Shown here in pieces: positions 1-64,000 of a stretch of DNA of 64,000 nt. The position numbers were made by a program, and so were the translations under genes. How positions within the stretch are numbered: the first letter of the stretch is position 1; the number at the start of each line of letters is the position of its first letter. Under the pieces are notes generated by a model. It was not told where the DNA came from. It saw only the letters and a list, made by a program, of their open reading frames with translations, and searched no databases. Source of the DNA: Patescibacteria group bacterium (GTDB lineage: Bacteria; Patescibacteriota; Microgenomatia; Levybacterales; UBA12049); assembly GCA_038062115.1 (NCBI GenBank), contig JBBTXS010000008.1:12484-76483 (forward strand), given 5' to 3'.

Positions 1-25
1 GAAGTATAATTAAAGTATTAAAAAT

Positions 26-1363
26 ATGTTTACAAATAAAAAATCAGTCATTTTCATAACTAAATCTAAAATAACAGTTTCGGATGTAGTCCTTGGCGAC
101 AAGCCAAATGAAAAGATCATTGGCCAATTCGGTTGGACACCTTATACTTTAGATAATGTTCTATTACAAATCAAAAGAATTATCGATGGTACTATAAGAA
201 TACTTTTAAGCGAAGACTTTGTTTATGTAGTAAATTTGTCTTTGCCTTCAGGCTCAATCTTAAATAAAGACTTTGTTCTACAAAAAGCCCAAGAACTTAT
301 TCCCGAAAATCTCAGAGAAACAACATGGGATTTTAAAGAAATAGCAAGCCCATTACCCTCTTCTAGCAAACAGCTAATGACAACAATACAGGTGGTTGCT
401 GTAGTTAAAACTTTGTTTGAAGCATTAAGTAAATCAATTACAAAGGCAGAATTGCAAGTTGAGGCAATAGAGCCTTTGTCTTATGCTTTGGCTCGCTTTA
501 CCAAACAACAAGAAAAACCTTTCCTTTTTGTCTATGTAGATACGGAAACACTTTTAACTCTTGCTCAAAAAGAGGCAGTTTTGGCAACACAAAGGCTCAA
601 TAGTCTTACTCCAACAAACATAAATCAATTTATTATATTTGCAAAAGAGAAGTTTTTGGCAGAACCCCAAAATATAGTTTTTTGTGGAAATACCAACAAT
701 ATTGATTTAAAAGAATACGAGAATCTAAGCTTTAAAGCCGTAATCCAAGATATAAGTCCTGCAATATCTTTGTCTTATAAAGAGGATATTAAGGGTAAAG
801 ACGAAGATGTGCTAAATTTAGGATTATTAAAAATCTTGCACAAAGATAAAAATGAAATTTCAAACAACCTGCCAGCTAAAGCTCCTATACAAAAACATCA
901 TTCCCCAAATATACCTATAATTGCAATGGGTTTCTTCGTAGTGCTTGGGATTTTTGGAGTTTTGCTTATATACAACAACAATATGTCACTAAAAAACAAT
1001 AAGTTATCTCCTATTCCAACGTCTCTACCAACACTTTCTCCCACACCATTCGTAACACCAACTGCAAAAATTGATTTATCTAAATATAGTATTACAATAC
1101 TCAATGGAACTGGCAGGGCGAAAGAAGCAACAAATATAGAAAGTCTTTTAAAAGATAATGGTTTTAATGTAATAAAAACTGGAAACGCAGATAATTTTAA
1201 TTACGAAAAAACCGAAGTTAGTTTTAAAGAAAAAGTTCCAAATGAGTTCATCTTACTGCTTGACAAGTCCCTAAAAACTCTGTACGATTTTTCTATAGGC
1301 ACAAAATTAGAAGAAAAAGAAGATACTGACATCTTAATTATTATAGGTAAAAGCACTAAATAA
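26..1363 (+). CDS. Membrane protein with C-terminal LytR_C-type domain, possibly PilM-like pilus assembly protein
   Basis: 445-aa ORF from ATG 26. One central TM helix (IIAMGFFVVLGIFGVLLIY). C-terminal ITILNGTGRAKEATNIESLLKDNGFNVIKTGNADNFNYEKTEVSF fits the LytR C-terminal domain pattern. It ends 3 nt before a pilin gene, so the PilM-like role is contextual inference. Confidence 0.5.
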   Translation: MFTNKKSVIFITKSKITVSDVVLGDKPNEKIIGQFGWTPYTLDNVLLQIKRIIDGTIRILLSEDFVYVVNLSLPSGSILNKDFVLQKAQELIPENLRETTWDFKEIASPLPSSSKQLMTTIQVVAVVKTLFEALSKSITKAELQVEAIEPLSYALARFTKQQEKPFLFVYVDTETLLTLAQKEAVLATQRLNSLTPTNINQFIIFAKEKFLAEPQNIVFCGNTNNIDLKEYENLSFKAVIQDISPAISLSYKEDIKGKDEDVLNLGLLKILHKDKNEISNNLPAKAPIQKHHSPNIPIIAMGFFVVLGIFGVLLIYNNNMSLKNNKLSPIPTSLPTLSPTPFVTPTAKIDLSKYSITILNGTGRAKEATNIESLLKDNGFNVIKTGNADNFNYEKTEVSFKEKVPNEFILLLDKSLKTLYDFSIGTKLEEKEDTDILIIIGKSTK

Positions 1364-1366
1364 TAA

Positions 1367-1936
1367 ATGAAGAAATTATCAGTTCTCATCCGTCAGTTGA
1401 CGGATCAATTCTCAACTCGGAAGGGTTTTACCCTCATAGAGCTTTTAATAGTCATTACGATAATCGCTACATTAGCAGTTACAGTGTTTGTAGCTCTTAA
1501 TCCTGCGCAAAGGATCAAAGATGCAAAAGATGCAAGAAGAACTTCTGATATAGATTCTATTCTTACTGCTATTCATCAAGCGATCGTTGATAACAAAGGA
1601 AGCGTTCCTAGTAATTTACCAGCTAATCCTGGTGCAGGAAATCCACCTAACGAACGCCAATTGGGCACAGGGGATGCAACAGTAGCAGCAGGATGTGGTA
1701 CAGCCATAGCAACAAATGGATGCAATACGCCAACACTTACAGCCTGCGCAGATTTAATGACTGGAACAATAAATGTAAGTAAATACCTCAAGACTATGCC
1801 GATTGATCCATCTGGCGGAACAACGTACACCGCCGTAAAAACGGGATATAGTGTGGCGCGTGATGCTAACGATATAATTACTATAACAGCTTGCAATAAG
1901 GAGGGGACAGGAGCAAATATTCAAGCCTCAAGATAA
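1367..1936 (+). CDS. Type IV pilin / pseudopilin (prepilin-type N-terminal cleavage-methylation domain)
   Basis: 189 aa. Class III signal motif RKG|FTLIELLIVITIIATLAV (Gly-Phe cleavage site, Glu at +5, hydrophobic helix), followed by a Cys-containing globular part. Confidence 0.85.
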   Translation: MKKLSVLIRQLTDQFSTRKGFTLIELLIVITIIATLAVTVFVALNPAQRIKDAKDARRTSDIDSILTAIHQAIVDNKGSVPSNLPANPGAGNPPNERQLGTGDATVAAGCGTAIATNGCNTPTLTACADLMTGTINVSKYLKTMPIDPSGGTTYTAVKTGYSVARDANDIITITACNKEGTGANIQASR

Positions 1937-1941
1937 AATAC

Positions 1942-3231
1942 TTACTTATTATTTGCAATTACATTCCAAATATCATTATATTTTCCCTCATATCCAACCG
2001 CCCAGACTGCAACTCCACCTAAGTTCTGACTTTTTATAAATTCCATTTTTGCTCTTATTGACTTTTCATCTTCGTAATATATTTGTTTTATCGCTCCACT
2101 TTGTTCATATACTAACCATGGAGACATTGCCTTTTCGTCCCAATGCCTTACAATGTCTTTTCTGCCTCCCAAAAGCTCTTTTACTCGTTTGTAAGTTGCC
2201 AAAGCGCCACTATTAGGAACCACAATACTTTTATGTTTTCTATTTACAGTCTCCCACTCGTAACCATAAAATGGCACAGCTAAAATTACCTTGTCCATTG
2301 GCACGCGACCAACAAGAGAATTAATCGACTGTTTAATGCTATGTTCGTTTAACTCTGAATCCAAAGGAGCAACATGCCCAGCAACTAAAGAAGAGGGGGT
2401 ACGATAGTCATACGCCATAACAATTATTTGGTCTACCAACTCTCCTATCTTAACCATATCATACGCTTTATCAGATAACATTACAGTCGCATTTACATCA
2501 ATGCTAAGCAAATATTTTGGGTTTTCATTTTTAAGCGTTGTCGAAACATATTGCAAAAAGTCAGTCATGTATCTAACTGTTGGAAAATTAGAATCGGTAA
2601 AGTATTCAAAATCAAGATTTATACCGTCCAACTCATACTTTTTTAAAATATCAAGTGCGTATTTTGTAAATCGATTGGTTGATGTAGAATTACTTATTAG
2701 TTTATCTATACTTTCGTTGTCAAACATTTTAAAAGCAACTAACATTTTAGTTTTACTTTCTTGAGCCTCATTTTTAAGACGAGTAAAATAGTCAGATGTA
2801 AAATACTGCCATTCAAGAGTGGGCTCATTTTTCTCGTTAAACATAATTACTTCGCCATTGTCATTCACTCCAATACCAAAATAAATTATTTGAGTCATTG
2901 CTTTCGTATCAACCTTAATGTTTTGCGCAACCATCCAAGAAGGCAAAAAACCAATTACATGTCGGAAGTTTGTTTCCAAAGATTCGCTAAAGTATCTATT
3001 AGTACTCTCTGGCAATGCTTCTTTTCTTACTTTTTGAACTGGAGATATTAAAGAAGAATCATTAATCTTATCAGCGCTAATTAAGTATATTCCCCCAAAT
3101 ACAATAAAGAAAAAGATTGTTGTAATTAAATCTATCGCTATAATGTGTTTTTTGACAACGTTCTTAATTTTAAACAAAAATGGTTGATTTTTAAACTTGA
3201 TAAAAGCTTCATAAAGATTAGTGGGGTCCAT
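1942..3231 (-). CDS. Glycoside hydrolase family 18 (chitinase-like), N-terminal TM anchor
   Basis: GH18 signature LDGINLDFEY (DxxDxDxE with catalytic Glu, middle Asp replaced by Asn) and MAYDY motif. TM helix IIAIDLITTIFFFIVFGGIYLI. Start moved to ATG 3231 (MDPTNLYEAF) because the ORF-track start at 3285 would overlap the response-regulator gene by 44 nt. Confidence 0.75.
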   Translation of the reverse strand: MDPTNLYEAFIKFKNQPFLFKIKNVVKKHIIAIDLITTIFFFIVFGGIYLISADKINDSSLISPVQKVRKEALPESTNRYFSESLETNFRHVIGFLPSWMVAQNIKVDTKAMTQIIYFGIGVNDNGEVIMFNEKNEPTLEWQYFTSDYFTRLKNEAQESKTKMLVAFKMFDNESIDKLISNSTSTNRFTKYALDILKKYELDGINLDFEYFTDSNFPTVRYMTDFLQYVSTTLKNENPKYLLSIDVNATVMLSDKAYDMVKIGELVDQIIVMAYDYRTPSSLVAGHVAPLDSELNEHSIKQSINSLVGRVPMDKVILAVPFYGYEWETVNRKHKSIVVPNSGALATYKRVKELLGGRKDIVRHWDEKAMSPWLVYEQSGAIKQIYYEDEKSIRAKMEFIKSQNLGGVAVWAVGYEGKYNDIWNVIANNK

Positions 3232-3241
3232 GTTGTCAGAT

Positions 3242-3625
3242 TTATTTAGCTTCAATTGCCTCCAATATGCTTTTAATTTTATCAACTATAGTATCAGGAG
3301 TATTTGCGACTTTCTCAAGATACGCTTCCGCGCCAAATTCTAGTCCCTGTTTGACAATAATATCTTGATCCAAATTTGTAAGAAGCAACACTGGAACATT
3401 CTTTTTAAGACTATTCCCCTTTATTGCTTTTAATACATGTAAACCATTAATATCTGGAAGAACAATATCTAAAACTACCATATCATAAGTATTTTTATGA
3501 AACGCGTCGAGACCTTGCCCACCGGTAGGAAAACCGTCAACAGTAAACCCAGAAGCTTCTAGCTCCTCTTTATAAATTTCCCTTATATAGTCCTCGTCCT
3601 CAATAAGCAATATTTTTTTATTCAA
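3242..3625 (-). CDS. Receiver-only response regulator (CheY-like)
   Basis: 127 aa. KKILLIEDEDYIREIY acidic pocket, phospho-acceptor context MVVLDIVLPDINGL, conserved LLLTN and K-containing C-terminal part. No output domain. Confidence 0.85.
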   Translation of the reverse strand: MNKKILLIEDEDYIREIYKEELEASGFTVDGFPTGGQGLDAFHKNTYDMVVLDIVLPDINGLHVLKAIKGNSLKKNVPVLLLTNLDQDIIVKQGLEFGAEAYLEKVANTPDTIVDKIKSILEAIEAK

Positions 3626-3678
3626 TATTACTCCCTACAATATTAATTTAGTGTAGAAAACAAAAGTTGTCAACACCT

Positions 3679-3897
3679 TTAGTCAAAAAGCATCAATTGG
3701 CACATTTTTTTGATGAATTTTTGTAGAGATTTTTGCTCTATTTGCCTTATCCTCTCGGCTGATACTTTATATTTTTTACCAATAGTCTTAAGTGTTGTAT
3801 CTCTAAGTCTTTTTATTAATATGTCTTTTTCTTTTTTATCTAATTCTTTTGCTGTTTTAATTATTGTAATAAAGTATTTCGCAGTTTGACTACTCAT
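3679..3897 (-). CDS. Small sigma-70 region 4-like HTH protein
   Basis: 72 aa. IGKKYKVSAERIRQIEQKSLQKF resembles the region 4.2 HTH of sigma-70 factors. No regions 2 or 3 are present. Confidence 0.5.
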   Translation of the reverse strand: MSSQTAKYFITIIKTAKELDKKEKDILIKRLRDTTLKTIGKKYKVSAERIRQIEQKSLQKFIKKMCQLMLFD

Positions 3898-3955
3898 TTT
3901 ATATAGTGTTTTGCAATGATTATTATTATATACTTATAATGACCTTAATTTCTTA

Positions 3956-5086
3956 ATGAAAATAAGACTAATCATCCTTGCGATCCTAATTTTGCCTTTA
4001 TTGATAACTATAAATAACTCTACATCTCATAAAAACATAGAGTCCTCCACTCGCCCAGTTACAGTAAACAACAAAAAAGTCTCAAGCGAAATTTCTGCAA
4101 TTGTAGAAACTAACAACCTTGATAAACAAGTAGCCCTCTACAAAAAATTAATCGCTAGGGTTGGACCAGAAGCTGCTCAAGAAGAACTTTTGTACTCAGG
4201 TTTATCTTTTGATGGACAAACTCACCTCCTCAATCATACGGTTGGGGATTATCTGTACGATAAATACAAAACTTCTGGTCTTGCTTTTTGTAAAGATTAC
4301 TTTTTATCTTCTTGCTACCATGGTTTTGTTATAAGAGCAGTGGCCGATGGAGGATTTGATGCGCTTAAAGAAGTTATGTCTGTCTGTTGGCAAAAAGGAG
4401 AACCTGTAGCAGTACAATGCTCTCATGCAATTGGACACGGGCTTTTAGCCTGGATTGGCTATGCCAATTTAACAAAAGCTTTAAATGATTGTGACAAGTT
4501 AAGCCAAGAGTCAAAAGATTTTCCGCTTTACAATTGTCACGACGGCGTATTTATGGAAAATATTTGGGCAGTTCACGAGAATGGTAAACTATCTAAAGAT
4601 AGTTGGTTAAGTGAAGATCCTGTATACCCTTGCAACGATCCAAGAATAGATAGTAAATATATTCAAGCCTGTTGGTCAAATCAACCCATGCGAATGTATC
4701 AAATGTTTAAGGCAGATCTTGGAAAAGTTGGAGAAGAGTGTCTAAAGCTTACTGATAACACATACAAAATTACATGCTTTGATGGTTTGGCTCGCCAAAT
4801 CCACCCTTTAACCAAAGGAAATGCTCAAGAAGTATTCAAACTTTGCTCTACTATGCCAAGCGTTTGGGTTGATCCTTGTATAACATCTATTGCAAAGGCT
4901 GCTTTTTCGGTTGGCGACACCACAATTCCATTCAAACTTTGCTCTCAAGTCCACGAAAACTCAAAAGCATCCTGTTTTGAAACTCTTGCAGATATTATAC
5001 AAGCTTATACAAGAAACAATCTTAAAGAACGAAAAACATTGTGCGACAAAATTCCTAATATTATCTTTAGACAAAAATGCACATAA
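3956..5086 (+). CDS. Secreted Cys/His-rich protein, one copy of an unassigned domain (CYHG / CxHGxGHG / GVFME / YPCN motifs)
   Basis: 376 aa. Signal anchor MKIRLIILAILILPLLI. Motifs SCYHGFV, QCSHAIGHGL, NCHDGVFMENIW, PVYPCN, then repeated Cys-pair units. Same motif order as two segments of the ORF at 5259..7778. Confidence 0.65.
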   Translation: MKIRLIILAILILPLLITINNSTSHKNIESSTRPVTVNNKKVSSEISAIVETNNLDKQVALYKKLIARVGPEAAQEELLYSGLSFDGQTHLLNHTVGDYLYDKYKTSGLAFCKDYFLSSCYHGFVIRAVADGGFDALKEVMSVCWQKGEPVAVQCSHAIGHGLLAWIGYANLTKALNDCDKLSQESKDFPLYNCHDGVFMENIWAVHENGKLSKDSWLSEDPVYPCNDPRIDSKYIQACWSNQPMRMYQMFKADLGKVGEECLKLTDNTYKITCFDGLARQIHPLTKGNAQEVFKLCSTMPSVWVDPCITSIAKAAFSVGDTTIPFKLCSQVHENSKASCFETLADIIQAYTRNNLKERKTLCDKIPNIIFRQKCT

Positions 5087-5258
5087 TTTTTACTTTAATT
5101 GGAGTTGTTGGAATTATTTTATGATGAGTTCTCGCTTGTTAAAGCGTAGTATAAGAGAAAGTTTTCTCCTTTGTTTCTTTTTGTGCACATATATAATATA
5201 TAACTGTACTTGTTCACTTTCTGAAGTTGGTTGTATTACGGCACGAAGGGTTGGTGGT

Positions 5259-7778
5259 TTAGATTACGCTTAGGCACCAGGATCGCCCTTGGGAATCAGG
5301 GATTTTTTTGCATTCTTTTTTTGCAACATCTTTACTATTATTCCAATCCAAAACTCCATTGCCAATCTGCTTGAAACAACTTTCTCTATTTTGAGGATCA
5401 GTGAGTCCGCAAAAATCAATCATTTTTTGCATATTTCCTACAAAACGATAAGATAGGGAAGATACAACACCCGCAACACAAATATTTTTAAAATTCTCCG
5501 AAGGCATAAAATCACAATCTTTTTTCATTGTTTCTAAAGACGAAGTAAAGCCAACTTGATTTGTACCTATGGTTCTAAAACACCGGTCTTGATATTTGTC
5601 GGGGATTTGCAGACAAAGGTTAGCAACTTTTTTCCAGTCTTGGTTAGAAATAATAGAAAAATAAGAACTCTGATATTGCCAGCAGAGGGATTGATATTTT
5701 TCCTCCAGAATATTGCATGGATAAAACGGATCATCGGGCTTAATATAGATGCTGGCATGGTCAAAAGAGGTAGAGGAGGAGGAGTTTTCCATAAATACGC
5801 CCGTATAACATCTTTCCTTATACTGCTGATTTCCAATAGTGTCGCAAAGTTTTAAAGACTCCTTGAGTTCCATTTCCGTTACAAACATTGCCGCATGTCC
5901 CATGCCATGAAGACACTCATTGAACTCAATGGGTTTTTGGTAATCGTTTTGTTTTCCGCAAATTTTGGCAAACTGATTATCTAAATTAAATCCAGTCTCA
6001 TTTGTCTTCTCTTTTAAATAAGCCTCCAGAGTTCCGTGATAACATCCTCCATGACAAGTTGAATCACACTGGGCATAAACTTTGGCAATATTATTTTGCA
6101 AGGCATACTCCAAGCGAGATAAATAATGAGTTACCTCGTGACAGCGAGCATAAACTTCTGGATATTCTTCATTCTCTTTAAAAACTTTAAGTGTTTTAGC
6201 CAAACCGAATTGGTTATACAATACATCTGCAGCCTTTTTATAGCATCCGTCGCGGCCATTTGTCTCAAAGCACTTTTTTAATTGAGCCCTGACATACAGA
6301 TTAGTGTCTTCATTTTCTTCTTTTGGGGCAAAATTAATTTGTACCTGCCTATTATATTCCTTAATGAGTCTATCTACATTTTGCAAACATTCCTGGCTTT
6401 TTTCAAACGCATTGCAAACTTGTTTTGATTTTTCAGACCAGCCGGGTATTTCTTGGAAAACCAACTCTCCTGCGGCAGCTTTTGCGCATTTATTAACATA
6501 TTCCGGTACCTCCATTTTTTGGCAGCCCGCAATTATTTGGCTAACAGCGCCTTTGGATGCAAGAGAAAAACCTAACGCGTCAAAACAACTCTCTTTGAAA
6601 GGTTTTGATTGAGAAGAAAGACAAATTTCAACCACTTCGTCAAATCCCATATTAAATCTACTCATTAAAAGAGAGGCCTGGTTTCTTCCGCAGGATGAAG
6701 AGTAAGTATAGCCAAACTCTTTTTCAAGCTGATTACAGGGATAAAGAGGGTCTTCTTTTTGGAAAAAACTTAAAGGTGCAGATCGTACAAATTCCATGAA
6801 TACCCCGTCAAAGCAGTATTCTTTGCCCGATGTCAGCTTTCTACATGAAACAAGCGCTTTTTTTAAATCAGATGTTGAATAATAACTTGCAACTCCATGT
6901 CCAATTCCGTGGATACAGCTTGCAACAGGGCCGCTCCCATCAGGGCCTAACTTTAAGCAGGCACTCTGCGCATCCAGCAGATAATCAAGATTCTTTGAAA
7001 AAGCCTTATCTAAAAATCCATGATAACAACCAAAAGCAAATTGAGCAGAGCAGTCTTTGATACCTTCAAATCCATTTTTTTCATATATTAAAAGTCCTGA
7101 AAGGTGAGCCAAGTCGTGAATGTTGCCAGAGGACCCCCCTTCTCCTTTGAAAACATCTTTTATATATTCCCAAGCTTTTGAAGCACCGTTAGCATGGGCA
7201 AGTTTCTCAAGTGCTTTAGATTGAATATCATAAGAAAGTTTTTTGAAGCTTTCTTTGCTAGGTAGTTGTAGTTGTCCGCTATCTGGCGGGTTTGATGTTT
7301 TTCTAAAATTGAAAAGGTTTTTTAATTTGGTAAATAAATTATTGACTGTGTCCTTAAACTTTGTAATAAAAGTATTTAAAGAAAGATTTTGTTTCATTTC
7401 TTTTTGTGAATCTTGTGCGCTAGAGATCTCTTCATTAATAACTGTTATAATCCCTCTCATGTGGGGAAAAAGGTGATCATGGTATTTCCATACTCCTACT
7501 TTTTTAGTCTTAAATGCCCAGGATTCTCCCGGCTCAATTGCTTTTCTGGGGTCAAACTCGGGATATATCTGATGAGTCGGATGGGTATTGCTGGCAGGCC
7601 ATCTTGACTTAGTGTCTTTATTTACAAAGATTATGCTTGAGTTTTGATCTATCGTCACCTCAGCAGGCATAAAACCATCAGGGATCATTTCTATAACCGA
7701 AACTTCTGAATGGGCAAAAACATTCTTAGGTGCAAAAAAAATTACAACAATTAAAAAGAACAAAAATAACTTGAACAT
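5259..7778 (-). CDS. Secreted cupredoxin-like domain protein with two copies of the Cys/His-rich domain
   Basis: 839 aa. Signal peptide MFKLFLFFLIVVIFFAPKNVFA. N-terminal beta domain has NTHPTHQIYP and WKYHDHLFPHMRGIITV, the same motifs as the 144-aa ORF at 45308..45742. Two repeats follow with GCYHGFL/GCYHGTL, SCIHGIGHGV/ECLHGMGHAA, YCFDGVFMEF/RCYTGVFMEN, PLYPCN/PFYPCN. Confidence 0.7.
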   Translation of the reverse strand: MFKLFLFFLIVVIFFAPKNVFAHSEVSVIEMIPDGFMPAEVTIDQNSSIIFVNKDTKSRWPASNTHPTHQIYPEFDPRKAIEPGESWAFKTKKVGVWKYHDHLFPHMRGIITVINEEISSAQDSQKEMKQNLSLNTFITKFKDTVNNLFTKLKNLFNFRKTSNPPDSGQLQLPSKESFKKLSYDIQSKALEKLAHANGASKAWEYIKDVFKGEGGSSGNIHDLAHLSGLLIYEKNGFEGIKDCSAQFAFGCYHGFLDKAFSKNLDYLLDAQSACLKLGPDGSGPVASCIHGIGHGVASYYSTSDLKKALVSCRKLTSGKEYCFDGVFMEFVRSAPLSFFQKEDPLYPCNQLEKEFGYTYSSSCGRNQASLLMSRFNMGFDEVVEICLSSQSKPFKESCFDALGFSLASKGAVSQIIAGCQKMEVPEYVNKCAKAAAGELVFQEIPGWSEKSKQVCNAFEKSQECLQNVDRLIKEYNRQVQINFAPKEENEDTNLYVRAQLKKCFETNGRDGCYKKAADVLYNQFGLAKTLKVFKENEEYPEVYARCHEVTHYLSRLEYALQNNIAKVYAQCDSTCHGGCYHGTLEAYLKEKTNETGFNLDNQFAKICGKQNDYQKPIEFNECLHGMGHAAMFVTEMELKESLKLCDTIGNQQYKERCYTGVFMENSSSSTSFDHASIYIKPDDPFYPCNILEEKYQSLCWQYQSSYFSIISNQDWKKVANLCLQIPDKYQDRCFRTIGTNQVGFTSSLETMKKDCDFMPSENFKNICVAGVVSSLSYRFVGNMQKMIDFCGLTDPQNRESCFKQIGNGVLDWNNSKDVAKKECKKIPDSQGRSWCLSVI

Positions 7779-7818
7779 GTTTACAATCTACTATTATACA
7801 AAATTAGGCAGAGGAAAG

Positions 7819-10650
7819 TTAAGGACTACAAGGTCTACGGATAAGAGTGCCCCACAATGTCTGTAGAAAGCCATGATCGCAAGTAGCAACACCTTGCACT
7901 GGCGGGGTTGCGTAGCCAGATGGACTGCCGTAGGATGGGGTTCCGTAACTTGGTGTTCCATAGCTTTCTGAAGGAGTTCCATACGAAGGTGTGCCATACG
8001 ATGGTGTTCCATAGGATGATGGTGTTCCGTAGGCAGGGGTTCCATAGCTAGGACTGGGATAGCTGTAGCCAGTACTCGGTGTGGGATAGGCATAGGATGG
8101 GCTTGGATAGCTTGGTGTCCCATATGTTGGCGAAGGATAGGAATAACTAGTTCCAGGCGTTGGATAAGCATAGCCAGTAGATGGAGAAGGATAGCTGGTA
8201 TTTGAAGGTGTTGGATAGTAATAGGCTGTACCTGGTGATGGATATGTATAACTTGAACCTGGGGTTGGATATGAATAGCCTGTACCAGGAGTTGGGTATG
8301 GATAGGTCGTTGTTGTCCCCGGTGTAGGATAGGAATAAGGCGTTGGATAAGAAGGAGTTGTGTAATTCGGGTTTGACGGCGTGTAATAAGTCGGCGTGTT
8401 GTAAGGAGAATAATAAGGAGAAGTATAGGTAGTTGAAGGCGTAGAATAATCTGAAGTTGGCGATGTATAACCGCTTCCTGGAGTATAGTAGGGACTTGTG
8501 TATGTGCCGCCAGGCGTATAGTAGGATGGTGAGTAGTAGCTAGGTGTTGAATAGTTTGGAGTTACGTAAGGTGTGTAATAGCTTGGGCTGGTGTAATTTG
8601 ATCCCTCCGGAGGAGTGTAATATTGAGGGGTAGAGTAAGGTGTGTAGTAGTAAGGCGTTGGATAAAATCCGGGTGTGTAATAGGATGGTGTCGGATAAGA
8701 AGCCGGCGAATAGTAGCTGGGAGAAGTATAATTGCTGCTTAATGGTGGAGTTGGATAGTTTGGAGTGGTATAGGCAATAGGCGATGTATAGGTAGGAGGT
8801 GTTGGATATGTACCCGGTGTGTAATAATTTGGTGTTGAATAAGGAGGAGGTGGTGTGTAATAGCTTGGGCTAGTATAGGTTGAGCCTATCGGAGGAGTAT
8901 AGTAGGTAGGTGTTGTATAAACAGGCGGCGTGAAGTAAACAGGAGTTGTATAGCCGCCGCCAGTGTATGGCGTGTAATATTGAGGAGTTACGTATGGTGG
9001 AGGCGTTGAATAAGAAGGCGTTGTGTAATTTGAGCCAACGGGAGGAGTATAATAATAGGGTGTTGTATATTGGGGAGGAGTGTAATAGTAAGGTGTTGTA
9101 TAGCCGCTTCCCACAGGAGGTGTGTAATAAGTTGGGCTTGCATAAGTCGGAGTTGGATACTCACCTGTTGGAGTAGAATAATTGCTCCATGGAGTATAGT
9201 AGTTAGGCGTTGTATAGTTTGATCCTATCGGAGGTGTGTAGTAACTTGGGGTAGAGTACATACCAGGCGTATAGTATTGAGGTGTTGTATACGTCGAACC
9301 AACTGGCGGAGTGAAGTAAATAGGAGTTGTGTAGAAGTTAGTTGTAGGTGGACTGGCATAGATTACGTCTGCAGGAGGTGTGTAGTAGGTATCAGGAACA
9401 TAAATATCCAAGGGTCTTGGCGACCTGGAATTAAATCCTTCACATTGACCAGGATTTTCTTTACAATAGTCATAACAAGCACCAGGTGAATCACAATTGC
9501 CCATCTCCGGCTTTGGCTCAAATTTAACGTCAGTTCCGGGAGTGTAGTAGAGGTAAGGAGTATAGTCATCGGTTGGCCGTGAGGCGCTGGCATCAAAACC
9601 CTGACAGGAATTTGGATTAGCTTTACAGTAGTCGTAACATTCGCCTGGTGTTTTACAATTGCCCATCTCCGGTCTTGGTTCAAAATAGGCGCTTGCTATT
9701 TCCGGTGTAATTCCAAGAGGAAATGGACCATCGTTAATACAAGTATTACCATTCCAAAGTCCTCCAGCTTCTGCGCAATAGACTGCCAGTTTGTAATCCG
9801 GTATCTTTGTGCAAGAACCTCCGGGCCCGTGAACCTCATTTTGGCCGCAAGCGATAGGAACATAAACACCATTAGATCCAGGAGAGTAGCTTCGACATTC
9901 TTTAGGATTTTGTTCGCAGTAAGTTCGGCAGCCTGCTTCACTAGTACATCCACCAGGACCAGTATAGGGTCCGCTGGAAACAGTACAAAGTGTAAAATTA
10001 GCTGGATCAGAGCAGAAAGCACTGCAAGTGCCGGGAGTTTGGCAGCCGCCAGGACCCTCAACAACTTTCCCACCCAAAAGTCCTATTCTATCCGCAAAAC
10101 TACTACACTTATCAGCATTTGCAGGATTATCACAGAAAGTTGAACAAGTTGCGGCTGAATCACAACCTAGAACTTCTTTAGCAATAGTTAAGTATTCTGG
10201 TTTATCAGGTTCGCCAACATAACCTCCCGGAATATCACTCCTTTTGGCAAACGTACTACACGCATCAAAATTTGCTTCTTGTGAACAAAAATTCACACAA
10301 CCATCTCGGGAATTACATCCTAGCTCGCTTTGGGCATCCTGATAGAATTCATCCGTTGCATAAGTTGTCACATCATCTTGATAAAAACCGTTTTTCTTGG
10401 CAAAACTGCTGCAGCTGTTATAATTAACAGGATCTTCGCAATAATTTGTACATTCTTTTAAGTTATTACAGTCACCCAACTCCTTAACAGGAAAGTTAAG
10501 GTTAAAACTTCCCCCGGTGGCGGTGGTTGGTTGGACTGTTGGGCTTTGTGAGAAAACAGAAGTTGTTACAAAAAACAATACAAACACTGCCGCTAACGTC
10601 AAAATCAATGTTCTGATAGAATTTAATATTAAAGTTGTATTTATTGTCAT
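7819..10650 (-). CDS. Large surface protein: seven CX5CX3CX6/8C modules plus a ~500-aa Tyr/Thr/Pro/Ser-rich repeat region
   Basis: 943 aa. N-terminal hydrophobic signal/anchor (LILTLAAVFVLFFVTTSVFS). Modules such as CNNLKECTNYCEDPVNYNSC, CNSRDGCVNFCSQEANFDAC, CKTPGECYDYCKANPNSC. From about residue 410 it is nearly pure YYTPP / YTTP / SYGTP low complexity. Confidence 0.75.
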   Translation of the reverse strand: MTINTTLILNSIRTLILTLAAVFVLFFVTTSVFSQSPTVQPTTATGGSFNLNFPVKELGDCNNLKECTNYCEDPVNYNSCSSFAKKNGFYQDDVTTYATDEFYQDAQSELGCNSRDGCVNFCSQEANFDACSTFAKRSDIPGGYVGEPDKPEYLTIAKEVLGCDSAATCSTFCDNPANADKCSSFADRIGLLGGKVVEGPGGCQTPGTCSAFCSDPANFTLCTVSSGPYTGPGGCTSEAGCRTYCEQNPKECRSYSPGSNGVYVPIACGQNEVHGPGGSCTKIPDYKLAVYCAEAGGLWNGNTCINDGPFPLGITPEIASAYFEPRPEMGNCKTPGECYDYCKANPNSCQGFDASASRPTDDYTPYLYYTPGTDVKFEPKPEMGNCDSPGACYDYCKENPGQCEGFNSRSPRPLDIYVPDTYYTPPADVIYASPPTTNFYTTPIYFTPPVGSTYTTPQYYTPGMYSTPSYYTPPIGSNYTTPNYYTPWSNYSTPTGEYPTPTYASPTYYTPPVGSGYTTPYYYTPPQYTTPYYYTPPVGSNYTTPSYSTPPPYVTPQYYTPYTGGGYTTPVYFTPPVYTTPTYYTPPIGSTYTSPSYYTPPPPYSTPNYYTPGTYPTPPTYTSPIAYTTPNYPTPPLSSNYTSPSYYSPASYPTPSYYTPGFYPTPYYYTPYSTPQYYTPPEGSNYTSPSYYTPYVTPNYSTPSYYSPSYYTPGGTYTSPYYTPGSGYTSPTSDYSTPSTTYTSPYYSPYNTPTYYTPSNPNYTTPSYPTPYSYPTPGTTTTYPYPTPGTGYSYPTPGSSYTYPSPGTAYYYPTPSNTSYPSPSTGYAYPTPGTSYSYPSPTYGTPSYPSPSYAYPTPSTGYSYPSPSYGTPAYGTPSSYGTPSYGTPSYGTPSESYGTPSYGTPSYGSPSGYATPPVQGVATCDHGFLQTLWGTLIRRPCSP

Positions 10651-10901
10651 TATTTTGCAACCACAAAGGGATTTTTATATGCTTCAAACGGATTTACATA
10701 TTGGGTTTTTTTGTCAAAAGGATTATTGTATTTGGTTTTAATGGAGACTTTTGGTTCTTTTTGTTTTTGAAGGAAAGGTATAGTTTTGAGAGGGAAAGGA
10801 TCTTTGATAATTCCAAAGCGTACTAGCACAACAAAGACTATCCCGACAACGAGTAGGACTAACGGCAAACCAATAAATGCTTTCCTATTTTTAATATTCA
10901 C
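10650..10901 (-). CDS. Small membrane protein with three NPF motifs
   Basis: 83 aa. TM helix FIGLPLVLLVVGIVFVVLV. C-terminal YNNPFDKKTQYVNPFEAYKNPF. Its stop overlaps the start of the 943-aa gene by 1 nt (TAATG), suggesting translational coupling. Confidence 0.5.
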   Translation of the reverse strand: MNIKNRKAFIGLPLVLLVVGIVFVVLVRFGIIKDPFPLKTIPFLQKQKEPKVSIKTKYNNPFDKKTQYVNPFEAYKNPFVVAK

Positions 10902-10950
10902 TTTTCCCCTTTGATTAATCTAAGACACATCTTACAGTGTTTGTCAATAG

Positions 10951-11210
10951 CCAATTTTGTAACCGTTCAGGAGTTGACAAAACCTTCCTTGTCATTCCCA
11001 TGAAAATGGGAATCTATATAAATAACGTTCTGGATTCCCGCCTTCGCGGGAATGACATTGGAAACTCGTGGACGGTTACCCAATTTTGTAACCGTTCAGG
11101 ATTTGACAAAGGAATTGTCATTGCGAGCGTAGCGAAGCAATCTCATGAGATCGCCACGGCTACTTCGTAGCCTCGCGATGACAACGTTTTGTCAACTCCT
11201 GAACGGTTAC
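10951..11210. repeat. Composite of nested palindromic elements between divergent genes
   Basis: A ~30-nt unit CCAATTTTGTAACCGTTCAGGAKTTGACAAA occurs at 10951 and 11079 (direct) and as TTTGTCAACTCCTGAACGGTTAC at 11187 (inverted). The units bracket two hairpin elements: GTCATTCCCATGAAAATGGGAATC...GGATTCCCGCCTTCGCGGGAATGACA (10991..11057) and GTCATTGCGAGCG...CCTCGCGATGAC (11117..11182). Confidence 0.8.
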
Positions 11211-11221
11211 GAGACAGGGTA

Positions 11222-11251
11222 TTGACAACACCCTTTTTATATGCCTATACT
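11222..11251 (+). promoter_or_regulatory. Candidate sigma-70-type promoter for the 1640-aa gene
   Basis: TTGACA (11222..11227), 18-nt spacer, TATACT (11246..11251), 18 nt upstream of ATG 11270. Confidence 0.4.
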
Positions 11252-11269
11252 GAGTTATAGCTATTAATT

Positions 11270-14200
11270 ATGGCACGTATTTTAACTTATCATAATCCCA
11301 CTCCAAAGGAACTAAAGCAAAACCCTTTAAAATCTCTCTGGGAACAGTTTAAGTCTCTTGATAAATTTACAAGAGCCTTTATTATTGTAGTTTTAGCTAT
11401 TATTGTTGTAACTCCATATATTATTTCTCAATATCAAATATTTAATAGTCGTGGGGAGATTGACTTAACTAAAAGCGGAACTGTTGATGAAAATGGTATA
11501 TTTAACGAATATTTTGTCTGGAAAGGCGATCATGGCGCGATTATCGGAGGAGGTACTTCCAATACGGTATGGTGGAATGCTCACAATTGGGATGCTCGAG
11601 GGGATACTGCCCACAATGCGTTTGATGGAGGACCGAAAGGAGGTCAGGGAGGGGACCATATTGATGTCCATGTAGGCTCTCTAGATCTCACCGATGGAAA
11701 GCGGCTTAACAACAAATACGTGATCGGAGGAGACGGAGGTCCAGGAGTTGGAACCATGCATTTGGATATGGAGACGATATCGAGTGCTCGATTGAGAAAT
11801 CCCATGCTCATTTCTGGTGGCAGTCCAGGGATTGTAGAATTCAGAGCACCAACTTCTTTGACCAGTGGTCATTGGTGGGAGGTTGCGATAGCGCCAGCGA
11901 ATAAACCTGTGACAGGAGCAGAATTTACTGCTGCACCTTCGACTTCCGATGACATTGATGGACAGCAAGGACCAGGACATCGTCCTGCGGAAGATTCGAT
12001 CAACTTCGTTGTGTTTGGAAGAGACGATGTGCCCTGTACTAGTGGTTGGGGAATCAACACCGGAATCACAAAATCGATTGGGGGAAGTACAACAGACTCT
12101 CTCGGACCCATTATTACAACTGGAGCTAATCCTACAACGAGTGCGGACAAACTTTTTGCTTGGCGTCTTGAGTACTATCCCGACAAAATGAAACTCTTTG
12201 CAGATTTGAATGAAGATGGCACAAAAGAACTTCTCCACACGTTTAATGTTTCAGTTCCATGGAGCGAAGTAAATGTGTACCTTATGGGCGCTGCATATCA
12301 GGCGTATCATCATCCGCAAGGATTAGGCGACTGCCATAATCTAGGCCAAATCCGAGAGCTTCCATGGAAAGAAGTACGAATTGGTCCAGTAAAATACGCA
12401 AAGACAAGGGCTTATCCAAAGGAACAAGGTACCGATCGGGTTCAAAAGAAGACGGGATGGATGGGATTTGATATGCGAGACAGCCAGCGATTTGGCGTGG
12501 TAAATGGTATTGAACAGCCAAATGCTGCTTCCTACGACGAATGGAAATCTGCTGCGTTTTGTAGTATGGACACATGGTTCTGCGACAATCCAGTAACTAC
12601 CAAAACATTAACCTTCAATATTCCTGCAGAAGATGCAAGTGGCATTACTCACGCACAATTTATCTATGATATTCGATACAATGGAACCGCCACTATTGAA
12701 GTTAATGGAAAAGCCGTTCCTGGGTCTCTTCTTACGCAATCAAGCGTACCAGGACACGGAACCAATGGAGAGAAACATTGGGCGCAAAGATCAAAAGAGG
12801 TTGATCTTTCTTTCTTTCAGGCAGGGACGAATACGCTTGTCGTAAAAATGTCAGGGAGCGTGATGATGGATCGGCTTCAATTTGAATTTGGGTATGGGAA
12901 AGCTGCAGTCGTAACAGGATCTCCAACACCAACACCTACTCCAGTCTCTACACCAACACCCACTACAAAACTTACTCCAACACCGACTTCTCCGCCACCT
13001 ACCTCTCCACCTGGGAAAATCGTGTGTTCGGTTTCTGCTTTAGATCAACCAAAGGCAGTACCTCCTATGTGTAATTTGAATAAAGGGGAAGCAGCTCAAG
13101 TAACCCTTAAGGATGGAAGTAAACGGACGGTAACACTCGTTGATGTGCAGAAAGCAATTACTGAAAGCATTGTTGCAGACCAGGGACCATGTAACTTTAC
13201 CTTTCTTGCGAAGGCAACAGTGAATGTAGACGGAGAGCTTCGTGAGATGGGCGTTGCGATGGACCAGCCATATACGGTTGCAAAAGGGGTACGTATGTAT
13301 CCAATGAGATCCAAGATCTTTAATTCCGACAGTTGCTGGTCAGCGACATGGAATTCTGATCTTACCTTGATGTTCACCGATGCTTCTGCGCCGGCATTTA
13401 GTACCTCTGGGTATCACTACCCTCTTGAACAATTATGGGGACTCAACGAACACGCAGGCCGTGAGGCATATTCTGGTCGCCATCATGACGGCTATGATAT
13501 TGGCAGTCCGAATCAAGTGAGCCCCCCAGCAAAACTCTTAGCGCACATAGATGGCAAGATTTGGAGTTTTGGGCCAGTCTATGGTGGAGCAGAAGCAACA
13601 AATAATCGAATTGACCTTGCTCCAGCAGGTAATCAATGGGCAGACACGGGAGCCAGCTATTTCCACGCAGCCTCTCTAGCGTCTGGGGTATCGGTAGGGA
13701 GTTTGGTAACAAAAGGACAGTGGATTGGAAATGCAGGGCTTATTGACTCTCAAGGATATCCTCATCTTCATTGGGTTGGGGGTGAAGGATTGTTGATCAA
13801 CGAGTTTCCGTTCTTGAAAGAGAGCTATAACGCCACGATGATAACAAAATCCAAGTATCAAGGATATCCCAAAGACTGGCTTCTCATTGGTCCATTCTCT
13901 GACATAAATACAAATCGTTTATTCAATGATCATCTCGCTGGTCAGGAAACTACGATACAGCCATCAGAGGGTACAGTGACAAACGGAAAAACATGGAAAG
14001 GATACGACAATCTGGTAGTAGGTGCTGTTGATTTTGCGAGTGCGTTGAGCCCAGCCCCCTACAGTGGGTACGCAGGAAAAGTAAAGGACAATTACAAGAA
14101 CAGCATTGGGTATGCGCATATCTATATTAATTCTCCTATAGGGCAATCTGTTCAGCTTTGGTTAGGATACAATGATGGACTTCGTGCATGGTTGAATGGA

Positions 14201-16192
14201 AGCCTTGTGCATAGCGACAACGCGAATTATCTCTACGATTCCAAGAAAGGAAACGACATGGTACCAGATCAGGCAAAGATCAATATCAATCTTAATGCAG
14301 GATGGAATAGATTGCTCTTAAAGATAAGTCAAGATTCTAACGATATTGTTAGTGGTGGTCACTGGAATACTCCTCACTCATGGAAATTCTCCTCAAGAGT
14401 AGTTGATGCTTCTGGCAATCCTGTTAATAACTTAACCTATTCGCTTTCTCCTGGTGGTGTTGTGTCTACTCCAACACCTACTCCAATTTCAACTCCTACT
14501 CCTACTCCTACTTTTACTCCTTTAACCCCAACCCCAACTACGCCTCCAGGTATAGGAGGATTGCCTTGGCTTAAAACTTCTGGAAATAAAATTCAAACCG
14601 CAAGTGGACAAAATGTTGTGCTAAGAGGAGCAAATATTATGAGGTCTGAGTGGGTAGGGAATATGGATTTTGAGAAGAAAGCTTTTCCAGAGGTAAGTCA
14701 CAATTGGAAAGGTAATGTTATGTTAAGAGGTTTTGCTTCAGATCCAGTAAACAGCAATAATTCAACTTATTTAGGTTTTCTTGATGAAGAGCAAAAGCTA
14801 GCGGAAGCAAATAATATGTATATTATTTTTGCATGGCGGTCTAACGCTATAAATGGCGACCAGCCTACCATGCCAAATGATAGCGCACAACAGGCTTTGG
14901 TTAAATTGGCAACTAGGTATAAAGGCAAATCCAATGTAATATACGCTTTACAAGTAGAACCTCATGATGTTTCTTGGAGCACTCTTCTTCCTCGTTTTAA
15001 TAGTATGGTTACAGCTATTAGGCAAGCCTCTTCGCCAAACAAACCAATAATTATGATTCCTGGAACACAATGGAGTAGATACGTTCATTGGGCTATTACT
15101 CAACCTGTTACGGCAGATGGTGGAATAAATATTGTATATAAATCTCATCCTTACGATAATAGCCCTGAGTTCCAACAAGAATTTTTGGATACATACAATG
15201 CAAATTTGCCTGTATTTATTGGTGAATTTGGAACTGGTGCTTTCATGACCCAAGAGGATGTAAATACTTTGCTTACAATTACTCATGGGAAAAACATCTC
15301 ATGGGCAGCGTGGTTGTTTGATTCGGAAGGTTGTCCATGCTTATTAACCGATAGAACAACTTTTAATCCTACAAACCCCTATGGTGTATCTGTAAAAAAT
15401 GAAATGCTTACTACTCCTCCAATTCCTAATCTATCTCCAACCCCAACCCCCACACCACCTTCCACAGTAACCATTCAAGGAAGACATGTTGATAGTCTGG
15501 GGAATACACTTGTGTTGGCAGGACAAAAAGTAACACTTAATACTGGAGCGTCAACAACTGCTTCTCCAACTTGGTTCTTTAACACCTTAACTCCTGGCAC
15601 CTACACTGTAACAGCAGCTAATGTTACAGGCTATGCAATTTCTTACTCAGTCTGCGTCAATTGTACTAAACATGACTTTTACACTACAGGAAATTCTTTA
15701 ACTGTTAGTTTACCAGTTGGTGGAAACTATGCTGATATTTACTTTAAATATACACCAGTGGTACCAACCCCAACACCAACTCAGGCTTTAACTCCAACTC
15801 CTACATTTATTCCAAAACCTACTCCTACTCCTACTCCTACACCTACACCTACACCTACAGGTAAACCAATTCTAACTCCTACATTTATCCCAATTCCATC
15901 CCCTACATCTATACCTAAACCTACACCGACTCCTAGACTATATGAAACTCCATCCTATGGTTCACCCTCGTACGGTTCACCCTCGTACGGTACGCCTGGC
16001 TACGGAACTCCATCCTATGCTACACCAAGATCTGGAAAAGTTGGTGATCTAAACGGAGATGGAAAAGTAAATATATTTGATCTATCAAGACTTCTTAGAA
16101 ACTGGGGTAAAAGTGGAGTAGGCGATCTAAACAATGATGGAAAAGTAAACATATTTGATCTATCAATACTTCTTAGAAACTGGACTGGATAA
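11270..16192 (+). CDS. Multidomain surface enzyme: N-terminal TM anchor, unassigned region, M23 peptidase, jelly-roll-like domain, GH5 glycosidase, prealbumin-like domain, PT linkers, C-terminal dockerin
   Basis: 1640 aa. M23 motifs RHHDGYDIG (HxxxD) and GYPHLHW (HxH). GH5 string [42 protein letters not shown] aligns from memory with Cel5A-type NVIYEIANEPNG, GTGTWSQDV, FHFY, VSEWGTS. Duplicated dockerin segment [21 protein letters not shown] / [21 protein letters not shown]. Several PTPTPT linkers. Confidence 0.8.
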
Positions 16193-16215
16193 AAGATTGA
16201 CAATCATAGAAATTT

Positions 16216-17379
16216 ATGTTTAAAAAACTTTTTATTTTTTTAGTGTTTCTTATTGTATTTTTATTTGTTGTTAATTCTTCTTTTGCCTCAACATTTTATA
16301 TTTCTCCAAGAAGTGCCAATATCCCCTCTGGAAGTATAGTCTCAGTCAGTGTTGGACTTAATACTAATGGTGAATCTATTAATGGAATTTCTGCTTACCT
16401 TAGCTATCCTTCAGATAAACTTGAAGTTGCTTGGATTTCTTATGGAGGTGCTTTCTCGCTTCAGGCAGAAGGATCATATGGAGGAGGAGGTATACGAATC
16501 TCAAGAGGAAGCATACCTGGTGCTGTTGGAAACGTAAATGTAGCAACAATTGGCTTTAGGGGTAAAGCGCAAGGAACAGCAACAGTTTCTTTTATTGGTG
16601 GTTCTGCAGCTGTACGTACTTCTGATGGTTCTGACTCACTTAATCTTGGAGGAAGTAGTGGGGCAGTATTCACAATAGGTGCAGCCAAACCGGGCTCAAG
16701 TACAACAGTTTCGCCTCCAACAAAAGTTTCGCCTACAATAACAGTAGATACAACCAAACCCGTGATTAGCAATGTAAAAGTAGACTTAATTGCTACAAAT
16801 ACTGCAACTATTACTTGGCAAACAGATGAAAAAGCAAACTCTACTGTTGATTATGGACTAAGTGCAGATAAATATTTTATCAATGTTAATGACAATAATT
16901 TAACAACAGCACACACAATAAAACTTACAGGTGACTCCTTGACACCAGGAACAGTAATTAACTTTAGAGTTAAATCAAAAGATGGAGCAGGAAATGAAGA
17001 AGTTAGCAACAACATTACATTCCAATTAAAAGGCTATACTGTAATAATTAAGGTTTTAGATACAGCAAACAAACCAATAAAAGATGCAGAAGTTCTACTT
17101 TACACTCCTCCAGTAAGATCAATAACCAGCTTAAGCGGAGAGACAATATTTACCAATGTTACACCAGGAAAACACTTGGTAGTAGCAAAGCTTAATAATA
17201 ACCTTGAAAAGACAAAAGAGATAGACGTTGAGGATTCCCTTTTGTCCCAGAGCTTCTTCTTAAATATTGACACTCAATCCAATCAAGTTACCTCTACTAT
17301 TCTCTACTTTGTTATACTGGTTACTATTGTAGGAGCAACAGGAATATACGTGGTTGTAAGAAAAAGGGTGGTAGGTTAG
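16216..17379 (+). CDS. Membrane-anchored cohesin-like protein (cohesin, FN3-like, CarboxypepD_reg-like, C-terminal TM)
   Basis: 387 aa. Signal peptide. FYISPRSANIPSGSIVSVSVGLNTNGESINGISAYLSYPSDKLEV...VATIGFRGKAQGTATVSF resembles cohesin domains. TATITWQTDEKANSTVDYGL...FRVKSKDGAGNE is FN3-like. YTVIIKVLDTANKPIKDAEVLLY is prealbumin-like. C-terminal helix ILYFVILVTIVGATGIYVVV followed by RKR. Confidence 0.6.
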   Translation: MFKKLFIFLVFLIVFLFVVNSSFASTFYISPRSANIPSGSIVSVSVGLNTNGESINGISAYLSYPSDKLEVAWISYGGAFSLQAEGSYGGGGIRISRGSIPGAVGNVNVATIGFRGKAQGTATVSFIGGSAAVRTSDGSDSLNLGGSSGAVFTIGAAKPGSSTTVSPPTKVSPTITVDTTKPVISNVKVDLIATNTATITWQTDEKANSTVDYGLSADKYFINVNDNNLTTAHTIKLTGDSLTPGTVINFRVKSKDGAGNEEVSNNITFQLKGYTVIIKVLDTANKPIKDAEVLLYTPPVRSITSLSGETIFTNVTPGKHLVVAKLNNNLEKTKEIDVEDSLLSQSFFLNIDTQSNQVTSTILYFVILVTIVGATGIYVVVRKRVVG

Positions 17380-18302
17380 TTCATGTTTCTTTTGCCTTTC
17401 ATGAACACATCGTAAAAGTATTTAAAGTTGTTTGCAATTTGGTTTATTGCTTTCTCTCTTGAGATTTTACTGTTTTTTAAATCAAGTAATGGCTCCCAAA
17501 AAACAGTTCTGCCAACAGCAAAGCCTATTACGCCTTTAACCTTTGCTCTAGCAAGAATCCATTTTTCGACCGTCTCTTTAGTTTCTGCTCTACCAAGAAT
17601 AACTAAGCCAACCCTTCTTCGTCCATTAGTTTGTATTTGATTAACAACTGCAAGGTAATCTTTTGGATAATTCATGCCTTCGAGTTTCCAAACATCTGGG
17701 TCTACTTTGGCGCGTTGTAGTTCTTCTACCACACTAACAGTTAGTTTTGGCCTTAATTCTAAATCATACAACTTTTTATTTTCGTGAGCTTTTGCAAATT
17801 GAGAATCTGTTGGAGGGATTAAAACTTCGAGTAAGAGTTTGTATCCATTATTATGGCAATAATCGCTTAATATTTTTAACTGTTGTTGTTGCCGAATTTT
17901 TGACCCCTCATCATCTTCGGGATTATAATGGATTAATGCTTTTGCAAAAGTTGGTTTGTATTTTTCTATGTGTTTGGAAAAGTCACCATTGTATTCAAAA
18001 GTAAATTCTTTTTGCCCACTTTTTTCTGTTGTAAGAATAGTAGTAAATCCATTATTTCGAGCATCTCGAAGAATACGATCTCCAAATTGTTCATCAACTA
18101 AAATAGCAGCTTGATCTTTGGGAACATACTCTACTGCTATTTTAAAAGCTTCAAATATAGTTTCTTTTTCAGCAACAATTTGTTTTGTTGCTTGAGGCGT
18201 TAGATTTTTGCTTGTAATTTCAAGCATGTCTTTTATAAAAGACGATCTATGATCAAATGGAAGAATAAAAAGATTTTTATTATAACCTAAATCGTTAGCC
18301 AT
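17376..18302 (-). CDS. DUF2090 / LacD-like aldolase-fold protein (corresponds to the C-terminal half of long IolC proteins)
   Basis: 308 aa. N-terminal LFILPFDHRSSF recalls the DUF2090 motif. It directly abuts the PfkB kinase gene with no gap. Confidence 0.45.
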   Translation of the reverse strand: MANDLGYNKNLFILPFDHRSSFIKDMLEITSKNLTPQATKQIVAEKETIFEAFKIAVEYVPKDQAAILVDEQFGDRILRDARNNGFTTILTTEKSGQKEFTFEYNGDFSKHIEKYKPTFAKALIHYNPEDDEGSKIRQQQQLKILSDYCHNNGYKLLLEVLIPPTDSQFAKAHENKKLYDLELRPKLTVSVVEELQRAKVDPDVWKLEGMNYPKDYLAVVNQIQTNGRRRVGLVILGRAETKETVEKWILARAKVKGVIGFAVGRTVFWEPLLDLKNSKISREKAINQIANNFKYFYDVFMKGKRNMN

Positions 18303-19313
18303 TCAATTTTTCTCCATATAGTTTTTGTGTAAAAGTCCTGCCTGTGCTCCAACTTGTTCGATTACGCTTGCGGCATTTAATGCTCCCCACCTCATTGCCT
18401 CTTTTATAGATAATTCATGCAAAATAGCAGACAAAAATCCAGTTGAGTAACTATCGCCAGCGCCTGTTTTTTCTATAACTTTTGTTTTGATAGCATCTTG
18501 AGTAAACATTTCTCCTTTCTCGTCTATGGCGTACGATCCATTTTCTCCATCGGTAATTACAGCAATCTTAGGCCCTAGTTTTTGCAACATCTCTAAAAGT
18601 CGTTTTATCTCCTCTTTGTTTTGCCCTTGATTCATAATTCTTAATTCATAATTCACAATTTGAGCTGCTTCCTCTTTGTTAACAAAAAGAATATCTGTTA
18701 TCGATAAAACATCTGCTATCGTTTTATATCCTGCCTCAATCTGTAGGGTTCCTGGATTAAATGCGAGAAAACATTTAGTCTTCTTTACAAAACTAAACAC
18801 TTTTTTGTACGGCTTTTTCCATTCATGCCCAAGAGACGTAAGATAGACGGATTTTGTAGAAATGTTGTCAAAGTTAAAGTTATGGAGCCTATCAACGTGT
18901 TCGGAAAAGATCGTTCGTTCTCCCTTAAAGTTTATAATAATAGAAAAAGATGCTTCCCCCCCCTTTGTTTGTATCAGAAACTGTGTGTTAACGTTTTCTT
19001 TTTTAAGAGCTTTTAAAATCTTTTGAGATAACTCGTCATCCCCAATTTCTGCATAAATTGCAGATTTTAATCCTAAGCGAGATAGACCAACTCCTACATT
19101 AGCAGCGTTTCCGCCAAGTAAAAAATTGCATCTGTCTACTTCGATTTTTTGTCCAGATCTAACACATAATTCATTTGTTTCTTTGTTCAGCCTAAAACAG
19201 TCATTTGCTTCGTGGACTGAAAGAAAGGCATCAATTTTAGCACTTCCAATCGTGATCGCATCAAAAATATGAGGCATGGACTCTATGCTACAAAAAATTA
19301 AGACATTTTTCAA
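18303..19313 (-). CDS. PfkB-family carbohydrate kinase (ribokinase-like)
   Basis: 336 aa. GGNAANVGVGLSRLG N-terminal motif and TGAGDSYSTGFLSA C-terminal PfkB signature. Confidence 0.8.
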   Translation of the reverse strand: MKNVLIFCSIESMPHIFDAITIGSAKIDAFLSVHEANDCFRLNKETNELCVRSGQKIEVDRCNFLLGGNAANVGVGLSRLGLKSAIYAEIGDDELSQKILKALKKENVNTQFLIQTKGGEASFSIIINFKGERTIFSEHVDRLHNFNFDNISTKSVYLTSLGHEWKKPYKKVFSFVKKTKCFLAFNPGTLQIEAGYKTIADVLSITDILFVNKEEAAQIVNYELRIMNQGQNKEEIKRLLEMLQKLGPKIAVITDGENGSYAIDEKGEMFTQDAIKTKVIEKTGAGDSYSTGFLSAILHELSIKEAMRWGALNAASVIEQVGAQAGLLHKNYMEKN

Positions 19314-19495
19314 TAGCTCGCAATGTAAATATTCTATACCTCTTTGTACGCCTCCAATGCGATATCGTTAAGGAGACTGTCCTAAGATTTATTGTTACAG
19401 CTTTCTAAACTAAATATTGTTTTCGTACGCTATTTTTTTCTTGCTTCTAAGACTGCTTATTGAAAACAAGTTGAAAAGAATGTTAAGATAAATTA

Positions 19496-20389
19496 ATGAT
19501 AGAAGAACTGCATGAGGCAAAGCTAAAAGAGCTTGAGCTTAAGGCAAATAAGATTAGACAACTGATTATTGAGGCTTTAGTTGAGGCTGGGTCTGGACAT
19601 TCTGCAGGACCTCTTGGGATGGCTGACATTTTTACCGCTTTTTATTTTCATATACTAAACCATAATCCAAAAAATCCAGACTGGGAAGACCGTGACCGAT
19701 TAGTTTTGTCAAATGGACATATTTGTCCTGTAAGATATGCTGCAATGGCCTTGAGCGGATACTTCCCGCTTGAAGAATTGAAAACTTTAAGAAAACTTAA
19801 CTCTCGTCTTCAAGGCCACCCGCACCGAACGGCACTTCCTGGCGTTGAAACAACCTCTGGCCCTTTGGGAGAAGGAATTTCCCAATCAATTGGCATGGCA
19901 CTTGCTGCAAAACTTGATAACAAAAAATATCATGTATATTGCATTGCGTCAGATGGAGAACAGCAAGAAGGTAATACTTGGGAAGCAGTAATGTTTGCTG
20001 CAAAATACAAAATTAATAACTTAACTCTTGTTATCGATAGAAATAACATCCAAATTGATGGTTTTACCGAAAACGTTATGCCCCTTGAGACGCTTCGGGC
20101 AAAATATGAAGCATTTAACTGGGAAGTTTTGGAAGTCGATGGAAGCAATATTCGTGACTTTGTTGATAAAGTAAGAGAGGCAAGAGCAATTTTTGAAAAG
20201 CCAACTGTTATTATTGCCCATACAGTTCCTGGTAAGGGTGTTGATTTTATGGAAAATAGATTTGAGTGGCATGGCATGCCACCCGATTCTCAAGACGTAA
20301 AAGGCGCGCCCCCAAAAGGAGAGCAAGCCAAAAAAGCGCTTGAAGAACTAAGAACTTTGCAGGGAAAAATAGTTTCGGAACACCAATGA
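19496..20389 (+). CDS. Transketolase, N-terminal subunit
   Basis: 297 aa. GSGHSAGPLGMADIFTAFYF, DRLVLSNGHICPVRYAAM, LQGHP, CIASDGEQQEGNTWEA (thiamine diphosphate-binding motifs). Confidence 0.9.
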   Translation: MIEELHEAKLKELELKANKIRQLIIEALVEAGSGHSAGPLGMADIFTAFYFHILNHNPKNPDWEDRDRLVLSNGHICPVRYAAMALSGYFPLEELKTLRKLNSRLQGHPHRTALPGVETTSGPLGEGISQSIGMALAAKLDNKKYHVYCIASDGEQQEGNTWEAVMFAAKYKINNLTLVIDRNNIQIDGFTENVMPLETLRAKYEAFNWEVLEVDGSNIRDFVDKVREARAIFEKPTVIIAHTVPGKGVDFMENRFEWHGMPPDSQDVKGAPPKGEQAKKALEELRTLQGKIVSEHQ

Positions 20390-20402
20390 TCCGTCGCTCG
20401 GT

Positions 20403-20493
20403 GTCATTGCGAGGAGCGAGTGTAAACGAGCGACGTGGCAATCCCACTGTGAAAAAAGAGATTGCTTCTCAGGCTTCGCCTGATCGCAATGAC
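20403..20493. mobile_element. MITE-like palindromic element (GTCATTGCGAGG...GCAATGAC family) between the two transketolase subunit genes
   Basis: 91 bp with inverted ends GTCATTGCGAGG / GATCGCAATGAC. The inner GTGGCAATCCCA...GAGATTGCTTC matches, in opposite orientation, the copy inside tsaD (49488..49575) and the copy at 11117..11182. Confidence 0.75.
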
Positions 20494-20504
20494 ATATCAA
20501 ATTT

Positions 20505-21494
20505 ATGCTGAATCCCGTCTTAAAACTAAACCCAAAACTTTTCGATCCTGATGTTGAAGTAAAACCAACAAGGCACGGGTATGGGGATGGGTTGGTAGCT
20601 CTTGGTGAGCAAAATAAAGACACAGTGGTGCTCACTGCCGACCTTGCAGAATCTACTCAAGCCCATAAGTTTGCCGAAAAATTCCCTGATCGATTTTTTG
20701 AATGCGGGGTTGCTGAACAAAATATGGCGGCAATTGCTGCGGGGCTTGGAATAAGCGGCAAGATTCCTTTCATGTCTTCCTACGCCACCTTTTCTCCTGG
20801 CAAAAATTGGGAAACAATTAGAACGACCATTATCTACAATCAATCAAATGTCAAGATCGCTGGCCATCATGCTGGAATTGTTACGGGACCTGATGGTGCG
20901 ACTCATCAGGCAACAGAGGACATTGCCATTACACGCTCTTGGCCAGGGATTAAAGTTTTTGTCCCATGCGATTACTATGAAGCAAAAAAAGTAACTTTCG
21001 CAGTTGCTGATTTTGAAGGACCAGCATACCTTCGCTTTACAAGAGACAAAACTCCTATTATGACAACGCAAAGTTCGCCATTTGAAATAGGTAAGATCAG
21101 TGTATTTTGGACCAGTGATAATCCAAAGGCGGTCGTGTTTGGAACAGGCCACCTCCTCTACTATGCCATCCTTGCCGCACAAGAGTTGGAAAAAGAAGGA
21201 ATAAATGTGATTGTTGCCAATGTTGCTACAATTAAACCCCTTGATGAAGAGTCAATCATTGATCTTGCAGGAAAAACTGGCGCAGTAGTAACGGTTGAAG
21301 ATCATCAAATAGCTGGGGGGCTTGGAGGGGCAATTGCGGAACTGCTCGCAAGGGGAAAACCAACCGCTATGGAATTTATAGGCATGCAGGACACCTTTGG
21401 AGAATCTGGTAAACCAAGGGAGCTAATTGAAAAATATGGGATGGGGAAAGACTCAATCAAGCAAGCAGTGAAAAAGGTAATCGCAAGAAAATAA
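20505..21494 (+). CDS. Transketolase, C-terminal subunit
   Basis: 329 aa. PTRHGYGDGLVALG, FFECGVAEQNMAAIAAGLG, GATHQATEDIA motifs of the pyrimidine-binding and C-terminal domains. Confidence 0.9.
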   Translation: MLNPVLKLNPKLFDPDVEVKPTRHGYGDGLVALGEQNKDTVVLTADLAESTQAHKFAEKFPDRFFECGVAEQNMAAIAAGLGISGKIPFMSSYATFSPGKNWETIRTTIIYNQSNVKIAGHHAGIVTGPDGATHQATEDIAITRSWPGIKVFVPCDYYEAKKVTFAVADFEGPAYLRFTRDKTPIMTTQSSPFEIGKISVFWTSDNPKAVVFGTGHLLYYAILAAQELEKEGINVIVANVATIKPLDEESIIDLAGKTGAVVTVEDHQIAGGLGGAIAELLARGKPTAMEFIGMQDTFGESGKPRELIEKYGMGKDSIKQAVKKVIARK

Positions 21495-21497
21495 TAT

Positions 21498-21529
21498 CCA
21501 TTGTTATATTGTTAAATTGTTCCATTGTT
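21498..21529. repeat. Octamer tandem array (NNATTGTT x4)
   Basis: ccattgtt atattgtt aaattgtt ccattgtt. The same unit forms a 5-copy array inside tsaD at 49742..49781. A related NNGCAATN array lies at about 21575..21610. Confidence 0.8.
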
Positions 21530-21544
21530 AACCACCCCTTTTAT

Positions 21545-21570
21545 TCCCCTCCTTAGAAAGGAGGGGATTT
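21545..21570 (+). terminator. Possible intrinsic terminator after transketolase
   Basis: Hairpin TCCCCTCC-ttagaaa-GGAGGGGA followed by only TTT. The U tract is weak. Confidence 0.35.
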
Positions 21571-21617
21571 AGGGAAGGTAACAATGTAGCAATGAAGCAA
21601 TTTAGCAATTTTTCTTT

Positions 21618-23270
21618 ATGAACGAGAATCTCATTAATGAGTTAAAAAATCTTATAAAAGGAGACGTTTTAACCGATAAGGTAACTCTTAAAATGTACAG
21701 TCACGATGCTAGTCTTTTTGAGGTAAAACCCCACGTTGTTGTATTTCCCAAAGACGAAGAAGATGTAAAATCGCTGGTAAGATTTGTTGCTCAGAATAAA
21801 AAAAATAACCCATCTCTTTCCTTAACCGCCCGCTCTGCTGGAACAGATATGACCGGAGGCTCTATAAATGATTCAATTATCGTATGCTTTGAGAAATATT
21901 TTAACCATACTCCAAAAATTCAAGGCAACGTCGCAACCTCAGAACCAGGAGTTTATTACCGCGATTTTGAGAAAGAAACATTAAAGCATAATCTAATATT
22001 TCCATCCTATCCAGCATCACGGGAAATTTGTGCAATGGGAGGAATTGTGAATAATAATGCAGGAGGTGAGAAGTCATTGCATTATGGTAAAACCGAGAGA
22101 TATGTCAAGAGGATAAAAGTGGTTTTAAGTGATGGAAATACTTATACGCTCAAGGCTCTATCTCAAACAGAGCTTGAGAAGAAAATGCTGTTCAAAACAT
22201 TTGAAGGTGAAATTTATAGGAAAATGTATCATTTGATTATGGAAAACTTTGAAGAAATTGCTAAAGCAAAGCCCCAAGTGTCCAAAAACTCCGCGGGATA
22301 TTATTTGTGGGACGTATTCGACAAGGATAAAAAAACCTTTGACCCATCAAAATTATTTGTTGGATCCCAAGGAACATTGGGGCTTCTTCTGGAGGCAGAT
22401 ATTGGGTTAGTCCCTATACATAAACACCGAGAAATGATGATTATTTTTCTGCGTGATCTTTCTCATTTAGACCAAATTATTAGAGAGTCATTGCTTCTCA
22501 ATCCAGAAAGTTTCGAAGCGTACGATGACAGCACTTTAAAGTTAGCGCTGAGATTTTTCCCTGAATTTGCAAAGCTTTTGGGAACAAAAGGAATAATCCA
22601 AACAGCATTTGATTTTCTTCCCGAATTTCTTATGATTGTTTTTGGCGGTTTGCCAAAGCTGATTCTTCAGGTTGATTTTACAGGCAATGATCCTAATGAG
22701 TTGCAAGAAAAAATCCAAAAACTCAAAGAAAGACTAAAGCCTCTTCATCCCAAAATAAGAATTGCTGTAGAAGACCAAGAAAAAAAATACTGGGCTATAA
22801 GACGCGAGAGCTTTAATCTTCTTCGCCAGAAGATTCGTAACAAACACACAGCTCCTTTTATTGATGACTTCGTAGTCAAACCAGAATATCTTTCAAAAGT
22901 GCTACCTCTTGTAACTAATATTATTAAAAAATATAAGGGATTTATTTTTACAATCGCAGGTCATGTGGGAGATGGGAATTTTCACATTATTCCATTGGTG
23001 GACATCACCGATCCCAAAGTCAGAAAAAGCATTCCTCTTATTGCAAAAGAAGTCTATAATTTGGTAAACGAATACCATGGTTCCATAACAGGTGAGCATA
23101 ACGACGGCCTCATCCGAACGCCTTATCTAAAACAAATGTATGGAGAAAAAGTAATTTCTCTTTTTGAACAAACGAAATTAATTTTTGACCCTAACAACAT
23201 TTTTAACCCGCGCAAAAAAGTTAGTGGCGATTTAAACTTCGCCCTCTCCCACATTAGACAGAATTGGTAA
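21618..23270 (+). CDS. FAD-linked oxidase (GlcD / D-lactate dehydrogenase-like)
   Basis: 550 aa. N-terminal FAD_binding_4-type pattern VVFPKDEEDVKSLVRF...LTARSAGTDMTGG. C-terminal GSITGEHNDGLIR typical of FAD-linked oxidases. Confidence 0.8.
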   Translation: MNENLINELKNLIKGDVLTDKVTLKMYSHDASLFEVKPHVVVFPKDEEDVKSLVRFVAQNKKNNPSLSLTARSAGTDMTGGSINDSIIVCFEKYFNHTPKIQGNVATSEPGVYYRDFEKETLKHNLIFPSYPASREICAMGGIVNNNAGGEKSLHYGKTERYVKRIKVVLSDGNTYTLKALSQTELEKKMLFKTFEGEIYRKMYHLIMENFEEIAKAKPQVSKNSAGYYLWDVFDKDKKTFDPSKLFVGSQGTLGLLLEADIGLVPIHKHREMMIIFLRDLSHLDQIIRESLLLNPESFEAYDDSTLKLALRFFPEFAKLLGTKGIIQTAFDFLPEFLMIVFGGLPKLILQVDFTGNDPNELQEKIQKLKERLKPLHPKIRIAVEDQEKKYWAIRRESFNLLRQKIRNKHTAPFIDDFVVKPEYLSKVLPLVTNIIKKYKGFIFTIAGHVGDGNFHIIPLVDITDPKVRKSIPLIAKEVYNLVNEYHGSITGEHNDGLIRTPYLKQMYGEKVISLFEQTKLIFDPNNIFNPRKKVSGDLNFALSHIRQNW

Positions 23271-23298
23271 TTTATTATTTCAGGACTTACGCAATAAC

Positions 23299-23356
23299 TG
23301 TCATGCTGAACTTGTTTCAGCATCTCATAAGATCCTGAAATGAATTCAAGATGACA
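23299..23356. repeat. Palindromic element (TGTCATGCTGAA...TTCAAGATGACA)
   Basis: 58 bp. Inverted ends TGTCAT/ATGACA and inner hairpin ATGCTGAAacttgTTTCAGCAT. Same end sequences as the other TGTCAT...ATGACA elements in the window. Confidence 0.6.
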
Positions 23357-23412
23357 CAAAGTGCGTAACTCCTATATTTGACAAATGTTTTAGATTTCCA
23401 TAAAGTTAAATT

Positions 23413-24135
23413 ATGGATGAGGAGAATCTTTCTCAAGACAACTATAAAAACAACTTTAATTTTAAAAACTTGTTATCTATTAGAAATATAACAATTTTGC
23501 TTATAACTTTAACTCTTCTTAACTTAATTTACATAGATATTGTAACTCTTAGAAATCCCAAAACAACAATTATTGAAAAGGTAATCAACATTACCAAACC
23601 ATCAACGCCTTCCGAATCAAGTAGTACTAAAGTAACCGATCAAGTTTGCCCTCAAACCTGTATGGCCCAAATATATGAAGCGACCGCATCTTCTCGCATG
23701 CAACCAACCACAATACCTACAATAACGCCTACAATAACCTCTACAATCTCTTCAGCCCCAGAAGTAAGTATAGTCAAAGAATTCTTTATTCCATTTGGAT
23801 CAGGGTCAAGTACGGCTGGTGATTGGCAGGATATTGCCGGAATTCAAGCGACCATAGATACAGCTAATTTCCCAGGTTTAAAAAGTGTTACCTTTGAAGC
23901 TACGGTTCGAATACCAACAGGCAACGAGATTGCCTATATAAGACTTTATAACGTAACAGACAAGCATCCTGTATGGTTTTCTGAGCTATCATTAGAAGGC
24001 GGAACTCCTAAGCTACTTATTTCGAAACCAATTACCCTTGATGGAGGCACCAAACTCTATCAAGTACAAATGAAAACTAGTCTTAAATATCAGGCAATTT
24101 TTGACCAAGCAAGACTCCATATAATAACATACTAA
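23413..24135 (+). CDS. Hypothetical membrane-anchored protein
   Basis: 240 aa. N-terminal TM (ITILLITLTLLNLIYIDIV), Thr/Pro/Ile linker (TIPTITPTITSTIS), beta-rich C-terminal domain. No motif recognised. Confidence 0.55.
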   Translation: MDEENLSQDNYKNNFNFKNLLSIRNITILLITLTLLNLIYIDIVTLRNPKTTIIEKVINITKPSTPSESSSTKVTDQVCPQTCMAQIYEATASSRMQPTTIPTITPTITSTISSAPEVSIVKEFFIPFGSGSSTAGDWQDIAGIQATIDTANFPGLKSVTFEATVRIPTGNEIAYIRLYNVTDKHPVWFSELSLEGGTPKLLISKPITLDGGTKLYQVQMKTSLKYQAIFDQARLHIITY

Positions 24136-24198
24136 ACCTCGAAGATATTGACGGCAATTACTTCCAATTAATCCAAGTAAGAGAAAGTTAAGCTAAGC

Positions 24199-25011
24199 TT
24201 AGGCATTTTTAAATGCGCGGGAGGCCAACACAACTAAAATTGCCGTAAAAACAGTGATTATAATAAGTTCGTAGCCAACACTTATTACTTTTCCATTTAT
24301 TGTTGGACTAAGAGTAATAATAACTTGGGACGGAAGATTTAGGTTTTCAAAAACAATTCTTCGTAGAATATCAACTGCATACGTTATTGGATTTATCTTG
24401 GTTAAAATATCAAGCCAGATAGGTAAATTATGTAAAGGAAAAATTGCGCCAGAAAGCATTACTATTGGAAAAGCAATAAATTGAAATACATACTGTCCAG
24501 CGTCCAAAGATTTCATCCTGCTTGTTACTGCAACCCCAATACTACTTAAAACCAAAGACAACATAAACATTGCTGGAACAAGAAGAATAATCATTTTAAA
24601 GGTTAGAGTTACTCCAATTAATGGACCGAGTATAAAGACTGGCAATGATTGGATGGTAGCGGTGGTTGCTCCACCCAAAATTTTTCCAACAGCAATTGCA
24701 GTCCTATTGATTGGAGATACCAAAACTTCTTTTAAAAAGCCAAATTCTCTATCTTGCAAAATGGAAATTGCCGAAAACATAGCGTTAAATATAAGATACT
24801 GGGCAATAGCTCCCGGAAAAAGAAATTGGACAAACTTAAAATTTGGAACTGGGAGACTAAGCGATGCAGAAATTCCATTACCAAAAATTAAAAGCCAGAT
24901 TACAGGAAAAGAAAAACCAGTTACAACTCGTGTTTTGTTTCGCCAGAAACGCAAAAGATCTCTAAACCAGATAATATATATTCCTCTTAAGAAATTGCTC
25001 ATCGTCTCCAT
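24199..25011 (-). CDS. ABC-2 type transporter permease
   Basis: 270 aa with about six hydrophobic helices. Overlaps the upstream ATPase gene by 13 nt. Confidence 0.75.
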   Translation of the reverse strand: METMSNFLRGIYIIWFRDLLRFWRNKTRVVTGFSFPVIWLLIFGNGISASLSLPVPNFKFVQFLFPGAIAQYLIFNAMFSAISILQDREFGFLKEVLVSPINRTAIAVGKILGGATTATIQSLPVFILGPLIGVTLTFKMIILLVPAMFMLSLVLSSIGVAVTSRMKSLDAGQYVFQFIAFPIVMLSGAIFPLHNLPIWLDILTKINPITYAVDILRRIVFENLNLPSQVIITLSPTINGKVISVGYELIIITVFTAILVVLASRAFKNA

Positions 25012-25799
25012 ATCCCTCCTCCCTGTTTAAAGTTGACTCTTGACTGTGCTTCAACAGATAATTCTTCATCGCGAATTCCATGGCCTGTTGCTTCTATAAA
25101 CACAGCATCCATTGAATCTTGTTTGTATTTTTTCTTAAGTGTCTCCGGCGTTCCATAGCCAATAATTTTCCCTTTTTCAATTATCGCAACATTATCACAA
25201 TTTTCAGTTTCCGGTAAATAATGTGTTGTTAGCAAAATTGTCACATCTTCTCTTGCCCTGAAATCTTTAAGATAACGCCAAATTAAAGCTCTTGTTTGAG
25301 GGTCAAGACCAATGGTTGGCTCATCCAAAAAAAGAGCTTTTGGATGATGCAAAAGGCCACGGACAATTTCAAGACGTCTCTTCATTCCACCCGAGAAAGT
25401 TTTAACAATACTTTCTTTTCTATCGGTTAACTCAACCAAATCCAACAATTCTTTTGCTCGCTTTTTAAATAGATTATTCTCGACTCCATATAACTTTGCA
25501 TGAAGCCAAAGGTTCTCCCAAGCTGTTAGCTCAACATCTAACGATGGGTCTTGAAAAATAAGGCCAATCGAAGAACGCACTTGATCTCTTTGTGTTACCG
25601 CATCGAATCCATTTACTATTACTTTTCCTTTTGTTGGGGTTAACAGAGTCGCAAGCATGTTAATCGTTGTGGTTTTGCCAGCTCCGTTTGGTCCAACAAA
25701 ACCGAAAAACTCACCTTTTCCAACCGAAAAAGAAATATTATCAACAGCAATAAAACCGTTAAACTTTTTTGTTAAATTCTTTGCCTCAATCGCATTCAT
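24999..25799 (-). CDS. ABC transporter ATP-binding protein (DrrA-like exporter)
   Basis: 266 aa. Walker A GPNGAGKTTT, signature FSGGMKRRLE, Walker B LFLDEPTIGLD. Confidence 0.9.
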   Translation of the reverse strand: MNAIEAKNLTKKFNGFIAVDNISFSVGKGEFFGFVGPNGAGKTTTINMLATLLTPTKGKVIVNGFDAVTQRDQVRSSIGLIFQDPSLDVELTAWENLWLHAKLYGVENNLFKKRAKELLDLVELTDRKESIVKTFSGGMKRRLEIVRGLLHHPKALFLDEPTIGLDPQTRALIWRYLKDFRAREDVTILLTTHYLPETENCDNVAIIEKGKIIGYGTPETLKKKYKQDSMDAVFIEATGHGIRDEELSVEAQSRVNFKQGGGIWRR

Positions 25800-25807
25800 A
25801 AATAAGT

Positions 25808-26365
25808 CTATGATTTAAAAAGTAAAAAAGTTGAAGTAAGAAGAAATACGCCTATAGTATCCAAGATAAAGGCAATAATTACAAACTGATACTTTTTTAT
25901 TTTTGATAAACCCATTAAAGCTACTCCTATCTCATCTGGAAAAGGCGAAACAATTATTATTGCTCCAATAATTGGAAGAGTCCATCTTAAATACTTTGTG
26001 TGCAACAAATTTGATACGCGACTTAATCCAAGTCTATTCCACAATGGTTTTAATTCTTCTAATAAATTGTCTTTCATAAAGCGAAAAATTGTAAGATCTC
26101 CAACCGCACCACCTAATCCCGCAATAATAGCAATTTCTAAAGGCGAAAGTTTTTCTGCTAAGATTAACAAAATTACAGCACCAATGGCCGCGGTAAATGA
26201 CGAAACAAATAAAAACCCGCCAATGAATGCTCCTAAGTATCCCCAGTTTCCAAGGTCAAGAAGAAGTGTACGAAGTATTTCAATTCGAAAAACGATAAAA
26301 GAAGAAACGACACTTGCTATAAAAAAAGTAAGATTTTTGTATTTCCACGCTTTCCAATAATACAC
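25808..26365 (-). CDS. Hypothetical polytopic membrane protein
   Basis: 185 aa with 4-5 hydrophobic helices. No motif recognised. Confidence 0.5.
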   Translation of the reverse strand: MYYWKAWKYKNLTFFIASVVSSFIVFRIEILRTLLLDLGNWGYLGAFIGGFLFVSSFTAAIGAVILLILAEKLSPLEIAIIAGLGGAVGDLTIFRFMKDNLLEELKPLWNRLGLSRVSNLLHTKYLRWTLPIIGAIIIVSPFPDEIGVALMGLSKIKKYQFVIIAFILDTIGVFLLTSTFLLFKS

Positions 26366-26374
26366 AATTTCATT

Positions 26375-26483
26375 ATGACTGGGTCATTGTCATTTCGAGC
26401 TTGCCGAGAAATCTCCTTCAAAGAGATTCCTCGACTCGCTACACTCGCTCGGAATGACAAATGAGTATTTATGTCCTAGTCAT
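26375..26483. mobile_element. MITE-like element, family 1, full-length copy A
   Basis: 109 bp. Terminal inverted repeats ATGACTGGGTCAT / ATGTCCTAGTCAT (11 of 13 complementary). Inner inverted repeat TTGTCATTTCGAGC / GCTCGGAATGACAA. Flanked on both sides by AATTTCATT (26366..26374 and 26484..26492). Confidence 0.8.
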
Positions 26484-26623
26484 AATTTCATTATAGCAAA
26501 ATCACTACGTTCTATACTTGTCTAGTACCATCGCTACTTCGAAGGTGGCAAAGCATCGGAGCAAAGCCGTATAGTTCAAGACGATAAACATATTTCGTGA
26601 GAAAATATATGATACAATTAGTT

Positions 26624-26707
26624 ATGACTGGGTCATAATTGTCATTTCGAGCTTGCCGCTCGCTACACTCGCTCGGAATGACAAATGAGTATTTATGTCC
26701 TAGTCAT
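26624..26707. mobile_element. MITE-like element, family 1, copy B (internal deletion variant)
   Basis: 84 bp. Same ends as copy A but lacks the internal GAGAAATCTCC...GAGATTCCTC hairpin. It abuts the ftsK start region. Confidence 0.75.
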
Positions 26708-26716
26708 AATGATACT

Positions 26717-28831
26717 ATGCGAAGGAGACATTATAGGAGGGGTAAATTTAAGCTAAAGCTTAGAAAGGGTACAATTTACTCTATTTTTTCCTTTGGCTTA
26801 ATTGCGACTGGATTAATACTGCTGTTATCGTTTACCAAAAACGGAACAGCCTTTATTAGTATTAGCGATAATTTAGATAAAAATTTTGGGGTAATGTCTT
26901 TTTTTGCTCCTTTTATACTAATATTTTTTGGCTTTTTGTTTTTAAGAATCAAGATATTTTTATCTAAGCCTAATATTTCGATAGGATTTTTGCTTTTTTT
27001 TCTTAGTCTTGATGCAATACTTAAAGGAGGACGAACAGGAGAATATCTTTTTGGGATGCTAGCGGATATCTTGTCGGGACTTGGAGCAACTATTGTATAT
27101 ATAGCAGGTATACTTATTGGTCTTATTGTATTTTTTGATACATCAATAGATGAGATAGTAGATTTTTTTGCTCTACTTCTTCGCAATATTTATCGATTTT
27201 TCCCAACTAAACTTTTTGCTTTTTTCAAGACAAAAAAGCCTATTAGTTTTAGAGACAAGCAGATGACAATAAAGGGTGGTGGAATAAGAGAACTGCCCAA
27301 CCTTTCTCATAGTGATATTAAGTATAAAACACCAGTTGTTAAAAAAGATCTGCCTATTCTTTCGGATAAACTAGTAAGCAATCCATTAAATGCAAGTGGC
27401 ATTTGGGAATACCCACCTTATTCGCTTTTGTCCGATGTCGCGAACCAAAAAGCAGAAAGAGGAGACATAAAAAGAGTAGCATCGGTTATAGAAAAAACAT
27501 TACAAAGTTTTGGGATTGGAGCAAAAGTTGTGGAAGTAAACTTGGGTCCAGCAGTTACTCAATACGCTTTGGAGATTGCTTTGGGAACTAAAGTCTCAAA
27601 AATTACCTCTTTATCTAATGATCTTGCTTTAGCAACCGAGGCTCCAACTGGCCAAATTAGAATTGAGGCTCCTATTCCTGGCAGAAACTTGGTTGGCATT
27701 GAAATACCAAATAGAAGCTTAGAGATCGTAACCCTAAGAATAATGTTAGAGTCAAACGTCATGCAAAAAAGCAAATCCAAACTTACTGTGTCGCTTGGGC
27801 TTGATGTATCTGGTAGTCCTGTGGTTTCGGATATCGCGAAAATGCCGCATGTTTTAATTGCTGGAACAACGGGCTCTGGAAAATCTGTTCTTATAAACTC
27901 TTTTATTTCATCGCTTCTTTTTAGAGCATCGCCTAACGAACTAAAACTTATTCTTATTGATCCAAAAAGAGTTGAGTTATTGGGTTACAACGGCATACCA
28001 CATTTAATGACAGGAGTTATAGTTGAGGTTGAAAAGATACTCGCTTCTTTAAAGTGGGCAATGGAGGAGATGGATAGACGGTATAAAACATTTGCAGCAA
28101 GTGGGGTTAGAAATATAGATTCGTATAATGAGCTAGCGGGTTTTCAATCGTTGCCGTACATTGTTATTTTTATAGACGAGTTGGCAGATCTTATGGCATT
28201 TGCGCCAGTTGAGGTGGAAGACGCAATTGCTCGTCTTGCGCAGATGGCAAGAGCAACAGGTATGCATCTTGTGGTATCGACTCAAAGGCCATCCGTTGAT
28301 GTTATAACTGGGCTTATTAAAGCAAATATTCCATGCAGAATTGCTTTTAATGTTTCCTCCATGGTCGACTCAAGAGTTATTATTGACACGCCTGGAGCGG
28401 AAAAACTTTTGGGACGTGGAGATATGCTTTATATTCCGCCCGACCAAGCAAAGCCAACGCGTATACAAGGGGCATTTGTTTCGGAAAAAGAGGTAAAAAA
28501 GCTAGTTGATTTTCTGAAATTAAAAAATCCACCTGTTGAGTATACAGAAGAAATTACTTCTCGACCTCTTGTTGTCAAAAAAATTGGAGGATCTCTTGGA
28601 ACAGATGGTAAAGATGCTTTGTTTGAGGAGGCAATAAGAATCGTGTGTCAGTACGATAGAGCTTCGGCGTCTCTTCTTCAGAGACGTCTTTCTATTGGAT
28701 ATTCACGTGCAGCACGGATTTTGGATCAACTGGAAGAAAAAGGAGTAGTTAGCCATGCAGAAGGATCAAAGCCTAGAGATGTTCTTGCAAAGAATGCAGA
28801 TGAAATAATCAATAGTCTAAACCAAGGATAA
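26717..28831 (+). CDS. ftsK: DNA translocase FtsK/SpoIIIE
   Basis: N-terminal TM helices. Walker A GTTGSGKSV, FIDELADLM Walker B region, C-terminal winged-helix gamma domain ASASLLQRRLSIGYSRAARILDQLEEKGVV. Start set at ATG 26717 (MRRRHYRRGKF). The ORF-track start TTG 26639 lies inside MITE copy B. Confidence 0.85.
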   Translation: MRRRHYRRGKFKLKLRKGTIYSIFSFGLIATGLILLLSFTKNGTAFISISDNLDKNFGVMSFFAPFILIFFGFLFLRIKIFLSKPNISIGFLLFFLSLDAILKGGRTGEYLFGMLADILSGLGATIVYIAGILIGLIVFFDTSIDEIVDFFALLLRNIYRFFPTKLFAFFKTKKPISFRDKQMTIKGGGIRELPNLSHSDIKYKTPVVKKDLPILSDKLVSNPLNASGIWEYPPYSLLSDVANQKAERGDIKRVASVIEKTLQSFGIGAKVVEVNLGPAVTQYALEIALGTKVSKITSLSNDLALATEAPTGQIRIEAPIPGRNLVGIEIPNRSLEIVTLRIMLESNVMQKSKSKLTVSLGLDVSGSPVVSDIAKMPHVLIAGTTGSGKSVLINSFISSLLFRASPNELKLILIDPKRVELLGYNGIPHLMTGVIVEVEKILASLKWAMEEMDRRYKTFAASGVRNIDSYNELAGFQSLPYIVIFIDELADLMAFAPVEVEDAIARLAQMARATGMHLVVSTQRPSVDVITGLIKANIPCRIAFNVSSMVDSRVIIDTPGAEKLLGRGDMLYIPPDQAKPTRIQGAFVSEKEVKKLVDFLKLKNPPVEYTEEITSRPLVVKKIGGSLGTDGKDALFEEAIRIVCQYDRASASLLQRRLSIGYSRAARILDQLEEKGVVSHAEGSKPRDVLAKNADEIINSLNQG

Positions 28832-28843
28832 AATTCGAATTTT

Positions 28844-29476
28844 ATGGTAAAAGCTGGGCAAAGACTAAGATCACAGAGATTAAAAAAGGGCTTAACGCTT
28901 GAAGAAGTTTCAAAAGCAACAAAAATTAAGGTGCCGTTTCTTTTGGCTATAGAAAAAGGAGAATATCAAAAGTTGCCACCAGCGACCTATGCGCAAGGTT
29001 TTGTAAGGAATTACGCTGGGTTTTTAGGTATGTCGGAAAGAGAGATTTTGGCTATCTTTAGAAGGGAATACGATGAGGAAAAAGTAGTTAAGGTTCTGCC
29101 AGAAGGTCTTCTAAAAAGAGAAGACTTTCCACTTAAAAGATTTCGACTCCAACAAGCTACAAAACTTATAATTTTTATTTTTATTATTCTCTTGGGATAT
29201 ATACTTTTTCAGTATAGGTATGCAATTATTGATCCGCCTGTTCAAATTGACTATCCAAATGAAAACGAAGTTGTTTTTTCACAAACAATTAAAGTAGCAG
29301 GCAGAACTGATCCAAATGCTTCTCTCTTTGTGAATAATGACTCCGTGTCTTTGGATAGCAGTGGAAATTTTAAAAAAGCTCTTACCGTATTTACAGGCAA
29401 AACAACGATTACAATAAAAGTGATCAATTATTTTGGTAGAGAAACGGTTGTTGAAAGACATATAGAGGTAAAATAA
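28844..29476 (+). CDS. RodZ-like HTH membrane protein
   Basis: 210 aa. XRE-type HTH GQRLRSQRLKKGLTLEEVSKATKIKVPFLLAIEKGEYQKLP, a central TM helix, and a C-terminal beta domain. Confidence 0.6.
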   Translation: MVKAGQRLRSQRLKKGLTLEEVSKATKIKVPFLLAIEKGEYQKLPPATYAQGFVRNYAGFLGMSEREILAIFRREYDEEKVVKVLPEGLLKREDFPLKRFRLQQATKLIIFIFIILLGYILFQYRYAIIDPPVQIDYPNENEVVFSQTIKVAGRTDPNASLFVNNDSVSLDSSGNFKKALTVFTGKTTITIKVINYFGRETVVERHIEVK

Positions 29477-29830
29477 AATGTAGTCTCTTCATCCTCCTTT
29501 GGATGAAAGTTTAATATAAGGAATTCCTTAAACTACTTGAGTAGAAGCGGAAAAGTTTTTTTACCCCCTCTTATTTATAGATTAGGTAGAGGCCAATCGT
29601 CATTAGTAAAATTGCTATTGCTTTAATGCCCAAAGTTTTTGTGCTAAGTTCCTCTTTAAGTATTTTTGGCACCTATCAAAAGTTTATCTACAATATTATC
29701 CCCTGCCCATAAAGCCCGAGATATAAGAGTAAAAATTACCCAATTCATTCCTATGTAATTATATCAAGAATTCGGATTCAGGGAAATTTTTGAGGCTTGT
29801 TTTCTGTCACCTATAATAGTCTTATAGTTT

Positions 29831-29901
29831 TCGGGGAACGGAGAATTGAACTCCGACCACACCCACCCCATGGGCGCATTCTACCGTTAAACTACTCCCC
29901 G
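29831..29901 (-). tRNA. tRNA-Pro (anticodon GGG)
   Basis: Minus-strand sequence CGGGGAG TA GTTT AACGGTA GAAT G CGCCC ATGGGGT GGGTG TGGT CGGAG TTCAATT CTCCG TTCCCCG A folds as a 71-nt cloverleaf. 7-bp acceptor stem (one G-U), T arm CGGAG/CTCCG with TTCAATT loop, anticodon loop AU-GGG-GU. No encoded CCA. Confidence 0.85.
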
Positions 29902-29930
29902 TTCTGTAATGCAGAATTAAAAATTACCTC

Positions 29931-29958
29931 TTGTATTTTATCACAAAAGTATTACAAT
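29931..29958 (+). promoter_or_regulatory. Candidate promoter for recA
   Basis: TTGTAT (29931..29936), 16-nt spacer, TACAAT (29953..29958). The ATG is only 9 nt downstream, implying a very short or absent leader. Confidence 0.35.
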
Positions 29959-29967
29959 GGGCATGCT

Positions 29968-31056
29968 ATGGGCAGGACTCCTAATTCTCAAAAAAACAAA
30001 CTTCCAAATGGCCCAACGGAATCATCGCAAAAGCTTGCTGCAGTAAGACTTGCAATGGAGCAAATAGAGAAACAGTATGGTCGTGGTTCTATAATGCGGC
30101 TTGGAGAGGCAGGACAAAAGTTTGATATTTCGGTTATCTCGACAGGCTGCCTTCCTTTAGATTTGGCACTAGGCGTTGGTGGAGTACCAAGAGGAAGAAT
30201 TATAGAAATTTTTGGACCCGAAGCATCTGGGAAAACAACGGTTTGTTTATCTATTATTGCTCAGGCGCAAAAGCACGGCGGCATTGCTGCATTTATAGAT
30301 GCCGAGCACGCCCTGGATCCTTTATGGGCGCAAAGATTAGGTGTCAAGCTTGACGAGCTTTTGATTTCCCAACCTGACACAGGGGAACAGGCGCTTGAAA
30401 TTGCCGAAAGTCTTATTCGAAGCGGTGGTATTGATGTTTTGGTTGTAGATTCGGTAGCAGCACTAGTACCAAGGGCAGAGATAGAAGGAGAAATGGGCGA
30501 TGCGATGATGGGACTTCAGGCGAGGCTTATGTCTCAGGCATTGCGGAAACTAACAGGAGTTATTTCTAAATCAAAAACAGTTGCTATTTTTACTAATCAG
30601 TTGCGTCAAAAAATAGGCGTAATGTTTGGCAATCCCGAGACAACAACTGGCGGTTTGGCTCTAAAGTTTTATGCATCTATCCGTATGGATGTTCGAAAGA
30701 TAGAAACGCTTAAAGATGGGGATAAAGCGATTGGGTCGCGGCACAGAGTAAAAATAGTTAAGAATAAAGTTTCTGCTCCTTTTAGAATTGCGGAGTTTGA
30801 TGTAATGGGAGATACTGGCATATCGCGTGAGGGGGGAATTGTAGATGTTGGGGTTGAGATGGGAATTATCCAAAAGTCCGGAGCATTTTATAAATTTGTA
30901 GATTTGATGTTAGGACAAGGTAAAGAAGCAGTAAAGATGTTTCTTAAGGAAAAGCCAGACGTTGCAAAGAAAATTGTTGATGAGATTTTAAAGAAAAATA
31001 AAACTTCAGGAACTCCGGTTGAGGTGGGGGTTGAGGAAAAAGAACTAGCCGCGTAA
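29968..31056 (+). CDS. recA: Recombinase RecA
   Basis: [19 protein letters not shown], Walker [41 protein letters not shown]. Start set at ATG 29968 (MGRTPNSQ) because the ORF-track N-terminal extension is antisense to the tRNA-Pro gene. Confidence 0.95.
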
Positions 31057-31065
31057 AATTCCCTC

Positions 31066-31095
31066 TTGACACCAGAATAAATAGTCGGGTAGTAT
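31066..31095 (+). promoter_or_regulatory. Candidate promoter for lexA
   Basis: TTGACA (31066..31071), 18-nt spacer, TAGTAT (31090..31095), 8 nt upstream of ATG 31104. Confidence 0.35.
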
Positions 31096-31103
31096 ACGAA
31101 TAT

Positions 31104-31742
31104 ATGAATCTGCCCGTTACTTCTCGTCAAAAACAAATGCTGTCCATTATTTACAATTATATAAAAAATACTGGTTATCCTCCGACATTTGAAGAAATGC
31201 GTAAACAATTAGGCGTTTCCTCTAACCAGTCTGTTTTAGATCTTCTTAATAAGCTTGAAAAACATAGAATAATTAAACGCAATGAATCGGTTGCTCGTAG
31301 CATTGCAATTTTACCATTAGGGTATGAAGTTCTTGGAAAACCTCCTCTTGTTCCTTTTTTGGGAATTTCCCATGCTGGTTCCCCTATTACGGCAATTGAG
31401 ATTCAAGGCGAGTGGCAAACGCTATCTCCAAATGTTGCGCGATTAAATGAAGAAGTATTCCTTATTAGAGTTTCTGGAGACTCTATGATTAACGCTAGCA
31501 TTGAGGATGGAGATATAGTTTTGGTTAAAAATCAAAAAGAATTTGTTTCAGGAGACATTGTTTTGGCCGACATTGATGGAGAATCCGCAATAAAGCGGTT
31601 TATCTCCCAGGATAAGCCCCCATATTTGTATCTAAAACCTGAAAATCCAAATTATCCAATTATACATTTCACGAGCACGGTGGAAATGAAAGGAAAAATC
31701 ATATCAGTGTTAAAAGGCGGCCAGTGGCTATCTATAAACTAA
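31104..31742 (+). CDS. lexA: LexA repressor (S24 peptidase)
   Basis: 212 aa. N-terminal winged helix (GYPPTFEEMRKQLGVSSNQSVLDLLNKLEKHRIIKR), Ala-Gly cleavage site in ISHAGSPI, catalytic Ser in VSGDSMINA and Lys in SAIKRF. Confidence 0.85.
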   Translation: MNLPVTSRQKQMLSIIYNYIKNTGYPPTFEEMRKQLGVSSNQSVLDLLNKLEKHRIIKRNESVARSIAILPLGYEVLGKPPLVPFLGISHAGSPITAIEIQGEWQTLSPNVARLNEEVFLIRVSGDSMINASIEDGDIVLVKNQKEFVSGDIVLADIDGESAIKRFISQDKPPYLYLKPENPNYPIIHFTSTVEMKGKIISVLKGGQWLSIN

Positions 31743-31746
31743 ATAT

Positions 31747-33693
31747 ATGCCAACAGTCAAGCAGAATAAGGTACTTGGAGTTTTAGATAAAATATTTAAA
31801 GATCCAAGCGTTGTTTATGGCCTAAAAGAATTTGAGGGCATAAACTTTGAAGAGGTATTGTACGTATGGGAAGAAGACAAACGTTTCTATATAAAGGATA
31901 TAAAATCGGGTAATCCAAGAGTTGTCTTTGATGAGCAAAAACAAAGCAGCAAACCCGAAGAGATTATCCGTCAACTATGGCTTTATAAGCTGCACAGCAA
32001 TCTAAAATATCCACTCGATCGGCTTGAAACAGAAAAGAGTATCCACTTTGGAAGGGAAATTCACGCAAAAGCAGCAGACATAATCGTTTATAAAGAAGAT
32101 AAAGTTACCCCTTATATCATTGTCGAAGTAAAAAGCCCAAGTGAGGAAAAAGGAATAGATCAGCTAAAAAGCTATCTTAATGCGGAAGGATGTGAAATTG
32201 GCATTTGGTCAAATGGTATTGATCGGGTTATTCTATACCGTAACTATCCGAATCAATTTGAAGATACACTTTCAGAAATCCCACCAGCAGATAAAACAAT
32301 AGACGATATTTTAAGCGAGAAAAAAACACTTGGAGATACAGATTCGAAATATGATCTTAAGAGTGCCATAAAAATTATGGAAGAGTTAGTTTTAGCCAAC
32401 GCCGGCGTTGATGTTTTTACTGAAGTGTTTAAGCTAATTTATGCGAAGTTATATGATGAGATAGAAGCAGAAAAAAGACTGGATAACGAGATATTGTTTC
32501 GTAAATATAAAGATCCTCAAAAAACGTACTCTGCTATAAACAGTTTATTTAGAAGTGCTATTAGTAAGTGGCCAGATATTTTTTATGAGCAGGAAGTTAT
32601 TCGTCTATCGCCAGAGCACTTGTCGGTAGTTATAGGAGAGATGGAAAAAGCAAAACTTTTTGGCGCGGACATTTCGATTATTGATGAAGCGTTTGAATAC
32701 CTTATCCCGGAAGTTGCTAAGGGCAAAAAAGGACAATATTTTACTCCGCGTCATGTTATTGCCATGGCGGTAAAAATGCTCAACCCCAAACCAGACGAAT
32801 ATGTTATTGATCCCGCGGCAGGTTCTGGAGGATTTCTTATTTCTGCCATGCGTTGGGTTGATGAACAGTATACTAAAAATAACCAATCTAAACAAGAATA
32901 TGCTCAGCAGTATTTATATGGAGTAGACTTTGCCGACGAGACAGCAAAAGTGTCGCGAGCACTCATGCTTATTGCTGGAGACGGACGTTCCCATCTTTTT
33001 AAGCTTAACTCCCTTGATCCAAGAGAGTGGCAGGGAGAAAAGGACGAAAAATTGCACGCGAGACGAGAACTTCGTCAAAGACTGCTTAGGTATGAAGAGT
33101 ATGACGAAAAAGAGCAAAACGAAAAAACGTTCAAAAATTTTTCTTTTGACGTTTTACTTACTAACCCGCCATTTGCTGGAGAATTAAGAGATCCTGGGCT
33201 TTTAAGGCAATATGAGTTTGGCAAAAAGAACGGGAAGTTAGTGAATAAAGTTGAGCGTCATATTTTATTTATTGAGCGGGCGCTAGAGTTTGTAAAACCA
33301 GAAGGCAGAGTTGCAATAGTGTTGCCGCAAGGGGTTTTCAATAATACCAATATGGAATACATCCGTGAATGGTTGTTTGACAAAGCGCGAATACTTGCAG
33401 TCGTAGGCCTTCATGGTAATACGTTCAAGCCGCATACAGGAACCAAAACCTCGGTTTTATTCTTACAAAAATGGAGCGAGGATGAACAACCGCTAAAAGA
33501 CTATCCCATTTTTATGGCTGTTTCTAAAAAAGCAGGTAAAGATAACTCTGGAGAGTATGTTTATAAAAAAGACGAAAGCGGAAATTTTGTCTACAACGCC
33601 AATGGTCGCAAAGTCCTCGATCACGACCTCGACCAAATCGCAGAAAACTTTATTAAGTTTGCAAAAGATCAAGGATTTAGTTTTTGGAGGTGA
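31747..33693 (+). CDS. N6-adenine DNA methyltransferase with N-terminal PD-(D/E)XK (HSDR_N-type) nuclease domain
   Basis: 648 aa. Nuclease core AADIIVY...YIIVEVKSP (D...ExK). AdoMet motif VIDPAAGSGGFLISA. Catalytic motif LTNPPFAG (NPPF). Starts 4 nt after the lexA stop. Confidence 0.8.
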   Translation: MPTVKQNKVLGVLDKIFKDPSVVYGLKEFEGINFEEVLYVWEEDKRFYIKDIKSGNPRVVFDEQKQSSKPEEIIRQLWLYKLHSNLKYPLDRLETEKSIHFGREIHAKAADIIVYKEDKVTPYIIVEVKSPSEEKGIDQLKSYLNAEGCEIGIWSNGIDRVILYRNYPNQFEDTLSEIPPADKTIDDILSEKKTLGDTDSKYDLKSAIKIMEELVLANAGVDVFTEVFKLIYAKLYDEIEAEKRLDNEILFRKYKDPQKTYSAINSLFRSAISKWPDIFYEQEVIRLSPEHLSVVIGEMEKAKLFGADISIIDEAFEYLIPEVAKGKKGQYFTPRHVIAMAVKMLNPKPDEYVIDPAAGSGGFLISAMRWVDEQYTKNNQSKQEYAQQYLYGVDFADETAKVSRALMLIAGDGRSHLFKLNSLDPREWQGEKDEKLHARRELRQRLLRYEEYDEKEQNEKTFKNFSFDVLLTNPPFAGELRDPGLLRQYEFGKKNGKLVNKVERHILFIERALEFVKPEGRVAIVLPQGVFNNTNMEYIREWLFDKARILAVVGLHGNTFKPHTGTKTSVLFLQKWSEDEQPLKDYPIFMAVSKKAGKDNSGEYVYKKDESGNFVYNANGRKVLDHDLDQIAENFIKFAKDQGFSFWR

Positions 33694-33707
33694 CACAATC
33701 TTATTGT

Positions 33708-33756
33708 GTCATTCCCGCGAAACTTGTCCTCGAGAAATCGAGGAGCGGGAATCCAG
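33708..33756. repeat. Palindromic element (GTCATTCCCGCG...CGGGAATCCAG variant)
   Basis: Has the ends of the GTCATTCCCGCGAAAGCGGGAATCC hairpin family, with an inserted inner hairpin CCTCGAGAAATCGAGG. Lies between the methylase stop and the GIY-YIG gene. Confidence 0.7.
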
Positions 33757-33765
33757 AAAAATCAT

Positions 33766-34119
33766 ATGAAAAACTATTGTGTCTATATATTAGCAAGCAA
33801 AAGAAATGGAACGCTCTATATCGGTGTTACCAACAATTTAGAGAGAAGAATATATGAACATAAAAATAATATCATTAAAGGCTTTACTGCAAAATATAAC
33901 GTTCATCAGCTTGTTTATTTCGAGCAAACAGTAGATATTAATTCAGCTTTGCAAAGAGAAAAGCAGCTTAAGAAATGGAATCGGAAATGGAAACTTGCTT
34001 TAATCGAAAAAGAAAACCCCAATTGGGAGGATTTATCGGAGAGCTGGATGCCCGATCAGAGCTTGCCCCGTACGCGATACGGGGTCGGGCATGACAAAAA
34101 GGAAGCGGGGATTTATTAG
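33766..34119 (+). CDS. GIY-YIG nuclease family protein (small stand-alone type)
   Basis: YCVYILASKRNGTLYIGVTNNLERRIYEHK carries the GIY and YIG beta-strands, Arg and Glu. Start set at ATG 33766 (MKNYCVYIL) because the upstream part of the ORF-track model translates the palindromic repeat. The last ~20 codons also run into a palindromic element. Confidence 0.8.
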   Translation: MKNYCVYILASKRNGTLYIGVTNNLERRIYEHKNNIIKGFTAKYNVHQLVYFEQTVDINSALQREKQLKKWNRKWKLALIEKENPNWEDLSESWMPDQSLPRTRYGVGHDKKEAGIY

Positions 34120-34130
34120 TAGCTCTTGGT

Positions 34131-34321
34131 GTCATTCCCGCGAAAGCGGGAATCCAGAGAAAGATTACGACTGGATTCCCAATCAAGTTGGGAATGACAA
34201 AGTGATAGAAGGATAAATTAAACGATTTAGTTTTTGGAGGTAGCGAGGCTGTCATTCCCGCGAAAGCGGGAATCCAGAGAAAGAAGACAACTGGATTCCC
34301 AATCAAGTTGGGAATGACAAA
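34131..34321. repeat. Two tandem copies (120-bp period) of a double-hairpin palindromic element
   Basis: GTCATTCCCGCGAAAGCGGGAATCCAGAGAAAGA..AC..CTGGATTCCCAATCAAGTTGGGAATGACAAA occurs at 34131..34201 and 34251..34321. Each copy is followed by a copy of the 18-nt methylase 3' end. Confidence 0.85.
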
Positions 34322-34353
34322 GAGAGAGCGAGGGTTTAGTTTTTGGAGGTAAT

Positions 34354-34917
34354 ATGACAAAAGATGACCTTGAATTAGCAAAACAAGAATTTACTCGTGA
34401 TAGAGATCTTTGGACAGACTTATTACTTAAAAGACGTTTTTACTACCAAGATTTACTTACAAGAGTTACCGATCGACAAGTTAATCATATACTAACACTT
34501 ACTACTATTGCTGTCGCTTTAATTTCTATAGTTATTCCGATTACAAACTTGCCATTTTTTTCTATAATTCCATTTTGTTTGTTAAGTCTTAGTATCATTC
34601 TGGGAACTAGTTTAGTTTTATATACAATATTTCATGATAAAAATGGTATTCCCAAGACAAGAGATGCTGAGGTAGAAATTTATTCCAAATTCCAGTCAGC
34701 GGCCAACAGCAATTTTAACAAGGCTTACTCTGGAAATCTTACTTGGAATGATGTGAAGGATTATTTTGATTTAAGAAAAACGATCGAGGAAGATTTATCT
34801 AAGTTGAAGCCCAATAAAATTCTAGAGAAATTAAAAGATACTGTATACATCTCTTTTCTTGTTACCTTCTTCTTAGGATTAATAATTTTTTTGGGCTTAT
34901 TCTTTTATAAATATTAA
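34354..34917 (+). CDS. Three-TM membrane protein of unknown function, translationally coupled to the S subunit
   Basis: 187 aa. Helices ILTLTTIAVALISIVIPI, FSIIPFCLLSLSIILGTSLVLYTIF, VYISFLVTFFLGLIIFLGLFFY. A ~75-aa soluble loop. Stop and next start overlap as TAATG at 34915..34919. Confidence 0.6.
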   Translation: MTKDDLELAKQEFTRDRDLWTDLLLKRRFYYQDLLTRVTDRQVNHILTLTTIAVALISIVIPITNLPFFSIIPFCLLSLSIILGTSLVLYTIFHDKNGIPKTRDAEVEIYSKFQSAANSNFNKAYSGNLTWNDVKDYFDLRKTIEEDLSKLKPNKILEKLKDTVYISFLVTFFLGLIIFLGLFFYKY

Positions 34918-36293
34918 TGATTACCTTTTCAATAATCCAAAAATCTCAACTTGAAGGCGCTTATCGGCTAGATGCGGAATATTATCAGCCAGAATATTTA
35001 AAGGTAATAGAAAATATTAAAAGCAGAGAATTTCGTACCCTAGAAGATTTTGGTTGTAACGTTGTCAGTGGGCCTTTTGGCTCATCCCTTAAAAGTGAAG
35101 CTTATTTGGAACAAGGGATTCCATTTATTAGGATTAACGACTTAAAAGAATTTTTTATTCAGGAGGATAGTTTAGTTTACATTTCCGAAGAGGATAATAA
35201 TAGATTAAAACAATCTCAGCTTCATCCTTTTGATTTAGTTCTATCTAAAGTGGGAAATACCATTGGTATAGTATCAGCAATAACAGAAGAATTAGGTATT
35301 AGCAATATAAGCGAAAATAACATTGGTATAAAATTTAAAAATTCAAACCTAACTTTGGCTCATAAGTTATTTTTATTAACCTTTTTAAATTCCAGTTTGG
35401 GATACTTGCAGGTAAAAAGGAGTGTTAGCGGTAACGCACAACCTAAATTAAACATAAGCGATATTTCTCAACTGATAGTTCCTTCACCACAAATAAATCT
35501 TCTTAAAAAAATTGAAGAATTAATACTTGAAGCAAAACAAAGCTTGGATAGTTCAAAACTTTTATATGGGCAAGCCGAAAATTTGCTTTTGGAGGAGTTG
35601 GGGTTAAAGGATTTTCAGGCAAAAGATGATTTGAGTTTTGTTGTAAATCTTTCAGATGTAAAATCTGCAAATCGCGTAGACGCTGAATATTTTCAACCGA
35701 AGTATCAAAAGCTAGTCGAGCAGATTAAAAAGCAAAACCATAAACAACTAGGAGAATTAGTTTCAATGAAGAAAGGATTTGAATCTGGAAGCGAAGCATA
35801 TCAAGAAGATGGAAGATTATTTATTAGGGTAAGCAGTCTCTCTAAGTCTGGTATTGATAATAAAGATCAAAAATATTTAAGCGAAGAATTATATGAAAGA
35901 CTGCAAAAAGATTTTCAACCAGGACTTGGAGAAATTTTACTAACAAAAGACGCAACACCGGGAACTGCCTACGTTTTGAAAGAACCAATTGATGGAATTA
36001 TTTCTGGTGGCATTTTGCGTCTAAAAGTAAAAGGCGATACAGATCCTGAATATTTGGCGCTTTGTGTAAGCTCTATAATAGGGCAGATGCAAGCAGAACG
36101 AGATGCAGGAGGTTCGGTTATTGCTCATTGGAAGCCCGAACAGATTAGAAATTTATTGATGCCAATTTTACCAAAAGAAGTACAGCAGAAAATTGCTGAT
36201 TTGGTGAGGAAATCACATGAGGCAAGGAAAAAATCAAAAGAGCTTTTAGAGGAGGCAAAACGTAAAGTTGAGGAAATGATAGAAAATGGGTGA
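34917..36293 (+). CDS. hsdS: Restriction-modification specificity (S) subunit with two target-recognition domains
   Basis: 458 aa. Internal duplication (RLDAEYYQPEYLKVIENIKS / RVDAEYFQPKYQKLVEQIKK). Central and C-terminal coiled conserved regions (LLKKIEELILEAKQSLDSS... / QQKIADLVRKSHEARKKSKELLEEAKRKVEEMI). Confidence 0.8.
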   Translation: MITFSIIQKSQLEGAYRLDAEYYQPEYLKVIENIKSREFRTLEDFGCNVVSGPFGSSLKSEAYLEQGIPFIRINDLKEFFIQEDSLVYISEEDNNRLKQSQLHPFDLVLSKVGNTIGIVSAITEELGISNISENNIGIKFKNSNLTLAHKLFLLTFLNSSLGYLQVKRSVSGNAQPKLNISDISQLIVPSPQINLLKKIEELILEAKQSLDSSKLLYGQAENLLLEELGLKDFQAKDDLSFVVNLSDVKSANRVDAEYFQPKYQKLVEQIKKQNHKQLGELVSMKKGFESGSEAYQEDGRLFIRVSSLSKSGIDNKDQKYLSEELYERLQKDFQPGLGEILLTKDATPGTAYVLKEPIDGIISGGILRLKVKGDTDPEYLALCVSSIIGQMQAERDAGGSVIAHWKPEQIRNLLMPILPKEVQQKIADLVRKSHEARKKSKELLEEAKRKVEEMIENG

Positions 36294-36759
36294 TTTTGAG
36301 AAGTTTTATAATATTGCGCTTCGGTTTTTGGCATATCGTCCTCGGTCGGAAAAAGAAGTAAGAGACTATCTGACGCGAAAAAAAAATGAGTCTTCAATTA
36401 TTGAGAGAGTTATTGTCAAACTAAGAGAACAAAAGTTTGTTGACGATGAGGAGTTTGTGAAATGGTGGATCGAACAGCGATCTGCGTTCAAAACTAAAAG
36501 TATTAAGTTCATAAAAATGGAGCTACAACAAAAAGGCGTAGCTCAAGAAATAGCAGATCGCATAATTCATAATTCAGAATTCATAATTCAGAATGATTTG
36601 GAACGAGCGAAGAAGTTAATAGAAAAACGGCTAGAAAGGGTTAAGGGTTTATCTAAGCAGGAAATTTATCAAAAACTAGGCTCGTATCTTGCGCGAAGAG
36701 GGTTTGATTGGGAGACGATAAAACAATCCATTGACGAGGTGATTTTAAAAGGAGTATAA
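36286..36759 (+). CDS. recX: RecA regulator RecX
   Basis: 157 aa. FLAYRPRSEKEVRDYLTRKK plus three-helix repeats. Overlaps the S-subunit gene by 8 nt. Contains a heptamer array at 36562..36596. Confidence 0.75.
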   Translation: MGDFEKFYNIALRFLAYRPRSEKEVRDYLTRKKNESSIIERVIVKLREQKFVDDEEFVKWWIEQRSAFKTKSIKFIKMELQQKGVAQEIADRIIHNSEFIIQNDLERAKKLIEKRLERVKGLSKQEIYQKLGSYLARRGFDWETIKQSIDEVILKGV

Positions 36760-36833
36760 TAAAAATGTTAGACAATAGAGGGCATAAAGTCTTATGAGAA
36801 AAGTACTTAGGACACATATTATACCTCTTTCTC

Positions 36834-36856
36834 AATCCGTCATATGACGGATTTTT
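36834..36856 (+). terminator. Palindromic hairpin plus T tract after recX
   Basis: Perfect 20-nt palindrome AATCCGTCATATGACGGATT followed by TTTCT. This is the first terminator-like structure seen after recA. Confidence 0.5.
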
Positions 36857-36875
36857 CTATTGTCTTCAAAATATT

Positions 36876-38138
36876 ATGAATCCTCAAAATCGGGATTTAA
36901 TAATTCTTGAGAAAAAACTTCTTGAAAAAGAAGAGAGACTTGATCGTGAAAAAGACCACATAGAAAAGGAAAAAGAAGATCTTAATAAGATTAAAACTGA
37001 ATATCTTGATAAGCTCGAAAAAGCTTCAGGAATGACTAGCGATGAAGCAAAAAAAGAACTTCTTAAAGAAACCGAAGAAAAAGAAGCAAAAATTATTGCA
37101 AGAATTATTAAAGAGAAAGAAGAAGAAGCAAAACGAACTGCCGATAGAAAAGCCCAAGAAATTTTAATAGACAGCATGAGACACGGTGCAATTAATTATA
37201 TTGCCGAATATACAGTATCGACAATAAAAATTTCAGACGAGGACTTAAAAGGAAGAATTATTGGTAAAGAAGGTCGCAACATAAGAGCTTTTGAACAAGC
37301 AACTGGAGTGGATGTTGATCTTGATGAAGAAGGAATCATAAGACTTTCGTCTTTTAATCAGATTAGACGTGAAATAGCCAGGCGAAGCCTGGAAAAGCTA
37401 ATTAAAGATACGAGAGTGCAACCATTTAGAATTGAAGAAATTGTAGATCAGACAAAACTTGAAGTAGAAAAAATAATGAAGGAAGAAGGAGAAAAATTTG
37501 CCCACGAGGTTGGAGTTTTTAATCTGCCATCAGAACTTTTATCAATACTTGGCCGCTTTAAATTTAGAACATCTTATGGACAAAATTTAGTAGTTCATAC
37601 ATTAGAAGAAACTAAAATTGGACTTCATATTGCCTACGAGTTGGGAGCAGATGCTAATATTGTTAGACTAGGTTGTTTATTCCACGATATAGGTAAAGTA
37701 GTTGAGGGAGAAGGCAGCCATGTTACGCTTGGGGCTGATTTGCTAAAGCGTTTTAATATTCCAGAGCCTGTGATAAATTGTGTATTAGAGCACCACGAAG
37801 ACAAACCTTTTTCGGCAATGGAATCAGTCATTGTTTATATAGCAGATGCAATTTCTGGAGCAAGACCTGGGGCACGTTTCGAAGATGTAGAAGAATATGC
37901 TAAAAGACTAAAGGATATGGAGGAAATCGCAAAAAAGTATGAAGGCGTTGAAGATGCTTATGCATTCGAGGCTGGTCGAGAATTAAGAGTTATTATAAAT
38001 CCTGGAAGGCTTGACGATGCCCAAACCACATTGGTCGCACAAAAAATAAGAGACGAAGTTAGTCATAAACTTGCAGTTCCAGGAGAGGTAAAAGTTACTG
38101 CCATTCGCGAATTTCGTGCAGTTTCCCCTGAATCCTAA
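36876..38138 (+). CDS. rny: Ribonuclease Y (KH + HD domains), no N-terminal TM helix in this model
   Basis: 420 aa. Lys/Glu-rich coiled coil, KH motif IGKEGRNIRAFEQATGVDV, HD motif LFHDIGK ... EHHE. Confidence 0.85.
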   Translation: MNPQNRDLIILEKKLLEKEERLDREKDHIEKEKEDLNKIKTEYLDKLEKASGMTSDEAKKELLKETEEKEAKIIARIIKEKEEEAKRTADRKAQEILIDSMRHGAINYIAEYTVSTIKISDEDLKGRIIGKEGRNIRAFEQATGVDVDLDEEGIIRLSSFNQIRREIARRSLEKLIKDTRVQPFRIEEIVDQTKLEVEKIMKEEGEKFAHEVGVFNLPSELLSILGRFKFRTSYGQNLVVHTLEETKIGLHIAYELGADANIVRLGCLFHDIGKVVEGEGSHVTLGADLLKRFNIPEPVINCVLEHHEDKPFSAMESVIVYIADAISGARPGARFEDVEEYAKRLKDMEEIAKKYEGVEDAYAFEAGRELRVIINPGRLDDAQTTLVAQKIRDEVSHKLAVPGEVKVTAIREFRAVSPES

Positions 38139-38259
38139 GCCCTAATCTTCATTTTGCTTGTTGACAAAGTTTTATTCGCATTGTATTGTTAGTCTAATTG
38201 AAAAATATAGTCTAAGTTAGGTTGCCAATCCTTACTTTTTGGGAAGGGGGTGATATAAT

Positions 38260-38532
38260 TTGACAAAAAGAGAACTCATAGAAATTGTGGCTAAAAAAGC
38301 AAATCTAACAAGCAAAGCTGCAAGAGATTCGGTGCAGGGGGTTATTAACTCTATTCGCGATGCCTTAAAGCGAGGAGAAAAAGTTGTTATTACAGGATTT
38401 GGAACTTTTTCTGTTAGAAAAAGAGTTGAGCGAGTTGGAAGAAATCCAAAAACTGGAGAAAAAATAACAATTGCAGCCAGAAAAGCTCCAGGCTTTACTC
38501 CTGGAAAAACACTAAAAAAAGTAGTTAGATAA
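38260..38532 (+). CDS. hup: HU/IHF family DNA-binding protein
   Basis: 90 aa, TTG start. ITGFGTFSVRKRVERVGRNPKTGEKITIAARKAPGFTPGKTLK is the HU beta-arm signature. Purine-rich GGGAAGGGGGTGA lies upstream. Possible promoter TTGACA at 38161, 17-nt spacer, TATTGT. Confidence 0.9.
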   Translation: MTKRELIEIVAKKANLTSKAARDSVQGVINSIRDALKRGEKVVITGFGTFSVRKRVERVGRNPKTGEKITIAARKAPGFTPGKTLKKVVR

Positions 38533-38570
38533 AATAAAAGATCCTAACAGCTTTTTGGTATAATCAAAGT

Positions 38571-39536
38571 GTGATTATCTCCGTTTCTCATTTGTCAAAA
38601 TACTACCAAGCTTATCAAAAAGCGCCAGGTTTTTTAGGATCGGTAAGATCGTTGATATCACGAAAATACACAACAGTAAAAGCTGTTGATGGTATTTCAT
38701 TCGAAATTGATACAGGCGAGCTTGTTGGATTTATTGGACCAAATGGCGCTGGAAAAACAACAACTCTAAAATGTTTGTCTGGGCTTTTATACCCGACAAA
38801 TGGAAAAATTTCTGTTCTGGGATTTACTCCGTTTGAGCGAAAAAAAGAATTCTTAAAACAGATCTCTTTTGTTATGGGACAAAAAAATCAACTTTGGTGG
38901 GAGCTTCCAGCCTTGGATACATTGCTTCTAAATAAAGAAATTTACGATGTTCCTAATAATAAGTTTGATGAAGTTATTAAAGAATTATCAAAACTTTTAG
39001 AGGTTGAGGATTTATTAAAAATTCAAGTGAAAAAATTATCTCTAGGACAAAGAATGAAATGCGAACTTATTGCATCATTAATCCATTTCCCAAAAGTTTT
39101 ATTTTTGGATGAGCCAACAATAGGGCTTGATGTGGTTATGCAGAAAAAACTGCGTGAGTTTATCAAAGAGTACAATAAGCGATACAAAGCAACAATTATT
39201 TTGACTAGCCATTATATGGACGACGTTGAAGACCTTTGCAAGAGGGTAATCGTTGTTAATCGAGGTAAGATTGTCTTTGATGGAAACCTTTCAGACCTTA
39301 TAAAAAGATATGCTCCATATAAAATAATTAGTGTTACTCTCGAAGAAAATATTGATCCCAAGAGTATTGATAGTTCTTTAGAAGTTATTACTTTTCTTTA
39401 TCCAAGGCTTGTTCTCAAAGTGAAAAATGAAAAGGTGAACGATACGGCTTCTCAAATACTCAAAAATTTTAAGACAAGAGATCTTACAATTGAAGATGCC
39501 GACATAGAAGATGTGATTAGAAGAGTATATGAATAA
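38571..39536 (+). CDS. ABC transporter ATP-binding protein
   Basis: 321 aa, GTG start. Walker A GPNGAGKTTT, signature LSLGQRMKCE, Walker B LFLDEPTIGLD. Confidence 0.9.
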   Translation: MIISVSHLSKYYQAYQKAPGFLGSVRSLISRKYTTVKAVDGISFEIDTGELVGFIGPNGAGKTTTLKCLSGLLYPTNGKISVLGFTPFERKKEFLKQISFVMGQKNQLWWELPALDTLLLNKEIYDVPNNKFDEVIKELSKLLEVEDLLKIQVKKLSLGQRMKCELIASLIHFPKVLFLDEPTIGLDVVMQKKLREFIKEYNKRYKATIILTSHYMDDVEDLCKRVIVVNRGKIVFDGNLSDLIKRYAPYKIISVTLEENIDPKSIDSSLEVITFLYPRLVLKVKNEKVNDTASQILKNFKTRDLTIEDADIEDVIRRVYE

Positions 39537-40323
39537 ATATTTATTAGTTGCAAAAAACACTTGGTATGAAACTGTAGCCTACAGATTTAATTTTGTGATG
39601 TGGCGGATAAGAGTGGTTTTTCAGTTGCTAACGGTATATTTTTTATGGCTTGCAATAATACCAGAAAATGGAGATTTTTTGGGCTATACCAAGCCCCTAA
39701 TGCTTACTTATGTTTTGGGGACTTCTCTCATAGCTTCCATTGCTCTTGCTTCAAGAAGTTACGGGATTGGAGATGAAATCAATAATGGTAATCTTTCTAA
39801 TTTTCTGATTAAACCAATAAACTACTTTCTTTATTGGTTTTCAAAAGACATGGGAGATAAAGCTATGAATATTTTATTTTCTGTATTAGAGCTCACTATG
39901 CTATTTCTTCTTTTGCATCCGCCGATATTTATTCAGACTAACATATTTATTATTTTTCTTGCTCTTATTTCTTCGGTAATTGCTTTGATACTATATTTTT
40001 TGTTTAACATTTTATTAGGGCTTATAGGTTTTTGGAGTCCCGACGTTTGGGCGCCCAGATTTATTTTTATTATACTCCTAAACTTTTTTGCAGGATCTCT
40101 TTTTCCGCTTGATATTTTGCCAAAATCAGTATTTTATTTTTTGCGAGCTTTGCCTTTTACATACATTCTCTACTTTCCCTTAAAAATTTATCTTGGACAA
40201 TTATCTCAAATCGAAATTTACATAGGCGTTTTTATCTCAGCAATTTGGGTATTAATTATATATTGGTTTGTTAGAATTATTTGGGCAAAAGGAATTGCTG
40301 CTTATACAGCTTATGGTAGGTAA
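39529..40323 (+). CDS. ABC-2 family permease
   Basis: 264 aa with six predicted helices. Overlaps the ATPase gene by 8 nt. Confidence 0.7.
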   Translation: MNKYLLVAKNTWYETVAYRFNFVMWRIRVVFQLLTVYFLWLAIIPENGDFLGYTKPLMLTYVLGTSLIASIALASRSYGIGDEINNGNLSNFLIKPINYFLYWFSKDMGDKAMNILFSVLELTMLFLLLHPPIFIQTNIFIIFLALISSVIALILYFLFNILLGLIGFWSPDVWAPRFIFIILLNFFAGSLFPLDILPKSVFYFLRALPFTYILYFPLKIYLGQLSQIEIYIGVFISAIWVLIIYWFVRIIWAKGIAAYTAYGR

Positions 40324-40345
40324 ATATTTAAAAATTTGGTGGACT

Positions 40346-41098
40346 ATGACAAGAATTGCTTCACAAATTGCTTTTGTTTCGCGGTTTGGCGCTATAATTT
40401 TTATTCTTGGAAAGATTTTGCGATTTGCATTTTTCCTTTTGTTTCTTCTTCTTTTAATATCAAAAACAAAAGTAATAGTAGGATATGAAATTTGGCAGGT
40501 AATTCTTTTCTTTGCGACATTTAACTTAATAGACACAGTCGTACAATTTTTTTTAAGGGAAGTCTACAGATTCCGTTCTTATGTTGTATCGGGAGATTTT
40601 GATTACTTTTTAATAAAACCAATCTCGCCTCTTTTTCGTTCGCTTTTTGGTGGAAGCGATGTATTGGATATATCGATGCTTTTGATTTCGGTTGGCTTTG
40701 TAATTATGTCCATCTTTAAAATTGGAGATATTTCGCTAAGCGGAGTATTAGTGTATCTTTTGCTTATCTTAAATGCGTTTTTAATTGCGCTTACCTTCCA
40801 CATTTTTATTCTCGTGGTAGGCATTTTGACAACAGAGGTAGATAATACTTTGTGGCTTTATAGAGATATAACTCAAATGGGTCGCTTGCCTATTGATATC
40901 TATAAAGAACCAATACGTGGGATACTTACCTTTATACTTCCTGTTGGAATCATGATGACGTTTCCACCCAAAAGTTTGATGGGGCTTTTGTCTATACAAT
41001 CAGTAATGATCGCACTTGTGGTAAGCACTGTATTGCTGTATGTAAGTCTTAAGTGTTGGAAATTTGCAATTTCGCGCTATGCCAGCGCAAGCAGTTGA
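40346..41098 (+). CDS. ABC-2 family permease (second subunit)
   Basis: Hydrophobic throughout. Start set at ATG 40346 (MTRIASQIAF), preceded by GGTGG. The ORF-track start at 40268 would overlap the previous gene by 56 nt. Confidence 0.65.
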   Translation: MTRIASQIAFVSRFGAIIFILGKILRFAFFLLFLLLLISKTKVIVGYEIWQVILFFATFNLIDTVVQFFLREVYRFRSYVVSGDFDYFLIKPISPLFRSLFGGSDVLDISMLLISVGFVIMSIFKIGDISLSGVLVYLLLILNAFLIALTFHIFILVVGILTTEVDNTLWLYRDITQMGRLPIDIYKEPIRGILTFILPVGIMMTFPPKSLMGLLSIQSVMIALVVSTVLLYVSLKCWKFAISRYASASS

Positions 41099-41107
41099 AA
41101 TAAAAAT

Positions 41108-41422
41108 CCTAGGAAGAGAATAAGCCAGATTCTGTTTTAGTTGCAATCTATCTATGCCCTCAAGCATCGGTACTAGGGTAAAGAACCTTAAAACGTACCA
41201 GTCGGAGGTTGCAGCGGGTAGGATTGCCCGTTTCACTCCCACTCGTCTCTGTTGCTCTCAAGTCTTGTCAATTCAAGACCTGTTCCAAACTCCACATGTG
41301 GGTAAAGAGTTTGGATACCAGCGCTTTCGCGTCGGAGCTTGCGCTCCATCCCCGTCTTTACGCCTGTCTGGACTTTCCTCTACGTTCATGTAACTGAACG
41401 CAGCAGCAACCTTCTTCCTAGG
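41108..41422 (-). ncRNA. rnpB: RNase P RNA, bacterial type A, compact (~315 nt)
   Basis: Minus strand contains GAGGAAAGTCCAGACAGG (P4 5' strand, consensus GAGGAAAGUCCGGGC) and ACAGAATCTGGCTTAT (P4 3' strand, consensus ACAGAACCCGGCUUA). The ends CCTAGGAAGA / TCTTCCTAGG pair as P1. Confidence 0.85.
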
Positions 41423-41501
41423 TACGCATATTTTATCAAAAAGTAACTCAAAAAGCGATCGGGCATTTGTAGACTAGAGAACATTAGGGTATAATATTTT
41501 T

Positions 41502-41921
41502 ATGTTAACAAGCAGTGAGAAAGCACAAATTATTGAATTTGTAAAAAGTAAGCCTATTGAGGTGGTGTATATTTTTGGCTCTCAGGCAACAGGTAAAGTA
41601 ATGCCTTTATCTGATTACGATTTTGCAGTGCTTTTTGATGAGTCAATATCAGCTCATGAAAGATTTGAGCTAAAACTAGATTTTATTGCCTTCCTTTCAA
41701 AACTGCTTAAAACAGACAAAGTTGACGTTGTAGATCTTAACAGCGCTCCGCTTCCGTTTCGCTACTCAGCGATCAAGCCCCGCATGGATATTTATACAAG
41801 ATCCAAAACAAAAAGAGATGAATTTGAATTAAAAACCTTTCGAGAATTTCTTGATAGGGTATATTATATAAAGCGCCATACGCAAGAGAGTTTAAGATTA
41901 TTTGCTAAGCATGGATTGTAA
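41502..41921 (+). CDS. mntA: MntA-type nucleotidyltransferase (antitoxin of a HepT/MntA pair)
   Basis: 139 aa. NTase motif IFGSQATGKVMPLSDYDFAVLF (GSx10-ish DxD). Confidence 0.75.
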   Translation: MLTSSEKAQIIEFVKSKPIEVVYIFGSQATGKVMPLSDYDFAVLFDESISAHERFELKLDFIAFLSKLLKTDKVDVVDLNSAPLPFRYSAIKPRMDIYTRSKTKRDEFELKTFREFLDRVYYIKRHTQESLRLFAKHGL

Positions 41922-41933
41922 GAGTCTTAATCT

Positions 41934-42353
41934 ATGGATCATATTGATAAAATCAACTTACGAATTGAAAAGCTTAAAGAATACGTTAATAGCCTAAAAA
42001 AACTAAAAGGTGTAACCGCAAAGGACCTTGTGGAAGATGAAGATAAGCGCCTCAAAGCAGAAAGACTTCTGCAACTTGCAATTGAGGCATGTGTTGATAT
42101 TGCAGAATTGATTATTGTGGACCAAAGACTTCGTGCTCCAATTGACGCTGCGCAAGCCATAGAAATTCTGGGGGAAGAGAAGATCATAGATTCTTCTTTT
42201 GCAAAAGGTTTTGCAAAAGCGGTTGGTTTTAGAAACATATTAGTCCATGACTATATTGATATTAATTACGAAGAAGTGGCAGATAAGATCAACAAAAGAC
42301 TTGGTGATTTCGACAGATTTGCTCAAGAAGTGGCGAAATTTTTGACTCTCTAA
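41934..42353 (+). CDS. hepT: HepT-type HEPN (DUF86) toxin
   Basis: 139 aa. Rx4HxY motif in FRNILVHDYIDI. Starts 12 nt after mntA. Confidence 0.75.
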   Translation: MDHIDKINLRIEKLKEYVNSLKKLKGVTAKDLVEDEDKRLKAERLLQLAIEACVDIAELIIVDQRLRAPIDAAQAIEILGEEKIIDSSFAKGFAKAVGFRNILVHDYIDINYEEVADKINKRLGDFDRFAQEVAKFLTL

Positions 42354-42414
42354 AACAGAATTGATTTACTCTCTTCATAGGGCACTTTTGAAAGTAAAAA
42401 AGATTCCTAATTAT

Positions 42415-45282
42415 TTAATTTGTATTGCACAACATTTTATATTCGCAGTTTTGGCAGATGATTGAATGACTGCAAGCAAAATCGCTTTTTTCGATTTCTC
42501 CGATTTTTTCAATAAGCTGTGACTCTAATTTGTCTAAATCTTCCTGTTGAAAGTTCATAGATTTTTTAGTATTTCCTTCCAGGAAATGAAGTGTTAAAGT
42601 AATGTCTTTAGGATTTCGATTTAGAACTTCATCTTTTACCCGCGTTGCGGCAAGCGCATACATGGCAAGCTGAAGCCTGTGGGTTTTGTCTGCTTTGGGA
42701 TTATCTATACCGGTTTTATAATCTATAATTTCAATGCCATTGCCTTTTTTGTCTACGCGGTCAATCTTTCCAAAAACCTTTACGTTATTTTTTAAAACAA
42801 AAGAAAATGGGAGCTCCAGCGCTAATGGTTTTATACGGGTTTTGAATTCTGTTTTATAAAATTCTTCGAGTATTTTAATTGCCTGGGAAAAGCGTTCTTC
42901 TTCATGTTTTTTGCCATCGTATCCGTCGCTAAGCCATTCTTTCTTAAGAATTTCAATTAATTGTGTAAGGGGTAGAGCTTCCCTTTCCATGAGTCGTTTA
43001 TAAAAATTATACAAAGTATTATGGACAGAAATACCAAAACTTTGAACAGCGGCAGCAGGAGTTGGAATATTAAAAATCACTTTTGCTTTGTAATGCAGTG
43101 GGCAAATATCAAACATCTGAAGGTTTGAAAAGGTAATATAACTTAACTTAAGCGGCCGTTTCTCTTCTTTTCTCTCCTCGGTTTTCTCATAAACAGAAAG
43201 AACTTCCGTAAGAGACAGCTGCTCGATACGATTTTTTGCTTCGTCTTGTTCTTTGAGCTTGGGAAGAGTTTCATAAACAAAAGGGGAAAGTGGTCTTGGC
43301 CGTTTTGCTGTTCCATAATAGGACGCAGATGTTAAATATAATCTTTCTTTTGCTCGAGTCATCCCGACATAAAAAAGTCTTCGTTCTTCTTCCAGGTGAA
43401 AATCAGTATCGAGAGGTATATTTTCTTTCATAATCCCAACAGGCAATGGAATCTTTTCACTTCTTTCGCGCGAGGGAAAACGATCAGACACAAGATTTAC
43501 CAAGAATACAACTTTAAACTCGAGTCCTTTGGAAGAGTGCACTGTTAGAATATTAACGACATTTCTATCTCTTACGTCAATATCGGCAGCTCTGGGGCTT
43601 TCTCCCATTTTAAGCATAAGATTTAACCATTCAGAAAGCGTAAATATATTTGCATCAGCACGTTCTGTCTCAAAGTTTTTAATCCTGTCAAAAAACTTAG
43701 CAATATTTTGGACACGCCGTTCTTCCCTAACGGAATTAGTAGAGTTAAGTGTTTCAAAAAGCTTTGAGTCGATCAAAAAGTAATAAAGAATTTGTCCTCC
43801 GGAGTCTTTTTTGCTCCTTTCCAGATGACGTTTGGCCATTTCCCTAAAAGTTATAAGTTTTTCCCGTGTTTCAGGTTTCAAAAATGACTGGTCAACATTG
43901 ACAAGCGCTTCAAAAAGAGTAAGGTTTCTCTTCTTTGCAAAATTTAGAAGATAGTTTAATTCAATATAAGGAATATTAAATATGTCCATAGAAAGTAGCC
44001 TAAAAAGAGAAACAGAATCTGAAAGATTTGTTAAAAATGTCAGGTAGGCAATTAAATCTTTTATTTCCTCCTGCTGGAAAAGGTAGCCGGGCCCTAAAAA
44101 TTGAAAAGGAATCCTATGTCTTTGTAACGCATTTGTAATAAGTTGAGAATGATTATTTGCACGGACCAAAATTGCGATATCTTTATATTCGTACTTTTGT
44201 TCTAAAAGTTTTTCTATGGTGATAGCTATTTTATCTGCTTCGTCTTCTGACCGATTCTCATGGATTAACTCAATTTCTTTTTTGGGAGAGATAGAATGGC
44301 TTTTAAGTTTTTTATCAATGCTTTCAACTATCTCAAGTCTATTAGGATTGTTATGTTGGATTAGCTGGTAAGCTGCATCTAGAATAGGCTGAGTAGATCT
44401 GTAGTTATCATTCAAAGTCACAATTTCCGTATCTGGGAAATTTTTCTTAAATTGTAAAACATTTGAAACCGCAGCGCCTCTAAATCTGTAGATTGATTGG
44501 TCGTCATCGGCAACTACGGTAATATTTTTATCATCCCCTGCAAGTGCAATCGCCAGTTCGTTTTGGGCGTAGTTTGTATCCTGGAATTCATCAACTAAGA
44601 CAAACTTGAACTGATTTTGATATTTTTTTAAAATATTTCTTCTTTTTCGAAATAGCAATAAAGTATTCGAGATAAGGTCTGAAAAATCCATAACTGATTC
44701 TTTGACTTTCAATTCTTCATATTTCTTATAAGAATTTGCGAGTTCTAGATACTGCTGTGTTTCTTCTTCTGACTCATTATTTTTGACCCATTTGATATAC
44801 TCAGTTGGTGATATGTCTTCATCTTTAAGTCTTGAGAAGTGAGTTAAAAGAGCATCTAGAAATTTCGTAGGATTACCAAGAGGTCTAAAATTTTTTAACT
44901 CTAAATTAAAAATATTTTTCTGAAGCAGAAGTACAGACTCTGATTCTGAGATTAACTTGTAACTTGGGTCTAGTCCTATGGCATGAGCTTCGTTTCTTAA
45001 GATCCTATCGCAAAAGGCGTGAAAAGTTGATATCCACATTTGGGTATATCCGTATGGCATTGCTATATCAACACGCTCTTCCATTTCTGCTGCCGCTTTT
45101 TCTGTAAAGGTAAGGGCGAGGATTTGGGAAGGATTAACTTCTTTTTTGAGGATCAAATATTTAATGCGTTCTGTAATAACTGTTGTTTTACCAGTTCCAG
45201 CGCCTGCTATGATAAGAAGTGGACCGCCATTATACTTAATAGCCTCCATCTGCTCTCTGTTGAGAGTTTTTATGTTTGTCAT
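42415..45282 (-). CDS. UvrD/PcrA-type helicase fused to a C-terminal PD-(D/E)XK, Cas4/AddB-like Cys-cluster nuclease
   Basis: 955 aa. Walker A AGAGTGKTT, VDEFQDTN (motif II), TVHSSKGLEF, YVGMTRAK. C-terminal DICPLHYK, GKIDRVD, IEIIDYKTG and CSHSIICQNCEYKMLC. Confidence 0.8.
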   Translation of the reverse strand: MTNIKTLNREQMEAIKYNGGPLLIIAGAGTGKTTVITERIKYLILKKEVNPSQILALTFTEKAAAEMEERVDIAMPYGYTQMWISTFHAFCDRILRNEAHAIGLDPSYKLISESESVLLLQKNIFNLELKNFRPLGNPTKFLDALLTHFSRLKDEDISPTEYIKWVKNNESEEETQQYLELANSYKKYEELKVKESVMDFSDLISNTLLLFRKRRNILKKYQNQFKFVLVDEFQDTNYAQNELAIALAGDDKNITVVADDDQSIYRFRGAAVSNVLQFKKNFPDTEIVTLNDNYRSTQPILDAAYQLIQHNNPNRLEIVESIDKKLKSHSISPKKEIELIHENRSEDEADKIAITIEKLLEQKYEYKDIAILVRANNHSQLITNALQRHRIPFQFLGPGYLFQQEEIKDLIAYLTFLTNLSDSVSLFRLLSMDIFNIPYIELNYLLNFAKKRNLTLFEALVNVDQSFLKPETREKLITFREMAKRHLERSKKDSGGQILYYFLIDSKLFETLNSTNSVREERRVQNIAKFFDRIKNFETERADANIFTLSEWLNLMLKMGESPRAADIDVRDRNVVNILTVHSSKGLEFKVVFLVNLVSDRFPSRERSEKIPLPVGIMKENIPLDTDFHLEEERRLFYVGMTRAKERLYLTSASYYGTAKRPRPLSPFVYETLPKLKEQDEAKNRIEQLSLTEVLSVYEKTEERKEEKRPLKLSYITFSNLQMFDICPLHYKAKVIFNIPTPAAAVQSFGISVHNTLYNFYKRLMEREALPLTQLIEILKKEWLSDGYDGKKHEEERFSQAIKILEEFYKTEFKTRIKPLALELPFSFVLKNNVKVFGKIDRVDKKGNGIEIIDYKTGIDNPKADKTHRLQLAMYALAATRVKDEVLNRNPKDITLTLHFLEGNTKKSMNFQQEDLDKLESQLIEKIGEIEKSDFACSHSIICQNCEYKMLCNTN

Positions 45283-45307
45283 GAAGGTATTCTAACATAA
45301 CAAGTAT

Positions 45308-45742
45308 TTACTCAACCACTACTGTTCCTGTTCGAGTCGGATTTAAGTGATCGTGATATTTATATGTTCCTTGTTCGTCAAAAACAAGAGACACAGACTC
45401 ACTGTCAGAAACACGATTAAGGTTAAGCGGTGGATAGATTAAGTGTGTCGGGTGCAAAGCAGAATTAACTGTTGCAGCGCTACCGCTTTTGTTTGCCCAC
45501 ACTACTTTTGTTCCAGCTTCAATATTGACTGTTTCAGGTTCAAATCCAGAACTTGTTATTGTAATAACTGCTGCTTGAGTTTGTTCTTCAGCTTGAGTTG
45601 CTGTCTCTGTAGCTGGTGGATTTTGTTCTATTGCTTGAGGGGCTATTTCAGGCCCGCCTTTTTTGTTAGAAACCAATATAAATCCTACAACTACAATTAC
45701 AGCTATTGCTCCAAACAGAATTTTGTTGTTCATTTTTTTCAC
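45308..45742 (-). CDS. Secreted cupredoxin-like protein (HPTH / YHDHL motifs)
   Basis: 144 aa. N-terminal TM/signal. ITITSSGFEPETVNIEAGTKVVWANKSGSAATVNSALHPTHLIYP...YKYHDHLNPTRTGTVVV. Same motif pair as the N-terminal domain of the ORF at 5259..7778. Confidence 0.65.
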   Translation of the reverse strand: MKKMNNKILFGAIAVIVVVGFILVSNKKGGPEIAPQAIEQNPPATETATQAEEQTQAAVITITSSGFEPETVNIEAGTKVVWANKSGSAATVNSALHPTHLIYPPLNLNRVSDSESVSLVFDEQGTYKYHDHLNPTRTGTVVVE

Positions 45743-45826
45743 CTCCTCTCGTTAGCGTTTAGTTAATTAGCGTCTAGCGTCTAGTTTTAGTATATTGTTT
45801 TTTTAGAAATGGAGCAATAGTTGTTT

Positions 45827-46630
45827 TTATCTTAGTTTAAAGAAAACTAAGTTTCCTAATAGAAGGGAGAAAACAAGGGGATCAATTGAGTTGAAAGTTG
45901 AGAATTGAGAATTGAGAATGGGCGAAGATACAATAAGAGAAATTAGGGCAACAAAAATTCCAAAAATAATTTGCTTGGTATGATTATTCGGTGAAGTCAA
46001 TGGTTCTGGAAGCATGACAATTGAGAAAAATAGGACTGTTGGATCGAGAATAGTATTTAGTATTAAGTATTTAGTACTAAGTAGGATAAGAAAGGAGTAG
46101 GTAAGTAAGAAGGATACTGTAATTCGATATCGCCCCATACGGTAAGAAGAAATGAGAGACGGCGAGAGAAGAATCAGAAAATAAATTATGAATTCTATCC
46201 CGCCTTTGGCGGGACTAAATTGTTGCCAAGAAACTGCCCACCAAGAAATAGCGTGTCTAAAGATTATTGCGCCAACAAGCAATCCAAACCCTGCGGGGTT
46301 AAAGATGTGACGATTTGAAAATCTTATGAAATTTTTTGAGAACATCGCAATAACACCAACTACAACCGGGATATACCAAGTAAAATCAGGGGCTGTTAAA
46401 AGCCCAACAATGCTTCCAGTGACAAGGGCTGCACTTGGAAAAAACCACTTAATATTTCGAAGTCTTACAAATAAAAGATCTGCGCTTACTGCTGATATTA
46501 TAGATAATAGAAAAACAAGAAGAATTTTTTGTGAAGGGTTATTTAGAAATGCAGTTATAAAAATGAGCGTTAGAAAAAACCCCATTTGGGTTTTTGAAGT
46601 TTTAAATAAATTAATAAAATATTGCATCAT
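45827..46630 (-). CDS. Polytopic membrane protein, possibly NqrB/RnfD-like
   Basis: 267 aa with about eight helices. The HIFNPAGFGLLVGAIIF segment recalls the NqrB/RnfD family, but this is a weak assignment. Contains heptamer arrays at about 45885..45919 and 46051..46085. Confidence 0.4.
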   Translation of the reverse strand: MMQYFINLFKTSKTQMGFFLTLIFITAFLNNPSQKILLVFLLSIISAVSADLLFVRLRNIKWFFPSAALVTGSIVGLLTAPDFTWYIPVVVGVIAMFSKNFIRFSNRHIFNPAGFGLLVGAIIFRHAISWWAVSWQQFSPAKGGIEFIIYFLILLSPSLISSYRMGRYRITVSFLLTYSFLILLSTKYLILNTILDPTVLFFSIVMLPEPLTSPNNHTKQIIFGIFVALISLIVSSPILNSQFSTFNSIDPLVFSLLLGNLVFFKLR

Positions 46631-46647
46631 GATATAATCATAGCACT

Positions 46648-46759
46648 ATGACTGGGTCACAATTGTCATTTCGAGCTTGCCGAGAAATCTCCTTCAACGA
46701 GATTCCTCGACTCGCTACGCTCGCTCGGAATGACAAATGGGTATTTATGACCCAGCCAT
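46648..46759. mobile_element. MITE-like element, family 1, copy C, with perfect flanking direct repeat
   Basis: 112 bp, same ends and inner hairpins as copy A. Flanked by AATCATAGCACT at 46636..46647 and 46760..46771. Identity extends to 17 nt (46634..46650 and 46758..46774) where the flanks overlap the element ends. Confidence 0.85.
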
Positions 46760-46771
46760 AATCATAGCACT

Positions 46772-47536
46772 ATGGGAATCTTAGCGAAAGAGTTTTACTT
46801 ACCGTTTATCAAAAAAGAGAAGCTCGTAAAAGACACGTATTCATTTTATTTCGACCGCGTCAGACGCGGTTTAAGTTTTTTACCCGGACAATACATGCGC
46901 ATGATTCTTGATATCAAAAATCCAGATGAACGTGGGAACTCGCGTTTTTTTACAATCGCATCTTCTCCTTTAGAAAAGGATTATATTATGATAACTACCA
47001 AAATTACACAAAGCCCCGTACCAGACGGTACAGGGGAAAGCTCTTTCAAAAAAAGACTGATAGAATTAAAGGCTCAAGAAAAAGTGCAATTTTTTGGACC
47101 AATGGGAGAATTTGTGTTGAATGAGGAAAAAAAAGAAGATCGTGTATTTCTGGCAGGAGGGATTGGAATAACGCCATTTCATAGCATGCTAACCTATGCT
47201 TATCAAAAAAATCTTTCCATCCCTATAGCTCTTATTGTCTCATTTTCAACAGCACAGGATATTTTTTGGCACAAAGAACTGCAAGAGATAGCAACAAATA
47301 ATCCCAGTATTAAAGTTATCTACACAGTAAGTCGTCCGGAAAAGTCGAACACAAAGTGGAATGGCGAAACAGGAAGGATTTCGGATGTGCTGATTAAAAG
47401 TCATGTGCCAGATTTTTTAAGACCCCTATATTATATTGTTGGTCCTCCAGCAATGGTTGCCGGAATTGAGGATGTTGTAAAAAAAATAGGCGTGTCATCC
47501 GAAAAAATCTTTATAGAGAACTTTACTGGATACTAA
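46772..47536 (+). CDS. Ferredoxin-NADP reductase-like FAD/NAD(P)-binding oxidoreductase
   Basis: 254 aa. PGQYMRMIL, RFFTIASSP (RxYS-type FAD motif), LAGGIGITPFHSML (NAD(P) motif), YIVGPPAMV. Confidence 0.75.
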   Translation: MGILAKEFYLPFIKKEKLVKDTYSFYFDRVRRGLSFLPGQYMRMILDIKNPDERGNSRFFTIASSPLEKDYIMITTKITQSPVPDGTGESSFKKRLIELKAQEKVQFFGPMGEFVLNEEKKEDRVFLAGGIGITPFHSMLTYAYQKNLSIPIALIVSFSTAQDIFWHKELQEIATNNPSIKVIYTVSRPEKSNTKWNGETGRISDVLIKSHVPDFLRPLYYIVGPPAMVAGIEDVVKKIGVSSEKIFIENFTGY

Positions 47537-47545
47537 ATAAAATTT

Positions 47546-48691
47546 TCAGTTTTCAATTTCTAATTTTTCTGTGTCTGACAGAACGGAGCTTTCAGAAATT
47601 AAATCTGATTTGGATTCTTCAAGTCTTATTTTATCTACAGTCCTTACTAATTGTTTTGTTCTAGTCGAGTTAACTTTATCGTATTGTTCAGATAATGCGT
47701 CAATCCTTATGCCAATTTTTTCAAATTCTTCATTATATTTCCTGAATTCATCTTCAAATACTTTTATAAATGTAATTATTTTATGAATATTTTTTTGATA
47801 TTTAAAGTTACTGTATGATTGTCGAATTAATCTTAAAACAGCAGTAAAATTAAAAGGCCCAGCCAAAATTACTTTCTGTTTCATTGCATCGGACCAAACG
47901 CGATTCATCCGATCATAGATAAAAGAGAAAATCATCTCGTTTGGAATAAACATAATGACAAAATCAACAGTATTATTCGCTGGATTGATATAATCTCTGG
48001 TTGTTACTTGCTTAATTTTTTCCTTTATGTCTACCTCGAATGCCTTTACGTGTTCTTGTTTAGAAGACTTGTCTTCGGTTTCTGTCATTTTTTGAAGGTT
48101 AGAATAGGGGAATTTTGCATCAACATTAATTTTTATGCCATCTGGCAGTAGTATAGTAAAATCGGGTCTAGTGGAAGAATCTTCCTGCCTCTTGTTTTTT
48201 AAATAGTCGACTCCGTTTACAAATCCAGACATCCTTAATAAATCTTCGGCAACTTGTTCGCCAAATTGACCCCTTAATTGATTATTTGATAGGACTTTTT
48301 TTAACCCTTCAGTAGTTGCAGATAGCTGTTCTGTTATTACTTTATGTCCCTCTAGCTCTTGTTGAAGCGCTCGAAACGAACCTACCCGTTCTTTATCTGA
48401 GTCCTCAACCTTCTTATTGTTTTGTTTAATCTCATCTTTAAGTTGTTTTATTAAATCTTCAATTGCAGTTTTTTTGTTCGATAAATCCGTTTTTATGTCT
48501 TGGTTTTCTGCTTTTAGTTTTTCATTAGCAATCTTAATTAATTGATCTACGGCTTTACTAAGAGAACTTGGAACAATCTCATTTAGTTTTTGTTCTATTT
48601 TTGAGCTTGTATCGGTGGAGAAAAACTTGCTTTTAACAACAACAGCAATGATTATGCCCATAAGTATTCCTAGGATTAAATAAATTTCCAT
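47546..48691 (-). CDS. rmuC: DNA recombination protein RmuC
   Basis: 381 aa. N-terminal TM and coiled coil. RGQFGEQVAEDLL, RPDFTILLPDG, DAKFPY, DFVIMFIPNE. Confidence 0.8.
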   Translation of the reverse strand: MEIYLILGILMGIIIAVVVKSKFFSTDTSSKIEQKLNEIVPSSLSKAVDQLIKIANEKLKAENQDIKTDLSNKKTAIEDLIKQLKDEIKQNNKKVEDSDKERVGSFRALQQELEGHKVITEQLSATTEGLKKVLSNNQLRGQFGEQVAEDLLRMSGFVNGVDYLKNKRQEDSSTRPDFTILLPDGIKINVDAKFPYSNLQKMTETEDKSSKQEHVKAFEVDIKEKIKQVTTRDYINPANNTVDFVIMFIPNEMIFSFIYDRMNRVWSDAMKQKVILAGPFNFTAVLRLIRQSYSNFKYQKNIHKIITFIKVFEDEFRKYNEEFEKIGIRIDALSEQYDKVNSTRTKQLVRTVDKIRLEESKSDLISESSVLSDTEKLEIEN

Positions 48692-48734
48692 AAAGTTGGT
48701 AAATTATACATCAATTTTAAGCAAAGTAGAAGAA

Positions 48735-50024
48735 TTAATCAAAGTACAACTCTGGATCTGCCGTAATTTTGCTCCAATGGAATGGTTTGTGATTAAAAAA
48801 AGCTGCGGAGGCGATCATCGCCCCATTGTCCGTACAGAGATTTTTCGACGGTACGGACAATGAGATTTCTAATTTCAAATTTCTAATTTCTAATGCAAAT
48901 TGATCACGAAGTTTTTGATTGGCTGAGACGCCACCTCCTAGGAGAATTGATTTGACGTTGTATTTTTGGGCTGCTTTTAGGGTTTTAGCAATTAATACGT
49001 CAACAATTGCTTGTTGGACAGAGGCGCTGAGATCTGACAACAATTGTTCTTTTTCATTGGTCATTCTGGCAATCCCGACTTGTCGGGAACGTCCAGAATC
49101 TCCTACGTCAGTACGTTGAGAGATTCTGGAGTCGTCCTCCACGCTTCCGCTCTGAGTCGTCCCCAGAATGACGGAGACTTTAGGATCTTTTTTGATCAAA
49201 TATAAAACAGATGTTTTTAAACCGCTGAAACTAAAGTCCAAATCGTCGGAGTCAATCATCGGTCGTGGAAATTGGAATGCTTTTGGGCTGCCGTTTTTAG
49301 CGGCTTTTTCAATTGATGGGCCACCTGGATAAGGTAATCCTAAAAGTCTTCCTATTTTGTCAAATGCTTCGCCAGCAGCATCATCACGCGTGCCACCAAG
49401 CCACTTAATTTTTCCATGATCTTTCATCAGGACCAAGTCAGTATGGCCTCCCGAAACAATTAGAGCAAGAATAGGGAAGGTTATTTTGTCATTGCGAGGA
49501 TCCCGACTTGTCGGGAGACGAAGCAATCTCTTATCCGATGGGATTGCCACGCTCCTTTCAGTCGCTCGCAATGACACAGAAGCGAAAGGCTTTTCTTCAA
49601 TGAAATTTGCATAGATGTGTCCGATAAGGTGATTGACTGGGATTATTGGCTTCTGCCAAATATAAGATAGAGTTCTTGCAGTTTCAACTCCTACCAAAAG
49701 AGAACCGATAAGACCGGGACCTACGGTGACAGCGATAACATCTATTGTTTCATTGCTCAATTGTTTCATTGTTCCATTGTTAGTTCTCGACTCGCTACGC
49801 TCGCTCGAAGAATAAACAGCAAGGGCTTTTTTAATTACTGGAATTATATATTTTACCTGTTCGCGGGCGGCAACTTCTGGAATAATTCCGCCTGTCTTTG
49901 AGTGAAGACGTAAAGAAGATGCAACCACATTAGAAATAAGTTTGACTTTTCTATCACCTTGATTTGCCTCAATAATAGAGGCAGAAGTTTCGTCGCAGCT
50001 AGTTTCTATCCCTAAAATTCTCAT
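48735..50024 (-). CDS. tsaD: tRNA N6-adenosine threonylcarbamoyltransferase TsaD, with repeat-derived in-frame insertions
   Basis: MRILGIETSCDETSASI, VTVGPGLIGSLLVG, LALIVSGGHTDL, LCTDNGAMIA. 429 aa, against 337 aa for E. coli TsaD. The extra segments coincide with repeat copies at 49742..49810, 49488..49575, 49060..49172 and 48865..48899. Confidence 0.9.
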   Translation of the reverse strand: MRILGIETSCDETSASIIEANQGDRKVKLISNVVASSLRLHSKTGGIIPEVAAREQVKYIIPVIKKALAVYSSSERSESRTNNGTMKQLSNETIDVIAVTVGPGLIGSLLVGVETARTLSYIWQKPIIPVNHLIGHIYANFIEEKPFASVSLRATERSVAIPSDKRLLRLPTSRDPRNDKITFPILALIVSGGHTDLVLMKDHGKIKWLGGTRDDAAGEAFDKIGRLLGLPYPGGPSIEKAAKNGSPKAFQFPRPMIDSDDLDFSFSGLKTSVLYLIKKDPKVSVILGTTQSGSVEDDSRISQRTDVGDSGRSRQVGIARMTNEKEQLLSDLSASVQQAIVDVLIAKTLKAAQKYNVKSILLGGGVSANQKLRDQFALEIRNLKLEISLSVPSKNLCTDNGAMIASAAFFNHKPFHWSKITADPELYFD

Positions 50025-50470
50025 ACATTATCTAGTCTCATTACATCGCCTTCTTTAAAGTTATATTTTTCCGAAAGACCAGCGTTTATTTCCAAGACTA
50101 TGTCTGCCGGCTCGGAAGATCTATAAATAGGTGGGTTTTCGTTAGAGTTTGTCGGAGGTTTTACATTTTTATGAATCGTTACGATCCGACCATTCCTAAT
50201 AAAAATAATATCTATGGGAAATTTCATATCTTTAATCCAAAAACTATAAAAATCTGGTTTATCAAATAAAAAAATCATGCCAAAATTTTGAGGAATATTA
50301 TTATATTTAGAAAGTCCTATTTCTCGATCTTTTGGAGTTTTTGCAACGTACAGATTAAACGTATACTTATTTATGGTTACAGTTGGTCTTTTATCTTCTA
50401 GAATATTTCCTATGAAAACTAGCAAAAGAAAAATAAAAATTATTCTAATTACCCAATAAATTTTTTTCAC
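50021..50470 (-). CDS. DUF192 family protein
   Basis: 149 aa. N-terminal TM. GLSKYNNIPQNFGMIFLF ... FWIKDMKFPIDIIFI ... VLEINAG pattern. 4-nt overlaps with both neighbouring genes. Confidence 0.6.
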   Translation of the reverse strand: MKKIYWVIRIIFIFLLLVFIGNILEDKRPTVTINKYTFNLYVAKTPKDREIGLSKYNNIPQNFGMIFLFDKPDFYSFWIKDMKFPIDIIFIRNGRIVTIHKNVKPPTNSNENPPIYRSSEPADIVLEINAGLSEKYNFKEGDVMRLDNV

Positions 50471-50955
50471 AATGCTTCTACTTTAGTCAAACCTGCAATT
50501 CTACTTGTTGATTGATCAGAAACTCTTTTGCTAACGTATGCTACTTCTCCATTAATTAATTTTGCTTGGCGCTTTTTGTGGCCAACATTTGGGTCGTTAG
50601 CTGTTGTTGCAATAATTGATGGATGAATTTTTGTTATAATTCCGTCGTACTCACTATCTGTTTTTGAGTTTGTGAGCATAACCACGAAATCTACATAAGA
50701 TATGGCAGAGAGGACTATCGCTCTATCTTGTTGATTATTAATTGGTCTGTTATCTCCCTTAATTCTTTTTACTTTCTCGTCACTTTCTAAAAGAACAAAT
50801 AATACGTCGCCACGTTGTTTTGCTTTATTGAGAAATATTACATGACCAGCATGGATTATATCAAAACAGCCACCAGCCAGAACAATAGTTTTTCCATGAC
50901 TTCTAAGTTTTTTGGCAATCTGAACTGATTTTTGTATAGAAATCACCTTATTCAT
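50467..50955 (-). CDS. Cytidylyltransferase-like nucleotidyltransferase (RfaE domain II / TagD-like)
   Basis: 162 aa. GGCFDIIHAGHVIFL (HxGH motif) and C-terminal STSRI. Confidence 0.7.
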   Translation of the reverse strand: MNKVISIQKSVQIAKKLRSHGKTIVLAGGCFDIIHAGHVIFLNKAKQRGDVLFVLLESDEKVKRIKGDNRPINNQQDRAIVLSAISYVDFVVMLTNSKTDSEYDGIITKIHPSIIATTANDPNVGHKKRQAKLINGEVAYVSKRVSDQSTSRIAGLTKVEAL

Positions 50956-51007
50956 AATTTAGAATCTAGAATTCAGAATTAAGAATTAAATTCAGAATGT
51001 AGAATTA
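50953..51007. repeat. Heptamer tandem array (NAGAATT, about 8 units), intergenic
   Basis: cataatt tagaatc tagaatt cagaatt aagaatt aaattc agaatgt agaatta. Confidence 0.85.
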
Positions 51008-51041
51008 GTTCTTACTATAATTTTAAACTCTAAATTTTTAC

Positions 51042-52457
51042 TTACTCCTTCGTTCCCCTTAAGTATACTGCTCTCCAAGGCTGAAAATTTGAGACAAATT
51101 TGTCAGACAAAATTGTGTTTCCATCTTTTGTAACTTGTCTAGTAAAAGTAACTTTTGCTCCCTCTGCCGCAAAATCAACTTGTTTAATTGCTCCTTTTGG
51201 AAGACTTGAATCATCCTGATATGTATCTGGAAGTGGAGGAGTTAGATTTGCAACAACTGGTTCGCTTATAACTACTTCTCTTCCATCAGATGTGCCAAAA
51301 AGAGAAAAAGTTAGTTTTTGAGTATCTAGATCTATTGATGTTTGGACTAATATATATTTTCCAGTATCATTTTTAAACCTTAAATCGACAGACGGCGAAT
51401 ATATTGTTGCATCAAAGCCTGGAGGACTATTTTGTTCGTAATACGAAACTCTATATGCGTGAGCATGTCTTTCTATAATTGGGAGACCAGCATTAAGAAT
51501 TGCTCGAAAAAGTGTGGTTGATACTTGGCAAACTCCGCCGCCGTCTCCTAGAACCGTTTTTCCATTTTGAATAATATATGCTTGTTTGTATCCTGTAAAT
51601 GCAGAAATATCTCCTAATGCTTTGTTAAACGAAAATACTGCGTCAGGCGCAATTAAGACACCATTTAACCTTATGGCAGCAAGTGTAACATTGTAAATTC
51701 TACTTGGAATTGAGTGTTGGAAAAACGAGACGCCTTCTCCAATAAGTTCTTTAATTCCAAGATTATTAACTTTTTCGGTTGTGATATTGGGTTTTAGAAC
51801 TTTAATAGGAATATTGATAACTATAGCTTGCGGTTTATCTAAAAGCATTACTTTTGCAAAGTTAGATTCCAACTTATTTTTTATTGCTTCTAAATCGGCT
51901 TCTTGCCCATCTAAGGATTGTTTAAACGTAGTTACTTTACCGTTTTTGTATGCAAAAATTGCATCTATTGGATCAACGTGAAGTTTTTCTACGATAGGCT
52001 TAAGAGCAGTCAATAATTTGGCTTCTGAATAGTGATGGGCTTCTTGTAAATATATGCCATTAAGATAGGCTGTAACAATTAAACTTATATCAGAAAAAAC
52101 ATTTTTAGACCTACCGATGCTCATTGCCTGCTTTGTAATTAACTCTTGGTCAAATCCATAGCCAATTTGGGCTGCAGAAACCGTAGCTACTCCAATATCG
52201 CTTACAAAAACAAAGTCCGTTTTGCCAATATTTTCATTTTTTTTGGCAAACATTTCATTTATTTGCGATGGTGTTTTTCTGCCCAAATCCATGCCGCCAA
52301 TAATGACTCCTGGATAAACAACATTGGTATTAATTTTTTGGAAAATGATAAAAGCAAAGCTTACAAACAAAAATAAGCCAAATATCGCGCCTATTGCGAA
52401 CCAAAATAATATTTTTGTGGCACTTAAGATATATTGTCTAAAAATCTTAATTCTCAT
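51042..52457 (-). CDS. VanW family protein
   Basis: 471 aa. N-terminal TM. GGGVCQVSTTLFRAILNAGLPIIERHAHAYRVSYY is the VanW core. Confidence 0.8.
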   Translation of the reverse strand: MRIKIFRQYILSATKILFWFAIGAIFGLFLFVSFAFIIFQKINTNVVYPGVIIGGMDLGRKTPSQINEMFAKKNENIGKTDFVFVSDIGVATVSAAQIGYGFDQELITKQAMSIGRSKNVFSDISLIVTAYLNGIYLQEAHHYSEAKLLTALKPIVEKLHVDPIDAIFAYKNGKVTTFKQSLDGQEADLEAIKNKLESNFAKVMLLDKPQAIVINIPIKVLKPNITTEKVNNLGIKELIGEGVSFFQHSIPSRIYNVTLAAIRLNGVLIAPDAVFSFNKALGDISAFTGYKQAYIIQNGKTVLGDGGGVCQVSTTLFRAILNAGLPIIERHAHAYRVSYYEQNSPPGFDATIYSPSVDLRFKNDTGKYILVQTSIDLDTQKLTFSLFGTSDGREVVISEPVVANLTPPLPDTYQDDSSLPKGAIKQVDFAAEGAKVTFTRQVTKDGNTILSDKFVSNFQPWRAVYLRGTKE

Positions 52458-52491
52458 TTGATATAGAATATCTTTGGTATTATACTAAAAT

Positions 52492-53841
52492 ATGGATATG
52501 GATGAAAACTTAATTTTTGATAATCCTCAATCTTTGCCTTCTCAACCTTTACTCAAGAAGATTATAAAACTAGTATTTGGAGTTTTGGCGGTTATTTTTT
52601 TGGGATTTGTTATTTTTGGCTTGGTTGTTCCAATTTTACATAAAAAACCAAAGAGTGAAAAAACTACACTTTTGTATTGGGGATTATGGGAAGATTCTAA
52701 AGTGATGCAACCTATAATTTCTGACTTTGAACGACAATATCCAAATATTACAGTGAATTTCGTTAAACAGGATATAAAACAATATAGAGAACGGCTAGTA
52801 ACTAGAATTCAAAATGGTACAGGACCAGATGTTTTTCGTTTCCACAATACTTGGTGGCCGATGCTTTCGAATATTTTAGTTCCATTGCCTAAAGATACTA
52901 TAACAAAAACTGATTTTGAAAAATGGTTTTACAAAGTTGCCCAAAACGATTTAGTTAAAAATGGCGCTATATACGGCATTCCACTTGAAATAGACACTCT
53001 TTCTTTGTATATAAATACCGAGGTATTTAAAGCTCGCGGATTATCTAGTCCTAAAGATTGGATAGATTTTTCCAATATAGCTCGTCAACTTACTGTAAAA
53101 GATGAGAGGGGAAAAATAGCAACTGCAGGTGCGGCAGTTGGAACTTTTGGTAATATTACGCATGCAGGCGACGTAGTATCTTTATTTCTTGTTCAAAACG
53201 GGACAGACTTAAACGATATCTCCTCAACAGAGCAATTAGCAAGTGAAGCTTTAAGTTTTTATACCTCTTTTGCTTTAAATGATAAAGTTTGGGATGATAC
53301 ATTTGACCCATCTGTATTATCTTTTGCCCAAGGAAATCTTGCCATGCTTTTTGGTTATTCTCGGGATTTTTTTACAATAAAATCTATCGATCCCAATCTT
53401 TCATTTGAAATCTATCCAGTTCCTCATCTCCCACAGCAAAATATGACTATAGCAAGTTACTGGGTGGAAGGAGTATCCATAAAAAGTAAATATCAAAAAG
53501 AAGCAATGCTTCTTATAAAATATTTAGCTCAAAAAGAGACACAACAGAAATTATTTACCGAACAATCAAAAACAAGAGCGGTAGGCTTGCCGTATGGAAG
53601 GCGCGATCTTGCGAATTTGCTAAAAGATAACGCAAATGTATATCCATTTATCTCTCAGGCAGAAGGTGCTATATCTTCTTTTTTTGCAAGCGACACTTAT
53701 GATAATGGTTTAAATTCTCAAATGAATAATTACCTTGAAGACGCAGTTAACGCAATTCTTACTGGCTCCTCGTCCCAAACCGCAGTCGATACTCTCCAAA
53801 AAGGCGTTTCGCAAATATTGCAGCAATATGCTACAAAGTAG
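52492..53841 (+). CDS. Membrane-anchored extracellular solute-binding protein (family 1, sugar-type)
   Basis: 449 aa. TM anchor. LLYWGLWEDSKVMQPIISDFERQYPNITVNF and general SBP_bac_1-like pattern. No adjacent permease genes. Confidence 0.65.
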   Translation: MDMDENLIFDNPQSLPSQPLLKKIIKLVFGVLAVIFLGFVIFGLVVPILHKKPKSEKTTLLYWGLWEDSKVMQPIISDFERQYPNITVNFVKQDIKQYRERLVTRIQNGTGPDVFRFHNTWWPMLSNILVPLPKDTITKTDFEKWFYKVAQNDLVKNGAIYGIPLEIDTLSLYINTEVFKARGLSSPKDWIDFSNIARQLTVKDERGKIATAGAAVGTFGNITHAGDVVSLFLVQNGTDLNDISSTEQLASEALSFYTSFALNDKVWDDTFDPSVLSFAQGNLAMLFGYSRDFFTIKSIDPNLSFEIYPVPHLPQQNMTIASYWVEGVSIKSKYQKEAMLLIKYLAQKETQQKLFTEQSKTRAVGLPYGRRDLANLLKDNANVYPFISQAEGAISSFFASDTYDNGLNSQMNNYLEDAVNAILTGSSSQTAVDTLQKGVSQILQQYATK

Positions 53842-53858
53842 CTCACAAAAGATAATTA

Positions 53859-55970
53859 TTATTGCGTTCCCACTCGGCCTGTAAATGTGGATTTAGCTAG
53901 CATCTGTTCTTGAATATTTTTTGGAACTTCCTCGTAGTGAGAAGGCTCCATGTAATAAGACGCTCTGCCTTTAGACATACTCCTTAGTGTTGTTGAATAA
54001 CCAGAAAGTTCAGAGAGTGGAACCAAAGACAGAATAATTGTTGCTCTACTTCTTTCTTCGGTTCCTATAATTTGCCCTCTTTTTGCAGATAAATCTCCAA
54101 TAACATCTCCCAAAAACTCAGATGGAGTTGTTACTTCTGTCTTCATAATTGGCTCAAGAAGAGTAAGATCTGCTTTTTTTGCTGCTGCCTGTATTGCCTT
54201 GCTTGCTGCAATCTTAAACGCAATATCCGAAGAGTCAACCTCGTGATAGCTTCCATCGTAAACAGTAACTTTAGTATCAACCATTGGAAAACCAAGAAGA
54301 ATTCCGTTTTCCATGGCTTCTTTTACACCTTTTTCGATTGATCTTATAAATTCAGATGGAATTGCCCCACCCTTTATAGCATCCACAAACTCATTTCCTT
54401 CGCCTCTTTGTTTTGGCTCAATCCTCAAAAAACAATGTCCATATTGCCCGCGTCCGCCAGATTGTCTGATATACTTACCCTCTCCCTCTGCTCTTTTTCT
54501 AACTGTTTCTTTGTATGCAACTTGTGGCGCGCCAACATTTGCCTCAACACCAAAATCACTTTTCATGGTATTTACCTTTACTTCAAGTTGCAATTCTCCA
54601 ACTCCTGAGATAATTGTTTGCCCTGTCTCGTGATTTGCTTTTACATGAAATGTTGGATCTTCATCCATAAGACGCTTTAGCGCATATCCAAGTTTTTCTT
54701 GGTCTTGGGTTGTTTTTGGTTCGATTGCCAAAGAAATAACTGGCTCTGGGAAAGAAATTTTTTCCAAAACAATTGGTTTTGTCTCATCGCATAATGTATC
54801 TCCAGTGCCAGTATCTTTAAGCCCTACTATTGCAACTATTTCTCCTGCAAATCCTTCTTTTAGTTCTTCTCTTTGGTTTGCATGCATTAACAAAAGTCTT
54901 CCTACTCTTTCCTTTTTATTTTTACTGCTGTTATAAACATATGATCCGCTACTCAATTTTCCAGAATAAATTCTAAGATAAGTTAGTTTTCCAACATGAG
55001 GATCGTTTTGAATTTTAAAAGCAAGGCCACAAAAAGCTTCTTCTGGTGCAAGTTTTCTAATTTCCTCTGCATTGGTTTTAGAATTTATTCCTTTTACTTC
55101 TTTTAAATCGTGAGGGGAGGGCAGATAATCAATAACGCTATCCAGAAGTGGCTGAACACCTTTATTTCTTAAAGATGATCCAGCAAAAATAGGAACAAGT
55201 TTGTATGCAATTACAGCCCGTCGCAAAGCTCCCTTTAACTCATCGACCGTTGGCTCTTGACCGCTAAGATATTTTTCCAAAAGTGTATCATCTGTTTCTG
55301 CTATTTTTTCTATAAGTTTATTTCGATATTTTTCAACTTCATCTTTCATTTCAGAGGGCATCTTGTCTGACACGTCAAATTTTAAACCTTGCTCGTCTGA
55401 TCCCCAAACTGAGGCTTTTCTAGTTAGCAAATCAACAATCCCCTTAAAGCTTGCCTCAACTCCTATTGGCAAAACCATGATGGCTGGGCGCGCTCCAAGT
55501 CGATCCTCGACAGATTTAATTGTTGCAAAAAAATTAGCACCAACTTTATCCATTTTATTTACAAAACATATCCTTGGAATCTTATATTTATCTGCTTGTC
55601 TCCAAACTGTTTCGGATTGAGACTGCACTCCTTCCTCTGCATCCAAAACTGTAATTCCACCATCTAAAACTCGAAGAGACCTCTCAACTTCTGCTGTAAA
55701 GTCAACATGGCCCGGGGTATCTATAATGTTTATCCTATAACCTTTCCAATAGGTTGTAGTTGCTGCGGATACAATAGTAATACCGCGCTTTCTTTCTTCT
55801 TCCATCCAGTCCATAACTGTTGTGCCTTCGTCAATATCGCCTATTTTATAAGTTTTGCCAGTGTAAAAAAGAATGCGCTCGGTTGTAGTTGTTTTTCCCG
55901 CATCAATATGAGCAATAATACCAATGTTTCTAATTTTAGAAAGCTCTGTAGTACGTTTCTGGTCAGCCAT
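53859..55970 (-). CDS. fusA: Elongation factor G
   Basis: 703 aa. IGIIAHIDAGKTTTTERIL, NIIDTPGHVDF, FVNKMDK, and domain IV/V motifs. Confidence 0.97.
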   Translation of the reverse strand: MADQKRTTELSKIRNIGIIAHIDAGKTTTTERILFYTGKTYKIGDIDEGTTVMDWMEEERKRGITIVSAATTTYWKGYRINIIDTPGHVDFTAEVERSLRVLDGGITVLDAEEGVQSQSETVWRQADKYKIPRICFVNKMDKVGANFFATIKSVEDRLGARPAIMVLPIGVEASFKGIVDLLTRKASVWGSDEQGLKFDVSDKMPSEMKDEVEKYRNKLIEKIAETDDTLLEKYLSGQEPTVDELKGALRRAVIAYKLVPIFAGSSLRNKGVQPLLDSVIDYLPSPHDLKEVKGINSKTNAEEIRKLAPEEAFCGLAFKIQNDPHVGKLTYLRIYSGKLSSGSYVYNSSKNKKERVGRLLLMHANQREELKEGFAGEIVAIVGLKDTGTGDTLCDETKPIVLEKISFPEPVISLAIEPKTTQDQEKLGYALKRLMDEDPTFHVKANHETGQTIISGVGELQLEVKVNTMKSDFGVEANVGAPQVAYKETVRKRAEGEGKYIRQSGGRGQYGHCFLRIEPKQRGEGNEFVDAIKGGAIPSEFIRSIEKGVKEAMENGILLGFPMVDTKVTVYDGSYHEVDSSDIAFKIAASKAIQAAAKKADLTLLEPIMKTEVTTPSEFLGDVIGDLSAKRGQIIGTEERSRATIILSLVPLSELSGYSTTLRSMSKGRASYYMEPSHYEEVPKNIQEQMLAKSTFTGRVGTQ

Positions 55971-56086
55971 AATAACAAAAGCTTAAAGCGCAAAAGTCAA
56001 AAATACAACTCAAAACTATATATAAAGAGCTTTAAGCTTTGCGCTGTGGCTTTTCGCTTTGCACTTTGAGCTTTAAGCTAAATCAA

Positions 56087-56095
56087 AGTATACCA
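56087..56095 (-). promoter_or_regulatory. Candidate extended -10 promoter for fusA
   Basis: Minus strand reads TGgTATACT. It would give a ~110-nt leader containing three copies of the AAGCTTAAAGC/GCTTTAAGCTT motif. Confidence 0.3.
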
Positions 56096-56175
56096 TATTT
56101 TTCATTCCCATTCTAGGAGAATATATCTCGATTGCTACTCTGGGGTTTTTACGATTACGCGATTTCGATAATGAT

Positions 56176-56514
56176 TTACCTGCCCTTTCGCTTCGGAATT
56201 TGAAAATCTTTTACTGGAAACGGTCTACCCTTTAATTCATTTTCTCTTATCTTTTTAAAAGACTTTGTAGGAAGATATCCACTTACAAGATCCGTATAAT
56301 AGCCCTTTTTCATCTGATTTCCAGCAATTTCAGCAAGCTGAGGATGTGGATATACATTAACTATAGTTACTCTTGATAATTCTTGTTCCCTTTCTTTTTT
56401 AACTTCTTCGGGCAACTCAATCTCTACCTGTTGCATCAATTGTCTATCTATAGGAACAAAGGCATCTGTATATGTAGACTTAATTATTCCTTTGATCTCA
56501 TAAAAACGAAGCAT
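56176..56514 (-). CDS. Hypothetical protein
   Basis: 112-aa ORF upstream of fusA on the same strand. No motif recognised. Lys/Arg-rich C-terminus. Confidence 0.4.
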   Translation of the reverse strand: MLRFYEIKGIIKSTYTDAFVPIDRQLMQQVEIELPEEVKKEREQELSRVTIVNVYPHPQLAEIAGNQMKKGYYTDLVSGYLPTKSFKKIRENELKGRPFPVKDFQIPKRKGR

Positions 56515-56707
56515 CCCTCATAGATGTATCTTTTTCATCTGAATTAAATGGATATATTCTTCTAGTGTAGAAGTTCTTGTGCAACTTTTTCTAATGCTGA
56601 TCGTTGAACTTCTCTGGGTTCTCCTTCTGGCATATAGGGAATATATGCTATTTGGGAGCAATTGTCAACTATAAGTCTTACTGTAACGATATGATATAAT
56701 TGAATAA

Positions 56708-57307
56708 ATGAAAAAGTATATTTTGTTTGGAATAGTTGTTTTACTAGGTATATTTGGATTAACCATGTTTCAGAAGTCATCCCAACCTCCGTCTACAACA
56801 CCCAATAAAACAGAAGATCAACCACTATCTACTATTTCCGATCAGACGACGCAATCCACTCCATCTAGTATAATAATCGATGTGAATGATGCACAAAAAG
56901 CTATTATAAAAACAAGCAAAGGCGAAATAACCTTAACCCTATATCCCAATGATGCGTCCAATACTGTTGTTAATTTTATTGCAAAAGCAAAAAGTGGATT
57001 TTATAAGAGTCTTACTTTTCATAGAGTAGAAGATTGGGTAATTCAAGGTGGAGATCCTTTGGGGGATGGAACAGGAGGAGGAGAAATGCCGACCGAGTTA
57101 AACAATAAACCATTTTTTGCTGGGTCATTAGGAGTTGCTAGAGGGGAAGATATAAAAATTTCAAACGATGCTCAGTTTTTTATAACCAAAAAAGATTCGG
57201 CTTTTCTTAATAGTCAATATACAAATTTTGGCATAGTAACAAAAGGTATGGATATTGTGGAAAAAATTGAGGTAGGCGATAAAATCCTCCAGATATCTAC
57301 AGAATAA
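56708..57307 (+). CDS. Cyclophilin-type peptidyl-prolyl isomerase, membrane-anchored/secreted
   Basis: 199 aa. N-terminal TM. FHRVEDWVIQGGDPLGDGTGGG and QFFITKKDSAFLNSQYTNFG cyclophilin motifs. Confidence 0.85.
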   Translation: MKKYILFGIVVLLGIFGLTMFQKSSQPPSTTPNKTEDQPLSTISDQTTQSTPSSIIIDVNDAQKAIIKTSKGEITLTLYPNDASNTVVNFIAKAKSGFYKSLTFHRVEDWVIQGGDPLGDGTGGGEMPTELNNKPFFAGSLGVARGEDIKISNDAQFFITKKDSAFLNSQYTNFGIVTKGMDIVEKIEVGDKILQISTE

Positions 57308-57368
57308 TACTTATCTTAAACCTATAGTATTAGAATCTATTTGCGACCGCTTTAGAAGGCTAAAAGAC

Positions 57369-57463
57369 CTACCATTTGAAGTGAGCAAAAGCGCTATTCG
57401 CTTGCGCCATTCTTAAAACTGCGTCTCTTTTCTTGATTGCTTCTCCTCTATTTTCTGCTGCAT
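57369..57463 (-). pseudogene. Orphan duplicate of the last 31 codons plus stop of rpsG
   Basis: 95 nt align without gaps to 58461..58555 with 84 identities. It translates to [30 protein letters not shown]-stop, against ...ANRAFAHFKW-stop in rpsG. An in-frame stop lies 3 codons upstream of the homology. Confidence 0.85.
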
Positions 57464-57474
57464 AGAGTAATTAA

Positions 57475-58239
57475 TTACCCAGGGTTTGCAATTTTTCCAT
57501 TTCTAGCTACAACTGCTCTTATCCATTCACCTTGCCCTACGACCTCAAAATGAGGACGATGATCGGTTCTAAGTCCTTCCAAAAGCGGAGAAGATGTTTG
57601 AAATCCGCATTTCATAAATTCACCATCAATTTCCCGATAAGTATCATGACCTAATTTGAGGTAAATGTTAGGAGATAAAGTTATATGAGGACCTTTCCCA
57701 ACCCAAAACATATTATCAGGTATAGAAAAATTCGGATCAATTTTTTCAGCATTAGAGTCAAACCACTCACGAAACTCCGCAAAAGTTCCTTCTTCTGATA
57801 CGCGAATAGGTTCTAAGGACGGAGGAATCCAAAAACGTTGTCCTTTGTCAATTCTTAACCATATTTCCGTTGCCTCTTCCACCCCTTCTGAATTCGCTTT
57901 ATAGCCTATTCTCCAATTTCTTCCTTCCTCACCTTCTATACAAATATCTTTTTTTTCTTCGCTACCCAGAATTTGTTCCAATTCTTTCCCCTTAATATAT
58001 GCCGCGTCAGGTACGAAGAAAAAATGAAATAGTTTTGACTCTTTGCCCAATTCTACAGGACGCAAACCATAGTTTGTCACCGGAAGCTCTACGATTGCCT
58101 CTTTCTCTTTTCCGGGTATTCCTATTAGTTTCAATCTTTCAGAAAAAGATTCAGTATCTACATGTAATCCTAAATGCGCATACCTGCTTCTAGCATGAGG
58201 CTCTAACTGCTCAAGAACTTCTCTGGGCACATTGGTCAT
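57475..58239 (-). CDS. Hypothetical protein in the rpsG-associated insert
   Basis: 254 aa from ATG 58239 (MTNVPREVLEQ). The ORF-track start is a TTG one codon upstream. No motif recognised. Sampled lines are more GC-rich than neighbouring genes. Confidence 0.55.
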   Translation of the reverse strand: MTNVPREVLEQLEPHARSRYAHLGLHVDTESFSERLKLIGIPGKEKEAIVELPVTNYGLRPVELGKESKLFHFFFVPDAAYIKGKELEQILGSEEKKDICIEGEEGRNWRIGYKANSEGVEEATEIWLRIDKGQRFWIPPSLEPIRVSEEGTFAEFREWFDSNAEKIDPNFSIPDNMFWVGKGPHITLSPNIYLKLGHDTYREIDGEFMKCGFQTSSPLLEGLRTDHRPHFEVVGQGEWIRAVVARNGKIANPG

Positions 58240-58429
58240 CAAAAAAAGGCAAATTGCTGCGGTTTAACGCAAAAGAAACTATAGTGGCACTTTCTGGTTT
58301 TATTGTTTTAGGTTGATCAACCATTAACGGTTTTCCCCGCCACAACAGATCGTCAAATCCGCTTCTCTCTAAAGCTAAAGCTTGTTGATCTTTACTACGG
58401 ACAAAGCGTGGTTTTTCTACTGAAGGCAT
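58211..58429 (-). CDS. Hypothetical small ORF, possibly the frameshifted N-terminal part of the downstream ORF
   Basis: 73 aa from ATG 58429 (MPSVEKPRF). The ORF-track start TTG 58480 lies inside rpsG. Overlaps the next ORF across a T7 run (58241..58247); deleting 1 nt would fuse the two frames. Confidence 0.35.
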   Translation of the reverse strand: MPSVEKPRFVRSKDQQALALERSGFDDLLWRGKPLMVDQPKTIKPESATIVSFALNRSNLPFFDDQCAQRSS

Positions 58430-58460
58430 AACACAAAGGCAGTCTATATAGACTACTAGA

Positions 58461-58934
58461 CTACCACTTAAAATGGGCAAAGGCGCGGTTTGCTTGCGCC
58501 ATTCTTAAAACTGCATCTCTTTTCTTGATTGCTTCACCTCTATTCTCTGCTGCATCCAAAAATTCTTGAGCTAATTTTTCCGAAAATCTGTGATATTCCT
58601 TATTTGGCTTGGTTTTTGCTGCTTGAATTAACCAACGAATTGCAATAGATGTTCTTCTATCGGCTCTTACTTCAATCGGAATCTGGTAAGAAGCGCCTCC
58701 CACCCGTCTTGGCCTAACTTCTTGTCTTGGACCAACATTTTGGATAGCCTTCTCAAAAAGAGAAATAGCGTCCTGATTTTTATTTTTAAGAATGTCAAAA
58801 GAACTATACAAAACGTTCTTTGCAACAGTTTTCTTACCATTTTTCATAAGATAATTTACAAACTTTGCAACCAAAACGCTTTTATATTTTTTATCTTGTT
58901 CGATTTGTCTATTTTCTGCTTTTTTATGTCGCAT
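58461..58934 (-). CDS. rpsG: 30S ribosomal protein S7
   Basis: 157 aa. [67 protein letters not shown]. Confidence 0.97.
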   Translation of the reverse strand: MRHKKAENRQIEQDKKYKSVLVAKFVNYLMKNGKKTVAKNVLYSSFDILKNKNQDAISLFEKAIQNVGPRQEVRPRRVGGASYQIPIEVRADRRTSIAIRWLIQAAKTKPNKEYHRFSEKLAQEFLDAAENRGEAIKKRDAVLRMAQANRAFAHFKW

Positions 58935-58937
58935 AAA

Positions 58938-59399
58938 TTATGTGGCTGCTGGTGTAGCAGGAGCTCCTGCTACAACTCGTGGTGCGCCAATACCACTTTT
59001 TTTAGTGCCATACTTGCTTCGTGATCTTTTCCTACCTGTAACCCCCAAAAGATCAAACTTGCCGCGAACTATGTGATATTTAACTCCAGGCAAATCCTTA
59101 ACCCTTCCTCCGCGAACAAGAACTATTCCATGCTCGGTAAGGGAATGTCCTATACCTTGAATATAGGCTGTAACTTCCATTTTATTGGAAAGCCTAACAC
59201 GAGCAACCTTACGAAGTGCAGAGTTTGGCTTTTTTGGAGTCATAGTTTTTACAAGAGTAACTACCCCTCTCTTTTGAGGAGCTACAATGTTTTTATATTG
59301 ACGCTCTCTTGCATTAAAAAGACGTCGTAATGCCGTAGACCTGCTTTTTTTAGTTTTTCTATTTCTTCCCCTTTTAACAAGTTGTGATAATGTTGGCAT
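58938..59399 (-). CDS. rpsL: 30S ribosomal protein S12 (with Ala/Pro-rich C-terminal tail)
   Basis: 153 aa. [44 protein letters not shown]. About 15 extra C-terminal residues, [18 protein letters not shown]. Confidence 0.95.
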
Positions 59400-59407
59400 A
59401 TATTTTA

Positions 59408-62400
59408 TTATACCTCATCTTGCTGTCTACCTTCAACGGGTATAAGACGGCCAATAATAACGTTTTCTTTAAGTCCAACAAGTTTATCTTCGCGTCCCTC
59501 TAAAGCTGCCTCTGTTAATACTTTAGTTGTTTCTTGGAACGATGCTGCCGAAAGCCACGAATCAGAAAACAAAGCAGACTTAGTGATTCCCAATATAGTT
59601 TGTCTCGCGGTCGACGGCTCTCCTCCTTGGGAAATTACATCTTGGTTAATCTCGCCAAATTTTGTTTTTGTTACAAAGGCACCTGGAATTAGTGACGTAT
59701 CTCCTACAGTTTCTACGACTACTTTATCCGACATCTTGCGAAGCACTACTTCAAAATGTTTATCGTTAATAGTTATACCCTGAGATTCATATACCTTTTG
59801 AGCCTCAGTTATAATGTATCTTTGTGCATCTGTTAAGCCTAGAATTCTAAGAATTTCTTTTGGATCAAGATACCCAACAGCTAGTTGTGCTCCCGTTCTA
59901 ACTTCTTCACCATCCATTACACTAAGTTTCGAAGTTTTAGGAATAAAGTATTCTCTTTCTTGAGCTTTTGCCCCTTTTATTCTTAAAATATATCCATCAT
60001 CTGTAGTTTCAATTTTTACTCGTCCGTGTACTTCGGAGATTGGGGATAAATTTTTGGGTGTTCTCATTTCAAATAATTCTTCAACCCGAGGCAAACCTTG
60101 AGTAACATCAGACATAACAACTCCGCCAAAATGTCTAACTCTCATTGTCAACTGAGTACCTGGTTCTCCAATTGACTGAGCAGCAATTACACCAACTGGG
60201 ACCCCAACTTCTACAATCTTTCGAGTAGAAAAGTCCCAACCATAACAATCTGTACATATACCATACTTTAATCTACAAGTAATAGGAGATCTAACAACTA
60301 TCTCATTAACATCATTATCTGCTATTTGTTTTGCTTTTTCCTCTGTTATTACCTCTCTGCTATTAAGTATTACTTTTTTAGTCTTTTTGGATACAACGTT
60401 TTCGGCAACCACCCTTCCTAAAATTCTGCTAACAAATGGGGTCATTATCTCAGCTTCATCTTTTCTTATAAGAATTCCCTCTTTACCTCCGCAATCCTCT
60501 TCTCTAACAATTACATCATGGGATGCATCAACTAGTCTTCTTGTTAAATAACCAGCGTTTGCGGTTTTTAAGGCCGAGTCTGTGAGACCTTTTCTAGATC
60601 CGCGAGCAGATGCAACATATTCAAAGATAGACAATCCTTCTCTAAAGTTTGATTTAATTGGAAGCTCGACTATTTTTCCCAATGGATCAAGAATAAGTCC
60701 CTTCATCGCAGAGAGTTGCTTTAATTGCTCTTTACCAGCTCTTGCTCCTTCGGAGTCAATAATAACTTTAATAACATTTGTATCTTTTAAGTTATCCCAT
60801 GTAAGATCAGCTATTTTGTCTGCTATCTTAAGCCAAACATCGTTTGATAATCGCTTTTTTTCATCGATTGTGATAAGTCCTTTTTGATAATCTGCTTCAA
60901 TTTCTGCCACCTTTTTTTCAGCGCCCCTAATAAACCGTTCTCTTTCTTTAATCATCTCGTTGTCAAAGACAGAAACTGATATTCCAGAGATTGTAGCCCC
61001 ATAAAATCCAAGTGACTTAATAGAATCAATTAAGGCTTGAGTCTCGTCAGGCTTGGAAACTGCAATTGCTTGCGTTATTATTCTTTTAATTCCCGTTGCA
61101 TTAATAGAGTAATTAACAAAATCAAAAGATTCTGGCAGATGCTCATTGAAGAAAATTCTACCAATTGTTGTTTCTATAATTTTATTGTTAATTCTAACTT
61201 GAATAGGCTCTCTAAGTGTTACAATCTTTAGGCTATGTGCCAAAATTGCATCTTGTATATCTTTAAATACCAAAGGTTCTTCTTTTCGTTGGGATTCATC
61301 TGTGGTTGTTAGGTAATAGATTCCAACCGCCATCTCTTTATTAGGAAGTGTTATAACGCTTCCATCCGCTGGCTTGAGTAAATTATGTTTTGGCATCATA
61401 AGATTTAATGCTTCTTCCTGAGCCCTTTTTGAAAGAGGAATATGAACCGCCATTTGGTCCCCATCAAAATCTGCATTATAACCAGCACATACACATGGGT
61501 GAAGCGCTATTGCTAAGCCTTCTATAAGAATTGGATAAAATGCCTGAATACTAAGCTTATGCAGTGTTGGAGCACGGTTTAGTAAAACTGGATGATTCTT
61601 TGTAATTTCTTCTAAAATATCAAAAACTTCTGGTGGTCCTTTGTCTATAAATCTTTTCGCAGATTTTATATTTGTAGCGAAACCTCGTAAAATAATTTCT
61701 CTAAGAACAAAAGGCTTGAACATCTCAAGTGCCATTTCTTTTGGAAGACCACATTGTGAAAGATTAAGTTGTGGACCAACCACAATGACAGAACGGCCAG
61801 AATAATCAACTCTTTTTCCCAAGAGGTTTTGTCTAAATCTCCCTTGCTTACCCCTGAGCATATCGGAGAGCGATCTAAGAGGAGAGGCTACAACTTGATT
61901 AGTTCTTTGAGATATATCTATAAGAGAATCAACTCCCTCTTGAAGCATTCTTCTTTCGTTTTTAAGAATTATTCCTGGTGCACCAAGAGACATTAAATGT
62001 TTTAATCTATTGTTTCTGTTAATTACTCTTCTATATAAATCATTTAGATCTGAAGTTGCAAAACGTCCTCCAGATAATTGAACCATAGGACGAAGGTCAG
62101 GCGGAATTACTGGCAAAACCGAAAGAAGCATAAAAGAAGGTTGTACTCTTGCCCTTCGCATTGCTTCAATTAATCTTAGTCTTTTTATAAGCTTTAGATA
62201 CTTTTGTCCCTTAGCTTTTTCGATTTGTTTCCGAAGCTTGATAATAAGAGAGGGTAGATCTATTTTTTCAAGCAAATCCAATATACCTTCCCCCCCAGTT
62301 TTATATGTGAAAAATATTGGAATATCGTATTCTAAAATCTTAAAGTATTCGTCTTCGGAAAAGACTGCTCCCACTTTTAGACTTTTAAGAAGATTTAAAA

Positions 62401-63115
62401 ATACATCGAAAACTTCATCTTGTTTTTTGCTTTCTTCTTCAAAGCGCAAAGTTACAGCAGCAATTTTTTGTCTTCTTTCAAGCTCTAGTTCTTGTTCAAT
62501 AAGCTCTTTCTGTTCGGGCTCAACTTTACTTGCCTGCATTTCTTTTTTCTTAATCTTTATTTCCTCATTTACTCTTTTCTCCCCTAAAGCCTTCTCTTCT
62601 TTTTGTCGTTTTCTTCTTTTTTCTACGTTCTGGTTAAATACTTTTATGGCCTCTTCTTTTTTGTCTTCATCAATATCGATTATTAAATAAGACGCATAAT
62701 ATATAACAGATTCAAGATTTTTTTGAGGCATGTCTAAAATAAGAGATATTGGCGAAGATGAACTTTTAAAGAACCAAACGTGTGCTACGGGAGAAGCCAA
62801 TGTTATATGCCCCATTCTTTCACGTCTAACGCGAGATAAAGTAACTTCTACTCCACATTTATCGCACACTATTCCTCTATATCTGACTCTTTTATATTTT
62901 CCACAATAACATTCCCAATCTTTTGTTGGTCCAAAAATCCTCTCGTCAAAAAGTCCGTCTTTTTCCGGCCTAAGAGTTCTATAATTAATAGTTTCTGGTT
63001 TGGTAACTTCGCCATAAGACCAAGATAAAATCTCCTCCCGGCTTGCTAAAGAAATTTTTAGAGCTTTAAAGTCTAATATTGTTATATCTTTCATTTTTTT
63101 ATCGATATTATTCAT
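59408..63115 (-). CDS. rpoC: DNA-directed RNA polymerase subunit beta'
   Basis: 1235 aa. Zn motif [23 protein letters not shown], catalytic [12 protein letters not shown], trigger-loop and bridge-helix regions. Includes a Lys/Glu-rich lineage-specific insertion near residues 150-300. Confidence 0.97.
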
Positions 63116-63116
63116 A

Positions 63117-64000
63117 CTATTTAGTTAATGCTTTCTCAAGCTCTTTTGCCTCCTCTTCTTTTTTGTCTTCCAATTTCTCTCCCTCCCCTGTCTTTGTTGT
63201 AGAAAGAGCAGTTAACTGTTCTTGTGCAACTGTTGCTCCAATGGGGCTAATATTTAACGAAAGCGAAGCTAGTTCTTTCATTAATACTTTAAAAGATTCT
63301 GGAACTCTTGGTGTTGGAATGTCTAATCCCTTAACAATTGCCTCAAATGCCTTGGCGCGTCCAACAACATCGTCTGACTTTATGGTTAACATTTCTTGCA
63401 AGGTATACCTTGCCCTGTGGGCGTCCAGTGCCCAAACCTCCATCTCCCCCAACCGCTGACCTCCCATTTGTGCTTTTCCACCAAGTGGTTGTTGAGTAAC
63501 TAAAGAGTATGGACCAGTTGATCTGGCATGAGTTTTGTCCTCGACCATGTGGATAAGCTTCATCATGTATTCAACTCCAACAACAACCGGATTTTCGTAT
63601 GCCTCCCCGGTTCGACCATCATAGAGAACTGATTTACCATCTTCTGGAAGGTGTGCCTCCTTAAGACTTGCCACAATTTTATCTTCCCCTACCTCTTCAA
63701 ATACTGGCACTCCTACCTTAATGTTTAATCGTTTACAGGCAAGCCCAAGATGAGCCTCCAAAAGTTGACCCAAATTCATACGAGCCAAAACACTAATTGG
63801 AGAAATGACAATATCAATTGGAGTTCCATCTGCAAGGTATGGCATGTCACTTTCTGGCAAAATTTTAGAAATAACCCCTTTATTTCCATGACGTCCTGCA
63901 AGCTTATCACCAACAACAACGTGTCTAAACTGTGCAACCTCAACAATAATTTTTTTAACAGCTCCAGGCTCCAACTCCTCCCCCTTTTTTCTGTCTAAAA
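63117..64000 (-). CDS. rpoB: DNA-directed RNA polymerase subunit beta, C-terminal part (runs off the window)
   Basis: [41 protein letters not shown]. The reading frame stays open to the window edge. Its stop lies 1 nt before the rpoC start. Confidence 0.95.

What the first reader, a model, noticed from the sequence alone, without database searches (positions are those of the whole stretch)
3956..7778. Unassigned secreted Cys/His-rich domain present three times in two convergent genes, once fused to a cupredoxin-like domain
The 376-aa ORF and two consecutive segments of the 839-aa ORF share one ordered motif string. The motifs are SCYHGFV / GCYHGFL / GCYHGTL, then QCSHAIGHGL / SCIHGIGHGV / ECLHGMGHAA, then NCHDGVFMENIW / YCFDGVFMEFV / RCYTGVFMENSS, then PVYPCN / PLYPCN / PFYPCN. 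After these come four or five units, each with a Cys pair ending in CF..LG-like sequence (ITCFDGLARQI, ESCFDALGFSL, DRCFRTIGTNQ, ESCFKQIGNGV). I cannot place this domain in any family I know. Both proteins have signal sequences. In the larger protein the domain follows a cupredoxin-like fold with HPTH and YHDHL motifs but no type-1 copper Cys. Invariant Cys and His in an extracytoplasmic setting suggest a metal-binding or disulfide redox module.
Basis: seen in the sequence. Interest (0 to 1): 0.55.

Follow-up and report, generated by a model that had tools for sequence, protein, structure and literature searches.

The report
Uncharacterised secreted His/Cys helical-repeat system
Two neighbouring genes of a Patescibacteria (CPR) genome encode three copies of a large, unnamed, cell-surface helical-repeat domain with invariant cysteine pairs and a five-histidine cluster, plus a cysteine-less cupredoxin; the same four parts recur in other lineages fused in different ways, so they probably form one metal-handling system whose function nobody has tested.

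Summary
ORF 3956-5086(+) (376 aa) and two consecutive segments of ORF 5259-7778(-) (839 aa) are homologous (BLASTP 1e-27 and 3e-17), and every quoted motif is present. The domain ("FAM") has no match in Pfam, NCBIfam, PDB sequences or PDB/BFVD structures. It is nonetheless a very large family: 4,047 clusters at 50% identity, mainly Patescibacteria, with remote members in Gemmatimonadota (including cultured Longimicrobium terrae) and Nitrospirota.

AlphaFold gives a confident all-alpha repeat fold. Sixteen Cys form eight i/i+8-15 pairs, one per ~34-aa repeat, as in the disulfide-bridged Sel1-like proteins Hcp and COA7. Across 590 domain instances H90, H94, H122, H157, H161 and F199-M200-E201 are 97-100% conserved.

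New findings:
- The three copies are orthologous subtypes A, B and C. Lineages fuse them differently (Cup-A-B + C; Cup-A, B, C; Cup-A-C + B), which indicates one four-module system.
- The cupredoxin has Asp in place of the type-1 Cys. In forms with a cleaved signal peptide the mature N-terminus is His (108/111).
- Non-CPR relatives carry a ~66-aa His-rich insert beside the conserved cluster.

Best reading: structural disulfides plus a transition-metal site. The metal and the function remain untested.

The parts
3911..3940 (+). Promoter-like site (TTGCAA-18-TATAAT) 16 bp upstream of the p1 start codon
   Evidence: Consensus scan, 10 of 12 matches. This is a consensus match only, not evidence of function.
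3956..5086 (+). p1: 376-aa protein, the subtype-C FAM module (the most conserved subtype)
   Evidence: ORF. 100% identical to NCBI MAG protein AAB600_01675, Patescibacteria group bacterium. Best match of all 'C' genes in related loci, 277-450 bits.
3956..4018 (+). p1 N-terminal hydrophobic helix (aa 1-21): signal anchor or signal peptide
   Evidence: Kyte-Doolittle 3.29 over LIILAILILPLLITI, with no other TM-like segment. AF2 predicts helix 2-21, followed by a linker at 21-39 with pLDDT below 50.
4076..5083 (+). FAM-C domain (aa 41-376): all-alpha repeat fold with 8 Cys pairs
   Evidence: AF2 pLDDT 87.5, pTM 0.80, 18 helices. All 16 Cys are invariant in 30 homologues. Internal repeat confirmed.
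4223..4558 (+). Conserved His5-Met-Glu constellation of p1: H90, H94 (HLLNH), H122 (CYHG), H157, H161 (CSHAIGH), M200, E201 (GVFME)
   Evidence: 98-100% conserved over 590 domain instances. The residues sit in sequence register at +2/+6 from the second Cys of repeats 1-4. Coordinates.
5259..7778 (-). p2: 839-aa protein = signal peptide + cupredoxin + FAM-A + FAM-B
   Evidence: ORF. Homologues of 780-866 aa with the same architecture occur across Microgenomatia. Module assignment.
7713..7778 (-). p2 signal peptide (aa 1-22), predicted cleavage VFA|HSE, leaving His23 as the mature N-terminus
   Evidence: (V/I/A/S)-x-A followed by His in 108 of 111 full-length homologues. Also present in Cup-A-C forms.
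7434..7712 (-). Cys-less, His-rich cupredoxin domain (aa 23-115). Invariant residues, mature numbering: H1, H44-P-T-H47, H78-D79-H80, P83-H84
   Evidence: AF2 pLDDT 84. Foldseek TM 0.63-0.76 to plastocyanin, amicyanin, B. anthracis Cupredoxin_1 (4hcf Cu-bound, 4hcg Zn-bound) and EfeO 7wgu. Profile alignment to amicyanin places D79 at the Cys92 position. Invariant columns.
6279..7268 (-). FAM-A module (aa 171-500): H221/H225, C251-H253, C288-H290-H294, C322...M328-E329, PLYPC348
   Evidence: HMM hit 182-479, E 5e-38. BLASTP to p1 at 1e-27. Motif coordinates. Subtype A always follows Cup in other genomes.
5262..6278 (-). FAM-B module (aa 501-839): H547/H551, C579-H581, C622-H624-H628, C657...M663-E664, PFYPC688
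   Evidence: HMM hit 568-837, E 3e-29. BLASTP to p1 at 3e-17. Orthologous to stand-alone 'B' genes elsewhere.
7793..7822 (-). Promoter-like site (TTAACT-18-TATAAT) in the 40-bp gap upstream of p2
   Evidence: Consensus scan, 10 of 12 matches. Consensus match only.
7819..10650 (-). Associated upstream gene: 943-aa secreted protein with eight 4-Cys modules and a ~500-aa Tyr/Pro/Thr-rich region (Y 14.5%, P 16.2%, T 15.3%). Possible partner or substrate
   Evidence: A Tyr/Pro/Thr-rich protein lies next to the ~800-aa Cup-FAM-FAM gene in 7 loci (WIN, L003, L005, L010, L018, L023, L025). The similarity is largely compositional, because the Cys modules are shared only with L003. No Pfam hit.

Best explanation
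p1 and p2 together encode a conserved four-module extracytoplasmic system of Patescibacteria: one Cys-less, His-rich cupredoxin (Cup) and three paralogous ~330-aa modules (FAM-A, FAM-B, FAM-C). Each FAM module is an all-alpha repeat domain of ~34-aa helix-turn-helix units. Each unit is stapled by one structural disulfide, as in the disulfide-bridged Sel1-like proteins Hcp and COA7. On its first four repeats the module carries an invariant set of five His plus Met-Glu (H90, H94, H122, H157, H161, M200, E201 in p1). I infer that this set is a transition-metal site, or two adjacent sites: 3 His, and 2 His + Met/Glu. The Cup domain has lost the type-1 copper Cys and instead offers HPTH, HDH and, in secreted forms, an N-terminal His. 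It is inferred to bind a type-2-like copper or another divalent metal. The most likely role is metal capture, buffering or relay, possibly with redox conversion, at the cell surface. The architecture is analogous to EfeO (Cup + all-alpha metal-binding domain, with Cup-less paralogues). What is shown: homology, family size, fold class, residue conservation, the subtype structure and the alternative fusions. What is inferred: disulfide formation, metal binding, the identity of the metal, and physical interaction of the modules.
For: - Homology of the three copies.
- Confident all-alpha model. Cupredoxin model and structural matches.
- Near-absolute conservation of 5 His + F-M-E and of the Cys pairs across 590 instances.
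- One Cys pair per repeat at the inter-helix turn. Pairwise co-loss of Cys: C112/C120 in 2 of 3 cases, C155 with C144 in 3 of 3, C262/C274 in 1 of 1. 16 Cys is the modal count. DsbA-like genes lie next to the arrays in L011, L020 and L021.
- Single N-terminal hydrophobic segment in both proteins; lipoprotein signals in Longimicrobium relatives.
- Alternative fusions of orthologous modules: [Cup-A-B]+[C], [Cup-A][B][C], [Cup-A-C]+[B]. 135 of 390 proteins surveyed carry the Cup motif.
- A His-rich insert (median 66 aa, 17.5% His) sits in the loop directly after FMEN in the Gemmatimonadota clade, against ~20 aa in CPR.
- The type-1 Cys is replaced by an invariant Asp flanked by invariant His.
- Mature N-terminal His in 108 of 111 homologues. 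An N-terminal His is a general metal chelator (PMC12537917). N-terminal His + HxH on a cupredoxin forms the PmoB CuB site (PMC12576850).
- EfeO precedent for Cup + helical metal domain, including Cup-less forms (PMC9174327; Foldseek hit 7wgu).
Against: - There is no experimental or coordinate-level evidence. The tools gave no access to model coordinates, so neither S-S distances nor clustering of the His side chains could be measured.
- The covariation test for in-register stacking of the ligand-bearing helices was inconclusive and points to a more compact fold than a simple solenoid.
- The His-rich insert is poor in Met (1.5%), so copper specifically is not indicated.
- The N-terminal His is absent from the membrane-anchored ~450-aa Cup-A forms.
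- No metal transporter, chaperone or regulator is a conserved neighbour.
- Subtype C has many further invariant polar residues (D196, N202, H207, W240, N242, Q243, R280). That fits a substrate-binding enzyme better than a simple metal buffer.
Confidence: 0.45

Rival explanations
1. FAM, at least the highly conserved subtype C, is a metal-dependent enzyme such as an oxidase, monooxygenase, lyase or hydrolase. It would act on cell-envelope or host-surface polymers, or on the adjacent Tyr-rich protein. Cup would act as electron or metal donor, and A/B as accessory or degenerate paralogues.
For: - Subtype C is 46-74% identical across deep CPR classes and has 66 invariant columns, including many polar residues beyond the His set.
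- There are rare fusions to GH3 (P0247), CE4 polysaccharide deacetylase (P0357) and FG-GAP (P0336).
- Window neighbours are GH18 and a GH5/M23/dockerin protein.
- A Tyr/Pro/Thr-rich protein lies adjacent in 7 loci.
- The ligand inventory (3 His, and 2 His + Met) equals that of non-coupled binuclear copper monooxygenases (my own knowledge; not tested).
- Covariation hints at a closed, pocket-forming fold.
Against: - No structural or sequence similarity to any known enzyme.
- The fusions are rare: 3 of about 390 proteins.
- Subtypes A and B keep only the His/Met/Glu and Cys, not the other polar residues.
- Tandem expansion to 9 paralogues (L030) is more typical of binding proteins.
Confidence: 0.25
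2. FAM binds haem or another tetrapyrrole through His/His or His/Met axial ligation. It would work like the disulfide-bridged Sel1-like protein COA7 and serve in haem scavenging or extracytoplasmic electron transfer.
For: - COA7 has the same repeat and disulfide geometry (30-36-aa alpha/alpha repeats, Cys spacing 8-11) and binds haem by His/Met despite resembling no known haem protein (PMC8892353).
- FAM has invariant His and Met.
- In L. terrae the gene lies 147 bp downstream of a DyP-type (haem) peroxidase gene and near hemA and cytochrome c assembly genes.
Against: - The DyP adjacency is seen only in L048/L049 and L037, not in the other Longimicrobium or any CPR locus.
- Five invariant His plus Glu is more than haem ligation needs.
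- His-rich loops and the cupredoxin fusion point to free metal ions.
- No sequence match to COA7 or Hcp, and these are not among the top 50 Foldseek hits.
Confidence: 0.1
3. FAM is a non-metal ligand-binding or adhesion scaffold, like ARM/TPR/SLR repeat proteins. The His/Glu/Asn residues would contact a peptide, glycan or anionic polymer on the CPR cell's own surface or on its host.
For: - The only structural matches are ARM/HEAT/TPR/Sel1 repeat proteins.
- Paralogue expansion in tandem arrays.
- Cell-surface location; giant multi-copy proteins with up to 7 copies; FG-GAP fusion.
Against: - Binding scaffolds diversify their ligand-contact residues. Here the same five His + Met-Glu are 98-100% invariant in all subtypes and phyla.
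- His-rich insert at the same site.
- Recurrent cupredoxin fusion.
Confidence: 0.12
4. The Cys pairs form a thiol-disulfide redox relay, or they are Cu(I)-thiolate storage sites as in Csp proteins.
For: - 16 invariant Cys per module.
- DsbA-like neighbours in a few loci.
- COA7 has disulfide reductase activity, although through its haem (PMC8892353).
Against: - No CxxC motif and no thioredoxin fold.
- Cys spacing is 8-15, with one pair per repeat at the helix-turn-helix junction, the structural pattern of Hcp and COA7.
- The compartment is oxidising.
- Pairwise co-loss.
- The Cys are not arranged along a helical core as in Csp (inference).
Confidence: 0.03

Closest known systems
Disulfide-bridged Sel1-like repeat proteins (Helicobacter HcpB/HcpC; mitochondrial COA7)
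   Same: Extracytoplasmic or IMS all-alpha solenoid of ~30-36-aa helix-turn-helix repeats, each bridged by one disulfide with Cys spacing 8-11 (PMC8892353). FAM has repeats of ~30-42 aa and Cys spacing 8-15. COA7 binds a cofactor through His/Met and works in a copper-delivery pathway.
   Different: No Sel1 (or any) Pfam match at E<=1 in 30 members. No PDB sequence hit. Hcp and COA7 are not among the top 50 Foldseek hits. FAM has 8-9 units against 4-7, and an invariant His5-Met-Glu set that Hcp and COA7 lack. Covariation suggests a more compact, closed arrangement.
EfeO / EfeM of the EfeUOB iron-uptake system (Cup + peptidase-M75/imelysin-like domain)
   Same: Extracytoplasmic protein with an N-terminal cupredoxin that is not a classical blue-copper site, followed by an all-alpha metal-binding domain. 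It exists both as Cup-containing and Cup-less forms (PMC9174327), like Cup-A versus stand-alone B and C. The EfeO Cup domain is a structural match (7wgu, TM 0.69).
   Different: FAM is not M75: no Pfam hit and no HxxE motif. No EfeU permease is seen among the neighbours. A DyP (EfeB-like) neighbour occurs only in two Longimicrobium species. There are three paralogous helical modules instead of one.
Histidine-brace copper sites (PmoB/AmoB CuB; LPMO; CopC; YcnI)
   Same: The mature protein is predicted to begin with His right after the signal-peptidase site, on a beta-sandwich domain. An invariant H-x-H (H78-D-H80) recalls PmoB His137/His139 acting with N-terminal His33 (PMC12576850). An N-terminal His is a general metal chelator (PMC12537917).
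   Different: This rests on sequence only: cleavage and coordination are untested. The N-terminal His is missing in the membrane-anchored Cup-A forms. PmoB, LPMO and CopC are not among the top 50 Foldseek hits, which are plastocyanin, amicyanin and Cupredoxin_1.
Type-1 (blue) cupredoxins: amicyanin, plastocyanin; Pfam Cupredoxin_1 (PF13473)
   Same: Same fold (TM 0.63-0.76). Profile E 5e-5 to amicyanin, with the His53 ligand position conserved. Homologues carry PF13473.
   Different: The Cys92 ligand is replaced by an invariant Asp, the His95 position is Phe, and the Met98 position is variable. It cannot be a blue-copper electron carrier. The window protein scores just below the Pfam gathering threshold.
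ARM/HEAT repeat proteins
   Same: Best Foldseek matches (probability 0.99); generic alpha-solenoid local geometry.
   Different: E >= 4e-3, TM ~0.2, rmsd 17-21 A. No Pfam ARM or HEAT hit. Those proteins are cytoplasmic and have no disulfides.

Membership tests
Cupredoxin fold / Pfam Cupredoxin_1 (PF13473) | Greek-key beta-sandwich superimposable on known cupredoxins | tested here: met
   AF2 model with 8 strands, pLDDT 84. Foldseek E 3e-7, TM 0.63-0.76 to 5fc9, 4hcf, amicyanin and plastocyanin.
Cupredoxin fold / Pfam Cupredoxin_1 (PF13473) | Score above the Pfam gathering threshold | tested here: inconclusive
   The window protein scores 25.6 bits against GA 27. Most homologues carry a precomputed PF13473 hit.
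Type-1 blue copper proteins | His-Cys-His-Met ligand set | tested here: not met
   Profile alignment to amicyanin: Cys92 -> invariant Asp, His95 -> Phe, Met98 -> variable.
Sel1-like repeat (SLR) / Hcp / COA7 | Match to the Sel1 repeat profile (PF08238) | tested here: not met
   No Sel1 hit at E<=1 in any of 30 members or in p1/p2.
Sel1-like repeat (SLR) / Hcp / COA7 | Alpha/alpha repeats of ~30-36 aa, each with an intra-repeat disulfide | tested here: inconclusive
   The repeat period and Cys-pair positions fit, and co-loss supports pairing.
Sel1-like repeat (SLR) / Hcp / COA7 | Structural superposition on HcpB, HcpC or COA7 | tested here: inconclusive
   These are not among the 50 best PDB Foldseek hits, which are all ARM/HEAT with TM ~0.2. 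Sel1 proteins appear only at E > 0.07 in BFVD.
EfeO (Cup + M75 imelysin-like) | C-terminal Peptidase_M75/imelysin domain with HxxE motif | tested here: not met
   No Pfam hit of any kind to the helical domain.
EfeO (Cup + M75 imelysin-like) | Operon with EfeU permease and EfeB DyP peroxidase | tested here: not met
   No such neighbours in 30 CPR loci. A DyP_N neighbour occurs only in L048/L049 and L037.
Histidine-brace copper proteins | His as the first residue of the mature protein | tested here: met
   (V/I/A/S)-x-A|H in 108 of 111 Cup-A-B homologues and in 7 of 9 long fused forms. The cleavage itself is predicted, not shown. The feature is absent in the anchored Cup-A forms.
Histidine-brace copper proteins | Cu held by the N-terminal amine + imidazole and a second His in T-shaped geometry | not testable with these tools
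   Needs model coordinates with metal, or EPR or crystallography.
   No CxxC motif; Cys spacing is 8-15. The model is all-alpha. No thioredoxin-family Pfam hit.
ARM/HEAT repeat proteins | Profile match and global structural superposition | tested here: not met
   No Pfam hit. Foldseek TM 0.18-0.26, E >= 4e-3.

The most novel reading that the evidence does not exclude
FAM is a new class of metalloprotein fold: a disulfide-stapled alpha-repeat carrying two neighbouring metal sites, one of 3 His (H90/H94/H122) and one of 2 His + Met/Glu (H157/H161/M200/E201). That is the ligand inventory of non-coupled binuclear copper monooxygenases. Together with a histidine-brace cupredoxin it would form a Patescibacteria-wide extracellular copper oxidase system. 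That system would oxidatively modify the adjacent Tyr/Pro/Thr-rich surface protein (Tyr to DOPA or dityrosine cross-linking) or host cell-wall polymers, which would contribute to episymbiont attachment.
Probability: 0.1. Interest if true: 0.85.

Novelty: new variant of a known kind. Interest (0 to 1): 0.6.

Why it matters
Patescibacteria have tiny genomes, and most of their surface proteins have no known function. This system takes about 3.6 kb of coding sequence. It is conserved across several CPR classes and is represented by more than 4,000 clusters at 50% identity, yet it appears in no domain database. Its signature is unusually clear: five invariant His plus Met-Glu in every copy, eight Cys pairs, and a re-engineered cupredoxin. 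The alternative fusions predict that the four modules form a complex, which is directly testable. If metal binding is confirmed, this would define a new extracytoplasmic metal-binding fold and shed light on how ultra-small episymbionts handle copper, iron or zinc at their surface. A relative in the cultured Longimicrobium terrae offers a genetically and biochemically accessible entry point.

Tried and rejected
- **Profile and structure searches.** Pfam and NCBIfam on both proteins, on all 30 alignment members and on remote relatives found nothing for FAM. PDB sequence searches with single sequences and with the profile found nothing. Foldseek against PDB and BFVD gave only generic alpha-repeats.
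- **Conserved operon partners.** Across 47 loci the only recurring neighbours are paralogues, a Lipoprotein_15 (PF03640) protein in 7 loci, DsbA-like genes in 3 loci and a Tyr/Pro/Thr-rich protein in 7 loci. No transporter or regulator recurs.
- **DyP-peroxidase (EfeB-like) adjacency in L. terrae.** It looked promising but is not conserved, so I rejected it as strong evidence.
- **Copper specificity from His/Met-rich inserts.** Two examples (L041, L. terrae) are Met-rich, but across 72 proteins Met is only 1.5%, so I downgraded this to 'transition metal'.
- **Mean-field DCA as a substitute for the missing model coordinates.** The first run was dominated by gap artefacts. The filtered runs were inconclusive for in-register stacking and are confounded by the A/B/C subfamilies.
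- **N-terminal His brace as a universal feature.** Rejected, because it is absent in the anchored Cup-A forms.
- **Csp-like Cu(I)-thiolate storage and Trx-like redox roles for the Cys.** Rejected on Cys spacing and position.
- **Literature.** Searches for PF03640 and for Patescibacteria + cupredoxin gave nothing relevant.

Full report
**1. Observation**

The window carries a 376-aa ORF at 3956-5086 (+) (p1) and a convergent 839-aa ORF at 5259-7778 (-) (p2). BLASTP aligns p1 87-353 with p2 218-470 (32% identity, E 1e-27) and p1 120-375 with p2 579-835 (26%, E 3e-17). A three-way alignment shows the shared string HxxxH, CYHG, CxHxxGH, CxxGVFME, DPxYPC and then further Cys pairs. A family HMM finds exactly these three copies and no other in the 64 kb.

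p1 has 16 Cys arranged as eight pairs: 112/120, 144/155, 179/194, 226/239, 262/274, 297/308, 329/340 and 363/375. The pairs recur about every 34 residues.

**2. Database status**

The helical domain ("FAM") has no hit in Pfam or NCBIfam for p1 or p2, for any of 30 diverse homologues, or for remote relatives. It has no hit among PDB sequences, either with single sequences or with the profile. The only Pfam signal is a sub-threshold Cupredoxin_1 match at p2 7-113 (25.6 bits against a gathering score of 27). Most p2 homologues carry that domain in precomputed annotation. Two literature searches found no description of the family.

**3. Family size and spread**

- p1 is identical to a 'hypothetical protein' of a Patescibacteria MAG.
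- A profile search of 1.84 billion representatives finds 4,047 clusters at E<=1e-3 and 2,526 at E<=1e-10. These include proteins with up to seven copies.
- Species-representative genomes place close relatives in Daviesbacteria, Levybacteria, Nomurabacteria, Kaiserbacteria, Doudnabacteria and Saccharimonadia. Remote relatives at 21-32% identity occur in Longimicrobium and other Gemmatimonadota and in Nitrospirota.
- The Gemmatimonadota clade alone has more than 248 members. It includes the cultured Longimicrobium terrae and tandem triplets of genes.
- The window itself is ordinary chromosomal DNA, with RecA, FtsK, EF-G, RpoC and TsaD.

**4. Fold**

AlphaFold2 with a 30-sequence alignment gives pLDDT 87.5 and pTM 0.80. 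The model has an N-terminal helix (2-21), a disordered linker (21-39) and then 17 helices. Foldseek finds only generic ARM/HEAT/TPR/Sel1 solenoids (E >= 4e-3, TM ~0.2) in PDB and BFVD.

In the C-terminal half each unit is a short helix ending in a Cys, followed by a longer helix with a Cys about six residues in. Units 254-320 and 321-376 are significant internal repeats (hhalign 96.6%, E 6e-10).

The Cys pairs therefore flank each helix-turn-helix junction. This is the geometry of the structural disulfides in HcpB, HcpC and COA7, which have 30-36-residue repeats and Cys spacing of 8-11 (PMC8892353). Several observations support pairing:
- Cys losses tend to be pairwise (C112/C120, C144/C155, C262/C274), and 16 Cys is the modal count.
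- Both proteins are predicted to be extracytoplasmic.
- DsbA-like genes lie next to the arrays in three loci.

I could not measure S-S distances because the model coordinates are not exposed.

**5. The conserved polar constellation**

Over 590 domain instances from all subtypes and phyla:

| Residue(s) | Conservation |
|---|---|
| H90 | 98% |
| H94 | 100% |
| H122 | 99% |
| H157 | 100% |
| H161 | 100% |
| F199 / M200 / E201 | 97 / 99 / 98% |
| G160, G197 | ~100% |
| 13 of the 14 Cys in pairs 1-7 | 97-100% |
| C144 | 91% |
| D196, N202, H207, N242, R280 | variable outside subtype C |

The last Cys pair (C363/C375) is present in only 55-63% of instances, because many hits are truncated there.

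When each repeat is anchored on its second Cys, the invariant residues fall in sequence register:
- Position +2: H90, H122, H157, D196.
- Position +6: H94, (I126), H161, M200, with E201 at +7.

Whether these residues cluster in space is an inference. A mean-field DCA test was inconclusive. A few couplings link equivalent positions of adjacent units (F134-Y169, I203-R246, L265-P301). The strongest inter-helix couplings, however, join units 2-6, 4-6 and 3-7. That suggests a compact, closed arrangement, with the caveat that the A/B/C subfamily structure confounds the analysis.

**6. Evidence for a metal**

- In the Gemmatimonadota clade the loop directly after FMEN is expanded to a median of 66 residues with 17.5% His, with motifs such as 'DAHAGHG' and 'EHAGHDMP'. 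In CPR subtype C the same loop is about 20 residues. Met is generally low, so this points to transition-metal binding in general and not to copper specifically.
- 135 of about 390 surveyed family proteins carry the cupredoxin motif.
- The cupredoxin model (pLDDT 84) superimposes on plastocyanin, amicyanin, B. anthracis Cupredoxin_1 (solved with Cu and with Zn) and EfeO, with TM 0.63-0.76.
- In the profile alignment to amicyanin the His53 ligand is kept, Cys92 is an invariant Asp flanked by invariant His (H78-D79-H80), and the Met98 position is variable. This is not a blue-copper site.
- In 108 of 111 full-length Cup-A-B homologues, and in most Cup-A-C forms, a canonical signal-peptidase site is followed immediately by His. 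The mature protein would therefore start with His. An N-terminal His is a recognised general metal chelator (PMC12537917). Together with an HxH motif on a cupredoxin it forms the PmoB CuB site (PMC12576850). This feature is absent in the membrane-anchored ~450-aa Cup-A forms, so it is specific to certain clades.

**7. System architecture (new)**

Scoring every family gene in 30 CPR loci against p2 171-500 (A), p2 501-839 (B) and p1 (C) shows three orthologous subtypes. A always follows Cup. C is the most conserved, at 277-450 bits.

| Arrangement | Seen in |
|---|---|
| [Cup-A-B] + [C] | window, L003 |
| [Cup-A] [B] [C], co-directional | L007, L012, L015, L017 |
| [A] [B] [C], co-directional, no Cup motif detected | L020, L021 |
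| [A] [B] ... [C], with two other genes between B and C | L011 |
| [Cup-A-C] + [B] | L005, L028 |
| [Cup-A-C] | L006, L010, L018, L023, L025 |
| A-C without a detected Cup motif | L009 |
| [Cup-A], divergently transcribed from [C] | L014, L022 |
| [A] (no Cup motif), divergently transcribed from [C] | L016 |
| [Cup-A] [C], co-directional | L026, L027 |

These alternative fusions of the same orthologous modules are a Rosetta-stone signal that Cup, A, B and C act together. Arrays can expand to nine paralogues (L030).

**8. Context**

- No transporter or regulator is a conserved neighbour.
- A Tyr/Pro/Thr-rich secreted protein lies next to the ~800-aa fused gene in seven loci. In the window it is at 7819-10650, with 14.5% Tyr and eight 4-Cys modules. 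The similarity among these proteins is largely compositional.
- A Lipoprotein_15 (PF03640) protein recurs in seven loci.
- Rare fusions join FAM to GH3 + HEAT, to a CE4 deacetylase and to FG-GAP repeats.
- In L. terrae a DyP-type peroxidase gene lies 147 bp upstream, but this adjacency is not conserved.

**9. Interpretation**

Shown: a very large, unannotated, extracytoplasmic all-alpha repeat family with invariant Cys pairs and an invariant His5-Met-Glu set, organised as a four-module system with a Cys-less cupredoxin.

Inferred (overall confidence 0.45): the Cys pairs are structural disulfides. The His5-Met-Glu set is one or two transition-metal sites. The system captures, buffers or relays metal, possibly with redox conversion, at the cell surface. 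It would be an architectural analogue of EfeO and EfeM (PMC9174327).

Rivals:
- A metal-dependent enzyme acting on envelope or host polymers, or on the Tyr-rich neighbour (0.25).
- COA7-like haem binding (0.10).
- A non-metal binding scaffold (0.12).
- A thiol redox or Cu-thiolate role for the Cys (0.03).

**10. Novelty and verdict**

The fold class (a disulfide-stapled alpha/alpha repeat) and the architectural logic (a cupredoxin plus a helical metal domain) have precedents. The family, its His5-Met-Glu signature and the A/B/C/Cup system are undescribed. I rate it a new variant of a known kind, with interest 0.6.

Noticed in passing
window 7819-10650 (-): 943-aa secreted protein with eight tandem 4-Cys modules (C-x5-C-x3-C-x8/9-C, e.g. 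'CNNLKECTNYCEDPVNYNSC') followed by ~500 aa of Tyr/Pro/Thr/Ser-rich low-complexity repeats ('YYTPPxGSxYTTP'); 14.5% Tyr. It has no Pfam hit. This stretch also shows strong positive GC skew (0.37). Similar Tyr-rich proteins sit next to Cup-FAM-FAM genes in six other loci.
   Followed up: partly
window 11270-16192 (+): 1,640-aa protein combining a weak M23 peptidase match, a GH5 cellulase domain, Pro/Thr linkers and a C-terminal dockerin. This is an unusual multi-enzyme surface protein for a CPR genome.
   Followed up: no
window 1942-3625 (-): A GH18 (chitinase-like) gene at 1942-3285 overlaps by 44 nt the upstream stand-alone response-regulator receiver gene at 3242-3625, which suggests translational coupling.
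   Followed up: no
window 1367-1936 (+) and 26-1363 (+): A type IV pilin-like protein (N_methyl motif) directly follows a LytR_C-domain membrane protein. PilB, PilC and pilin genes also flank FAM arrays in L012, L015, L020 and L021.
   Followed up: no
L007, L008, L011, L013, L015, L021, L024 (e.g. L007:9170-9679 -): A ~165-aa secreted Lipoprotein_15 (PF03640, function unknown) protein with a conserved Cys pair lies immediately downstream of, and convergent with, the subtype-C gene in seven loci.
   Followed up: partly
L023 (CP066684.1, 731220-748209): A complete Cup-A-C gene with its Tyr-rich neighbour sits on a chromosome labelled Candidatus Aenigmatarchaeota (DPANN archaeon). Several other loci are labelled 'uncultured archaeon' or 'Gammaproteobacteria'. 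The cause could be mislabelled bins or transfer between episymbiont lineages. I did not verify this.
   Followed up: no
L048:8421-11455 (Longimicrobium terrae JACHIA010000001.1): A 477-aa DyP_N-domain protein and a conserved 148-aa protein lie just upstream of the FAM lipoprotein gene. hemA, siroheme-synthase-like and cytochrome c assembly genes follow within 4 kb. The DyP link is seen in only two species.
   Followed up: yes
L030:1479-11291: Nine consecutive co-directional FAM paralogues in a Kaiserbacteria MAG, the largest array seen.
   Followed up: no
window 31747-36293 (+): Type I restriction-modification genes (HsdM-like N6_Mtase with an HSDR_N domain, then HsdS) lie downstream of recA.
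   Followed up: no

Follow-up and report, generated by a model that had tools for sequence, protein, structure and literature searches.

The DNA analysed here is a stretch of 64,000 nt (referred to below as the window) from a Patescibacteria group bacterium. The region of interest lies inside a type I restriction-modification (RM) operon on the plus strand. The hsdM-like gene (31747..33693) encodes a type I N6-adenine methylase of 648 aa, with Pfam matches to N6_Mtase (6.7e-40) and HSDR_N_2 (1.7e-21). An identical protein is recorded as N-6 DNA methylase, Patescibacteria group. The gene's final 18 nt form the first copy of a repeat, here called X. The hsdS-like specificity subunit gene (34917..36293) matches PF01420 (Methylase_S, 5.7e-12) in two stretches. 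It is preceded by orf187 (34354..34917), which was labelled a putative membrane protein from hydrophobic stretches seen by eye and from the first-pass annotation. orf187 has 14 homologues; it gave no Pfam, NCBIfam or PADLOC match, and a first metagenome scan with its peptides found no relatives. PADLOC and NCBIfam searches with the GIY-YIG gene, orf187 and the other cargo genes of this study returned only a weak NYN match, and a promoter and terminator scan found none above shuffles. No integrase or recombinase genes were found beside the operon in the window or its relatives; the neighbours there include recA, lexA, recX, and RNase Y.

Between the hsdM-like gene and orf187 lies an ssn-like GIY-YIG gene (33766..34119, plus strand; best start ATG at 33766), encoding a single-domain protein of 117 aa. 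The PF01541 match (E=2.4e-18) covers residues 3-76, and no second domain was identified. The conserved core stops near residue 90, and the last ~25 codons come from the right hairpin (34044-34096) and beyond, which confirms the earlier remark that the 3' end of this ORF enters a hairpin. At least 7994 homologues share 65-93% identity with the 117-aa protein, and the dN/dS of the gene against the close relative L006 is 0.05. Residues Y7, Y18, R28, E31, H32, and E65 are invariant among 17 aligned homologues. Predicted homologues begin with CHSRESGNPE and finish with DWIPDQVGNDK, which are translations of both hairpins. No GIY-YIG paralogues were found elsewhere in the window by tblastn, and no relatives were found in the PDB by sequence.

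The Ssn enzymes are small single-domain GIY-YIG proteins that act as site-specific ssDNA nucleases (Chenal et al., Nat Commun 2025, PMC11893778). Ssn from Neisseria and from three further species binds a directional hairpin repeat (NTS/SRM) as ssDNA only, and the characterised enzyme cuts ssDNA a few nt upstream of, and next to, the NTS (PMC11893778). The N. meningitidis enzyme has about 94 aa and no extra DNA-binding domain; its residues Y6, Y17, and E64 were mutated, and the GTC ahead of the NTS palindrome and the C behind it were reported as critical (PMC11893778). The Y7/Y18/E65 spacing in the window protein equals that of Y6/Y17/E64, offset by one residue. Using the SRM/NTS definitions of PMC11893778, with the SRM pattern HGTCWYN(0-2)YYVSBRHN(0-5)WNVSBRGN(0-2)RNCYNB, three strict matches were found in the window against 0.04 expected. 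The window hairpin TGTCATTCCCGCGAAAGCGGGAATCCAG is the same as the Neisseria NTS consensus CGTCATTCCCGCGMAVGCGGGAATCYRG save for base 1, and the critical GTC and C were found in every hairpin copy. Exact matches to the NTS consensus occur in 32 of the 80 loci collected for this gene. One of these loci, L068, has four exact strict matches around a Methylomonas homologue that is 72% identical to the 117-aa protein.

The hairpins frame the ORF on both sides. The hairpin region 33692-33756 separates the first X copy from the GIY-YIG ORF. It begins with a spacer hairpin, GACACAAT-CTT-ATTGTGTC (33692..33710, plus strand; DNA fold -7.6 kcal/mol, z -5.0), which shares nucleotides with the hsdM stop TGA (33691-33693) and, over 4 nt, with the start of the left NTS; a longer version follows the second X copy of L097. 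The left NTS hairpin (33707..33756, plus strand; z -4.95) has its head, TGTCAT, outward. Its loop is broken by a 22-nt nested hairpin (33723-33744), and L097 has the uninterrupted TGTCATTCCCGCGAAAGCGGGAATCCAG at this position. The right NTS-like hairpin, CTGGATGCCCGATCAG..TCGGGCATGACA (34044..34096, plus-strand coordinates; z -3.8), has its head outward on the minus strand. It contains a nested hairpin (34066-34084), with the same variant in L006 and L143, and encodes the ..DW(M/I)PDQ.. tail found in homologues. Two ORF-less NTS pairs follow on the plus strand. M1 (34130..34199; z -5.3) consists of a left NTS, a 13-nt spacer, and a right hairpin; it has a strict SRM/NTS match at 34130-34157 and aligned with the ORF-less pairs (minis) of other genomes. 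M2 (34250..34319; z -5.8) has its strict match at 34250-34277. Each is a 70-nt double hairpin, and the two are 94% identical over 79 nt. All the hairpins fold as ssDNA far better than shuffles (z -3.8 to -5.8). The double hairpins are left-end and right-end pairs without the ORF, and the terminal inverted repeats TGTCATTCCC / GGGAATGACA end both the full-length unit and the minis. The 64 kb contain three minis; the one at 10990-11057 and a mini in another genome (L143) have the spacer TTATTTATATAG in common, and no recent insertion polymorphism of any one mini was seen. An Rfam search with all families at gathering thresholds found one tRNA only, and the hairpins were unmatched.

Among 76 homologous copies from more than 15 phyla, an outward hairpin was found upstream in 61, downstream in 62, and on both sides (the NTS-ssn-NTS layout) in 51. 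The earlier suggestion that the GIY-YIG gene belongs with the hairpins to a single unit is borne out. The gene and hairpins fit the Ssn/NTS system by indirect evidence, namely the hairpin, the domain layout, the residue spacing, and the Methylomonas homologue at L068. A criterion for the family is similarity to SsnA of N. meningitidis (E<1e-10) or to CDD cd10448. The 117-aa protein would be predicted to share Ssn biochemistry. A unit of this GIY-YIG and hairpin type is not new, having been known since 2025 as Ssn/NTS. As in the published cases (single-domain GIY-YIG proteins of ~95-120 aa), additional hairpin copies lie near the gene, and the window gene is also bracketed by inverted outward hairpins. 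However, the published hosts are Pseudomonadati, whereas the window host belongs to the Patescibacteria (CPR); the window hairpin loops hold nested hairpins, and the ORF continues across the right hairpin. The window unit also differs in its place inside a type I RM operon.

Several other systems share some of these features. No relevant literature emerged on GIY-YIG in combination with MITE or REP, and the family was reached through the Neisseria dRS3 repeats. These have the identical core ATTCCC-N8-GGGAAT and, like the NIMEs (neisserial intergenic mosaic elements), cluster between genes and bracket short variable segments; phage integration is a reported feature of dRS3. However, dRS3 repeats occur in hundreds of copies per genome, against a handful in the 64-kb window. 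The REP/BIME elements with RAYT are also similar, with a small nuclease gene and inverted hairpin repeats that are dispersed as ORF-less pairs as well, hairpins recognised as ssDNA (here predicted), and a target that is not duplicated. The catalytic folds are unrelated, HUH (IS200/IS605-like Y1) versus GIY-YIG, and the ends of the window unit place the recognised strand on opposite strands. Membership in REP/RAYT, which calls for an HUH Y1 transposase-like gene, was rejected, as GIY-YIG is the only domain. The free-standing homing endonucleases of the I-TevI and Seg/Mob types likewise have a GIY-YIG gene between conserved genes and insert-free alleles in relatives. Those enzymes cut dsDNA and bind DNA through a distinct C-terminal domain, whereas the window protein is the catalytic domain alone. 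A GIY-YIG homing endonuclease was rejected on this single domain and on the group I intron endonuclease model TIGR01453, which scored 23.6 bits where at least 56 are required.

The repeat X, GATTTAGTTTTTGGAGGT, occurs three times on the plus strand, as the first-pass annotation had claimed: exactly at 33674-33691 (X1) and 34224-34241 (X2), and with one mismatch at 34333-34350 (X3). The order it described was also correct, namely X1, hairpin region, GIY-YIG gene, double hairpin, X2, double hairpin, X3. No further match at up to 3 mismatches was found in the 64-kb window (0.17 expected), and three copies were reached in 0/100 shuffles. X1 is the 3' terminus of hsdM; it codes for ..GFSFWR, with GGAGG inside, and the motif also terminates hsdM in L086, L094, L095, L096, L099, L143, and other relatives. 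X2 repeats the hsdM tail and is followed by AGCG rather than by an ORF. Its final T and the following AG give TAG, like the hsdM end of the relative L095; the region 34215-34285 aligned with the junction of hsdM end and NTS in L095 at 52/60 positions. X3, another hsdM-tail copy, gives the ORF at 34354 its GGAGG, a TAA that was once a stop, and its spacing, and reads TGGAGGTAATATG into the 187-aa ORF. The homology to the hsdM tail exceeds 18 nt, reaching ~21 nt at X2 and ~26 nt at X3 (34325-34350). An X3-type leader also precedes the orf187 homologues in L086, L087, L088, and L093, and in L088 and L093 it does so though hsdM is absent upstream. The 18-mer was also considered as a part of the element, and this was rejected: of the 80 ssn loci, L006 alone contains it. 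A fourth partial X may lie after the right hairpin (34098-34117), on a purine-rich similarity that is weak evidence.

The related type I RM operons showed X in many settings. X is present in 2-3 copies in at least 7 other loci, with three copies each in L099 and L143. The relatives L094 and L091 have one X, and their hsdM stop and next start overlap or are 9 nt apart; these are the empty sites, with a tight junction of hsdM and next gene, that had been predicted. X repeats without any insert, the pattern named beforehand as refuting, were not found among the relatives. In L096, L098, and 8 further loci, X occurs once and other cargo comes straight after it. X bounds an NYN nuclease gene without hairpins in L097, L099, and L093, with an NYN remnant in L086, and bounds hairpin-free cargo ORFs in L139. 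The reading of a 165-nt insert in L086 as a second, decayed hsdM tail was rejected, as comparison with L097 showed mostly a 3' remnant of the NYN cassette. The distant operon L012 has a 48-nt diverged copy of its own hsdM tail before hsdS, which flanks the cargo there and whose similarity was reached in 0/1000 shuffles. Among the cargo after hsdM are genes for nucleases and for membrane proteins, as well as a toxin-antitoxin-like pair, and the cargo ORFs start about 2-9 nt after GGAGGT. orf187 is one among several alternative cargo genes of the hsdM-hsdS slot, which carries other genes in L096, L098, L097, L099, and L012.

Accessory genes are embedded in some type I loci, for instance prrC in EcoprrI, and the operons studied here are similar in having unrelated accessory genes within them. 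In EcoKI, hsdM and hsdS are translationally coupled with a 1-nt overlap (PMC3510504). The junctions here resemble this type, as the 3' end of hsdM abuts or overlaps the next start codon. Taken with the architecture of the relatives, these features suggest that an Ssn-family unit probably sits in a modular slot after hsdM, with X as the junction leader. This reading covers the upkeep and stacking of X, rather than its first duplication. The ssn-like gene between the left NTS and the inverted right hairpin (33707-34096), with the two ORF-less pairs after it, would represent one or two modules in the variable slot. Because the next start codon adjoins or overlaps the hsdM stop in the ancestral operon, the Shine-Dalgarno GGAGG of the next gene lies inside the last hsdM codons. 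When DNA is added at this junction, the HsdM C-terminus and the downstream ribosome-binding site would both survive only with X on both sides, so arrays of the form hsdM-X-module-X-module-X-gene would result. Selection might be the reason for the persistence of X, and modules might be gained, stacked or lost through recombination between X copies. The window would then combine two stacked types of module: one with X, TGA, spacer, and NTS/ssn, resembling L097, L099, and L143, and one with X and AGCG (TAG across the join) followed by NTS, resembling L095. A length of 18-30 nt is short for efficient RecA recombination, which weighs against this model. The short repeat AGCGAGG, which brackets M2 (34242-34248 and 34326-34332), is outside what the model accounts for. 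No description of an hsdM tail repeated before each stacked module was found in the literature searched.

The first-pass annotation had instead suggested a small selfish unit and two successive insertions that each duplicated about 18 bp. In this model, a transposon-like hairpin/GIY-YIG unit makes ~18-bp staggered cuts at a favoured position within the hsdM tail. The three X copies with inserts between them are consistent with this. The spacers on either side of M1 and M2 are also unlike, so a simple tandem duplication is disfavoured. The flanks of 58-60 elements (window and 80 loci) were compared, exactly and with gaps, at a cut-off of p<=0.01. Significant flanking repeats were found at four of 58 elements, and three of these repeats consist of element sequence. 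M2 is the only one of the 58 with a clean flanking repeat of non-element sequence (17 nt), and it is in favour of the transposon-like unit; the other 54 have no significant repeat. The exact flank matches resembled shuffles apart from outliers of 15, 17, 30, and 46 nt, three of them element sequence. Two insertions that each duplicated 18 bp are thus not borne out, and the survey gives no support for target duplication as something the element does. X copies are separated from the hairpin termini by 8-24 nt of unrelated spacer, and the duplicated stretch varies from ~21 to ~65 nt across events. Characterised Ssn enzymes cleave ssDNA only, beside an NTS and not at a free target (PMC11893778). 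X duplication also occurs around the NYN gene and other hairpin-free cargo, which argues against duplication by the hairpin element. The X triplet is not a footprint of this element, because the methylase tail precedes each stacked module. The transposon-like reading is therefore unlikely as a whole. Since the NTS module lies between X copies in the window, L099, and L143, a staggered nuclease break at X may have been its original way of entry here.

X might otherwise be an att-like or integron-like site, at which circular cassettes with one X are moved by a site-specific recombinase encoded elsewhere. At least 8 loci carry X at all their module boundaries, and the module order varies among relatives. 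Moreover, the window hsdM ends in the X version with TGA and spacer that follows the NYN module in L097 and L099, as expected from precise NYN excision between X copies. However, integrase and recombinase genes are absent near the operon, and X is neither palindromic nor attC-like in structure; an integron-like cassette array was rejected, as no recombinase is nearby and X is not an inverted repeat. The extent of hsdM homology also differs among the X copies, so homologous or illegitimate events fit better than a fixed crossover point, and a dedicated recombination site seems quite unlikely. Amplification after a single insertion was also considered, in which unequal crossing-over between two X copies duplicated an NTS pair with its X and the copies then diverged. 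M1 and M2, 94% identical and 120 nt apart, would suit this, as would the similarity over ~20 nt past the right ends of the full unit and M2 (25/32, including the hairpin arm). This similarity is purine-rich and weak, typical of ribosome-binding regions. The pair-to-X spacers (24 vs 14 nt) and the X-to-pair spacers are unalignable though X is perfect, and the context of X2 with AGCG matches another allele type, L095. Such an amplification is therefore very improbable.

The preferred reading, a modular slot with X as junction leader, has some wider implications. A copy of the methylase tail with each module is a simple route by which a coupled operon might take genes and keep expression, and the occupied and empty alleles that occur naturally at the hsdM slot are usable experimentally. 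The Ssn/NTS unit is now placed in an ultra-small groundwater bacterium, and the frame of one gene with two hairpins, with its ORF-less derivatives, is common to the CPR bacteria through the Proteobacteria. This shared frame is relevant to how repeats of the NTS/dRS3 type spread, which is an open question. One tentative reading, possible but somewhat doubtful, is that NTS-ssn-NTS is an autonomous element and the NTS pairs are non-autonomous ones, moved by Ssn through a single-strand intermediate with no target duplication. Mobility driven by Ssn was offered in the 2025 paper only as a hypothesis (PMC11893778). If true, it would represent a class of prokaryotic DNA transposon driven by a lone GIY-YIG domain. 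Several observations bear on this. The ORF-less pairs of left and right ends recur as conserved units in different genomes; some hairpin loops contain further hairpins, and partial ends form arrays of 20-22 nt. Proteins of 65-93% identity occur across more than 15 phyla, and many contigs break at the repeat.

In a type I RM operon, the 18-mer GATTTAGTTTTTGGAGGT (X) marks a slot that takes up modular cargo. It occurs exactly at 33674-33691 (X1) and 34224-34241 (X2) of the window, and with one mismatch at 34333-34350 (X3), confirming the threefold repeat reported in the first-pass annotation. No further match with up to three mismatches was found in the window (0.17 expected). X1 is the end of a gene for a 648-aa hsdM-like methylase (N6_Mtase, HSDR_N_2). 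X3 continues as TGGAGGTAATATG into a 187-aa putative membrane ORF (orf187, 34354-34917), for which the family search gave no match; an hsdS-like gene follows. The Patescibacteria genome was assembled from Hainich groundwater, and contigs identical to the window's were found in several samples.

A GIY-YIG ORF of 117 aa (PF01541, E=2e-18; best start ATG 33766, end 34119) lies between X1 and X2. Two double hairpins of 70 nt each, M1 (34130-34199) and M2 (34250-34319), are 94% identical to each other. Their left half is TGTCATTCCC-GCGAAAGC-GGGAATCCAG, and their right half, after a 13-nt spacer, is CTGGATTCCC-AATCAAGTT-GGGAATGACA. The hairpin upstream of the GIY-YIG start (33707-33756) differs from this left half only in that its loop holds a nested hairpin of 22 nt; a right-hairpin variant, also with a nested hairpin, forms the 3' end of the ORF (34044-34096). 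The GIY-YIG gene is therefore located inside a double hairpin, in agreement with the earlier description of an ORF framed by hairpins and ending within one. By comparison of these sequences, the 70-nt elements are the ORF-less form of the hairpin-GIY-YIG-hairpin unit. All the hairpins folded far better than shuffles as ssDNA. The hairpin termini do not abut the 18-mers; 8-24 nt of unrelated spacer lie between them. AGCGAGG is present on either side of M2, at 34242-34248 (1 nt before its left end) and at 34326-34332 (6 nt beyond its right end at 34319); the pair may have arisen as a short target duplication, belong to the extended hsdM-tail copy, or be due to chance.

The relevant literature was reached via the Neisseria dRS3 repeat. 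Chenal et al. (2025, PMC11893778) described the Ssn enzymes, GIY-YIG proteins with a single domain that belong to CDD family cd10448. Their substrate is the hairpin repeat NTS, CGTCATTCCCGCGMAVGCGGGAATCYRG, which they bind exclusively in single-stranded form and in a single orientation, with the cut falling a few nucleotides upstream of it; in N. meningitidis, the enzyme reduces transformation by NTS-bearing DNA (PMC11893778). The ssn genes are typically bordered by NTS or NTS-like (SRM) repeats, and NTS-ssnA-NTS was considered by the authors to resemble an insertion sequence, its mobility not being demonstrated by them (PMC11893778). The window hairpin equals the Neisseria NTS consensus but for its first base. 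The published SRM pattern has 3 matches in the window versus 0.04 expected, and the invariant Y7, Y18, and E65 of the window family have the same spacing as Y6, Y17, and E64, which were mutated in the enzyme of Chenal et al. These similarities suggest that the GIY-YIG/hairpin unit is the already described Ssn/NTS system; the earlier idea of a small selfish unit was essentially right. The literature search found no later paper on Ssn/NTS mobility. The loops of NTS hairpins often hold nested small hairpins or longer inserts (window 33723-33744 and 34066-34084; L007, L010, L013, L014, L020, and L021 in other genomes), and the insert in the window's left-hairpin loop is missing from the orthologous hairpin of L097, a related operon. 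Ssn cleavage is not blocked by loop identity or loop extensions (PMC11893778).

For the GIY-YIG protein, the search gave at least 7,994 homologues with 65-93% identity. In many predicted homologues the N-terminus reads CHSRESGNPE and the C-terminus DWIPDQVGNDK, DWMPDQVGHDK, or DWIPAFAGMT; these termini are translations of the two hairpins. The window has only one ssn gene, and comparison with its closest relative gave a dN/dS of 0.05, which indicates strong purifying selection. Eighty homologue loci from more than 15 phyla were surveyed, of which 32 contain the exact NTS consensus. Among the 76 evaluable copies, an outward-facing hairpin was found upstream in 61, downstream in 62, and on both sides in 51. 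ORF-less left+right pairs (minis) occur in many of the 80 loci and align as units; a third mini of the window (10990-11057) shares its spacer with that of L143, from another genome. An hsdM-like/N6-methylase match lies within 2.5 kb in 4 of the 80 loci (L012, L081, L068, and L052; tblastn E 1e-135 to 2e-9), which may exceed chance.

Junction alleles were gathered from relatives of orf187 and of hsdM. Two relatives have an empty junction: in L094 (..AGATTTAGTTTTTGGAGACAAAAATGAAG) the hsdM stop overlaps the next start, and in L091 the gap is 9 nt. The tight methylase/next-gene junction that had been reconstructed from the window thus exists in relatives. In EcoKI, hsdM and hsdS are translationally coupled with a 1-nt overlap (PMC3510504). 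A single X with cargo directly after it was found in L096 (151-aa ORF, 3233-3688), L098 (ClpP-like protease gene, 5968-6510), and eight further loci. Repeated copies were found in L097 (hsdM-X-NYN gene-X-spacer-NTS), L099 (hsdM-X-NYN-X-[NTS mini]-X-ORF-hsdS), L143 (hsdM-X-170 nt-X-[NTS mini + ssn]-X-ORF-hsdS), and L093 (X-NYN-X-orf189), and also around inserts without hairpins, in L086 (hsdM-X-[NYN remnant]-X-orf187) and L139 (hsdM-X-ORF-X-ORF). The second X of L097, with TGA and the spacer, matches the window X1 region. The cargo ORF starts about 2-9 nt past the GGAGGT of X, and the hsdM-homologous stretch varies from ~21 to ~65 nt between X copies. The empty, single-X, and repeated-X alleles together show that X is the hsdM tail bearing the Shine-Dalgarno sequence of the next gene. 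A copy of X stands ahead of every stacked module, regardless of what the module contains; in L088 it precedes an orf187 homologue that has no hsdM upstream. The start codon of another orf187 homologue (L087 60-100) lies within a 13-nt tandem duplication (TTTTATGAATAAA twice).

Within the RM operon, the slot from hsdM to hsdS acts as a hotspot for cargo. Besides the genes already named, it holds the NYN-domain nuclease of L097 (2472-2999), the cargo of L099 (352-876 and 1157-1801), and, in the distant operon L012 (hsdM 45% identical), a HEPN and nucleotidyltransferase pair (1725-2407) together with ssn. In L012, a diverged copy (~48 nt) of its own hsdM tail is located just upstream of hsdS, after the cargo (1650-1727 vs 2835-2914), and its score was not matched by any of 1000 shuffles. 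A ~200-aa ORF is a further slot gene in related operons, and L139 belongs to the same set of loci. The literature searched contained no description of hsdM-tail copies bounding stacked cargo.

The three copies had been attributed to two successive insertions at staggered cuts, each duplicating about 18 bp. This model carries some weight: copies of X lie on both sides of the NTS modules themselves, and the cleanest flanking repeat is that of M2. For all elements in the window and the 80 loci, full-length or mini, the two flanks were compared by exact matching (n=60) and gapped local alignment (n=58). No common 7-mer was present in 36 of the 60, and the distribution was like that of shuffles save four outliers. 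Gapped alignment was significant (p<=0.01) in only 4 of the 58; in three, the repeat comes from arrays of partial hairpin ends or from a duplicated composite block, and the fourth is M2. Since flank repeats are rare and X does not abut the hairpins, regular target duplication is not a property of the Ssn/NTS element family. The insertion model is contradicted by this survey and by the presence of X around hairpin-less cargo, and the two 18-bp duplications are unsupported. X might alternatively be an att-like site used by a dedicated recombinase, but there is no recombinase nearby and X has no palindromic structure. The unalignable spacers speak against simple tandem amplification.

With X as the boundary of a modular slot, the most likely origin of the window arrangement can be outlined. 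The first block, running from X1 through TGA, the spacer, the left NTS, ssn, and the right hairpin to M1, would be the module that comes after the second X of L097, L099, and L143. The window hsdM would thus end with the X that is the downstream copy in these loci, which is what exchange between X copies would produce if it had removed a NYN module or had never brought one in. After X2 come AGCG (giving TAG across the join) and an NTS, as at the hsdM end of L095 (52/60), and no ORF; X3 is probably the functional leader of orf187. Recombination at X that stacked two types of module would fit this pattern. Selection would explain why all events seen retain X on both sides. In the close relative L006 (recA nucleotide identity 83%), ~30 nt of the hsdM tail remain, followed by a mini, ssn, and recX; hsdM, orf187, and hsdS are missing. 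The NTS module is therefore probably old at this site, the operon around it having been remodelled. L006 (CAZPZA010000018.1) is labelled as uncultured Gammaproteobacteria; this bin label is probably wrong, because the recA, recX, and ssn in it share 72-88% nucleotide identity with those of the Patescibacteria window.

Other repeat structures were also observed. Tandem arrays lie by the elements in L008 (~1900-2035, 2385-2425), L016 (~2420-2460), L018 (2820-2900), L038, L039, L041, and L044. Their period is ~20-22 nt, with a partial hairpin end (e.g. GGTCGGGAATGACA) plus ~8-10 nt, which gives the impression of repeated stuttering at the end of the element. In L051 (2297-2994, Deltaproteobacteria MAG), ssn lies between direct repeats of a ~197-nt composite block (NTS pair, second element type, another NTS). 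In the window region 10953-11215, inverted copies of GTAACCGTTCAGGAGTTGACAAA enclose each of two elements: the inverted NTS pair at 10990-11057 and another palindromic element with a TGTCAT head (11116-~11180). The 31-nt stretch CCAATTTTGTAACCGTTCAGGAGTTGACAAA is repeated ahead of both, and a promoter-like sequence with TTGACA is near. At least three further palindromic families in the window carry the same TGTCAT..ATGACA termini but differ in their stems (TGTCATTGCGAG.. and TGTCATTTCGAGC.. types). Their members are located at 11116-11180, 20402-20494, and 49487-49576; at 26388-26459, 26640-26683, and 46664-46735; and at 49059-49173. An outer inverted repeat, TATGACTGGGTCA../..GACCCAGYCATA, surrounds the TGTCATTTCGAGC.. 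type in every case.

Follow-up and report, generated by a model that had tools for sequence, protein, structure and literature searches.

A gene for a three-transmembrane (three-TM) protein, here called X, lies between the restriction-modification (RM) gene M and the specificity gene S of a BsaXI/BcgI-like RM cassette in the window, the whole 64-kb stretch of DNA analysed here, which is from an uncultured member of the Patescibacteria. The conserved unit is lexA-M-X-S, with a promoter that contains a LexA-box-like palindrome. X is a real gene under purifying selection, and it is an optional add-on with a patchy distribution, missing from most related systems. We tentatively regard its product as a portable, membrane-acting accessory effector, a reading that we consider possible and well short of established. 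Patescibacteria (candidate phyla radiation, CPR) largely lack CRISPR, and their defence draws to a large extent on restriction-modification; nearly all of their biology has been inferred from sequence. If an extended form of the effector reading (see below) is true, X would belong to a new class of membrane effectors that are associated with RM systems in these ultra-small bacteria.

Table 1. Features of the lexA-M-X-S operon in the window (positions counted from the first letter of the window)
Feature	Position	Strand	Description
Promoter of the lexA-M-X-S(-recX) operon	31066-31095	+	TTGACA, 18-nt spacer, TAGTAT; promoter scan
LexA-box-like operator in the spacer	31073-31088		CAGAATAAATAGTCGG, degenerate CTGAC-N6-GTCRG
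lexA	31104-31742	+	212 aa; winged-helix DNA-binding domain and S24 peptidase
M	31747-33693	+	648 aa RM fusion; N-terminal PD-(D/E)xK nuclease (HSDR_N_2) and gamma-class N6-adenine methylase
Insert between M and X	33694-34353	+	660 bp, mobile; repeat analysis
GIY-YIG ORF in the insert	33766-34119		Pfam GIY-YIG 2.4e-18
Two REP-like units in the insert	34130-34208 and 34250-34328		79 nt each; repeat analysis
Two more copies of the 3' end of M, including the Shine-Dalgarno sequence	34226-34241 and 34335-34350		original at 33676-33691
X	34354-34917	+	ATG start, 187 aa; three-TM inner-membrane protein of no described family
S	34917-36293	+	458 aa specificity subunit, two target-recognition domains
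recX	36286-36759	+	overlaps the S stop by 8 nt; Pfam RecX_HTH1/2/3; last gene before the terminator
Terminator-like hairpin closing the operon	36834-36853	+	8-bp stem, then T-run

Architecture and conservation of X

Kyte-Doolittle analysis placed TM1 at residues ~47–66, TM2 at ~73–93 and TM3 at ~164–185. The two soluble parts are therefore a 46-aa N-terminus (residues 1–46) and a 70-aa TM2-TM3 loop (94–163), close to the ~45 and ~75 aa that an earlier note on this DNA had read from the 187-aa ORF together with its three TM helices. Both parts are rich in K and R, with 9 such residues in the N-terminus and 13 in the TM2-TM3 loop, while the TM1-TM2 loop consists of 6 uncharged residues. This charge distribution fits an N-in topology, in which both soluble parts would be cytoplasmic and almost nothing would be exposed extracellularly. 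The AlphaFold model has a mean pLDDT of 87 and contains four long helices; in the prediction, the N-terminal helix packs with the cytoplasmic loop to form a helical stalk.

An exhaustive HMM search assembled the X family into 62 clusters, and 54 of the 56 members of normal length likewise have three TM helices. The close homologs form 13 clusters with 44–99% identity, and the dN/dS ratio between the window and L010 copies is 0.16. The N-terminal cytoplasmic helix is the best conserved region, with a mean column identity of 0.86 as compared to 0.70–0.79 in the TM helices. Its motif is kept throughout the family whatever the neighbours, including in homologs without an RM neighbour, and for this reason X most likely has a self-contained membrane activity and would not be a dedicated RM subunit.

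Translational coupling at both junctions

X is co-oriented with the restriction-modification genes and, as the earlier note had claimed, translationally coupled within their operon; the coupling is kept on both sides. On the 3' side, the stop codon of X (TAA, 34915–34917) shares its last A with the start codon of S (ATG, 34917), forming the TAATG overlap that had been read before. The X/S junctions of L010, L007, L006 and L004 are similar: the two genes overlap by 1 or 4 nt or are 2 nt apart.

On the 5' side, a mobile insert of 660 bp alone separates X from M. The last 16 nt of M, TTTAGTTTTTGGAGGT, are present three times (33676, 34226 and 34335), as compared to zero occurrences expected by chance, and a terminator scan found no terminator-like site on the + strand within the insert. 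A further copy of the REP-like hairpin is located at 11030–11056. Conceptual removal of the insert yields the junction TGG AGG TAA T ATG, in which X starts 1 nt past the M stop, in agreement with the earlier prediction. Where no insert interrupts the orthologous loci, the start of X ranges from 4 nt within M to 9 nt past M. The translation of X would be coupled through a Shine-Dalgarno sequence that lies within the final codons of M, and that of S would start on the stop codon of X.

The M-S junction accepts unrelated inserts: the window has the GIY-YIG ORF with the REP-like units, L010 has a different insert of 170 bp, and L012 has an NYN-like ORF. Since the translation of S relies on the 3' end of X once X has been inserted, the conserved gene order alone is no proof of a functional tie.

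The flanking system is type IIB-like

The earlier note had placed X in a type I RM operon, and we rejected this assignment, because HsdR is absent and M is a BsaXI-like nuclease-methylase fusion. No HsdR (SF2 helicase/translocase plus nuclease) was found in the 64-kb window or in the cassettes L004–L010; the ORFs of at least 700 aa in the window encode FtsK, an AddA/UvrD-like protein, EF-G, RpoC, a GH5 protein and two proteins without a Pfam match. M matches Pfam HSDR_N_2 (1.7e-21) and N6_Mtase (6.7e-40), with NPPF at position 473. Its best PDB match is RM.BsaXI (8w0p, E 2.3e-35), with which it is colinear from the nuclease domain to the methylase. E96, D111, E127 and K129 of M align with the catalytic residues E73, D90, E105 and K107 of BsaXI (PMC11997821), and are kept in all four of the four orthologs.

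S matches Pfam Methylase_S in two stretches and PADLOC Specificity_I (9.8e-54) over its full length, and M matches PADLOC MTase_I (2.9e-170); the pair thus has the HsdM-type gamma N6-adenine methylase and the two-domain HsdS. The N-terminus of S, MITFSIIQKSQLEG, is conserved in all cassettes, although the overall S identity between cassettes is only 36–55%.

The sequence features identify the flanking system as a type IIB-like RM of the BsaXI/BcgI kind (RM plus a separate S), by a nuclease-methylase fusion bearing the E-D-E-K tetrad and by a separate type-I-like S that adjoins it. As in BsaXI and BcgI, M of the window consists of a PD-(D/E)xK nuclease, a helical connector and a gamma-class methylase, HsdR is missing, and the type-I-like S, with its two target-recognition domains, forms a subunit of its own. 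BsaXI (916 aa) has a long C-terminal paddle, which is missing from the 648-aa RM subunit of the window. The window operon also contains lexA and a membrane protein, neither of which has been described for BsaXI or BcgI, and the words 'membrane' and 'operon' are absent from PMC11997821. If the assignment is true, a widespread HsdR-less cassette annotated as 'type I' would be a type IIB-like nuclease-methylase plus S.

lexA and the operon promoter

The lexA product matches Pfam LexA_DNA_bind (5.4e-13) and Peptidase_S24 (8.1e-26), and the motifs read in its sequence, A91-G92, the GDSM serine and K164, are all present. lexA ends 4 nt before the start of M, and in L004, L006 and L008 it likewise immediately precedes M; in all four loci with a visible upstream side (these three and the window), lexA and a LexA-box promoter precede the cassette. 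The layout of -35 element, palindrome and -10 element is shared upstream of lexA in the three other loci, with the consensus TTGACA-[CTGAC N6 GTCRG]-TAnnAT. The palindrome is perfect in L004 (CTGACCATATGGTCAG), and its left half is degenerate in the window. A LexA-type palindrome that overlaps the promoter is thus conserved across the orthologous loci, and the binding of LexA to it is predicted from the motif. Among the fetched loci, the motif is restricted to these lexA promoters. It is not enriched in the 64-kb window and is absent upstream of recA, and a global SOS repressor role for the operon LexA is therefore unsupported.

The window operon is flanked by recA and recX; recA was not found upstream of lexA in the other loci, and dinB adjoins the L005 cassette. 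The motif suggests that the operon may be under SOS control. X would be transcribed from the lexA promoter and, given the LexA-box-like operator there, would probably be induced by DNA damage or incoming DNA. lexA and its LexA-box promoter would likewise imply that DNA damage or incoming DNA induces restriction. Such control is unusual, and a literature search on LexA-controlled RM in Patescibacteria found nothing relevant.

SOS operons headed by lexA include the lexA-imuA-imuB-dnaE2 cassettes and lexA with nearby division inhibitors. The window operon resembles them in having lexA as its first gene, a CTG-N10-CAG-type palindrome between the -35 and -10 elements, and SOS gene neighbours. It differs in its cargo, a restriction enzyme and a membrane protein, and the motif, a putative LexA operator, was found neither upstream of recA nor elsewhere in the window.

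X is an optional component of the cassette

The earlier note had described X as an integral member of the operon and had proposed a search for its recurrence between M and S. The recurrence was found in independent Patescibacteria loci: the order M-X-S or X-S occurs in seven distinct loci (the window, L010, L004, L006, L007/8/9, L005 and L012). In an eighth locus, L001, only X is left intact, beside remnants of the 3' end of M and of the 5' end of S; it has its own promoter-like and terminator-like sites and is apparently expressed. All eight contexts of the orthologous clade trace to one slot of one RM cassette.

The integral status is contradicted by the distribution. In the same database, M forms at least 120 clusters at ≥69% identity, as compared to the 13 clusters of X. 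In the closest cultured relatives, S directly follows M or is part of an RMS fusion. In the plasmid relatives, M and S are adjacent, and the C-terminus of M is likewise FSF(W/F)R. Moreover, the identities of X and M are incongruent, with 79% in M and 44% in X between L005 and L006, and the solo X of L001 persists without either partner.

Beyond the orthologous clade, a distant homolog (35–40% identical, L018) is located 20 nt downstream of an unrelated N6_N4_Mtase and Mrr_cat fusion. Other distant homologs adjoin secY-adk, polysaccharide genes and miscellaneous neighbours, and no lexA was found near the distant homologs. An NYN-type gene lies upstream of the X homologs in L012 and L021, and an integrase also adjoins in L021. 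The earlier note would have counted homologs mainly outside defence contexts against its reading, and the outcome came close to this: most contexts beyond the orthologous clade are non-defence, and the RM association holds for the orthologous clade in its slot and for the distant homolog beside the methylase-Mrr fusion. X had no match on phages or plasmids in IMG/VR or PLSDB, and M is absent from viral contigs. A literature search on membrane proteins in hsdM/hsdS loci found nothing relevant.

Family and fold searches

X had no significant match in Pfam, PADLOC, NCBIfam, PDB sequences (profile search) or Foldseek, and thus the earlier statement that no family is recognised holds, also after the structure prediction that it had called for. 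The Foldseek matches in the PDB were confined to generic long-helix bundles (BAR domains, for example), none of them with an E value below 0.19. The top match in the viral library BFVD was a SLATT protein, and it was weak (E 0.044, prob 0.98, TM-score 0.37). P0016 aligned over nearly its whole length with the PADLOC RT-associated SLATT models, below the curated cut-offs.

The reversed-sequence controls matched the same families. Pfam SLATT_5 was matched by 4/60 forward sequences (best E 0.016) and by 3/60 reversed ones. With NCBIfam, the forward matches were SLATT_1 (6/60) and SLATT_5 (4/60), and the reversed matches were SLATT_4 (11/60), SLATT_1 (4/60) and SLATT_5 (1/60). The PADLOC RTasSLATT models gave 10 forward matches (best 3.1e-4) versus 4 reversed matches (best 4.5e-6). 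DUF2207_C was likewise compositional, with 16 forward and 15 reversed matches. Because the reversed controls matched equally well or better, we dropped SLATT/PycTM homology and did not use it as evidence. No SLATT profile was reached by the X family above its curated cut-off or clearly above the compositional control. No SMODS, SLOG, cyclase or RT gene lies beside X, whose neighbours are lexA, RM, S and recX, and no sensor or nucleotide-binding domain or enzymatic motif is recognisable in X.

Possible roles of X

In the effector reading that we tentatively favour, X would be an optional cargo in the M-S junction of a LexA-controlled, HsdR-less, BsaXI/BcgI-like cassette of Patescibacteria. Produced together with the restriction enzyme, it would target the membrane when restriction is challenged, either by permeabilisation (abortive infection) or by interference with DNA entry. 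This role would be comparable to that of the 2-3-TM SLATT accessories of RADAR, DRT and CBASS, or to that of PrrC in EcoprrI. We infer that X may contact RM and S, may be active at the membrane and may confer a defence phenotype.

The EcoprrI type Ic RM locus contains the gene for PrrC, an anticodon nuclease, which is a soluble tRNA nuclease of the ATPase type. Like PrrC, X is a non-RM accessory gene inside an RM operon, is patchy, and would be co-expressed with the RM subunits. Unlike PrrC, it has three TM helices, no enzymatic domain and no sequence relation to that protein, and its host system is type IIB-like, not type I. In a PrrC-like module, a latent toxin would be bound by the RM subunits and set free by an anti-restriction factor of a phage; the solo X in L001 argues weakly against such an RM-dependent antidote.

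SLATT proteins have been described as 2-3-TM, mobile, accessory pore-forming effectors (PMC9226505), and X resembles the SLATT, 2TM and PycTM effectors of CBASS, Pycsar, RADAR and DRT in its small size (about 170–190 aa), 2-3 TM helices and cytoplasmic flanking helices, these effectors being mobile accessory genes in defence operons (PMC9226505). It differs from SLATT and PycTM in that its matches to them fall below the curated cut-offs and are equalled by reversed controls, and in that it has no cyclic-nucleotide or RT partner.

The effector reading is consistent with a constrained gene that is coupled to its neighbours and found as M-X-S or X-S in seven loci. Its portability is suggested by the excess of M over X clusters, the adjacency of M and S in the plasmid relatives, the incongruence between X and M, and the solo X. 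The second, unrelated restriction enzyme upstream of the L018 homolog, the NYN-type genes in L012 and L021 with the integrase in L021, and the N-terminal motif conserved regardless of context also point in this direction, as does, weakly, the top BFVD match. On the other hand, neither the sequence nor the structure of X significantly matches SLATT, PycTM or any other effector family, reversed controls match the SLATT models as often or more, and no sensor or nucleotide-binding domain is recognisable. In addition, distant homologs occur in housekeeping and cell-envelope settings (secY-adk, polysaccharide synthesis), a solo, apparently expressed copy is unexpected for a toxin restrained by RM and S, and only about 12 independent contexts were examined. 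Thus, of the earlier reading of X as an accessory gene, the embedding and coupling in an RM operon stand, while the effector or sensor role remains conjecture, the SLATT lead having failed the reversed control. An extended form of the effector reading, in which the three-TM family is a portable module that plugs into single-chain restriction enzymes (the BsaXI-like RM plus S and the L018 fusion), and forms an SOS-inducible two-layer defence coupling restriction to a membrane event (permeabilisation when restriction is blocked, or action at DNA entry), seems to us unlikely.

Alternatively, X could be a passenger with an independent membrane function, such as an envelope/stress or superinfection-exclusion-type protein not tied to restriction, which landed in the recombination-prone M-S junction and was kept because the translation of S needs its 3' end. 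We consider this somewhat unlikely. It accords with a junction that takes up unrelated inserts (window, L010 and L012), with the many M homologs, most of which must lack X, and with an X that persists without M and S; the secY-adk and polysaccharide neighbours, the N-terminal motif conserved irrespective of the neighbours and the incongruent identities fit it as well. A passenger would not be expected to show eight orthologous-clade contexts that all go back to a single slot in a single RM cassette, a distant homolog tightly linked to a different restriction enzyme, or coupling conserved on both sides.

The best conserved part of X, its N-terminal cytoplasmic helix, could also belong to a membrane tether or adaptor, whose cytoplasmic stalk binds (RM)2S at the inner membrane so that incoming DNA is restricted at entry and the chromosome is spared. 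As precedents, EcoKI associates with the membrane, and Zorya is an example of a membrane-coupled nuclease. X is translationally coupled to M as well as to S, which suggests co-production. It has no enzymatic motif, and its cytoplasmic domain is not strongly basic and looks protein-binding rather than DNA-binding. However, most orthologous RM+S systems work without X, the N-terminal motif is also conserved in homologs without an RM partner, X was retained after the loss of M and S, and X and M do not co-diverge. These observations make a tether improbable.

SOS division inhibitors tend to be small membrane proteins whose genes lie close to lexA, and X sits in a lexA-headed operon with a LexA-box-like operator, between recA and recX in the window and with dinB adjoining in L005; nevertheless, an SOS-induced division inhibitor of the YneA, SidA or SosA kind, unrelated to restriction, is very improbable, as X is 2 kb from lexA and wedged between M and S, its distant homologs have no nearby lexA, no homology to the known inhibitors was found, and these are mostly single-pass or have periplasmic domains, whereas X would expose almost nothing outside.

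A minority of the cassettes carry X, in a fixed slot; if X couples restriction to the membrane, as the effector reading allows, it would represent an RM accessory of a new type as well as a new family of membrane effectors. Even if X is a mere passenger, the locus is a clear example of a hot spot of recombination and insertion within an operon, which keeps translational coupling by duplicating the 3' end of the upstream gene.

X is a conserved membrane protein without a known family

The three-TM protein X (187 aa), encoded between the nuclease-methylase gene M and the specificity subunit gene S, is a real gene. Its close homologs form 13 clusters, a clade in which 46 columns are invariant, and an exhaustive HMM search extended the family to 62 clusters. 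The dN/dS between the window copy and its 89%-identical ortholog in L010 is 0.16. Hydropathy analysis places the TM segments at residues ~47–66, ~73–93 and ~164–185, and bears out the architecture described in the earlier note (an N-terminus of ~45 aa and a loop of ~75 aa), with a 46-aa N-terminus and a 70-aa TM2–TM3 loop. As both of these parts are K/R-rich, whereas the 6-residue TM1–TM2 loop is uncharged, both should be cytoplasmic. The AlphaFold model (pLDDT 87) consists of four long helices (3–64, 68–126, 131–150 and 155–186), and the three-TM architecture is kept in 54 of the 56 family members of normal length.

The earlier note recognised no family for X, and our searches agree: Pfam, PADLOC, NCBIfam, PDB sequences and Foldseek against the PDB gave no significant match. 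The best Foldseek match in BFVD was a SLATT 2TM effector protein (E 0.044, probability 0.98, TM-score 0.37), and family members weakly matched RTasSLATT, PycTM and 2TM effectors in PADLOC, SLATT_5 in Pfam, and SLATT_1 and SLATT_5 in NCBIfam. As a composition-preserving control, all 60 X-family sequences were reversed and searched against the same models. RTasSLATT gave 10 forward matches (best E 3.1e-4) and 4 reversed (best E 4.5e-6); Pfam SLATT_5 matched 4/60 forward and 3/60 reversed, and DUF2207_C 16 and 15, respectively. NCBIfam SLATT_4 matched 11/60 reversed sequences and was absent from the 25 families listed for the forward ones. Since reversed sequences match the same models, we rejected SLATT/PycTM homology; the similarity is architectural or compositional and no evidence of homology. 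SLATT proteins have 2–3 TM segments, are mobile and are often accessory effectors of defence operons (PMC9226505), and a likeness in kind to X remains, not one of sequence homology.

Homologs at 20–40% identity keep the architecture and the N-terminal motif EF…W.DL…R…Y.DL..R..[DE]R, in varied surroundings (Table). No copies were found in viral contigs or plasmids (IMG/VR, PLSDB); the sources named for X-family proteins are Patescibacteria and Moranbacteria. Two unrelated contexts, L012 and L021, have an NYN-type (PF01936) gene directly before the X homolog, and their X proteins are 63% and 30% identical to that of the window; the L012 fragment, too short for a Pfam match, is 45% identical to the L021 NYN protein over 33 aa. 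The second small protein of L018 has several TM-like hydrophobic segments and a weak SLATT_5 match (E 0.0057), which is probably compositional.

Table. Features of the window and of related loci.
Feature	Locus	Position	Strand	Remarks
839-aa ORF	window	5259–7778	-	
943-aa ORF	window	7819–10650	-	
REP-like hairpin, distant copy	window	11030–11056	-	
1640-aa protein	window	11270–16192	+	
tRNA-Pro(GGG)	window	29831–29901	-	
recA	window	29797–31056 (ORF as called)	+	true start downstream of tRNA-Pro
lexA promoter	window	31066–31095		TTGACA-18 nt-TAGTAT
lexA	window	31104–31742	+	
M	window	31747–33693	+	648 aa; 'methylase'
Insert between M and X	window			660 bp; GIY-YIG gene, two REP-like units
X	window	34354–34917	+	187 aa
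S	window	34917–36293	+	
recX	window	36286–36759	+	
Terminator-like hairpin	window	36834–36853	+	after recX
rny	window		+	after recX in the same-strand run
lexA promoter	L004	3963–3978		
lexA promoter	L006	195–210		
lexA promoter	L008	455–470		
S	L010	962–2317		
NYN-type fragment	L012	1–195		directly upstream of X
NYN-type gene	L021	5257–5850		directly upstream of X homolog
X homolog P0018	L018			20 nt downstream of N6_N4_Mtase + Mrr_cat fusion; then another small 3-TM protein
137-aa protein	L018	4440–4853		after P0018
X homolog P0021	L021			flanked by NYN gene and integrase
X homolog P0023	L023			secY and adk on either side
X homolog P0073	L015			polysaccharide genes follow
X homolog P0064	L016			miscellaneous neighbours
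263-aa protein	L027	8275–9066		1-nt overlap with S stop

The flanking system resembles type IIB enzymes

The type I assignment made in the earlier note did not hold. No HsdR was found among the large ORFs of the 64-kb window or in any related cassette (L004–L010), and M carries an N-terminal HSDR_N_2 domain (Pfam). Among solved structures, M is closest to RM.BsaXI (E 2.3e-35), a type IIB enzyme, and the two align colinearly across the nuclease domain and on through the methylase. Mutagenesis of BsaXI showed E73, D90, E105 and K107 to be essential for cleavage, and they are described as conserved among type IIB enzymes (PMC11997821); they align with E96, D111, E127 and K129 of M. The two proteins thus share an N-terminal nuclease domain, a methylase and four catalytic residues, and these residues and the NPPF motif are conserved in the M orthologs of L004, L006 and L008. 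Given the missing HsdR, the colinearity and the conserved residues, the module is, as judged from sequence, of the BcgI/BsaXI kind, with an RM fusion, a separate S and putative double-sided cleavage; the type I reading was rejected.

HSDR_N_2 + N6_Mtase proteins are extremely common in Patescibacteria, and 6284 relatives of M were found in the protein database at E ≤1e-60. Many carry the source label 'Type I Restriction Enzyme' despite the BsaXI-like fusion architecture.

A conserved lexA promoter heads the operon

The genes from recA to rny lie on the strand of X. The mechanically called recA ORF has a 5' extension containing tRNA-Pro(GGG) on the opposite strand, so the real start must lie downstream, at ~29965. 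The conserved unit is lexA-M-X-S, with lexA immediately upstream of M in the window, L004, L006 and L008; the genes before lexA and after S vary by locus (recA/recX, a zinc-ribbon gene, DUF2130, BrnT, dinB).

A promoter is common to lexA of the four loci. Between its -35 and -10 elements, L004, L006 and L008 have a spacer palindrome CTGAC-N6-GTC(A/G)G, of the CTG-N10-CAG class, the left half-site of which is degenerate in the window. In its motifs, the window LexA keeps the Ala-Gly site for cleavage, the serine of GDSM and the catalytic lysine. The + strand is free of terminator-like sites between M and X, and likewise between X and the hairpin past recX; the sole other match is a weak 5-bp stem within M at 32397. 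From the shared palindrome, the intact LexA residues and the uninterrupted transcript path, SOS-type control of the whole operon, including X, is a reasonable inference with a putative LexA operator, and the conservation in four loci suggests that the restriction enzyme is under LexA control. The palindrome was not found upstream of recA, nor is it enriched in the window. A literature search on LexA-controlled restriction-modification in Patescibacteria returned nothing relevant.

X is embedded in the cassette but is not integral to it

Homologs of X do recur between M and S. The order M-X-S or X-S was found in seven distinct loci (window, L010, L004, L006, L007/8/9, L005 and L012). M and X overlap by up to 4 nt or lie up to 9 nt apart; X and S overlap by up to 4 nt or lie up to 2 nt apart in most loci (~73 nt in L005). 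In the window, the stop codon of X shares one base with the start codon of S, the TAATG overlap reported earlier. X is thus embedded and translationally coupled, as the earlier note held, but its claim that X is an integral member fails. At least 120 full-length M clusters (a lower bound), 69–100% identical to window M, stand against 13 X clusters in the same protein database, and where X is present, M is only 62–73% identical to window M; X must therefore be missing from most of the M genes that are as close to window M or closer. In the nearest cultured relatives, plasmid genes of Klebsiella, Trichormus and Picosynechococcus (41–47% identity), S directly follows an M with the same C-terminal motif, FSF(W/F)R, or the genes form an RMS fusion. 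In an eighth close-clade context (L001–3, L011), X stands alone with its own promoter-like and terminator-like sites; GATTTAGTTTTTGGAGGTAA upstream and, on the downstream side, ~30 nt from the 5' end of S, remnants of M and S, indicate descent from the same cassette.

By sequence identity, X and M are incongruent: M is 73% and X 57% identical between the window and L008, and 79% and 44% between L005 and L006. The S proteins of the window and L010 are 39% identical next to X proteins at 89%, which suggests that specificity domains are swapped rapidly while the rest of the cassette stays conserved. The closest M-S pair from enterobacteria (Klebsiella plasmid NZ_LR890357.1, L027) has a 263-aa protein without a Pfam match after S, and then two DUF262 genes; the 263-aa protein may represent another kind of accessory gene in a comparable RM cassette.

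The M|X junction is an insertion hot spot. It has taken up the GIY-YIG gene with REP-like units in the window (33676–34353), another, 170-bp piece in L010 (190–398) and an NYN-like ORF in L012 (1–289). The C-terminal codons of M (…FSFWR) form the 16-mer TTTAGTTTTTGGAGGT, which doubles as the Shine-Dalgarno sequence of X; it occurs three times in the window (33676, 34226, 34335), with none expected by chance. An extra copy of the last 16–26 nt of M directly precedes X in the window and L010, and L012 keeps the copy before X. Conceptual removal of the insert restores TGG AGG TAA T ATG, with X starting 1 nt past the M stop, as had been proposed. The copied M 3' end keeps the C-terminus of M as well as translation of X intact, making the hot spot 'self-repairing'. 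The REP-like hairpin GTCATTCCCGCGAAGGCGGGAATCCAG has another copy far from the operon and is therefore a dispersed repeat.

Possible functions of X

X represents a family of membrane proteins that is new and unnamed, and here serves as accessory gene of an RM operon, a theme already known for such genes. Most likely, X would have a self-contained membrane function co-opted in the lexA-M-X-S cassette, since its cytoplasmic motif is conserved independently of RM neighbours and X is optional. As a tentative best guess, it could be a portable membrane-acting accessory effector, co-expressed with the SOS-controlled type IIB-like enzyme. Only slightly less probable is that X is an unrelated passenger of the insertion-prone junction; the solo copies favour this reading, and the recurrence of X in seven loci speaks against it. 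A membrane tether for RM and S seems unlikely; the tight X-S coupling would favour it, and the many M genes without X speak against it. An SOS division inhibitor, for which the lexA promoter might speak, is very improbable.

The LexA-headed, HsdR-less cassette and its self-repairing hot spot arguably match X in interest. Elsewhere in the window, the 839-aa and 943-aa ORFs have no Pfam match at all, and the 1640-aa protein combines GH5 cellulase and dockerin domains, notable for a small-genome Patescibacteria organism.
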